A stretch of 45,201 nt of DNA from Nemertoderma westbladi (taxonomy: Eukaryota; Animalia; Xenacoelomorpha): contig JAUCBJ010001920.1 in NCBI GenBank assembly GCA_032718475.1, positions 1 to 45,201 of the forward strand, in the 5' to 3' direction. The translations under genes were made by a program, and so were the position numbers. Shown in pieces: positions 1 to 45,201 of the stretch. Below the pieces are notes generated by a model. That model was not told the origin of the DNA, did no database searches, and saw only the letters and a list, made by a program, of their open reading frames with translations. The number at the start of each line of letters is the position of its first letter. The stretch's first letter is position 1.

Positions 1-528
1 TCCCAAAAGGAACTACCCTAAAAGGAAAAATATTGGCCCCCAGATTATTCCTACAACCAACGGAAGCTAATAATGATTAAATTCAATGTAACTACAACAC
101 AAAACAATCTATACAATAAACAATAAATATAAAAATATAAATATAAATAACAATAAATTGCTTTATTTATATTGGAATGTTGTGTTATTGTTTATTATTG
201 TTATTTGTTGTTTATTTGGTTTTTTTTTGGTAAATATAATTTCAAGTTTCAAGTTTCATACTCAATTAACGCAATAATTACGAAGGCAAGCAAGCCTACA
301 CCAAGCAATAATATTACTGCCAAATACCACCAGAAACTCACCAAACATTAAACAAATACTCCACAATAAATGCATATTCTATAAAATACATAACTTAAGA
401 ACAAATAAATACAACAAATCAATGTAAGATACTTTATGGAAATAATTCAACTAAATAATCAACAATATTAACATAAAAATATGACGCCTAAATCACCATA
501 ATATTATCAAATAAATTAATGCAAAATA

Positions 529-1224
529 ATGTCATCTTACGTAATTCACAAACGTTCTATAAAAGCTCCAGTTGCGACAGTGACTAAGAATTCGACGAAG
601 AATCAGGCGAAAGTGGCAGCACAACAAGTGGCCAGTTCTAGCCCTGAAGAAATCAAGGTTAGCTGCTCCGGTAAGAAATGCAATACCGCCGTTATCTGTA
701 TTGCTAAATCGTCCATTGACTTCACTAAAGTAGAGTTTTATTGTGGACAGTGTTCCGCCAGACATACAGTATATAGAGGCTGGTGGATGAAATATCCGAC
801 GTTGAGTCTCTTCTATAAGCTGAAATTGACAAAATCTCGCTCTCTCAACAACACAAAAAAGAATAGATCGATCGGATGCGGTCTGTTACCACATCCCTTA
901 AATCAGTTCACTCAGTCTTCCATGATTTAATCGATGAAGTTAAAGAAGACGCTAAGAATATAGTTGGTGAAGTTGTGACTATTAAAGAATTGATAACTGC
1001 CCTATTGTCAGAGGATGATTCATCCACCAAGGCTCAGGAAGTTGGTTCTTTGTGGTCCTCGGTGGTTAAGCGAGGGCGAATCGTTCGAGGAGAGAGGAAC
1101 ACATCCAGGAATATTCCTGTACTGGTACAGTAGTAGCAATTACACGGGAAGTACAAAAAAGAAACTCACCTTCAATCTGAGGGGATAGATATCCTGGTAA
1201 TGACATTTGTGCCAGTGGTATTTG
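529..1224 (+). pseudogene. CR1/L2-type LINE ORF1, 5' part (degenerate, PHD-like Cys cluster)
   Basis: ORF 529-930 carries CSGKKC...C...FYCGQC, and overlapping ORF 876-1133 has a coiled-coil-like segment ending LWSSVVKRG, typical of ORF1. Frameshifted; continues after the insertion at ~2825. Confidence 0.55.
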
Positions 1225-1249
1225 ACAATGGCAATTGACAATTCAGACA

Positions 1250-2824
1250 CGTTCGTGGGGCCTTCGCGCAGCACGAGGCCCAGTTATGAGATACAAATTA
1301 AAACTGCAGCGACTGTATCACAAAATCAGGTATTTGAGAAATTTACCCACACCACCAATCAATCAAAGAAAGGTGGTACAGTACGTGTTCACCCCTTTTA
1401 ATCTCCCCCCCCCCCCCCCCCCCCCCCCCCACCCTTCCCACCCACCAATACATAACCGCGACATCTACCACCCACGGAAGGGTAGCACGAACTTATTTCC
1501 AATCGCACGTTAAATATGCAAAGCCAGGTGGTTTATAGGAATATAATAAACGCAGTACTCGTTTTCATTATAAGCCTCTTTGCGTTCGTCCTGTTTTGAA
1601 TTTAAATATATTTCTTAAACGCAAGCTAGGACGATCTTTATAATAATAATAACTAGGGATGCGATCAATATGTGAAGCCAGGTGGTTTATATAATAATTT
1701 AGTCAACGCAGTACTCGTCTTCATTATATGCCTCGTTGCGCTCGTCGCTTGTCCTGTTTTGTCATAAAATATTTTTCCTAAACGCAGACTGACGATCTTT
1801 ATACAGTTATAACTATGCGAAGTTTCGAAACTGTGCGAGTAACTGTTGATACATCTATGTGGAGATGTGTGATATGTGGAGATGTGTGATACAACGCCAA
1901 CGCATCTTATGCCGATGTAGTAATATGGGTATTGAAATAATATTAAATCAATGTACACTCTTAAAGCTGCAGCGAAAAAATGTAGCTAATTTCCTAGGTT
2001 ACATATAAAATAATAATATTATTTTTAAGAACATTAATTTTACTACTTTGCAAAAATTCAATTAAAAAATAACCAGACATATACATTGTGGAATAAACTA
2101 TTTCAGAAGCCTACAACAGCCATGCCATGGATTGTATTTATGTTATTATATCTGTCATTTAACTGAGATAGCAATAGTAGTAATAGTCGAACGGTTATGC
2201 GGCCCGTCCAGCCTATAATAAACACAATTCAGTGATTGGGCTGGAATAGCAATACTGGTTGCCTCTATTACAATTCCTCTCAGGTTAGTCTACAGCCACA
2301 ACTCCCAGCAGCTAGCTCCACACCAGCAGAGACTTGACCAATAATGGGAAGGATTAAATTTGTACTCAATAATTGTGCGGTTTAATTACGTTTAGATCAA
2401 TTAAAGACACATTTATTAAAGCAAATCACTTAAACTAATTAAAAACTATAATAGAATGGCGTATGGGGATTATATCTGTATAATTTTTAAGTATAATTAT
2501 TTAAATCTTATACTGTAAAACAATTAATTTCCTTTAAAAGGCAGGTTGAAAATGGCGTTTTCACCGCAATCAACTTAATTAACTAATTAACTGCTATTAT
2601 CTTAGCTTCTCGAAGGCCACACGGAAATTCTACTTGGAAAATTTCTAAACTTTTGCCAAACAACATGTGTACCAAGTTTGGATAGATTTCATCAAAGATT
2701 GGCCGAGTTATTAACGTTTAAAATTGAACACGACAGAACGACAGAACGACAGAACGACAGAACGACAGGTTGATTAATGGTACCACTACGCTAAGGCTCA
2801 CTCACTTCGTGGCTCGCCCCACAA
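1250..2824 (+). mobile_element. Helentron-associated non-autonomous element (HINE/DINE-1-like) inserted in LINE ORF1
   Basis: Subterminal inverted match GTGGGGC (1255) / GCCCCAC (2816), two ~155-bp tandem core repeats (~1512 and ~1667, AAGCCAGGTGGTTTATA), an (ACGACAGA)n microsatellite at 2730-2768 and a 3' end CTCACTCACTTCGTGGCTCGCCCCACAA. Confidence 0.55.
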
Positions 2825-3365
2825 TGGTATTTGTACCAGACACAACACAACTAATGTTAAAGCGACTGTAGTTGACATTGCTGCAGAAGTTGGTGTTGAT
2901 TTATCTGAAGGGATTGTAGGTATTAAAAGAATAGGTCCAAAGGTTCCTGCAACTCGTTCGAGTAACCCGGGACAGAAAATAGTAGTAACTCTAAATCCAG
3001 ATAAGCGGCTCGAACTCTTAAAAGCCACCAAGAATCTACAGTTCTCAGTGAAATTTACGGCAGTATACATAAATCCTGACTATACTCACGCAGAGGCCCA
3101 CGAACAGTACGAGCTTAGAATGGCTCTGAAAAAGAAGCGTTCCGAAGAACCTAACAAAAAATGGGTTATAAATCGTAATGAAGTGGTTGAACAAGCGCAG
3201 GCGACGGACTCCTCAAATGCGCACAAAGATACTAGTACTAGTAGCAAAGATTCACAGATCCATGAAGATGAGCTTCTGGATTCTCGAACTAAATCCGGTG
3301 AGGTACGATCTCGAGTTTTCCGACGCACAGAACCTCGCGACGACAATACTGAATGTATAGACTGA
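2825..3365 (+). pseudogene. CR1/L2-type LINE ORF1, C-terminal part
   Basis: Translates as ...IKRIGPK...KRLELLKATKNLQ...VYINPDYTHAEAHEQYELRMALKKKR...KKWVINRNEVV, the usual C-terminal pattern of CR1/L2 ORF1 proteins. Confidence 0.7.
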
Positions 3366-3469
3366 CTAGATTCAAGTTCCACTTCAGTTCAGATTCCAGT
3401 TCCTCCTGAAGTTCCAGAATCTGGACCAGCTCAACATTTATCCGCTCCTATTTCGTCATGTTTGGATAG

Positions 3470-4720
3470 AGGTTCAATAAGTATCTGTACATTATGCACA
3501 ATCCATAAATAACAAGGCTTCCTAGTTTTATGATTATTTTTCGGATATGGATTTCGATGTTGTTGCAATAACCGAAACTAGGTTTACTGGAACAGCTGCG
3601 GACATTTTACCTGCCTTTTATGTCCCAACGATTCCAATTACTGTATGCATAATAATCCCAGAGTTCCATCAGCAACTACAAGATGTGGTGGTGGCGTCGC
3701 TTGTGTTTTCAACACTTGCCTGAAAGTCAATAACTGCATTGAATACAAAATTAGCTATTCGTCCTTTGAGTATCTAGAGACAACAATACTATGTTGTGGC
3801 ACATTAGTGCGCCTATTTATAATTTATCGCACATGCCCTTCGAGTCGAAATGGTCTAACTGCACGGCTCTTTATTGATCAGTTTGCTGATTAGAACGAGT
3901 ATCCATCCATCAGGTCGGGGAAACTGATTTTAATTGGAGATTTTCACTTTCTGGTTAACAAGAATGACGACAGACTGGCAGCCGATTTTCTAGATATGTG
4001 CAAGTGTTTTGGTCTACAACAGTTTGTTAGTGGACCCACTCACCGATCGGGGAATACCTTGGACTCGGTTCTCACCCATATTGAAAATGAACATCCAATT
4101 AAAAACGTATCTACCAGTGACATAGGTTTATCAGATCACTTCACGGTTTCATTTAACATCAATATTAAGAAACCAACTAACACCAAAAATACCACTATAT
4201 ACCGAAAACTGAAGTCAATTAATGTACATGATTATTTGAATGACTTAAGTACCAGCAACCTGTTTAGTACTCCAAACTACACCTTAGACGAGTTAGAGGA
4301 AATGTATGACTTTTCTCTCAGGTCCATCCTCAATAAACACGCACCTCTGCAAAGTAAGAAAGTTCCATCTCGACCAACACAACCTTGGTTCAATGAAGTT
4401 TTTACCACTGAGAAAAAAAAAGAAGTGCACTTGAGAGAAAATTTAGAAAATCAAAACTCGAAATTGACTAGCAACTATATATTGATCAATGTAAAAATCT
4501 GTCAAAAATTATTGAAGTTCAAAAAGCTGCTTACTATAAACAAATTCTCGATGACAATAGTGGAGATCAGAAAAAACTTTATAGTGTGTTAAACAAAGTA
4601 ATGTCCACAAGTAAATTGGGAAATCTTCCTCAGCACGAGTCCAACGGAGAGCTAGCATTGGCAAACTCATTTGCAGCCCTTTTTGATAAAAAGGTAGAAT
4701 TGATCTGGAGATCAATGATA
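3470..4720 (+). pseudogene. CR1/L2 LINE ORF2 remnant: apurinic endonuclease domain plus linker, truncated before RT
   Basis: Fragments DVVAITET, GGGVACVF, IIYR, LIGDF, FGLQQFVSGPTHRSGNTLD, LSDHF, LNKHAP...QPWFNE, with several stops and frameshifts. Confidence 0.85.
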
Positions 4721-5699
4721 AATAATGTAATAATTTATTTTTATTTTTACATTTATTACGTAACTAAAGATCCGCTCAACAACATAAATCAATAGTCCTA
4801 TTGGATACTGAGTTATGTTTTGGTGTGCGCCGTTTATACACTAAATTTGCAATAACTTTTGAGTGAGTGAATGGAATTTGCTCAAATTACGTGCAAAGCT
4901 TTTCTACGTCGATGCTCTTTCACCACATGTAATTAAATTTAAGAAATTCCATCAACAATATTTTAATTCACTTTTTTCGCCGGGAAAAAAGTAAAATCAA
5001 TGCAATCATTACTTTTTCTCTAAGGAAAAAAAGTGAAACTTTTATTCGGGAAATATTCGAGCGAAAAAGTAACAATTTAAGAATAAAATATTATACTTTT
5101 ATGCAGTGGTAATATTAATTGTATTGTAAATTTTTATTAAATTGTTACAACTAAGTATTAACATTTAAATCGAAGTTAGTAGGCTACATGCTATCAGTAA
5201 CAATGACTCTAAAGTCTTCCATACCTAACTGTCTTTCCATCGCGACAATTTACCGCGATGAGATATCGCACCCTCATATTCCTACTTGACTACCAGTATT
5301 TTAATAGATTCAATTCGATTCAATTTTCTCTCATTCACTGTCATTAAAATGTTATCCTGGTACAACACAAAATAGTTTCATGGTGTTATGAACCATCTTA
5401 ACCCTGCGTGCACCGACTTATATAAGGTCTGGGGGGTACATCACTCCCCCCCCCCCCCCCCCCCCCCCATGAAACCGCCACTGGCCAGACAGTGACTTTG
5501 GGAGAGTCACGTAAGTTTTGGGTTACTTTATGTGGGTTCTTTTTATTTCAAAACCATGTAAAATACAGTAAACGTAGGCCTACACGTAAACCGCATGTAA
5601 TATCTGTAACTTGTTTGGCTTAAATTTCAGTTTTTCAATGGAGCGGTGCATTTACTTATCCCAAGGGCTAGTCGAGCCCGCCAACTGATAACTAACTAA

Positions 5700-6575
5700 C
5701 TAATAGTTGCGAACTTTGTTACAATAGTTGCGAAGATTGCTCCAATAGTTGCGAACTTTTATTCCAATAGGATGCAAACTTTGTTCCATTGTCCACCACC
5801 CCCTAACCATTGTATTAATTGGATGATTCAAAAAAAAAATAAATAAATAAATCACGAAATTGCATTGTACTGTAAAACTTTTTGGTTTGTTTATAAATAT
5901 CATAAGAATTCCGGCACAATAACAATATCATTACGATTACGAATAGAATCGAATATTATATACCAACTTTTTCCTTCAGTGTTGTAGTTTAGCAATTTAG
6001 AATGCAGTGCAAAGTGAGACGTACAGTATATGAGACATAGAGAGTGCAGTACAGTAGATAGGCCTACTAACGTGAGGGTGTTCTTTTTATACAAGTTTCG
6101 TCCGTATCACCTTAGCTTGCCTTTATTACACAGGTGAAGTCTGTAAGTACCTATACTGTATTTTGAAATTGCTAGACTCTGACGGCATCTAATTAAGAAG
6201 AGACAGCTACAATGTTGATGACTGGCCTGTCTGTTTAACTGGCCTAGCCCATCACTGTATCTCAGAAAACCTTTTAAAAGTAGTGCCAACTACTTCCTGA
6301 ATTCCAAAAATTAACTATAGGCCTATAGTATAACACCCACCACACTGTATACTTAATACTGTAGTATGCAGTACCCAGTACATGCTGTTTTATTCATTTT
6401 AACGGTTTATATGTATTGTACATATTATGTAGGTGAAAGAGCAAAGGTTATATTAAAATATATGTTTAGTTGATTGAAACAAAGTTCGCATCCTATTGGA
6501 AAAAAGTTCGCATTTTTTAATCAAAATTCGAATCCTTTTGGAAAAAAGCTCGAAATTTTTGAAACTGAGTTTCAT
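5700..6575. mobile_element. Degenerate inverted-repeat element (MITE-like)
   Basis: GCGAACTTTTATTCCAATAGGATGCAAACTTTGTT (~5751-5785) is inverted at ~6477-6512 (AACAAAGTTCGCATCCTATTGGAAAAAAGTTCGC). Each arm is built of ~21-bp subrepeats. Confidence 0.55.
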
Positions 6576-7106
6576 TTAATGTCCATAGAAAGTAAATGTG
6601 GTTCTAGTAAAATAAAAAATATACAGTAGTTTAAATTTACCTGTGATGCTGACAAGGGGGGTAGGAATATGACCGTTCGCCATCATACCACGTTCTACCT
6701 CAACTGTACTGCACATTATATTGTATATTCGCTCAACCATCTGTCCATCATTATAAACCGTGGCTACAGTGGAAATATCAGAAGATACATACACCGATCG
6801 ATACTTCAACACTGCAACACGTAACTACGGGATTAATCTCGGAATGCTGGTATCCAACATACCGGTAAACAATGCTTTCCTGCTAGCAATAACCGTGTTT
6901 GAGTTGTCCTCAACGTTGCGTTAGCGAGCTGTCAATCAATATGTGTGCTTGTTGGTTCTACTGTATGGATATATACAGTATATTATATCCACGTTGTGGG
7001 GACTGCTTGCACAGGAAATCTTATCACATTGTTATTTTTGACGTATAGGCGTATATAAAGCAATATAATATAATATATATAATACAATATAGCAATATTA
7101 ATATTA

Positions 7107-7841
7107 CAGTACAGGCCACCAGAAAACGCAGATTTGTACCATTGTGAACACATTTTATCAAATGTGTACCAGTGTAATGTAATGTTGTTGAACGGGACAA
7201 TTGAACATAATTGAATTGGCAACAACCGAAATTTTTTCGCCAAAGGATACAATTGAATACTTTTGAAACGCTTAGTAATCTGGAAACTCTCTGTAGTTTG
7301 CCGCTAACTGTCACTCACTGCAGCTGGAAATGCGATAAGGATATTGTTTACCTTTATAGTGTGCGGTTAATAGTGTCTAGTAGGCATCAGGCCTATAGTT
7401 AGTGATGTTAAGGTATCTTCTGGTGTTTCTCTGTGCCCTCTCGGTGTCAGACTAATGGCGCGACATCTCCCTGCACTAAATTAATTATTCAATGGTCTAA
7501 GCTCCTCCATCCATATACCCATCCACTCCATGAACATTAACAGTGTGCGGTTAGTAGTGTCTATATACACTCCATGAACCTCCATGTGGTCTTGTATGTA
7601 GTTCTCTCTCTACCAATACATCCCATGTCCGCAATGTTACGCCCTGGGGGCTCTCTCATCTACCTGATATCAGACATACAGGCGCACTGCACACAAAGCC
7701 TTTGTTGGTCCCAGCAAGTTAGCCTCCTGCTGTGTGATCTAGAAGATAACTAGCCATAACCTGCCAATCATATGACTTGAACAAATGTGTTCACATGTGA
7801 TCACATTGGATGAAATCTGCTTTTTCTGGTGGCCTGTACTG
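7107..7841. mobile_element. Tc1/mariner-like MITE
   Basis: TA|CAGTACAGGCCACCAGAAAACGCAGATTT ... AAATCTGCTTTTTCTGGTGGCCTGTACTG|TA: ~30-bp TIR, TA target duplication, no ORF. Confidence 0.75.
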
Positions 7842-8742
7842 TAATAAAAAAAGCTTTGTTCGCCCAGTTTAAAAATACGTTATTTTGATCATTGACCAGG
7901 GAAGCTCCCTCTAAGGAAAATCGTTCGTACTGTATTAGGCCTAATCAGAAATTCAGATTGGCAAAAAAAGATTCGATTAAGTAACAATGTAAGAAGTAAA
8001 TTAACGGTAGGTACTGTAAGTAGGGCCTAATAAACAACAAATAAGATCAACATATGGAGACTACTGTAGCAGTTGCTTGCAATCAGTGATCAGCTAACAA
8101 CCGATTAACTAAGACCTAACTGGCATCGGTAAATTGTTCCACATAGAGAAGAAACATGCCTCATCTCTGCTCATAAGCAATGAGATTTATTGTATAACGA
8201 ACCTCAGTAGGCCTATTATCTTATACTGTAGCGAAGACTTGGACTGAACACTGATATCGTAGAATAGTACCATTTGTACATAATCTTATTTTATTGCAAC
8301 CGGTTGTTGATGACAACCATTCAACCATTCACATTCCTGGTCTTGATAATGCAGATGAATGGGAGATGAGCAGGGCTGATTGCGAAATGTGGCGGTGTGT
8401 TGTGTTTCAGGATCAGCCGTCAATACATTCTAAATATAAACTGTACTGTACAGTAGTGTGAGTATACAGGCTGAAATCGTACAATGTACTGTAGGTGCCA
8501 CCCAAATCTTACCATAATAATGATAAAGACCAATGGCCTACTGTATATGTAGGCCTACTGAATAACCCTAACATTCACTAACACTGCCACACTAACATTC
8601 ACCTTTAGATATTTAAATGATGAATGTACAGTACTGTAGATTGTACAATAAAATTACGTACTGTATGGCCGGGTCAATGCCAATCATATTGCCCATAGTC
8701 ACGTACGGGACAAAAAATATACAAAAATGTAAATCATTTGAG

Positions 8743-9639
8743 GGATAGTACTAGATTGTGACAACAGTCGAAAACAGGCGAAAACAATTTGAATTGTAGG
8801 TAAAACAGACGAAAACAGTTAGATCGTTTAAAAATAATCATCCATGCATCCAGGTGAAAATAGATATTGAAGTTAACTAGGTGTAATAATCGATTTAAAA
8901 TTTAGTGGCATTTATAATGTCGCTAACTTAAGATGACGTTCTACCCATAACCCATGTACATTGTACAATAACGCTGATTTCCTGTTGCATGATTGTGGAT
9001 TACTCCAGTACGGCAGTAAGCCTACAGAGTAGAGTATTCAGTAAGTCTATATTCTACCGGCACCCGAACCGCAGTACCGGCACCGATATAAGAAGAAGTT
9101 GAAGTACAAAGTTCCGGTATCTTCGCTTCCAGCGGTTTCGCCATTATCAGAACAAACAAAATTATTTAATGCTGAAAATGAAATAGGCCTATGTGCTATG
9201 TATTTTATGTACCTACTGTAGTATCGTTCTTTCAGACACGGAGTTCAGACTTAGGCCTACTGTACTAGCTAACTACTACTGTATAACAATCAATAAAGTG
9301 CATCTCTGCAAAAATAATAAATTCAATACGGTACTTCCCAACCGGTACGGGCACAGTAACTACAACAGGTACCGGTACGGCAGTACGGGCACTGATAGGA
9401 GCAGTGTTATTGTACATGGGTACGTCATCTTAAGTTAGCGACATTATAAATGCCACTAAATTGTAAATCTATTATTACTGTATTACACCTATATAGTTAA
9501 CTCCAATATCTATTTTCACCTGGATGTATGGATAATTATTTTTAAACGATCTAACTGTTTTCGACTGTTTTCCCTAAATTCCAACTGTTTTCGCTTGTTT
9601 TCGCCTGTTTTCGACTGTTGTCACGATCTAGTACTATCC
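8743..9639. mobile_element. Mutator-like (MULE) non-autonomous DNA transposon
   Basis: ~235-bp TIRs starting GGATAGTACTAGAT / ending ATCTAGTACTATCC, with a perfect 9-bp TSD TCATTTGAG at 8734-8742 and 9640-9648. Confidence 0.85.
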
Positions 9640-9867
9640 TCATTTGAGAATGAATGGTCGGTTGATTTTGATAATTACAGTAGATTGCCGAATACACAAT
9701 ATTTGGTCCCCTCCTGCTGTGATACACTCCAACCACAGTTTGTTATAGAACAAGCTACAACGAATTTAAAAAATAAAAATAAAGCGTCACTTACGGGACA
9801 TTTTTCAAATTTTGTAATTGTGATTACGGGTGCATTTTGGAATTTAAAATTACAATTCGGATGCCAA

Positions 9868-10044
9868 ACGATTAATATCCCTGCTGAGTATAATTCCTGT
9901 GAACAAATAAACGATTAATATCCCTGCTGAGTATAATTCCTGTGAACAAATAAACGATTAATATCCCTGCTGAGTATAATTCCTGTGAACAAATAAACGA
10001 TTAATATCCCTGCTGAGTATATAATTCCTGTGAACAAATAAACG
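9868..10044. repeat. 43-bp tandem repeat, 4 copies
   Basis: Unit ACGATTAATATCCCTGCTGAGTATAATTCCTGTGAACAAATAA. Confidence 0.95.
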
Positions 10045-10249
10045 TAGCTTCGTAGTAAATTTGAGATATCAGAAATACAAAAAAATATTAACGTGGTCCG
10101 ATTTTTTGTCAAATAGGCCTACGTGACACTCGGTAAATGATTTAATAAAATTTAATTAAAAATTAAATTAAATTAAATTAAAAATTAAAAATTAATTTAA
10201 TTTAATTAAATAATTTAAATGATTTAATAGCATATAAATTGTCAAATAT

Positions 10250-11487
10250 GGGTCATTAACCCGATGTGTTAACACTTCCACTAATATTCTTCCATGTGTT
10301 TTAGTTAGATTGCCTATATTTTTGGTGGTTTAGCAGGTGATATGAATAAATTGCGTGAGCTTGTCCAAAATGGTCCAAAAAAGTGTCCCATACCTAACGG
10401 AGGTTTTTTATCAGAAAACGCGAACTGATGCAGATTTAGATCATCACATCCATTTCTCTGATAGTTTTGCCATGTATGGTTTCTACAGTATCAGTGAGAC
10501 TGCTACGTAAACATTTATTTGGCCAGGTTGAAAAAACTACCATGACCCATAACGTGACAGGATGTCCCATACTTGACATTGTGTTGGGGGCAGAAGTTAA
10601 TCATGGTCTAAGCAACTAATTACTTACATTTAATTAATGGCTGGGGGCTTACCAGTCACAGATAAACTGTAACCTGCTCCTTCCCCTTAATTGACAACAG
10701 ACCAAATTACTTATTACCAAAATAACTATTTGTGGAAAGGGTTTTGAGATTGGGACAGTAGTTGGGAGTGGGGTGTAAGTTGTGAATGCAACAGGAGTTG
10801 AATTCTACAGTAGTACGGAGGAGTTGTTTGAATAATTTTATGATTTGTATTTAATTGGAAAATAAATGTCAAAAATTATAATAATCGTTTCCATGTAAAT
10901 TCCTTCATATACCATATCCATATGTCCCATACATGACATCAAAAACTGTCTATTTACATTTTCAAATTAATTTTTTGATATAAAATAACGATTTTCAGTT
11001 GACCATAATTATGCAACAGTTTTGTGTATCACATTGTTATTAACAGAACAAAAATTATTTAGTCCCACTTTTCACGGCAAAGTTTCCCACAAAGTTAAAC
11101 TTTATATTGTCACTGGATTAAAAATGTCTTATCCGTGACATAATTTTTAATTTTTTTCTCACCAGAAAACTTTCCACTTCGATCTGATATCTCTTGCCGG
11201 ACACCTCAACACCACCATTAAACGACTGTTACTTCAAATTCTTAAGAATATGGACATTAAGTACGAAAAAAATATTTATAAATTTCCCATACGTGACAAA
11301 AAAGTTTTCTCAATTTTGCTTTCCGGGACGTTTCACTCAGTAATGGCCAATAAATTTTTGTGGCAGAAATTATCACCCTTTCTAACCAGCACTATGGCAA
11401 ATTCTCAAAGTTAATTTCAAAATTCAACAAATTTCAAAAATCACGTACGGGACATTGGTCAATATGGTTGGCTTTGTGCATTGACCC
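10250..11487. mobile_element. Sola-like non-autonomous DNA transposon
   Basis: ATAT|GGGTCA ... TGACCC|ATAT: GGG/CCC termini and a 4-bp ATAT duplication. A GTCCCRTACNTGAC motif recurs internally. A second related left end lies at 8671 and matches the right end over ~45 bp. Confidence 0.55.
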
Positions 11488-11614
11488 ATATATTAGCGAA
11501 AAAAAACATTTTTTCATGAACTTTTGTTAATGACTTTACGCCTAGGGCACCTACTAATATTTACAGTTTTTATTTAACTTTTGGGGCACAAAAGAAGTCA
11601 CAACCACGCCCAAG

Positions 11615-12313
11615 ATGAAAGGCATTTCAAATATTCCAATGATACTTTCTGCGCTTATTGTGTCAATTCAGATAAGGGCAAACGCAGGGGTGACATGCGA
11701 AACCGGTAACAACATCAACGTATACGCCGAAGATGACGAATCTCAAACCCTCATCGAAACGTATATAAAAGAATCCGTTCAAGTAGCTGATCCCGGAATG
11801 AAAGATCAATTAGACGTCACAAGAGCGACGGTATCAGTGGGTGGTTGCCAAACGTGCCACCAGCTGTCACTCCTGTACTACGGTGTCTCAAAAGCTACTG
11901 CTGATTTCCCTCTTGACGGGGAACACCTGACCTTTGAAGTTCTTTGGGTTGAATGTCGGAATACAACCGAATGCGAAAAGAAGAAGAAAACAGAAGCTGT
12001 CTGCACGGAAAGATGGCACAATGGTGAGTTGGAGAGCGAAGGTATCGACCTCCTCACAACGTTGTTGCAAACACGAATGGAAACCGTCAACACAATATGT
12101 CAAGCGGAATGTTGTGCAAGTTTCTGTGACACACATTGGGAGAATGACCCACGGGAATTTAAGGCATCAACAGTAGGCCTAACCTCGACAACGGCAGTTC
12201 CTACGTTCTCCACTAATGGATCTGGAGGGTCGTCTTCCTTCCCCTTGAGTGGCCTACTTGTCGGAGGCCTCGCAGCGACCATTATAGTTGGTGGATTGTT
12301 CCATCAGAACTAG
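11615..12313 (+). CDS. Secreted/GPI-anchored cysteine-rich protein, Ly6/uPAR (three-finger)-like, 232 aa, single coding exon
   Basis: Good start context GCCAAGATG, hydrophobic N-terminal signal ending ANA-G, 10 Cys ending CCASFCD, Ser/Thr/Gly linker, hydrophobic C-terminal tail, AATAAA ~20 bp after the stop, and higher GC than its flanks. Confidence 0.75.
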   Translation: MKGISNIPMILSALIVSIQIRANAGVTCETGNNINVYAEDDESQTLIETYIKESVQVADPGMKDQLDVTRATVSVGGCQTCHQLSLLYYGVSKATADFPLDGEHLTFEVLWVECRNTTECEKKKKTEAVCTERWHNGELESEGIDLLTTLLQTRMETVNTICQAECCASFCDTHWENDPREFKASTVGLTSTTAVPTFSTNGSGGSSSFPLSGLLVGGLAATIIVGGLFHQN

Positions 12314-13140
12314 ACAGCCCAAAATCAATTGTTCAATAAAAAAAAACATAGTATTACAAACTTTAATACTGTACATACCTCGGTACATATCAAAGTTGTT
12401 CTTTGGCAATCAACATTTTCCCGTAAATATTTAATCCGTTAAATATTGATAACAACAAATTGAATTACATTACTTAGATATTATTGTGGAACTTCGTCAA
12501 CCACGTGGAGCTTAGCGTGTGCCTACATTGAAAGTTTTATCAACAATTTTGTGACAAGAGGTAGTAAGTCGTGCGACTTGCGCATGACTTTAGTAAGTCT
12601 TGTAATAGGGGAATTGTTAGTTCCCAAGGTAAACATTATGTACCTATCAAGCCACTATATACTGATCTATCTATCTATCTACTGACTTAGGTAGTAACCA
12701 GTATAGGCTATCCTTGGAATAGTCTCCACCTACGTATGTACAGTATATCAGTCCCGCATAACACTGTATGAAACATAACCCTAACAATTTCCCCCTACAA
12801 AATAATTCGTATAAAACATTCAATATGAATCTTTTAGTATATGTTCAGCCTTATTATAGTCTCCTATTCCCATATTAATATACATAATAGTTTGGTTTCT
12901 TAGGAGCCCATTGTGGGTATCTCGTTGGATGTTCGTTGGAGAGTTGTTCATCCTGGTTATGTACCGTAGGTGATGGCGGGTTGTTTGCAGGGCATTACAA
13001 AGCTCTCGACCCGTTCTTGTGTTTGTTCGAAGGTACAATCCAGTAAGCAACCGAGGGTGGACTCTCTATAGCCGAGGGGCACTTGTATAATAAGTAATAA
13101 TCACGAACCCCGTCCTCTTGTAATATACACCTAACTCTGC

Positions 13141-13449
<309 letters not shown>

Positions 13450-14394
13450 TATCCAACTGGCAGTTGTGCTAACATTTGGCTATCAAAAATGGCAGTTGTG
13501 GTGACAAAAAAATAGTGGTAACAAGTTGAGCTGACATTTGATCAGGAACATGTGTCCGACGTTTTGATCGGTTCCCCATGTCCTCTTTGTAATGTTAGCA
13601 CAAGTGCCACTTTGCAATACCTGAAATGTGAGGGAAAAAAATCGTGTATCCCTTTAGCGTCCTCTTCTTGAACATTCAAAAATCATTGACTAGAGTTCTG
13701 CTAACATGTAATACTGTAGTTGTGCTAACATCAAACAAATGACACCATCAATATTGATTAAAATTATCTCATGGAATTTATAACACGAGTTGTAGGAACA
13801 TTAATTGTTTACATGGAGTGAACGGCGATGCCATTGTTAGAGAAGGCAATATATCGAGCTTGAAGGCGAATATATGTCTGCTGGCCAGACAGTAGTGTAG
13901 CTAATGCAATGGATGGGGCAGCCGGACTACGGCGATATTGATTTGTGATGTAAATAGGAAGGCCCCTTGCACCACAAATTCGGGTTCATAATAATTCGGG
14001 GTAATGTAAATTTATCTGTGAATATGAAGCACTACTGGAGGCAATATTAAGGGTACTCTTTCACTTGCTTCCTTCTCTTGTTTTACGTACAAGGCAAGGG
14101 GGACTGGACTCCACACTAACTCCCACGGATGAACACAGTGGATGATCTCATATACATATGATCTCATATATATTGTGCTGTGCGAGGGCCGTATTTCGAT
14201 TTTGAATTAATTTTTCGCATTACAAACAAGATTTATTAATCCTTAATAAAACCAAATAATTTGATGACCATATAGGTTTTTTGGGATGCTGATCACGAAC
14301 ATGACACTCAAAAATATCGTTATTACAGTATCCAACCAAAATTTCGAAGAAATCGAATTTTGGCGTTTGAAATTTTACGCTAACTTGTATTTTT

Positions 14395-14731
14395 CGTCCC
14401 ACCAGACAAGCACCAAAAATGATTGTTGCGTTACCACAAATTATTTTTAACGAGTTGTATCGTGATCAGCGACCTTGAAAATCGGTACAGCTTCAGAATT
14501 ACCAAACCCAAGGCAAAATTTAACAGTTTATAATTTTGTGCTATTTGTACTTTTCGTTCTGGGGCACCAGAATGGCACGAAAAATGGGTTTGCTTTACCA
14601 GAAATATTTGTAACTAGTTTCATCGTGATCAGCGACATCGAAAACCCGTATACCTTCAGAATTATCAAACCAAACCCAACATTTTTTAGTTTGACATTTT
14701 TTTACTTATAATATTTTGAGTTTGCAGCTAT
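14395..14731 (+). repeat. Dispersed repeat copy 1 (unclassified DNA-element end)
   Basis: CGTCCCACCAGACAAGCA...GAGTTTGCAGCTA is repeated in direct orientation at 16933-17312. Confidence 0.85.
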
Positions 14732-15208
14732 TAGTATATAGAGTAGTAGTGTAGTATAATCTTTTAACGCTTTTTTATATTTTATTTTACGCTTTTGCAT
14801 ATATCAAGCAATGAGGCGAATGTATGTACGGGAAATACAGCACATAATGCGATGAATGGAAAAACGGCAGGCGGTGATATGAGTCGCGTTGTTAATGTGA
14901 ACCTCCACCCACACACTTATCAGGAGTTCGCCGAATATATAAGAAATATTTAATTACAATTTTAACTAATTATATAATCTCGATTACTGAAAAACAAGTT
15001 AAGTGTTTCAAAACAGAAAGACAAGGGTTGCACTATACTGTATGAATGGAAATATCCGGGCCCAGTTGTACTAGAGTCTCAACATCTAATTGTTATAGTG
15101 TAGTAGTTAGTAATATATTATTGTTATTACCATTATACTCAAAAATAATCTGACAGGCAACTATTTTACCAAAAATAAACGCCCTTGTGATCCAATTAAT
15201 ATGAAACA

Positions 15209-15593
15209 CGATTTTCCAATGGACTATATAACGGCACTTAACTCATTATATAACGACTTTTCTACTGGCTATATAACGATATTCCAACGGACTATATAAC
15301 GGCACTTAACTCATTATATAACGACTTTCCTACTGGCTATATAACGATATTCCAACGGACTATATAACGGCACGTAACTCATTATAAAACGACTTTCCTA
15401 CTGGTTATATAACGATATTCCAACGGACTATATAACGGCACGTAACTCATTATAAAACGACTTTCCTTACTGGCTATATAACGATATTCCAACGGACTAT
15501 ATAACGGCATTTAACTCATTATATAACGACTTTCCTACTGGCTATATAACGATATTCCAACGGGCTATATAACGGCACTTAACTCATTATATC
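15209..15593. repeat. 68-bp minisatellite, ~5.5 copies
   Basis: Unit ATTCCAACGGACTATATAACGGCACTTAACTCATTATATAACGACTTTCCTACTGGCTATATAACGAT, with three TATATAACG subunits per unit. Confidence 0.95.
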
Positions 15594-15607
15594 ATTACAT
15601 TGCATTA

Positions 15608-16482
15608 CGTTGCTCATTGTTGCTCGTTCTTGTACTTTATTATTGCTTGTTATTGTTCATTGTTGCTCGTTGTTGTTCGTTGTTGCTCATTGTTGCTCAT
15701 TGTTGCTCGTTCTTGTACTTTATTATTGCTTGTTGTTGCTCATTGTTGCTCGTAGTTGTTCGTTGTTGCTCATTGTTGCTCGTTCTTGTACTTTATTATT
15801 GCTTGTTATTGCTCATTGTTGCTCGTTGTTTCTCATTGTTGTTCGTTGTTGCTCATTGTTGTTCGTTGTTGCTCATTGTTGCTCGTTCTTGTACTTTATT
15901 ATTGCTTGTTATTGCTCATTGTTGCTCGTAGTTGCTCATTGTTGTTCGTTGTTGCTCATTGTTGTTCGTTGTTGCTCATTGTTGCTCGTTCTTGTACTTT
16001 ATTATTGCTTCTTGTTGCTCGTTGTTGCTCATTGTTGTTCGTTCTTGTACTTTATTATTGCTTGTTATTGCTCATTGTTGCTCGTTGTTGCTCATTGTTG
16101 TTCGTTGTTGCTCATTGTTGTTCGTTGTTGCTCATTGTTGCTCGTTCTTGTACTTTATTATTGCTTGTTATTGCTCATTGTTGCTCGTAGTTGTTCGTTG
16201 TTGCTCATTGTTGCTCGTTCTTATACTTTATTATTGCTTGTTATTGCTCATTGCTGCTCATTGTTGCTCATTGTTGCTCGCTGTTGCTCATTGTTGTTCG
16301 TTGTTGCTCATTGTTGCTCGTTCTTGTACTTTATTATTGCTTGTTATTGCTCATTGTTGCTCGTAGTTGTTCGTTGTTGCTCATTGTTGCTCGTTCTTGT
16401 ACTTTATTATTGCTTGTTATTGCTCATTGCTGCTCATTGTTGCTCATTGTTGCTCGCTGTTGCTCATTGTTGCTCGTTGTGC
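15608..16482. repeat. Compound (TTG/CTC)-rich low-complexity tandem repeat
   Basis: 11-bp TTGTTGCTCRT-type units interleaved with TTCTTGTACTTTATTATTGCTTGTTA blocks. Confidence 0.95.
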
Positions 16483-16932
16483 ATTTTAGCACCTACCAAC
16501 TATGGGAACAGCTACGGATATAATTACGCGTGATATTTATAATTTACCTGGAGGTATCAGTCCCCCGCTGCTGCTACCACCTAAAATACAATAAATAGTA
16601 ATTCTATAAATTAAATAGAAGAGCACGAACTCTTGTTCTCTTAATCAGCCTAATATTTAGCCTTATTCGTATTTCAGATTTGCCAGGAATGGCTATGGCT
16701 AATTAATTAGCTGCGAAGGATAAATAGAACTTCGCAATGTGAGAAAGTCAATTTCAGAATTTTCAGTCAGAAAGGCATAACGTGTCATCTGATAACCATC
16801 ATCTGATAAAACATCACTTAATTCAATATCAATATCGGAAAATGTTTTTCCCTTATGGACTCCTATTTTACCTTTACCAATAGCAATTAATACTTTCGAT
16901 ACCTGGGATATTTCTAGTATCCGTATTTATCC

Positions 16933-17312
16933 GTCCCACCAGACAAGCAGCAAAAATGATAGTTGCGTTAGCACGAATGATTTTTTACGAGTTATATCGT
17001 AGTAATCAGCGACTTTGAAAACCAGTATAGATATTTATAACCAAAGTTAAAATTTAACACTTTATAATTTTGTGCTACTTGTAGTTTTCGTTTTGGGGCA
17101 CTTGAATGGCACCAAAATGGGATTTGCACATGCACATACCAGAAATATTTATAACCTTTTTTTATAATCTTTATTTATAACATTTTATAACAATTTATAT
17201 TGTCATCCTGTTCAGCGACATCGAAAACCCGTATACCTTCAGAATTATCAAACCAAACACAAAATTTTTCAGTTTGACATTTTTTACTTATAATATTTTG
17301 AGTTTGCAGCTA
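16933..17312 (+). repeat. Dispersed repeat copy 2
   Basis: Diverged direct copy of 14395-14731 with a small AT-rich insertion. Confidence 0.85.
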
Positions 17313-17659
17313 TATATATATATTTAGAGATGCTAAATATAGAGTAGACTCAAACTTTTTGGACAAAAATAAAAAAATTGACAGTGGAAAATGTCAAAAT
17401 TGAGAAATTGTGAAAAATCTTGTTTTATATACAGAATCATGAATATCAGATAATGGTCCCCTTAATATTAGAAATCAATTTTAACAATGACGAGCCTTGG
17501 AAAAGCTAAAACAAAGAAAACTTGCGATTCTTTGCCTGCCTCTTATGGTGGAATTTCACAAGATGGGTACGATGCAGTGGGTGAAACAAATTGACGGAAG
17601 CCATTTCAATAATTAGAAAACCGTGACAGACATCATGGTCATTTATAATGGTGGTATAT

Positions 17660-17887
17660 GACTTCACTTGACTTTACAACACTTTTTATCAATTTAAATT
17701 ATTTGACTTGATATCACTTGGTTTTATGACACTTGACTTGACATCATTGGACTCGACATCACTTCATAATTAATGCCTTGATTGACATCACGTGACTTGA
17801 TAGTAGTTTGACTTGGCGCCATACGACTTGACATACTGACTTGACATCACTTGACTTGACAAACTTGACTTGACTTGATAATACTTG
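17660..17887. repeat. Degenerate (ACTTG/ACATC)n simple repeat
   Basis: Repeated GACTTGACATCACTT units. Confidence 0.85.
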
Positions 17888-18237
17888 TTATATTATCAGC
17901 CTGATTTGTTGATACATCTCGTTTCCTGCTTGTTTTATCCTCTATGCAAATTTAGGATGTAGGCCTACCTTGTAGACATTTCCTGTTTCGAGATATTATT
18001 AAAATTTGACTCAAAAATCTTTGAAATTCTCATTACAGTAGTACGGCAATTCAATTACTTTAAGTAGAGGACATATTACATTTCGTTTACTCCTCCTGCG
18101 TCCTCCTCCTTTACTCTTTGCTCCAGGGAAAAAGCCATAAAATAATATTTTGTTTTATAATTTATTCAACATTTGTCTTACACGTGAAACTTACAGGAAG
18201 TTTCCATCATATTTATAATATACTCTATCAAATTCAA

Positions 18238-18608
18238 ATACTTACCAGAACAGGCAATAGATATTTAAATACTTGCCAAAACAGGCAAGGTGTATTTATA
18301 TACTTGCCAAAACAGGCAAGGTGTATTTATATACTTGCCAAAACAGGCAAGGCACATTTACATACTTGCCAAAACAGGCAAGGTATATATATATACTAGC
18401 AAAAACAGGCAAGGTGTATTTATATACTTGCCAAAACAGGCAAGGTGTATTCACATACTTGCCAAAACAGGCAAGGTATATTTATATACTTGCCAAAACA
18501 GGCAAGGTATATTTATATACTTGCCAAAACAGGCAAGGCATACTTACATACTTGCCAAAACAGGCAAGGTATATTTATATACTTGCCAAAACAGGCAAGG
18601 TATATATA
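18238..18608. repeat. 31-bp minisatellite, ~12 copies
   Basis: Unit ATACTTGCCAAAACAGGCAAGGTGTATTTAT with internal dyad CTTGCC-n6-GGCAAG. Units are head-to-tail with no spacers. Confidence 0.95.
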
Positions 18609-19753
18609 TTCAGCCAAATGGAGAAGTCTTGGTTTCGTACCGTAGACTGTTATAGTCTTCGTGGTTGGAACCTCTCTGCATCGTATTAAATTGAATTAAG
18701 ATAGTTTATTATTTTGTAAGTAATATTGTGGTTTATGATTAATTTGACTGTTGACCGTTAGTTACGTAATATAGTGTTTATTGAAGTTTATTTATAGTTA
18801 AGTTTTACGCATACGGGATCCCGAGAGTGATAATCCCGGTCCCGATGCCGGAAATCCCGCAAATTTGCGCTAACCAAATTACCCGAGTAAGACAGTAAGA
18901 GTAGGACACGAGTCCAGTTTGCCCCTATCCGAGGCGCATCCCATTGCGTTCGTGGGTCACGCATTAAAATGGAGAAGTGGGCTTGGACTGGAAGATGGTG
19001 CTGGGCTGCCATAAGGCCAGACAGGATAGGAACGTCATATGCAGCAACCAGCTAATTAATCTACATCGCCTCTTCTGTACTTAACTCTATTTTATAATTT
19101 TTAACTGCTATTTGTGCTGTGTGGTGGGTTTCTCTATAGTTCTCTACCTATTAATTATCAGTAAATGTTTGTCTCTATACTTTTAATTAATAGGGTACTA
19201 TACCATTAATAGTGCCGGTGTGTCGATTTTTGTATTAAATGTTCCAGAATTTTTAGCCCCACCCATGAAACTTTCTACTTTTTTATATTTTATTCATCAA
19301 GACATGATTGGAGCATAAAATAGTTTTCATGTATTGGGTAACATCCTTTGTTAAGGGTAATAATATTTAGTATTAAATAAATAATTAAATAGCATTTATA
19401 TTAAAACCACCCATTTGCCCGAGTAAACAATCTAATTAAACTTATAACATTATTATTACTAATGAGGTGTATTCTTAGAAGTATACTATATTACAGAAAG
19501 GTGAAAGTTCTTCCTAATAAAATTACAGTTTATTAAATATAAGAAATAATTGTATATTATTATTAAGAATTCAGTGCATTAAGCGATATCGAAAGGGGTA
19601 CATAGATTACACTTTGATTGCCTATTCCTATATGAGACTGTGTGAGACTTGATTTGATTTTGTTGGACTATATGCATGCAATATAAGCAGCCAGAAATTT
19701 GTATAGCAAATTATATTTATATTATATTTAATATATTTTAAGCAATATGCTCT

Positions 19754-20779
19754 TTAGGGCGGTGCGTTTTTTACTTTTTTTCAATTTCATTTTTCTACCG
19801 GTGCACAAAAGTTGCCAAATGGCAAAAAAAATTTCTTTAAATTTCGTCTATATCTTCATGGATCCCAAGAAGGTTGAAATTTTGTGCCATCGCGATGCAC
19901 CATAATGAAATGTATAACAACATAACACATTGATGAAAGATCAATGACTCAAAAAAGAACTTCCTGCATGCATCAAATGTCATGAAATGGGTCCAGACTT
20001 AGTTAGATACCAAAATTTTAATTTTTGGATCAAGGGAAGTAGTGCCACAGGCACATGACCAGAACCTACTCTTTGGCGCAAGTGATGATTATTCTCAATT
20101 TTGGTGATGGACAACTTTTAGATCTCCTACGGCATTATTATTATGCTCATTAGAACCGCAATGACCGATTTAGTGGGGGTAGACACCATCAAAATAAGCA
20201 TAGAGCGAATTTGATTCCTTGAGATAATTCAAAATATCATTTATTGTGTATTTGTCCATATCACATCAAGGAGGTATGTAGACTTGTGCCGTACTTCACA
20301 TTTTCTGCGATATCTCAAGAACTATTCGCTCTATGCTTATTTTGATGGTGTCTACCCCCACTAAATCGGCAATTGCGGTTCTAATGAGCATAATATGAAA
20401 TCAAAGTTGGCCATCGCGAAAATTGAGAATAATCATCACTTGCGCCAAATGGTAGGTCCTGGCCATGTGCCTGTGGCACTAGTTCCCTTGACCCAAAAGT
20501 TAAAATTTTGGTATCTAACTAAGTTTGGACCCATTTCATGACATTTGATGCATGCAGGAAGTTCTTTTTTGAGTCATTGATCTTTCATCAATGTGTTATG
20601 TTGTTATACATTTCATTATGGTGCATCGCGATGGCACAAAATTTCAACCCTCTTGGGATCCATGAAGACATAGACGAAATTTAAAGAATTTTTTTTGCCT
20701 TATTTTTTTACCATTTGGCAACTTTTGTGCACCGGTAGAACAATGAAATCGATAAAAAGTAAAAAACGCACCTCCCTAA
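19754..20779. mobile_element. Foldback non-autonomous DNA transposon (~470-bp TIRs, ~85-bp spacer)
   Basis: TTAGGGCGGTGCGTTTTTTAC...GTAAAAAACGCACCTCCCTAA with near-perfect inverted arms 19754-20226 / 20311-20779, flanked by GCTCT on both sides. Confidence 0.9.
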
Positions 20780-20921
20780 GCTCTTATGTCTATCACAACA
20801 TTACAATCGTCATGTTTACGAATATGGCAACGAAATTCTCGAGAACCTACTCAAACTATTATTAAATTTTAAGAAAATAAGTGTAGCCCTTTGTGTACCA
20901 AAGATAAAGATTATAAACTTA

Positions 20922-21380
20922 TCCTACCCTCAAAGGCGGCACCATGCCGCCTTTAACCATTTTCGAAATTTATAAATCTTTCATTTGAACTCCGGGGGGC
21001 ACACTGCAGCCTTAATCATTTGTAACATAATTATTGGCTAAATTTAAATTAAATTGCATAAACTATGTAATTTAAAATTAATCAAACCAACAGGAATCCC
21101 TTCAAGCAATAAATTAATTTTTCTAGACCAGTTTTTCCTGCACGACACGAATATGAACTCCATTTATCCGCCCCAATAGTTATAAGAAAGTTATAAGAGG
21201 TTTTTATAAAGAGGCGGCACCCTGTCGCCATGGGAGTCAGGATAATATATGTAAAGGCGGCACTCTGCCGCCATGAGGGTTAGGTTATAATTATATAAAG
21301 GCGAAACACTGCTACCCTGGGGATCAGGATAATATTATATATATGTAAAGGTGGCACTTTGCTGCCATGGGGGTTAAGTT
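20922..21380. mobile_element. Degenerate piggyBac-like MITE
   Basis: CCTACCCTCAAAGGCGGCACCATGCCGCC is inverted at ~21255-21284. The GGCGGCA-n-TGCCGCC dyad is repeated, and the right end is GGGGGTTAA. Confidence 0.4.
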
Positions 21381-22698
21381 ATAATTACAGTATTTAAAGG
21401 CGGCAGTATGAGCATTTTCATGAATTATGAACATGAGTACGTGTCGTGACAATACGTGTGATGAACTCGTACCGTGTTGGTACGCAAAGTGTTAAAGGCA
21501 AATAGGTCTATGATACAGTTGCTGAAGTTAATGACGTTGTAGCAGGACGATATAGCTGGTTTTCTGCTCTTGTATCTGGGTCAGTACAAAACGAAGACCA
21601 AGGACTTACAAAACTAAGAGGTAAAGTAGCGTTAGGTCCCAAAGAGCGTTAGGTCTCATTGGCATTTAAAGGATCAGGTTAGTAAAGGAGCAGGTTACAT
21701 AGTCATAGTTGGGGGAACCAAAACAATAAACGAAAGTTATCACATGTGTTTCGTACAGGTCTTAAGTTTTTGGGTCTTGTGTATTTGTTTTGTACTCACC
21801 CTTTTGTATTTATTATTGCACGCTTGTAGCAAATTATTATTGCCAATCTGTTGTTCTATGTACTAATACCGTTGTGGACACCCAAGAGTCTATAGATCGG
21901 ATTAGAGACCAAGTTTATTTTGCAAATTTTTTGACAATAATGCATTACGTGCTACGAGATGGGGGAGGCATGATTATACGAGATAGGGTGTTAAAAGATT
22001 GGATATTACGATATGGAATAAAACGAAATATTACAATAATCCTTTTCTTCTATTTCGTGAAGCAATGATTCAAATTTCGCGATCGATTCAAATCTCGCGA
22101 TTCAAATTGCGAGTTAGTAAAGGAGCAGGTTAGCAAAGGAGCAGGTTTCAGAGGAGTATTGGGGGAACCAAAACAATAAACGTTATTGTTTCGCAGGCTA
22201 AGAATACCCACTGGCTAGGAATACTCGCATGCTAAGAATTCCTGAGACCGTACATTTACAAAGAAATTGAGCCTGGAAATTGCTTTATCGACCACCTTAT
22301 AATAAAAATATAATAAAAATAATTTCCCATTCATCATTCATATAATTTGTTCAACAACTTATACAATTAAAAATTTGTGATATTCGATGTTTCATTGAAA
22401 GCACTATAATATAACATCGCGATCTTAAATGTTCAATTTGTCATTCCCCTCAATTATACACGATATATGATGTTTCCGGACACCAAGTTGTGCCTACAAT
22501 CAAAGAAACTTAATATCAATAAATAACCAAAGACGAAAAAGCAATATCACACTCCCTCACATTACCCTCACATTATACACCACACCCCCTAGTGGTAGCA
22601 CAGGAATTGATGTCACCACAATTTTCAAATAATCAGTCCCACTGAAAGGGCACAACTCTGAACAAATAGTGCGTCGGCACAACTAGAAATCGGCTATC

Positions 22699-22699
<1 letters not shown>

Positions 22700-22777
<78 letters not shown>
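22700..22777. repeat. (GA)n microsatellite
   Basis: Directly visible. Confidence 0.98.
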
Positions 22778-22779
<2 letters not shown>

Positions 22780-23206
22780 ATTTGCATGGTGCATGGAGCC
22801 CTACTGTTACCTCCCAGTGCCAGACTAGCCCTCTGGCTACCCATTCGGATTCACAACAAGCCCTCCAGTGACATTAGGCCCTACGGTTACAGGTAATGAT
22901 AGGGCGCAAGCCCTATGGTACCTATTATGGCCCTATAGCTACTTGTGATATTTATAGCTTTTCATTGGCTGTTAGTTCTATTATTGGTGTACTTATACTA
23001 TATATTCAGACCATGCTGCTGCTCATTGTAGTTATGTATTTGTTAAAGTATTTGTAATGTTTTTGCATTTTTGTACTTAATCGAGTATTAATTATGTTTT
23101 GTATTTAGACATTTATCCAATTACAATACAATACCGGTACAAGTTACAATGTTCTATTACTGCACCTGTACTTATCTCCCTAGCTTGCTAACCACTAGGC
23201 TAATTA

Positions 23207-24865
23207 TTGTGTGTTAAACGTAGGCCTACAATCATCGCGTTTCATATTTTCCAATATTTCGTCACCCATCGCCATCATATGTTTTGTTGGGCCCTATGGC
23301 AAATGCAAGCGTATCTAATGGCGGCGATAATGCTCCCAAACGGTGTTAGACCTTGCAATATTACTGATATGACAGTACAACATGTTGAAAAGAGGAAGCA
23401 CATTGAGTTTGACAAGACAATTATTAGAATTCCACATCATAAGACTTCTGCTACTTTCGGAGGCCAGGATTTGGTTATGAGTCGGGCGATATATTATGCC
23501 CTGAAGAAGTGGTGCTACTATGGGCGTGGTTTATACTCGAAAGAGAAAATAATTATCGACAATGTGTTCACGACAACTCTCGGAAAAGAAATGGATAATG
23601 TTTCACGTCAAGTCCAACGGTTATGGCACATCCTCTGTCCCAATTCATCATCCACGATGACTGCCACTGCTAATAGACACTGTATTTCTACCTGCAATCA
23701 ACATACAAGTAGCGTTACTGATCATAATTTGCAGCAACGCATTTCAAATCACATGAAGCATTCAATGAATACACAACGCCGCGTTTATGCTGCTGCTAAT
23801 ACTGAGGTTGAGGCTGTGGAGGCATACAAAATCATCGAGAACTTTTGTGATATTACATCAACTACTTCAAATAGTGATGAACACCTCATTCCAAAGGAAA
23901 ATGATGTACTGTTATCTCAAGCCTCTGTAGATTCGACTGAAGACAATTTGCTTAAAGAAATAGTTTCTGAGATTCCTCAGTGTGATACACAAGTAGACGT
24001 GGATGGTCAAACGTATATAGAATGTGACTTGATGGACTTTGAGAAGATTCTGGATACTTGCGAGAGTGTAATTCGCGTCACAGCTTCTCAATCCCAGCCG
24101 CTGGTTAACGTCCCCATGGTTACCACTTCTCAATCCCAGCCGCTGGTTAACGTCCCCATGGTTACCGCTTCTCAATCCCAGCCGCTGGTTAACGTCCCCA
24201 TGGTTACCGCTTCTCAATCCCAGCCGCTGGTTAACGTTCCCATGGTTACCACTTCTCAATCCCAGCCGCTGGTTAACGTCCCCATGGTTACCACTTCTCA
24301 ATCCCAGCCGCTGGTTAACGTCCCCATGGTTACCGCTTCTCAATCCCAGCCGCTGGTTAACGTCCCCATGGTTACCACTTCTCAATCCCAGCCGCTGGTT
24401 AACGTCCCCATGGTTACCACTTCTCAATCCCAGCCGCTGGTTAACGTCCCCATGGTTACCACTTCTCAATCCCAGCCGCTGGTTAACGTTCCCATGGATA
24501 CCGGTTTTCAATCGCAGCTGTTGGCATTAACCTCATCTAATGATTATTCGATACTTCCATCTCCTCTTAAAGAAATGGACTTTAATAAAGCTACGAAAAA
24601 GAAACCGAAAATTAGAAGAAATTTAGACGAAGGTGTGAGAAAAGCTGTTTCCAATAACAAACGTATCTTATGGTCAAAAGAAGAAGTTGATATACTAATC
24701 GATGAATTACGTCCGTTCCTTAATGGAGTTCTGTTTTTCCGTGGTGGAAAAACGAAGGAAATCTACTTAAGTAAAGCGGCCCAGCGTCTTCCAGGCAGAA
24801 CCCCTCTTCAGATATATGATAAATTTAGAGACATGAAAAAAACTCAGAAAAACCGTGATTGGTAA
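23207..24865 (+). CDS. Tyrosine recombinase (Crypton-like) catalytic domain + 14-aa repeats + C-terminal Myb/SANT-like domain; true start uncertain (ATG at 23279 or 23303, or 5'-truncated/spliced)
   Basis: NGVRPCNITDMT (R48), HHKT (K79), NVFTT, TATANRH (TxxR157), NHMKHSMNTQRRVY (H185, Y194) appear in YR order and spacing. The C-terminus reads WSKEEVDIL...LPGRTPLQIYDKFRDM. No stop over 1.6 kb. Confidence 0.8.
   Translation: MCVKRRPTIIAFHIFQYFVTHRHHMFCWALWQMQAYLMAAIMLPNGVRPCNITDMTVQHVEKRKHIEFDKTIIRIPHHKTSATFGGQDLVMSRAIYYALKKWCYYGRGLYSKEKIIIDNVFTTTLGKEMDNVSRQVQRLWHILCPNSSSTMTATANRHCISTCNQHTSSVTDHNLQQRISNHMKHSMNTQRRVYAAANTEVEAVEAYKIIENFCDITSTTSNSDEHLIPKENDVLLSQASVDSTEDNLLKEIVSEIPQCDTQVDVDGQTYIECDLMDFEKILDTCESVIRVTASQSQPLVNVPMVTTSQSQPLVNVPMVTASQSQPLVNVPMVTASQSQPLVNVPMVTTSQSQPLVNVPMVTTSQSQPLVNVPMVTASQSQPLVNVPMVTTSQSQPLVNVPMVTTSQSQPLVNVPMVTTSQSQPLVNVPMDTGFQSQLLALTSSNDYSILPSPLKEMDFNKATKKKPKIRRNLDEGVRKAVSNNKRILWSKEEVDILIDELRPFLNGVLFFRGGKTKEIYLSKAAQRLPGRTPLQIYDKFRDMKKTQKNRDW
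24077..24496 (+). repeat. In-frame 42-bp coding minisatellite, 10 copies (VT[A/T]SQSQPLVNVPM)
   Basis: Near-identical units TTCTCAATCCCAGCCGCTGGTTAACGTCCCCATGGTTACC[A/G]C. Confidence 0.97.
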
Positions 24866-25089
24866 TTAATTATTAATTAAACGGGAATTTATATTTGCAA
24901 TTATTTTTGATCTTAAACTGTCCTCTAATTTACTTAATATTTTTTGAAGCAGAATTTTCAGGTTTAAAAGTTGTGTTGTTTGTTGTTTCCTTGGTCGTTT
25001 TGTTTTATTAGTTATTTACATTAAAGTGTTTTTTTATTGTTTACAATTATTTAGGAGTGATTTATTTACAATAAGAAATATTAGTCATT

Positions 25090-25560
25090 AACCATTCCAT
25101 CTCCTCTTAAAGAGATTATTGACTTTAATAAAGCTACAAAAAAAATAAAAATTTAGGAGATATTTAGAACAAGATGTCAGACAAGCTGTTTCCAATAAGA
25201 AACGTGTATTATCGTCGAAAAAAGTGCATGATATACTAATTTATGAATTTCGGCCATTCGTTAACGGCAATTGGCCTGGGGGGGGGGGGGGGAGGGGGGC
25301 ATTTATATGCATGAAATTATTTTGGGTTTTGGATTACTTATTTACATTTGGTGAGTCCTTGGTCGTTTTGTTTTATATTCCTTGGTCGTTTTGTTTTATA
25401 TTCCTTGGTCGTTTTGTTTTATATTCCTTGGTCGTTTTGTTTTATATTCCTTGGTCGTTTTGTTTTATTAGTTATTTACATTGTTTTACATACAGTGTTT
25501 TGTTTATTGTTCACATTTTTACACAATATATTATTAGGTAGATATCTTCTTTTATAATTA
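25090..25560 (+). pseudogene. Decayed tandem duplicate of the Myb-coding 3' end and 3' flank of the YR ORF
   Basis: TTCCATCTCCTCTTAAAGA...GACTTTAATAAAGCTAC...AAGCTGTTTCCAATAA matches 24555-24727 with stops. CCTTGGTCGTTTTGTTTTAT (single at ~24990) is amplified about 5 times at 25357-25470. Confidence 0.85.
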
Positions 25561-26605
25561 GTAGTCCTACTTGCAAATAGTTCATTATTGTGCTACTTTT
25601 TCATACCGGTACTTATTGCCTTGAATGCTAATAATTATTGCCATTCATTTTCCTGTAACGTTACAATGGAATAGTTATTCGAAAAAAGGAAGTCAACGGA
25701 TAACTATAACTGTACTTTCTTTCTATCATACATTTCCAATTGGCAATTCAGAAAGAGCGAAATTCAGATATTCTGCCTTGGTGTATTGTGTTTTGTACTC
25801 GTTGGAATTTAAACACTCGCTACTGTTGTCTATAAACCTACCAACTCAATGAGGGCAGAATAATGAATATCGCTCATCGTCGTTCGGTCGTCATTTTTTC
25901 GAATATATTTTTAATTAAATGCAATTTAATAATTGTTAATCAATCAGAATGATTTGTTTGCATAATACTATTAATAGTGATTATAATGTCATAATAATGA
26001 TTGCTGTCATAATTCACCACAACTGATTCGTTTTCAAACTCTGCCAACGGAATATAACTTATCTAAGAATGCATGTGGGGTGGGTGTAAGAAATATGATC
26101 CTAATCCTATGTGAAGAATATCATCGTTTCAAAAGAATCCATACATGACGTCATGCTGGCAAGGGGATCGATCGGGTACGCTTTATTATAACTGTTTTAT
26201 AGTGAGTTTCGAAATATTATTTGACAAATTGTAAGTATTGACGTAATGACGTGACGTTAAGTGACGTCATTTATGGAAAATCCTGTCGTTGTCCAGTCAC
26301 AATTCCGATTATCCGATTTAAAAACCCCGTAATACAAAGTGATTTCATTATATTCCATGGAAGCTGAGGGGTCCTCCTCCTTTAGATCGCGTTCCTGTAG
26401 AGTCCACAAAACCTTGGATGGCATATACTCCCAAATGATGGGCACTTGTTACTGTCTATAACACACATTATTGGACAAATAAATATTAGGACATTGAAAG
26501 CCGCTGGTAAAACCAAGCCCTCCCTTCATATACAATTATATAATTAGTGCAGAGCACATAAATTACCAGTAGGCCATATACAAAACGAGAAGATAATCTG
26601 ACGCA

Positions 26606-29365
26606 TATGTCTGTCTCCTAAATAACGTTATGTATATGTGTCTCCTAAACAACGTTATGTATATGTGTCTCCTAAACAACATTATGTATCTATGTCTCCT
26701 AAACAACGTTATGTATATGTGTCTCCTAAACAACATTATGTATCTATGTCTCCTAAACAACGTTATGTATATGTGTCTCCTAAACAACGTTATGTATATG
26801 TGTCTCCTAAACAACGTTATGTATATGTGTCTCCTAAACAACGTTATGTATATGTGTCTCCTAAACAACGTTATGTATATGTGTCTCCTAAACAACGTTA
26901 TGTATATGTGTCTCCTAAACAACGTTATGTCTATGTGTCTCCTAAACAACGTTATGTATATGTGTCTCCTAAACAACGTTATGTATATGTGTCTCCTAAA
27001 CAATGTTATGTATATGTGTCTCCTAAACAACGTTATGTATATGTGTCTCCTAAACAACGTTATGTATATGTGTCTCCTAAACAACGTTATGTATATGTGT
27101 CTCCTAAACAACGTTATGTATATGTGTCTCCTAAACAACGTTATGTATATGTGTCTCCTAAACAACGTTATGTAAATGTGTCTCCTAAACAACGTTATGT
27201 ATATGTGTCTCCTAAACAGCGTAATGTATATATGTCTCCTTAACAATGTTATGTATATGTGTCTCCTAAACAACGTTATGTATATGTGTCTCCTAAACAA
27301 CGTTATGTATCTATGTCTCCTAAACAACGTTATGTATATGTGTCTCCTAAACAACGTTATGTATATGTGTCTCCTAAACAGCGTAATGTATATATGTCTC
27401 CTTAACAATGTTATGTATATGTGTCTCCTAAACAATGTTATGTATATGTGTCTCCTAAACAACGTTATGTATATGTGTCTCCTAAACAACGTTATGTATA
27501 TATGTCTCCTTAACAATGTTATGTATATGTGTCTCCTAAACAATGTTATGTATATGTGTCTTCTAAACAACGTTATGTATATGTGTCTCCTAAACAACGT
27601 TATGTATATGTGTCTCCTAAACAACGTTATGTATATGTGTCTCCTAAACAACGTTATGTATATGTGTCTCCTAAACAACGTTATGTATATGTGTCTCCTA
27701 AACAACGTTATGTATATGTGTCTCCTAAACAACGTTATGTATATGTGTCTCCTAAACAACGTTATGTATATGTGTCTCCTAAACAACGTTATGTATATGT
27801 GTCTCCTAAACAGCGTAATGTATATATGTCTCCTTAACAATGTTATGTATATGTGTCTCCTAAACAACGTTATGTATATGTGTCTCCTAAACAACGTTAT
27901 GTATCTATGTCTCCTAAACAACGTTATGTATATGTGTCTCCTAAACAACGTTATGTATATGTGTCTCCTAAACAGCGTAATGTATATATGTCTCCTTAAC
28001 AATGTTATGTATATGTGTCTCCTAAACAATGTTATGTATATGTGTCTCCTAAACAACGTTATGTATATATGTCCCCTAAACAACGTTATGTATATGTGTC
28101 TCCTTAACAATGTTATGTATATGTGTCTCCTAAACAACGTTATGTATATGTGTCTCTAAACAACGTTATGTATATATGTCCCCCAAACAACGTTATGTAT
28201 ATGTGTCTCCTAAACAACGTTATGTATATGTGTCTCCTAAACAACGTTATGTATATATGTCTCCTTAACAATGTTATGTATATGTGTCTCCTAAACAATG
28301 TTATGTATATGTGTCTTCTAAACAACGTTATGTATATGTGTCTCCTAAACAACGTTATGTATATGTGTCTCCTAAACAACGTTATGTATATGTGTCTCCT
28401 AAACAACGTTATGTATATGTGTCTCCTAAACAACGTTATGTATATGTGTCTCCTAAACAACGTTATGTATATGTGTCTCCTAAACAACGTTATGTATATG
28501 TGTCTCCTAAACAACGTTATGTATATGTGTCTCCTAAACAACGTTATGTATATGTGTCTCCTAAACAGCGTAATGTATATATGTCTCCTTAACAATGTTA
28601 TGTATATGTGTCTCCTAAACAACGTTATGTATATGTGTCTCCTAAACAACGTTATGTATCTATGTCTCCTAAACAACGTTATGTATATGTGTCTCCTAAA
28701 CAACGTTATGTATATGTGTCTCCTAAACAGCGTAATGTATATATGTCTCCTTAACAATGTTATGTATATGTGTCTCCTAAACAACGTTATGTATATATGT
28801 CTCCTTAACAATGTTATGTATATGTGTCTCCTAAACAACGTTATGTATATATGTCTCCTTAACAATGTTATGTATATGTGTCTCCTAAACAACGTTATGT
28901 ATATGTGTCTCTAAACAACGTTATGTATATATGTCCCCCAAACAACGTTATGTATATGTGTCTCCTTAACAATGTTATGTATATGTGTCTCCTAAACAAC
29001 GTTATGTATATATGTCTCCTTAACAATGTTATGTATATGTGTCTCCTAAACAACGTTATGTATATGTGTCTCTAAACAACGTTATGTATATATGTCTCCT
29101 TAACAATGTTATGTATATGTGTCTCCTAAACAATGTTATGTATATGTGTTTCCTAAACAACGTTATGTATATGTGTCTCCTAAACAACGTTATGTATATG
29201 TGTCTCCTAAACAACGTTATGTATATATGTCTCCTTAACAATGTTATGTATATGTGTCTCCTAAACAACGTTATGTATATATGTCTCCTTAACAATGTTA
29301 TGTATATGTGTCTCCAAAACAATGTTATGTATATGTGTCTCCTTAACAACGTAATGTATATGTGT
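26606..29365. repeat. 27-bp tandem array, ~100 copies, with higher-order structure
   Basis: Unit TGTCTCCTAAACAACGTTATGTATATG with no unique spacers. Confidence 0.98.
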
Positions 29366-29368
29366 TAG

Positions 29369-29667
29369 TATGTTACAAGTAACAATAGGGCTAGTTGTTC
29401 GGAATTAAAAAAGCAAAATTAAAAACAAAATAGCCAATATTAGTGAACAAAAAATTCCAGATCTCTTATTTTAACATAAAATAAAACATCACCATTACTT
29501 ATGAAGTTTAAATAGTAATATAATTTACTAATTAATAAATATATGTTACAAGTAACAATAGGGCTAGTTTTTCAAAATTAAAAAAGCAAAAATTAAAAAA
29601 CAATTACAAATATTAGTAAACAAAAATTTCCAGATCTCTTATTTTAACATAAAATAAATCATCACCA
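29369..29667. repeat. ~173-bp tandem duplication adjoining the array
   Basis: TATGTTACAAGTAACAATAGGGCTAGTT...CCAGATCTCTTATTTTAACATAAAATAAA at ~29369 and ~29542. Confidence 0.9.
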
Positions 29668-30182
29668 CAAAAATTCATGATTGCTAAGTCACTGATCGAA
29701 AAATAGTTTTTGCAAAATTTCGTTCAAACCAAGTAATCTTTCTAAGACGCAACTTCTTTGACATAATGTAATACATCAACTCATTTTTTTGAAAAAGCCG
29801 TGCGAGTGACCGATTTAGAATACAAAATGTTAGAATTGTAATTATTTGATGGTATATTTCGTATATCAATTTAGGATCTTGTTCAAAAATCCAAAAAAAC
29901 CTAAAAAAAGTGAAAATTTTGAAAATTTGACATTTTTGTGCCTTTTAACTCGTAACCATAGGGCATTTTGGTAATGCTATTAAATGGCATTGCAAATCAT
30001 TTTATGATATTAACAAAACATTAATAATTCTTTAATTTTTGATGGGATGGACCTGGTTTTTGTTTTACTCATTAAGTATGAGTTGCTTTAATTGAATTTG
30101 CTTTGAAAAATAAGTTTGCACATTCTAGCACAAACTTATGCGAGTCTTTCAAACACTGGCCCTATTGCGACTTTGCAAAGCA

Positions 30183-30213
<31 letters not shown>

Positions 30214-30217
30214 GAGG
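30183..30217. repeat. (GA)n microsatellite
   Basis: Directly visible. Confidence 0.95.
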
Positions 30218-30839
30218 AAGTAGAGTAGAATAAGATACAGATTCATAATTATTTTATCAAACTCATGTACTACTTACTTCAATGTGCCAATTGTAATAAT
30301 AATTAAACATTACTCTGATTACGCTGGGTTTGGCCCCATGAGATATTATACTGACGTATTTTATATTAATATATCCATGCGAGTAAACAAGAAGTGAAGT
30401 AAATGTTTATTATTGTAGTTTTAGAAATTGAATGATATACCCAAGATAATGAAATAGATAATATACCAGAAATTGCCATTTGATCAGATATATCAAAGCG
30501 GCGTCTTTAGTATAATACAATTCACTCTGTTATACAATGTAAATATACTAAATCTATTTATAAATATATTATGAGCCCTACATTGTATATTTATCCTACA
30601 GGTAGATAATGTAGTATGTTAAAACTTGATATAATTTGGTATAATGTATAACATATTACAAATAAGACTGAGGCAGCTAAACTATATTGCAAAGAAATCA
30701 AATATCCCAAAGTAATATACTAGACCCTCCCTCCACCCTATAAATAGTGTTCACCACCTACCCCACCCACCGCCCTCATTACTTCATTATAATGAAAGAT
30801 AGTACTGGCGCTCCGGTCACTCCGTTCCCTCCGCTGGGG

Positions 30840-32550
30840 GGGTTAAGTAGTAGGTTCTGACACTATGCAAAATTCGAGCACAGAGTTAGAAGCGCATTGG
30901 ATAGGCGAACATTTCTTGCAGTGAAAGTATTTCCATATCTGTTAAAGTTTTCGAGATAGTCAGACATGAGTAGCTAAAATTTGAATTTTTTTTCGGTAAA
31001 GTCTGATTTCACCGGTACCTGTCATCCGAAATATGGATTGTGATATATCGTTAGATGCGGGTTTACAAACTGTACATTCACATTTTTTCAAGAAAAAAAT
31101 TCGATCAAGGGTTTTCGAAATATTTTAGAATTACCGGAAGCAGACTTTGGACGACCATATCTCCGGTACCGGTAGGCCTATTGAGTCGAAACTTTTCTAC
31201 TAATCTACTTAGAACACTCCAGTGAATGTTTTTTAGTTTGAAAGTTTTGCCCCAAAATGCTCAGAAGTAATTTCGAAAAAACTGATCATTTCGCGATCAT
31301 GATCTTTTGACCCCCTAGAATTGAACTTTTTTATGGTCAAATTTTGGCTACCCCCCCTAATTCGAGGGTGAGGAATCTTTTTGTAATGTTAAGTTTTTTC
31401 ATACGGTGAACTCACAGGACTTGGTCTTCGAAATAAAACCGAAAACATGATCTTTCATGATCATGGCCTGATCAATTCGCTTTTTGAAAATTTCGAAATG
31501 CTTAAAAGTTGCCCCTTCTTAATAGAAGTCGATTAGTAAAAAAAAAATCGGGGGTCTCAAACAAAGTTTTCGAGAAAATCGGGAAAAACCGAAAAACACG
31601 ATCTTTTATGATCAGGTATAAGATCTCGAGAACCGGTTGTCCGATCAAGCCAATTTTTTTTTAATCAACTCAGAATAGGCCATTGAACATTTCTTACAAT
31701 GAATGTTTATTAGAAAAATGCTTAGATTCGATTTTAAATATACTGATCTTTTCGCGATCATGATCTTGAGTTTTGACCCACTAGACTTGAACTTTTTTAT
31801 GCCCAAATTTTGGCTACCCCCCATAATTCGAGGGTGAGGAATATTTTTGTGATGTTAAGTTTTTCTATACGGTGAACTCCCAGGACTTGGTCTTCGAAAT
31901 AAAACCAAAAACACGATATTTTTTGATCGCGGACTGATCAATTCGCTTTTTGAAAATTTCGAAATGCTCAAAAGTTGCCCCTTTATCATAGAAGTCGATT
32001 CGTAAAAACAAAATCGGGGGTCTCAAACAAAGTTTTCGAGAAAATTGGAAAAAACCAAAAAATATGATCTTTAATGATCAGGTATCAGATCTCGAGAATC
32101 GGTTGTCCGATCGAGCCATTTTTTTTTTAATCGACTCAGGGCGGTGTTCTGAACGTTTCCTACAGTAATTGTTTATATCCAAAATGCTTAGTTACGATTT
32201 TACGAAGTCCGATCTTTGCGCGATCATGATCTTGCGTTTTGACCGGGAAGAATTCACTTTTTTTTAAATCTTTTAACGGGAATCATGACTAATGTGGGGT
32301 CGCTGAATCTTTTTGTAATGTTAAGTTTTTCGATTGGAGCAAGCCTTGAGTGTCCGATCCCTGATCAAAACTGATCTTTGCTGATCATGGTCAAGATCAT
32401 GATCTGATCGCTGGAGATTCCTGCATAGCAACGCGGTTGCTAGGGAAGCGGACTTTTTGACTCAAATTGGTCCTAGACGGAGAACCGTAGACTTTTTTAA
32501 CACATTATGTATGGCGAAAAGTCTTCTGGATAGATTTTGGGGGGGGGGGT
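30840..32550. mobile_element. Unclassified non-coding element with about three ~465-bp internal tandem units
   Basis: CGCGATCATGATCTT recurs at ~31292, ~31753 and ~32219, and GATCTCGAGAA-CGGTTGTCCGATC at ~31622 and ~32088. Rich in GATC; ends in a G-run. Confidence 0.6.
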
Positions 32551-35500
32551 CTAGGAACATCCTATTGTTCGTTTTCGCTTAGTTGCTGAGATCCTCTCGT
32601 CCCACAAATTCCAGGATTCTATAAAGGCATTCTGCTGGACTAGTTCCGTGGCCGGAATAGTGTTCGGTGTTCTGCGAACAGAGAACCTAATCAGTTTAGG
32701 GCCCTGACCGTCCAGTGGAATCTGGGTAAGTGTCTTCTCAGAACTTCGTTGAATATGGACCAGAGTTGTTTCCAGAATATTTATTAACCTATGGTAATAT
32801 GGTGGTAGGGTTTGTGAACTAGTTATATTGGGGGGCGCTATACTGCGTGACGTTCTTACAAATGGACTATAACGACGTCTCATTTGGTCAATGTGGCGAT
32901 GGACAATGACACCGCACACTTCAACCGTGATAATTCTATTTCCGATGTATTGAACCACTTTACAAGGCAACCAACGCTCATAGTGCCCAGATAATCGTGA
33001 ATAATTACGTATCCTTACAGCTTCACCAATAACGTAAGGACTATTTTTGGGTCCTTGATCTTTGCTAGGAAGTTGATCAGTCTATCTTATCAGGTCTTTT
33101 GCTTGTACGCAAACACCAACTCAGCGGGTGTTTTCCCATTTGATTTTATTGCATTATGGTCAAACACCATGAATCTACTTATACGATCTGCCATAGATAA
33201 TTTTTCATTATCATCTTCTTGTTTCTTTAATGACGATTTGAATGATTGCACTAGTCTCTCAGCTGCACAATTACAACACGGTTTATATGGTGGTGAGGGC
33301 CATCGGTTAATGCCATTTGCAATGCAAAAAGCCACCAATTCTTTGGCTCGGAATTGGGGACCATTATCTGATATGATAATATTAGGGATAGAGAAATCGG
33401 CGAAAAATTTTCGAAGTTCAGTTCAGTTACTATAGCTGCTGTTGCTGTGTTGGGAAGGATAACTCGAGACCATTTTGTCTTGACACAATTCTATTCCTAA
33501 GAAGATTGTCGATTCGTATTCTGCAAAGTCAAGATGTATTCTTTCAAATGGTTCTTTCGGTTCTGGCATTGGACATGTTGTAACATGAACCTCTTTCACA
33601 CATCTATGGCAACTTTTATAACATTTCACATATAGTTCTATATCTTTGGAGATTCCCAACCACCAAACTATATTACGAGCAGTTTCTTTCATTCGTCGTG
33701 TGCAAATATGTGGTCCATGGAGCTCTTGGAGAACATTCTTCTGAAGTGATGTTGGGATTATTGTTGCTGTTCCTCTTCATAAAATTCCATCATTACTGGA
33801 TAGTTCAATGTCAATCATTAAAGGTTTGTAATCATTAAGAGCTTTTTCCTTTGCAATTCTGGAATTTGGACAGTTTAAATGCTGTAGTATTAATTTTAAA
33901 ATGTTATCATTAGCAGTGGCTGCTTTTAAACCATCTCGATTTAATGGAAATCTCGAATGTTTTGCTCTTCTTGAATATCAAAGCATTTGATATCAATGTC
34001 ATCATCTACAATGCTACCTGGTTGCGAAATTCGAGTAAAACAATCGGATGTGTTCAATTGTGACTTTATGTATGACATAGGACATTTATGTATGACATTT
34101 ATATAGGACGACAACTCCATTGCCCAGTGCTAAAGCTGGCAGACTGCTAGAGCTGGCAATGCCTTTGAAGGTGATAATATAATATATGTTGGAGAGGCTC
34201 GTTGTCGGTAATCAAATTGAATTTTCTAACTATTAAATAATTTCTGAATTTACGAATTCCACTAATGATAGTAACGATCAAGTTGTGAAGAGCGCTTCTG
34301 ACATTGTGATAGAGAAGCAGACATGAATTCGATAGGGCATAGATTTCCTTCAGTATTCTTTTGTAACAATATTGCAGATATTGTCTGTTCTGAAGCATCT
34401 GTAATTAGATGTGTTTCTTTTCTTGTATCAAAAAAACAAAGCATTGTATATTTTGTAATGGACCGTTCCAGGTTGGTAAAAAGCCTTACTTTCAATTATG
34501 GTCCGCAAAAACTTATTTCCTTTCTCTAACATTTTGTAAATGGGTTGGCCCATTTCTGCATAATTCGGGATGAACTTTCTCAAATAGTTGAAGAATCCTA
34601 AAGCTGACTGAAGCTCTTTGGCAGTTGAAGGTTCCTGCAATTTCACTACAGCTTCAATTTTGTCTTTATCACTTATCAGGAGCGATTCCATGTTTCGAAA
34701 TGACATGACCACAGAATTTGACTTCATCCTGTAAAAATGCACACTTTTCTTTCCATAACGTTAGGTTTCGTTATTGTAATTGTTTGAGAACTTTGCAATG
34801 TCTCTCTAAATGATCCTGACGATTTGTAACTGTTATTACTATTTCGTCCATGTAAGCAGCAATGGATTCTTTACAGTCGACTTCTTGAAGTACCTCATCA
34901 ACAACCTTTAAACACTTAGTGCTGGCAGTTTTTATCCCATAAGGAACACGAGTTGGTATTAAGAGTCCAAGTGGAGTATTTAAAGTCGTAAGTAGTTGGG
35001 AATGATGATCTAGAGGAAGCTGATGGTAGGCTTCTCTTAGGTCAATCACTGTAAACTCTTCTCCACCTTCTAGTTTTGCTGCAATTTCGTCAAATGTAGG
35101 TAAGTGAAATGGATCATCTATGATATGTGGATTTAATGTACTTTTATAATCCCCACAGACTCGTATTTTGTCACCTATACCAGGTTTTTTTGTGACAACA
35201 AGTGGGGCAGCCCATTCAATGTTTTCATTTGGAAGTGGTTTATGAAGGCTGCCCTTGTCAATATCTGACTGTAATATTTCTTTCTCGCGAAATGCGTGGG
35301 AGACAGTTCTACACTTTTAAAACTTGGGCTGGGCATTCACTTTTAAACTAACATTAGCTGGCGTCCTAATCCATCAAATACATTTCTGTTATTTTCAAGA
35401 ATAGTTTCTAAGGCATTCTCCTGTTTACTAAGTACTTCACTATGAATGGAGCAGTTTCTACTAGCTTTACCACTCATTCTCCAAACGTATCCACCCAATT

Positions 35501-36060
35501 TTCCAAAAAGTAGTGTATTCACTTTTCAATTTATCACTAGTAATGGTAGATTATTAACTGTCAGAAGACCCATAATTTGGGATTATTTTAGAAAATAGTA
35601 CCATTAACCCATTATATCTCGTTTTTCAAAATTGCATGCCTCTTCGTAATTTCGTGCAACTTGAATCGCGGTAGCAAAATCTGTAGGTTTTGACCGCATC
35701 AATTTTGTAGCTATAGATTCATTCGCTATGCCTCCAAGCAATTGTTCTTTCAGCCTGCTGTCCCAGCTTTTGTTCCCAGCTATTGTTCTTTCAGCCAGCT
35801 TTCAGCCTGCTTGTTCCAAATTCACAGTAGCGTGACAAGGAACGTACATGTTTAACAAAATCAGTTACAGATTCTGCAGACAATTTCTGCAATCTAATAA
35901 ATTTACGTACTTCAGTCTCTTGGTTTATAGATGTTTGAAAATAATCATTGAGAGCATATATAATGACTGTAAATATAGCATCATTGACGTCTACTGGGTA
36001 AATCATATCTATTATTATTTCAAGGAGGTCAGTTCCATAATTTGAAATTAAAATTTTCCA
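32551..36060 (-). mobile_element. Degenerate Ty3/Gypsy LTR retrotransposon internal region (gag-RT-RNaseH-integrase)
   Basis: Minus-strand fragments: gag (ESVTDFVKHVRSLSRYCEFG), RT (WAAPLV, IRVCGDYK, IDLREAYHQLPL, AYMDEI), RNase H (LITDAS, FNLITDNEPL), integrase (VWWLGISKDIE...CYKSC, RIHLDFA, ISDNGPQF, AERLVQSFK), C-terminal RHIDQMR. Many stops and frameshifts; LTRs not identified. Confidence 0.92.
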
Positions 36061-36276
36061 TACTAAAACAAGGACGGTGGTGACTGCTGTACTGGGGTTG
36101 GTATACTGCTGTACTGGTGTATGTTAATGGAATAGAGTCTGCATACTGCTAGGCCTAACTGCCATTAATTTCTGTATTTACTTTTTTCGCGAACATAAAC
36201 GACTCAGATTATTGCTGTAAACCGCACTCAGTCGTCGAGAAAGTAGTCTCCGATATCAATTATACTCTCGACCATC

Positions 36277-37025
36277 ATGCCTCAAAAATCCACTAAAGAC
36301 AACGTTACTCGATCGAGTTCCCGCACTGCCTCGCCCCACCTCGATGCCGATATCGACGCGACCGGTACCGTTACCGGTTCAGGTGCAAACCAAATTGCTG
36401 AGGTCCTAGCTGCTATTTCTGCATTAAACCGCGAACTGTCCATTATCAAGTCTGATATTACCGTAGGCTAATTAAAAAGGAAACAGCCGGACTTGCCGAA
36501 ATCAAATTGCGTGTCGAAGCTATGGAAAGCAAAATCAATGTTGCTATCCCGGAGAAACTGTCTGCACTTGATGATCGTATCGATGATCTTGAGCAACACT
36601 CACGGAACTATAACTTGTTAGTACACGGTGTAGGAGAGGAAAATTCGCTGACGGAATCGATTCAACTCCTCAGTTTAAATAAACAAGACATTGATAACTT
36701 CCATCGCCTGGGAGCCAAGCGTAACGATCCACGGTCTAAACCTCGCGCGATTATTATTCGATTCGTAAGCAGGATGCGCCGCGATCAGGTGATGAAAGAG
36801 AAAAAGGGCAAACTAGCGAGCGGGGCTTATATTACGGAACATCTCACGGTGCACCGGGCCTCGTTGCTACGCACTCTAAAGGATCTAAAAAAGAAGGGGA
36901 GCCTCCATTCTGCCTACTCTGTTAATGGAGTTATTCTCGCTAAGGTTGAAGAACAACAACGTCCGATTCGAATAACCTGTGCGGACGACATTCAAATCAA
37001 GTTGGGGATCCCGATTACTATCTAA
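36277..37025 (+). pseudogene. LINE ORF1 (coiled coil + RRM/CTD, L1-transposase-22-like), one 5-bp frameshift
   Basis: RIDDLEQHSRNYNLLVHGVGE...FHRLG...PRAIIIRF...YITEHLT...NGVIL. Removing GGCTA (36466-36470) joins the two ORFs in frame. Confidence 0.88.
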
Positions 37026-37349
37026 TCATGTGTTATCCTCCACTGTTTATTTTATTTCGGTAACTTAACAGCTGGGAATCTTAGTCCTAGCCCCAGGAAC
37101 CTGGATTACTTAATCTGACAACTTTATATTACTTCACAAATACGTATAAACAAATTTCCCCATCCGTAAATCTAATACGGCAGATTGGCCGAGCAGATAT
37201 GCACTTATTATATGCATTAATTTAGCTGCTAGGTTTATCTTTTAGTAGTTCCGTAGTGTTTAACGGTAAGCATTTTTCGTATCATTTTTAGTACCAATTC
37301 AAATACCTGCGACAGGAGATAAGGACAACAGTACTTCCACCCTTTTCCC

Positions 37350-40300
37350 ATGAGCCTACCCAACCAACTAACATGCGATTTCTGTTTTACCCCATTACTA
37401 AATATAGAACCAAAAATACTTTGTGCTATTTGTAATAATATCTACCATCTACCTTGCGGAACCCACTTAATTAACGATAATAACTTAAATAATATATTTT
37501 GTACTTTTTGTTATATAGAAACTTTTCCATTCTCATCCGTCCCAGACAGTGACACCGATATTTTTTATGTTAAGGATGATGACAACTTTGACTTACCCTA
37601 TAACTTCGACGAATACGACAGTACATTCAAAAATATAGACCCTGACCAAAATTTAGACTCCAATAACACAGACGGAAAATATTTTTCAGAATCAAAATTT
37701 AATAATCTACCGCACGATAACTCCATATCAATATATAACCTCAATTGTAGAAGTCTTAATAAAAATTTTAGTGCCACCAACGACTACCTAAACCTCATTG
37801 ACAAGCAATTTGACGTACTTTCTTTTACCGAAACATTTATAACTGACGACACTGATCTCACTCCTCTACGTATACACGGATACTCACTGCCAATTACTAA
37901 CAACAGACAATACGGAAAACGTCAGAGGGGCGGGACAGCCATATACCTAAAAAACGGACTAGACTACACACACCGTACAGATATTACAATTGAACACTGC
38001 GAATCTTCTTGGGTTAGTATTTCTAGAACAAAAAAATCTAAAAATCTAAAACCAATATTAATAGGCAACATCTATCGCCCTGATTCCTGCGATCTAAATA
38101 ATTTTATAGAAAATGTCAACAATTTACTTTATAATTTATCAACTCAAAATCTTGACGTTATTTTAACCGGCGATTTCAATTTAGACCTTTTAAAAAAATC
38201 AAACAACGCTATTAAATACCTACAAGTTTTAGAATCATATTCCTTCGAACAACTAATTAAAGTCCCAACTAGAATAACCCCCCATTCCAAAACTCTACTT
38301 GATCACATTTCAACAAATATACGAGATAAAATAATAACTCCCGGTGTTTTCCTTGCAGAAGTAGGTACAACTGACCACTTAGGTACATTTATTACAATTC
38401 AAAATTACTCATGTTTTTTTAACCCACCTGAAACACGTTACACTTACGACTATTCTAAATTTAACAAAGAAAACTATCTAAACGATTTGCGAGAAACCAG
38501 TTTGTGGACATATAAAAATGATGATGATGATGACCATAGGACTGATTAAGTCGTCAATAACTAAAAATAAAATGTACGCCGCTCTCTCAAAAAATACGAC
38601 AGAAGAAAAATTAAAGGAGTATAAAAAATACCGTAACAAATTTTCGAAAACTCTAAAATCTGCGGAAAAATTATATTATGCAAAAGAATTCGACAAAAAC
38701 AAAAATAATATGAGAAAAACATGGAATACAATAAATTCAGCTTTAAACAGGTCAAAACCGAAAACTTCACCAAAAAAACTAATTATTACTGATAAGAATG
38801 GAAATAATAAAGAAATTACTAACCCCGAGGAAATCTGCAGTGTTTTTAACAACCACTTTGCTACTATAGGAACTCGACTGGCACAAGAGATACCCACAAC
38901 AAACAGAAACCCAATACGTTATATAAACCACAAAAAACCAAACTCCTTCTCACTTGTTGAAACCTCTAACACTGAAACTATTTACAACATACTAGATCTC
39001 AATAACTCAAGTTCAACTAACGACAGCTTCCCCATCACTCTAGTTAAATTAGCAGCGTACGATATTGCACCACATTTGACATATCTGATAAATCTCTCTA
39101 TTAAAACCGGTTCATTCCCATCCACTCTTAAATCTGCTAAAATTACCCCAGTTTTTAAATCCGGCGTCCCTACTGACAAAAATAATTACAGACCCATATC
39201 AATATTACCTGTATTCAGTAAACTCTTTGAACGCGTAATCAACTCCCAACTAATCTCATATCTAGACAAGTACTCCATACTCTCACAATACCAATACGGA
39301 TTTCGAAAACAATCTACAACAACAGATGCCATACTGACTGTAACCGAAAAATTACAAAATATTCTAGAATTACAAGAATCTGCCTGTTTGATATCAATAG
39401 ATCTTAAGAAAGCCTTCGATACTTTACAACACAATATTCTCTTAAACAAACTAGACAGCTATGGCATACGTGGAACCCCCCACAAACTAATAACTAGCTA
39501 CTTACACAACCGAACACACTCAGTTTACATAGGCAACACTCACTCAGAACCGATACTGGCCCCCTGCGGTACCCCCCAGGGGGCTATACTCAGCGCTACG
39601 CTATTCTTAATTTACATAAACGACTTACCGAACTGTACATCACTTCACTCAACTTTATTTGCCGACGATACAAACCTACTTTACAATCACAAAGACCTTG
39701 AAATACTAACTGAAACTGTAAATACCGAACTTAATAAAATTGATCTATGGCTAACCGACAACCAACTATCATTAAATCTTAAAAAAACAGAGTATCTATT
39801 TTTTACAAATAAAAAAGAAACAAAACACAATAATATAAAAATACGTAATCAACCAATAAAAAATGTAAATGAAACAAAATTTTTAGGAATTTGGATAGAC
39901 AGAAAGTTATCTTGGAAAAATCATTGTGCTTATGTTTTGAAGAAAATCTCAAAATCAGCTGGTATATTTTTTAAACTCCGACACACTCTACCACTACGTA
40001 TATTAAAATTACTTTACTGTTCACTGATACAACCTTACATTAATTACGGTATAGTGATCTGGGGTAACGCTCAATCTACACATACGAAACCTATTAAAAT
40101 TAAAATAAATAAACTAGTCAGAGCTATTACCTTCAGTCACTACAGGGAACACGCATCACCACTCTACAAACAATTAGATATACTACCGATTGAACAACTG
40201 CATTTTCTTGAAACAGCTAAACTAATGTGGGAAATCCACAATAACAAAAAACAAAATTTTATCACTTCGTTGTTTCAACAAACATCTACTGTACATACTT

Positions 40301-40488
40301 ACAACACAAGATCAACAACAAAAAAAAGCTACTATGTACCACGGACCCGACTACTACAAGGACAGAAATCATTAAAATATAACGGTGTCATTGTCTGGAA
40401 CACGCTAGATGTAGATATGAAACAAAGTAAATCGAAAAAATCATTAGGAAGAAAATTAAAAAATAAACTAATAAATGAGCTACAGTAA
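37350..40488 (+). pseudogene. LINE ORF2: PHD finger, AP endonuclease, reverse transcriptase; frameshifted at ~38520-38549
   Basis: CDFC...CAIC...HLPC...CTFC; NCRSL, FTET, GGTAIY, IYRP, GDFN, LLDHI, TDH; NYRPISIL, QYGFR, DLKKAFD, GTPQGAILS, YINDL, FADD, KFLGIWID. Confidence 0.95.
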
Positions 40489-40894
40489 GATAAAATACAA
40501 GAAAATAAAATACAAAAAAATACAAAATATTGCGATTTTATCCAGTTTCATATCCTAAAAATACAAATTAAATTAATTGAATAAAAAGTAAAATAAATAT
40601 ACAGTACTTTGTGGGAAAAACGAAAAAATGGAAATCGCCTGAGCTGTTGCTGGTTGGATAGGCTAGTACCACCCCACCCACCCCCCCCCCCCCCCCCCCC
40701 CGAACTGGTCGTTGATAGCAGTTGACAAAACTAGCTTCGGCTACTGCCAACTACTATCAGTGCACTATTATTATCAACATTCAAATTTAATAAATTGTTA
40801 AATGCTTACCCTGCGAATTAAAAACTCGCAATTATGCAATTATTGTTATAATTATTGTGTACGACCACTCGGTATAAATAAATAAATAAATCTC

Positions 40895-40925
<31 letters not shown>

Positions 40926-41120
40926 CCTTTTTATCTTCTTCAGGAGGTATTCTTCTACAGTATTTATAATTGTATTTCTTATTTCCCTCCTAGGCCGATT
41001 ATATACCTGTGATTATATACCTGATGATATACCTGTACTTGTAATACCGGTGGAAGAAAAAACGAATGTACGGTAGGCTGGTTGGTAGGTGGAAGTCTTG
41101 AAAGCAACGGTTATCACAGT

Positions 41121-41234
41121 GTGCCGACAGTTTCGGCGTTACGTTGTGCCGACAGTGTCGGCTTTACGTTGTGCTGACAGTGTCGGCGTTACGTTGTGCC
41201 GACAGTGTCGGCGTTACGTTGTGCCGACAATGTC
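41121..41234. repeat. 25-bp palindromic minisatellite, 4.5 copies
   Basis: Unit GTGCCGACAGTGTCGGCGTTACGTT contains the dyad GCCGACA-G-TGTCGGC. Confidence 0.93.
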
Positions 41235-41939
41235 TTCATTTTCAAAATTTTCATTTCTCATTTCATTTTCAACATTTTCAAAAAAAATATAAATTTTCAG
41301 CATGAAAAAGAAATCTTATTAAAACATAGTAATAATTTAATTTAATATAAAATATTTTCTAACTGTTTCCAAGATACAGATGAATTTAAAAAAATTATAA
41401 ATGCCCCTCCCCCCGCGCCCCAGACCTGATAAGGTTAAAGGGGGCCTTTTATACAGTCCCAATTCCAATAAGCGTTAACTTGGCCATTTTGGCGGCCAAA
41501 ATGACCAAATAAATGTAGTGTATGGGCTATTGGTCATTTTGGCGAGGCGTTTTAACTCGACTCAGCTAAATCCAGACTGTCTGTCTCCTTGGCCATCTAT
41601 TTGGTTGTTCTGACTAAATGTCGGCTCGCTTTCATTTTTATTATTGACAGATACCCCAAGATGAGTTGGGCCTTGCAGTATTGGAGACCACCTACTGAGG
41701 CATTGATACAGCACACAGGCTATTAAGGGAGTTGAATGTGGCTTTGTTAAAGGAGGAGAATGTATAATAATCTGATTGTGTGTTATATTGTGTTATTATT
41801 AAGATATCCACTTCTCACCTTGCCCTGCTCATTTGTGTAGCTTCAGTATATAGTCATTATTATGAAATGGTGACAGTGTCTGAAGGCGTCCTAATTCTAG
41901 TTCTATAGTACCTGGGTCTGTTAGTTAGTTAGGTATAGT

Positions 41940-42400
41940 CACCCCCTGGTTCTCCGGCCGGGTTCATTAGTTGAATGCGACCTTGTGAAGTCTTCCTTCC
42001 TCGCGTCGTATAGCAGGGTGGACATATTTTCGAATGAACACCTTCTTATAGTCATTGATACCATTCAACCTCTTAGCTTCCTGCAAAACCTTCAATCTGG
42101 ATGCTTTGCTGTGGAAGCTGAGAAGAGGAGGCTGTGAGGTGGCAAGGCTCTGTTGCTTGTTCCGCAATACTTTTCGAGTAGTTTCACGTTTTCCACTTTG
42201 ATTTCCACCGCACAATCGGAACACTCAATTGAGCTTAACAACTCCCTCACTTGATCCATATCTGTTAAACGTGGGTCACCTACTGACGAACTTGCTGCAG
42301 ATTCTTCGGGGATACCCGTACGACAAGGTTTAGTTGTCGCTCTGAAGCATCCATCCATTCGATGAACGCCTGTTGATTGTTGATGATGCTGTATGCAGAC
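41940..42400 (-). pseudogene. LINE ORF1-like remnant
   Basis: PLLSFHSKASRLKVLQEAKRLNGINDYKKVFIRKYVHPAIRREEGRL resembles the CR1/L2 ORF1 C-terminus. Frameshifted. Confidence 0.6.
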
Positions 42401-42694
42401 CTCAGATCACACTGTTACATGGCGAGAGGCCCATCTACTGTAGTTGGTACACTTATCAAAACTGATGTAGAACTTATATTTGAAATTTATTTTTTTTTGT
42501 ACTAAACGCAACACAAGTGTTGCGGTAAGGAGCCCTTTTCACCGAGTTATGAAGAGCCTGAAATTGGTAGGTTTTTTTGTATATGTTCGGTTTGTTTACC
42601 GTCGATTGGATCAACATTTCGGAGAGCTGGAGTAGAATTATAACCCGACATCGTGACACCTTTATTAGTATGTATTTGTGTGGATGTGGATATG

Positions 42695-43080
42695 TTTGTG
42701 GTTCCACTATAGCACGTCTATTCGAACGTCTCGCGGTATATAAATAAACGTACGTGTCGCGTCGCGCAGCACGAGCGGCTGCTTACTCGAGAACGGGTAA
42801 CCCGAGTACTTCACTCGCACAGCACGAGCGGCTGCTACTCGAGAACGGGTAACCCGAGTAGTTGACTCGTGCAGCGCGAATGCCCCACGAAAATTTTCAA
42901 AATATTGGAACTTTTCCTCTAGTAGGTCCATCCAAATTAGGTTAAAATTGAGTAAAGGCTTCAAAACGATTGAATTTTCCACTTCAGACAGACAAACAGA
43001 CGGACATGATATTAGGCCCTAATACTAATTGAAATTGTGCACTAGTAGCTTCGCTCGCTAATCGTGGCTCGTTCCACAGT
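42695..43080 (+). mobile_element. Short HINE-like element
   Basis: 5' TTGTGG...AGCACG, ~52-bp tandem core repeats (CGCAGCACGAGCGGCTGC...GAACGGGTAACCCGAGTA), an (ACAG)-like microsatellite at ~42985-43005 and a 3' CTCGCTAATCGTGGCTCGTTCCACA end paralleling the element at 1250-2824. Confidence 0.5.
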
Positions 43081-44735
43081 ATATTAATTTAATACAACGT
43101 ACGACGTTTCCCATAGTTCCATCTAACTTTTGTAAGTGGGTTATTTAATACGCATGACCATTCAGTTTGACAAAACATTAACAGTTTGTTTCATTATGTC
43201 AACTTAACAGCGTTCTGGTGAATTACTCGTAACGCTGCAAAGTACAGTGAAATTTAGAATACACATGTCAGTTGAGTTGAATGACTTGGTAAGACCATCA
43301 ATAGCCCCATAACACGAAAATTGCCATAGGCTCAATAATAGAAATACCAGCTGATGCGGATACGACAAAACTACAGAGAAGTATTTTACTTGCCAAGTTT
43401 TAGTAAGGTTGTGTTTACTCACTCACACATATCACAGACAGTAATCAAACATCAACTGTTTATAATGTATTACCCAGTCAGCTGAAAATCTCTTCCCAGT
43501 GAATTCTATAAGAATATCTATAATGTTATACTGGATCCAGGTGGAGAGCGCAAATGGAGCATTTGCGCCGTGCGAGTGCATGGCCGACGGCGTTGGCCAT
43601 GTGGTATTGTTCTAGAATATTACAGTATTATTATTCCCATGCAAAGGTAAAAGTTAAAGCCCATGTTGCTGATGGAAAATAACAAATGCCTACCTTGATT
43701 TTGTTAAGGTCAGTTTTGTTTATACTTGAAGGCTTACATATAAGTATACATGGGCATAATATTCCAAATACTTTTGTTGCGCCTGTCGATTCGTATAAAT
43801 CGACAGGCGCATAGACCCCCCCAATTTATATTACTTGTGTATTATTATTTGTGGAAGTAACACATAACCCTAAGCTGGTGGAAGTGGAGGTCTTTTGGAA
43901 CACTCCAGAGATACCAGAGAACATTATATAAATTATAATTCTTTGCACTAAAGTGAATTCTTCTTGAAATTATGTGCAAAATTTCAACCATGCATACGAA
44001 TCAGTAGTCATCAATAATAATATAGTATTCCACAACAATTAGTTATTGTAAATATATTTTAAATGAAACATTTTTTGGTGGGGGTGGGGGGGGGGGGGGG
44101 GTGGTATTTTGGGGTGGAAGGGTCGGGGTAACCATATACTATAGCTGGGGTTGGGTAACTGGGGACTGAAATTGGTAACCGGAAATCCCTATTTAAATAA
44201 CTTGCGATATTTGCAAAGCTAGCCTTTTAAGTTTTAGCAATGGTGTGGACCAAGTATGTTGTAAGTACTTAGCATATCTTTAAGTGCAACTACGTAGTTC
44301 TACTAAGTATAGCAAGTTTAATGCATATACTTTGAAAGCTTAGAAAGTTTCTAGCATGGGCTTTGAATGTATTTATATGTACAACTACTTAGCTTTAGAG
44401 GGTATAACAAGTTTTAAAGAGGCACTTAGAAAGATTAGTACGTCTCAACCATGTAATTTGAAAATATAAAATTGTATTGACTTCGGAATATATGGTGACT
44501 GCACGGGTGTTATATTCTTCCCATTTTTAATGAAACATCAAGATGAATCTAATTTTTGTTTAAGGTCATTAGTTTAGGTGCCGTACTTTAATGTAAGTGA
44601 AGTACTCAAATATTGTAATACGTTTTATTATATTCTTGTTATTTATTATTTGTGATATACCGATCCAGCACTTTATATGATACCAGGGCGTTAAAGCGGT
44701 ATAGAGACGAGTATCTCCCCGTAAAAGGTGCCTAT

Positions 44736-44950
44736 GGGGCGTTCATAAATTGTCACGCACAGGGGGGGGGGGGGGGGGGGGGGGGGGGGGTGGGGGGGGG
44801 ATTGTTTGGGGGTATTAAGCCTACAAATTTACAATTGCTACAGAGGGTAGGGGGGTCGAGCTTGCATGACACTTTGTGACAGAGGGTGGGGGGGGGGAGG
44901 GGGGGGCGGGAATCTGGAAAATTTGCGTGACCTACTTTATGAACGCCTTC
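44736..44950. mobile_element. Small G-rich MITE
   Basis: GGCGTTCATAAA...TCACGCA / TGCGTGA...TTTATGAACGCC inverted ends, flanked by CTAT on both sides. Confidence 0.6.
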
Positions 44951-45201
44951 CTATCTCATATGCTGCTTCCTATGGACGGACTGAATCTCACCGGTCTTAT
45001 CTATACGTCATTATATATAGATCCTGATCTGCCTGAGTTTCATAAATTTTCATTTTCGAATAAAAAGAATACATCAATTATTATTTAACATTTATTGCTA
45101 TACAAATTGCGTTTCACACTAAAACAATATGAATAATGAAATAAAACACAATGTATCTATTAATTTATAATTCTCAAATCAGCAAATTTAGGCATCAGAA
45201 T

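What the first reader, a model, noticed from the sequence alone, without database searches (positions are those of the whole stretch)
23207..24865. Uninterrupted tyrosine recombinase fused to a Myb/SANT-like domain through a tandem-repeat linker
Seen: a stop-free 552-codon frame in a window where every other TE ORF is broken, with R48 (NGVRP), K79 (HKT), TxxR157, H185 and Y194 (HMKHSMNTQRRVY), an acidic region, 10 perfect 14-aa repeats and a terminal WSKEE...GRTPLQIYDKFR segment. Known: this residue order is the lambda-integrase-family catalytic set, and eukaryotic YRs occur in Crypton, DIRS and Starship elements. Here the HxxR histidine is replaced by Thr and there is no adjacent DIRS-type RT. 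Inference: a poorly characterised animal YR family with its own C-terminal DNA-binding module, either the mobiliser of a DNA element or a domesticated derivative.
Basis: partly seen in the sequence, partly recalled or inferred. Interest (0 to 1): 0.85.

Follow-up and report, generated by a model that had tools for sequence, protein, structure and literature searches.

The report
Truncated animal recombinase with Myb tail
This open frame encodes a real DNA-recombinase domain joined to a Myb-type DNA-binding tail, a layout shared by a wide, barely annotated family in marine animals that likely belongs to jumping genes, but this copy lacks the family's front-end DNA-gripping domain, likely through a deletion, so it is probably not a working enzyme.

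Summary
The 552-codon frame, the tyrosine-recombinase (YR) fold and the Myb-like tail are real. Neither highlighted oddity is special to this locus. Thr replaces the HxxR His in 35 of 44 homologues and His occurs in none. 21 of 26 homologues with a long enough tail carry the same Myb-like domain. 'Uninterrupted' misleads: the core-binding domain seen in longer relatives is absent from all six frames of the window. Contigs of three DNA runs from two samples enter at 23288 from other DNA that is stop-free in this frame; two leave at 23289 through a splice-acceptor-like join. The window copy is therefore likely a ~0.5-kb deletion allele whose first 27 codons are intron, with an undeleted allele alongside. 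Named relatives are uncharacterised echinoderm, scallop and tunicate proteins. The family resembles nimaviral YRs (PMC10871703) and probably Repbase CryptonV; membership was not testable. Most likely a defective copy of a Crypton-type DNA transposon; ends and copy number are unresolved. The scan's earlier notes hold no match.

The parts
22700..22777 (.). (AG)39 microsatellite 511 bp upstream of the recombinase domain; possible insertion target or left end (unproven)
   Evidence: 3.4% of the window lies this close downstream of a long (AG)n array
22890..22898 (+). best-scoring splice-donor-like site between the microsatellite and the recombinase exon (candidate only)
   Evidence: simple consensus scan, 5 of 7 positions; no RNA data
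23207..23287 (+). codons 1-27 of the reported frame: no homology to the family, likely intron read through by chance after the deletion
23288..23289 (.). inferred deletion junction with 2-base microhomology; other alleles carry extra DNA here (about 0.5 kb expected from the family profile)
   Evidence: loose ends before 23288 in X1, X2, X3 (101 letters) and behind 23289 in X2, X3 (table 7); unitig breaks at both points (table 8)
23288..23866 (+). tyrosine-recombinase catalytic domain (aa 28-220) with R48, K79, R157, H185, Y194 and Thr at the HxxR His position
23852..24079 (+). acidic spacer (aa 216-291)
24080..24499 (+). 10 near-perfect 14-aa (42-bp) repeats forming a long linker; not seen in the homologues
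24650..24862 (+). Myb/SANT-like three-helix domain, homologous to the C-terminal domain of the family; the family profile's best PDB hits are telomere-repeat-binding Myb domains
25095..25566 (+). degenerate tandem duplicate of 24555-25086 (start of the Myb region plus 3' flank), about 79% identical over its first 172 bp, interrupted by poly-G
25356..25468 (.). 4.9 copies of a 23-bp unit inside the duplicate
30183..30216 (.). (AG)17 in the same orientation as the upstream array; possible right end of a 7.4-kb element (speculative)
   Evidence: the inverted similarity of the two ends (9 of 14) was reached by 274 of 5000 random pairs

Best explanation
The frame encodes a tyrosine-recombinase catalytic domain linked to a Myb-like domain and is likely a deletion-damaged copy of the transposase gene of a Crypton-type DNA transposon from a widespread animal family. 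Shown: the fold, the catalytic residues, the family-wide Thr and Myb tail, the absence of the core-binding domain from the window, and the existence of other alleles with extra DNA at 23288/23289. Inferred: the undeleted allele supplies a splice acceptor and about 170 residues of core-binding (SAM-like) domain. By analogy with Cre, Xer and lambda Int (established knowledge), four subunits would pair the element's ends, cut through a 3'-phosphotyrosine on Y194, resolve a Holliday junction, release a circle and re-insert it at a short homologous target. The Myb domain on its long linker would act like the arm-binding domain of lambda Int, holding subterminal sites or a simple-repeat target such as (AG)n. 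The window allele, lacking the acceptor and the core-binding clamp, would be non-autonomous; at most it could make a catalytic-plus-Myb fragment from Met25-Met42.
For: YR fold: AlphaFold2 pLDDT 88.5; the top 16 Foldseek rows shown are XerH, XerA, Tn1549 Int, a staphylococcal integrase and Cre, best E 3.7e-5; VIA Z 11.8, rmsd 6.9, 162 aligned to XerH; family profile to XerA E 2.5e-7 over core-binding plus catalytic domains. Conservation among 47 homologues (non-gap rows): R48 40 of 42, K79 43 of 45, R157 42 of 43, H185 43 of 43, Y194 40 of 41; position 154 is T in 35 of 44 and H in 0. Myb tail: 15.4 bits against a profile built without the window row, best of 1000 shuffles 11.2; 21 of 26 homologue tails at E<1e-4, of which 14 built the profile and 7 of 12 were held out; three-helix model pLDDT 86; best PDB hits TRF2/Tbf1 Myb, E 8.6e-4. 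Missing domain. Deletion. The 30 letters shown before 23288 are stop-free in this frame and closed in the other two; the 23 letters behind 23289 complete a pyrimidine-rich acceptor (both read by eye). The extra DNA shows no terminal inverted repeat or 4-6-bp duplication, so an inserted element is a poorer fit. Mobile-element traits: TE-dense window; relatives only 23-35% identical and scattered over crinoid, brittle star, scallop and tunicate; one relative occurs as 14 full and truncated versions on large contigs; one carries a SET domain and 10 of 47 carry C2H2-like motifs.
Against: No element ends, empty site or independent insertion of this element was found. Copy number is unresolved: YR depth follows the 3' flank (ratios 1.46, 0.71, 0.53 in X1-X3), a 50:50 variant at 25827 in X1 fits one heterozygous locus, and no diverged sibling copies of the YR exon appear at 80-88% likeness. 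Only 30 + 23 letters of the other allele were seen, so its coding content and the 0.5-kb size are inferred. 24 of 47 homologues also have under 110 residues upstream, though many look like partial gene calls. No locus of any homologue could be fetched, so mobility of the family is not shown here. Myb support for the window alone is weak (Pfam E 0.002, below cut-off; no Foldseek hit at E<=0.001).
Confidence: 0.63

Rival explanations
1. Domesticated host gene: a single-copy YR-derived DNA-binding or recombination factor whose repeat linker and Myb domain serve the host; the window shows a null or short allele.
For: Depth can be read as one locus with two alleles; old repeats scale with the 3' flank alike in all four runs (152-229 and 45-65); almost no variation in the YR exon (2 variant sites). 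Crypton domestication is published (PMC3212892, passages).
Against: No orthologue above 35% identity among 1.84 billion representatives; all five residues are kept, whereas the DUF3504 genes lost the Tyr and second Arg (PMC3212892, passage); the domain-removing allele is in two independent samples, and in X1 the undeleted junction has only 29% of the YR depth.
Confidence: 0.12
2. The gene is the integrase of a much larger unit (a giant cargo-carrying transposon, or the remnant of an endogenous large DNA virus of the nimavirus kind) that spans at least 22790-26600 and is present in several near-identical copies.
For: Long diverged repeat contigs lie at depth 23-58 while 22790-26600 lies at 84-1715; flank to low-depth ratios are 17, 18.5 and 8 in X1-X3. 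The family's layout (C2H2, SAM-like, five of seven key residues) fits the description of nimaviral YRs (PMC10871703, passages).
Against: No viral gene is recognisable among the 52 frames of 100 codons or more (15 window sequences were scanned against Pfam); no close match in BFVD (best E 1.2e-4, TM 0.51); 0 of 4 scans of viral contigs gave a relative. The tool states that contig depth is no copy number.
Confidence: 0.15
3. The window holds the ancestral, complete gene of a naturally short (catalytic plus Myb) protein, and the other alleles carry an unrelated insertion with a 2-bp duplication.
For: The frame has Met codons at 25, 33, 38 and 42; several database homologues also begin just before the first Arg; the Myb domain might stand in for the core-binding domain.
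Against: The extra DNA has no inverted ends or LTR-type duplication, completes a splice acceptor and is open only in this frame; full-length relatives carry both the core-binding and the Myb domain (e.g. P0018, P0032, P0033, P0035); only 15-23 residues would precede the first catalytic Arg.
Confidence: 0.1

Closest known systems
Nimaviral telomere- and 28S-specific YRs and related non-viral decapod YRs (Kawato et al. 2023, PMC10871703; abstract, passages, sections 15 and 26 read; figures not held)
   Same: Described as having a C2H2 domain, an N-terminal SAM-like domain and five of seven key residues, unrelated to DIRS, Enterprise and CryptonA/F/I/S, and tied to insertion into repeats. This family has C2H2-like motifs in 10 of 47 members, SAM-like Pfam hits in 2 of 44 and five conserved residues.
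   Different: No viral genes in the window; no Myb domain is mentioned in that paper (0 occurrences); which five residues they found is not stated in the text; no sequence comparison was possible.
CryptonV (Kapitonov and Jurka 2012, Repbase Reports 12:2034; seen only as a citation and one sentence in PMC8869645)
   Same: Animal YR-only DNA transposon, some families inserting specifically in microsatellites; here a long (AG)n lies 511 bp upstream.
   Different: No CryptonV sequence or domain description was available, so neither identity nor difference could be tested. That CryptonV may be this SET/YR family is my recollection only.
CryptonA (DUF3504), CryptonF (GCR1_C), CryptonI, CryptonS (PMC3212892, PMC13465315; passages)
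   Same: YR-only DNA transposons; CryptonF also fuses a C-terminal DNA-binding domain to the YR; introns are common in some.
   Different: They are described with the R-H-R-Y tetrad; here the His is Thr family-wide. No DUF3504 or GCR1_C hit in the window protein or in 0 of 44 homologues; the tail is Myb-like.
Starship captain (DUF3435) and DIRS/Ngaro YRs
   Same: YR fold; eukaryotic mobile elements.
   Different: DUF3435 hits 1 of 44 homologues weakly (E 9.5e-5, below cut-off) and not the window protein; no RT or RNase H is linked to this gene (the nearest RT pieces belong to a Gypsy-type pol with an rve integrase and to a LINE).
XerA/XerH, Cre, Tn1549 Int, lambda Int
   Same: Catalytic fold (Z 8-12) and, in full-length relatives, the core-binding domain.
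   Different: Extra DNA-binding module is C-terminal and Myb-like rather than an N-terminal arm-binding domain; His of HxxR and the acidic residue after the first Arg are not kept.

Membership tests
Tyrosine recombinase (lambda integrase) superfamily | catalytic-domain fold | tested here: met
   (Z 11.8, rmsd 6.9, 162 aligned to XerH)
Tyrosine recombinase (lambda integrase) superfamily | catalytic R-K-(H)-R-H/W-Y set | tested here: met
   R, K, R, H, Y conserved in 40-43 of 41-45 rows; His of HxxR replaced by Thr family-wide
Tyrosine recombinase (lambda integrase) superfamily | core-binding (SAM-like) domain ahead of the catalytic domain | tested here: not met
   absent from the window in six frames, present in longer homologues; likely present in the other allele
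Myb/SANT domain | three-helix domain with Myb profile match | tested here: met
   weak alone (Pfam E 0.002, below cut-off; Foldseek best E 0.23) but supported by the family profile and model
CryptonA / DUF3504 | DUF3504 domain | tested here: not met
   no hit in the window protein (E<=1) or in 44 homologues (E<=0.01)
CryptonF | C-terminal GCR1_C domain | tested here: not met
Starship | DUF3435 captain at the end of a large cargo element | tested here: not met
   no DUF3435 hit in the window protein; 1 of 44 homologues weak; ends not found
DIRS/Ngaro | linked RT/RNase H and inverted or split direct repeats | tested here: not met
   no RT frame in 19000-32500; no such terminal repeats in 19000-27000
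CryptonV | YR clade identity with Repbase CryptonV sequences | not testable with these tools
   no CryptonV sequence available; literature searches gave 2 papers with passing mentions
CryptonV | insertion in a microsatellite | tested here: inconclusive
   (AG)39 511 bp upstream and (AG)17 5.3 kb downstream; ends not demonstrated
Crypton (general) | short terminal direct repeats and dispersed copies | tested here: inconclusive
   ends not found; depth fits one locus or 5-25 near-identical copies
Nimaviral YR clade | phylogenetic grouping with nimaviral YRs | not testable with these tools
   sequences not in the supplements searched and no close BFVD hit
Nimaviral YR clade | C2H2 + SAM-like + five of seven key residues | tested here: inconclusive
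   met by some full-length homologues; the window copy lacks its N-terminal part
Endogenous large DNA virus | viral core genes nearby | tested here: not met
   none recognisable among 52 frames of 100 codons or more

The most novel reading that the evidence does not exclude
A pan-metazoan superfamily of tyrosine-recombinase transposons, not yet defined in the open literature, that lacks the HxxR histidine, aims at simple or telomere-like repeats with a tethered telobox-type Myb domain, sometimes carries a SET methyltransferase, and supplied nimaviruses with their integrases; in this animal it is young, with intact and core-binding-deleted alleles side by side, and may move a unit much larger than the gene.
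Probability: 0.25. Interest if true: 0.72.

Novelty: new member of a known kind. Interest (0 to 1): 0.4.

Why it matters
As a single locus it is a damaged transposase gene. The family is the interesting part: animal YRs with a constant Thr in place of a catalytic His and a C-terminal Myb domain most like telomere-binding proteins give a concrete, testable idea of how YR elements and endogenous nimaviruses could pick microsatellite or telomere targets. A naturally occurring intact allele with almost no variation would be a good substrate for the first biochemical test of an animal YR of this type.

Tried and rejected
No genome is held for this window, so no tBLASTn for copies, no synteny and no dN/dS. 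No RNA holder listed; this is no evidence on expression. X5 has no contig over 22790-24070 while holding the Myb part and the flanks; a hole proves nothing. Word-index protein searches: 0 hits for the domain alone, 0 in a mis-set length range of 1613-4605 aa, 4 hits with alignment A2. phmmer of the domain alone against PDB sequences: 1 chance hit. P0013 was dropped from all counts as a low-complexity chance hit; P0002 and P0007 were also left out of the profile; 8 of 48 short rows were left out of the tree. The tree places the window protein on a long branch inside the family without starred support; no Crypton, DIRS or nimaviral sequences were available as outgroups, so it says nothing on family rank. 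Locus searches with alignments failed for lack of conserved stretches; single-protein scans gave one spurious bacterial locus, L001, and nothing in viral contigs. The joints 22991-25936, 22883-25937 and 22249-25277 were rejected as deletion derivatives: short sides or many mismatches point to other loci. The idea of ends at the two (AG)n arrays was not supported beyond chance (274 of 5000). PHROGs: no family for the window domain. Atlas: top cluster 0.97, automatically named setd8-like, and an integrase cluster at 0.91; tail under 0.9, lead only. Ten paper searches found no description of a YR + Myb or YR + SET animal element; Repbase Reports and Kojima 2020 are not held, so this is no proof that none exists. 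PMC9004415 and PMC13236599 (passages) added nothing on this family. Supplements of PMC10871703: 3 files searched, hits only in the review file; the main store gave no answer and figures are not held, so the YR alignment of that paper was not seen.

Full report
Observation. The linker is 10 near-perfect, not perfect, 14-residue repeats, and its unit is open in 3 of 6 frames, so it adds nothing to the case for selection. The other TE frames are broken: a LINE ORF2 split once near 38500, and a fragmented Gypsy-type pol.

The recombinase is real. Pfam Phage_integrase is weak (E 0.0024, below cut-off). An exhaustive search gave 44 proteins at E<=0.001, 23-35% identical; one, P0013, is a chance hit and was dropped, and 4 more came. 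Among these 47, R48 is kept in 40 of 42 non-gap rows, K79 in 43 of 45, R157 in 42 of 43, H185 in 43 of 43 and Y194 in 40 of 41. A 32-sequence profile hits XerA at E 2.5e-7. The model (pLDDT 88.5) matches XerH, XerA, Tn1549 Int and Cre (best E 3.7e-5; Z 11.8, rmsd 6.9, 162 aligned).

The two oddities are family traits. The HxxR His position holds Thr in 35 of 44 rows, Ser in 6, His in none. A profile of 14 homologue tails, built without the window row, scores the window tail 15.4 bits against a best of 11.2 in 1000 shuffles, and finds 7 of 12 held-out tails at E<1e-4. The tail folds as three helices (pLDDT 86). The family profile's best PDB hits are TRF2 and Tbf1 Myb domains (E 8.6e-4); Foldseek gives Myb, SANT and homeodomain rows with none at E<=0.001. 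What is particular to this locus is the length of the linker. Named relatives are uncharacterised proteins of a crinoid, a brittle star, a scallop and a tunicate; 1 of 44 has a SET domain, 2 of 44 a phage-integrase SAM-like hit, and 10 of 47 have C2H2-like motifs.

The copy is not whole. 23 of 47 homologues have 110 or more residues before the point where the window's homology starts. A profile of that region finds 22 of 23 held-out members but nothing in the window's six frames (best i-E 0.51); the full profile matches only from position 177 of 452. Laying contigs of four DNA runs explains why. In X1, X2 and X3 (two samples, two studies; X1 may be the source of the window) one contig enters at 23288 from 101 letters of other DNA; the 30 letters shown are stop-free in this frame and closed in the other two. 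In X2 and X3 a contig leaves at 23289, and its first letters complete a pyrimidine-rich splice acceptor; in one frame the next seven residues resemble the start of the family's core-binding domain (by eye, weak). The unitig breaks in X3 at both points imply that both forms are present. The simplest reading is a deletion with a 2-base overlap that removed the acceptor and about 170 codons, leaving 27 codons of intron in frame by chance. In X1 the undeleted junction has depth 429 against 1455 for the YR.

Copy number is open. The tool warns that contig depth is no copy number. Long diverged repeat contigs lie at depth 23-58 while the region 22790-26600 lies 8-18 times higher, which fits 5-25 near-identical copies. 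Against this, YR depth follows the 3' flank within a factor of two, a 50:50 variant in X1 fits one heterozygous locus, and old repeats scale with the flank alike in all four runs. Either way there are no diverged siblings at 80-88% likeness. Ends were not found; the (AG)39 array 511 bp upstream is suggestive (3.4% of the window lies so close) but the end similarity with the downstream (AG)17 is at chance level.

Mechanism. Shown: fold, residues, Myb homology, missing domain, second allele. Inferred from established YR biochemistry and the Crypton model quoted in PMC3212892 (passage): the full-length protein would synapse the ends, cut through Y194, release a circle and re-insert it, with the Myb domain holding subterminal sites or a repeat target. 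The window allele would be non-autonomous. Rivals are domestication (0.12), the integrase of a larger or virus-derived unit (0.15), and a naturally short protein (0.10).

Comparison. It works like a Crypton-type YR but fails the defining tests for CryptonA, CryptonF, Starship and DIRS. The nearest description I could read is that of nimaviral YRs in PMC10871703 (abstract, passages, sections 15 and 26): C2H2 plus SAM-like domains, five of seven key residues, repeat-specific insertion, and non-viral relatives in decapods; that paper does not mention Myb and left CryptonV out of its reference set. CryptonV is known to me only from one sentence in PMC8869645 (microsatellite-specific YR transposons) and a table entry in PMC5753468. 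Neither membership could be tested. Ten searches found no account of the YR-Myb layout, but Repbase Reports are outside the library.

Verdict. A real but likely defective member of a widespread, under-annotated and probably already catalogued animal YR family. Interest 0.4; the family-level novel case has probability 0.25.

Noticed in passing
window 11558-12313 (+): 251-codon open frame with a signal-peptide-like start, a Cys-rich body, a Ser/Thr-rich stalk and a hydrophobic end, like a GPI-anchored surface protein; no Pfam hit at E<=1.
   Followed up: partly
window 19754-20779: 1,026-bp foldback element with long inverted arms (95% complementary), ends that read as the telomere hexamer and its complement, and a 5-bp flanking duplication; an empty-site joint 19748-20780 is seen in three runs and the element is very deep in X1-X3 but shallow and 14-17% diverged in X5.
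   Followed up: partly
window 36456-40488 (+): Near-intact LINE: ORF1 (189 aa) and a PHD-like/endonuclease/RT ORF2 split by one frame change at a short trinucleotide run near 38500-38545.
   Followed up: partly
window 32551-36123 (-): Fragmented Gypsy-type LTR retrotransposon pieces: gag, RT, integrase zinc finger and rve.
   Followed up: partly
window 26612-29365: 27-bp minisatellite, 102 copies, 93% matches, giving long spurious open frames on both strands.
   Followed up: no
window 21578-21801 and 22118-22182: Short hairpin-like repeats with the highest depth in all four runs (bin depth up to 150,000 in X1); a likely old, very abundant small element.
   Followed up: no
window 2778-4795 (+): Broken LINE-like ORF1 and endonuclease-like frames; no Pfam hit above cut-off in the two pieces scanned.
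   Followed up: partly
window 31159-32334: 466-bp unit in about two copies, 79-86% alike.
   Followed up: no
protein P0018: Full-length relative with the order SET - C2H2-like - core-binding - YR - Myb-like in one 701-aa chain: a histone-methyltransferase domain fused to a recombinase.
   Followed up: partly
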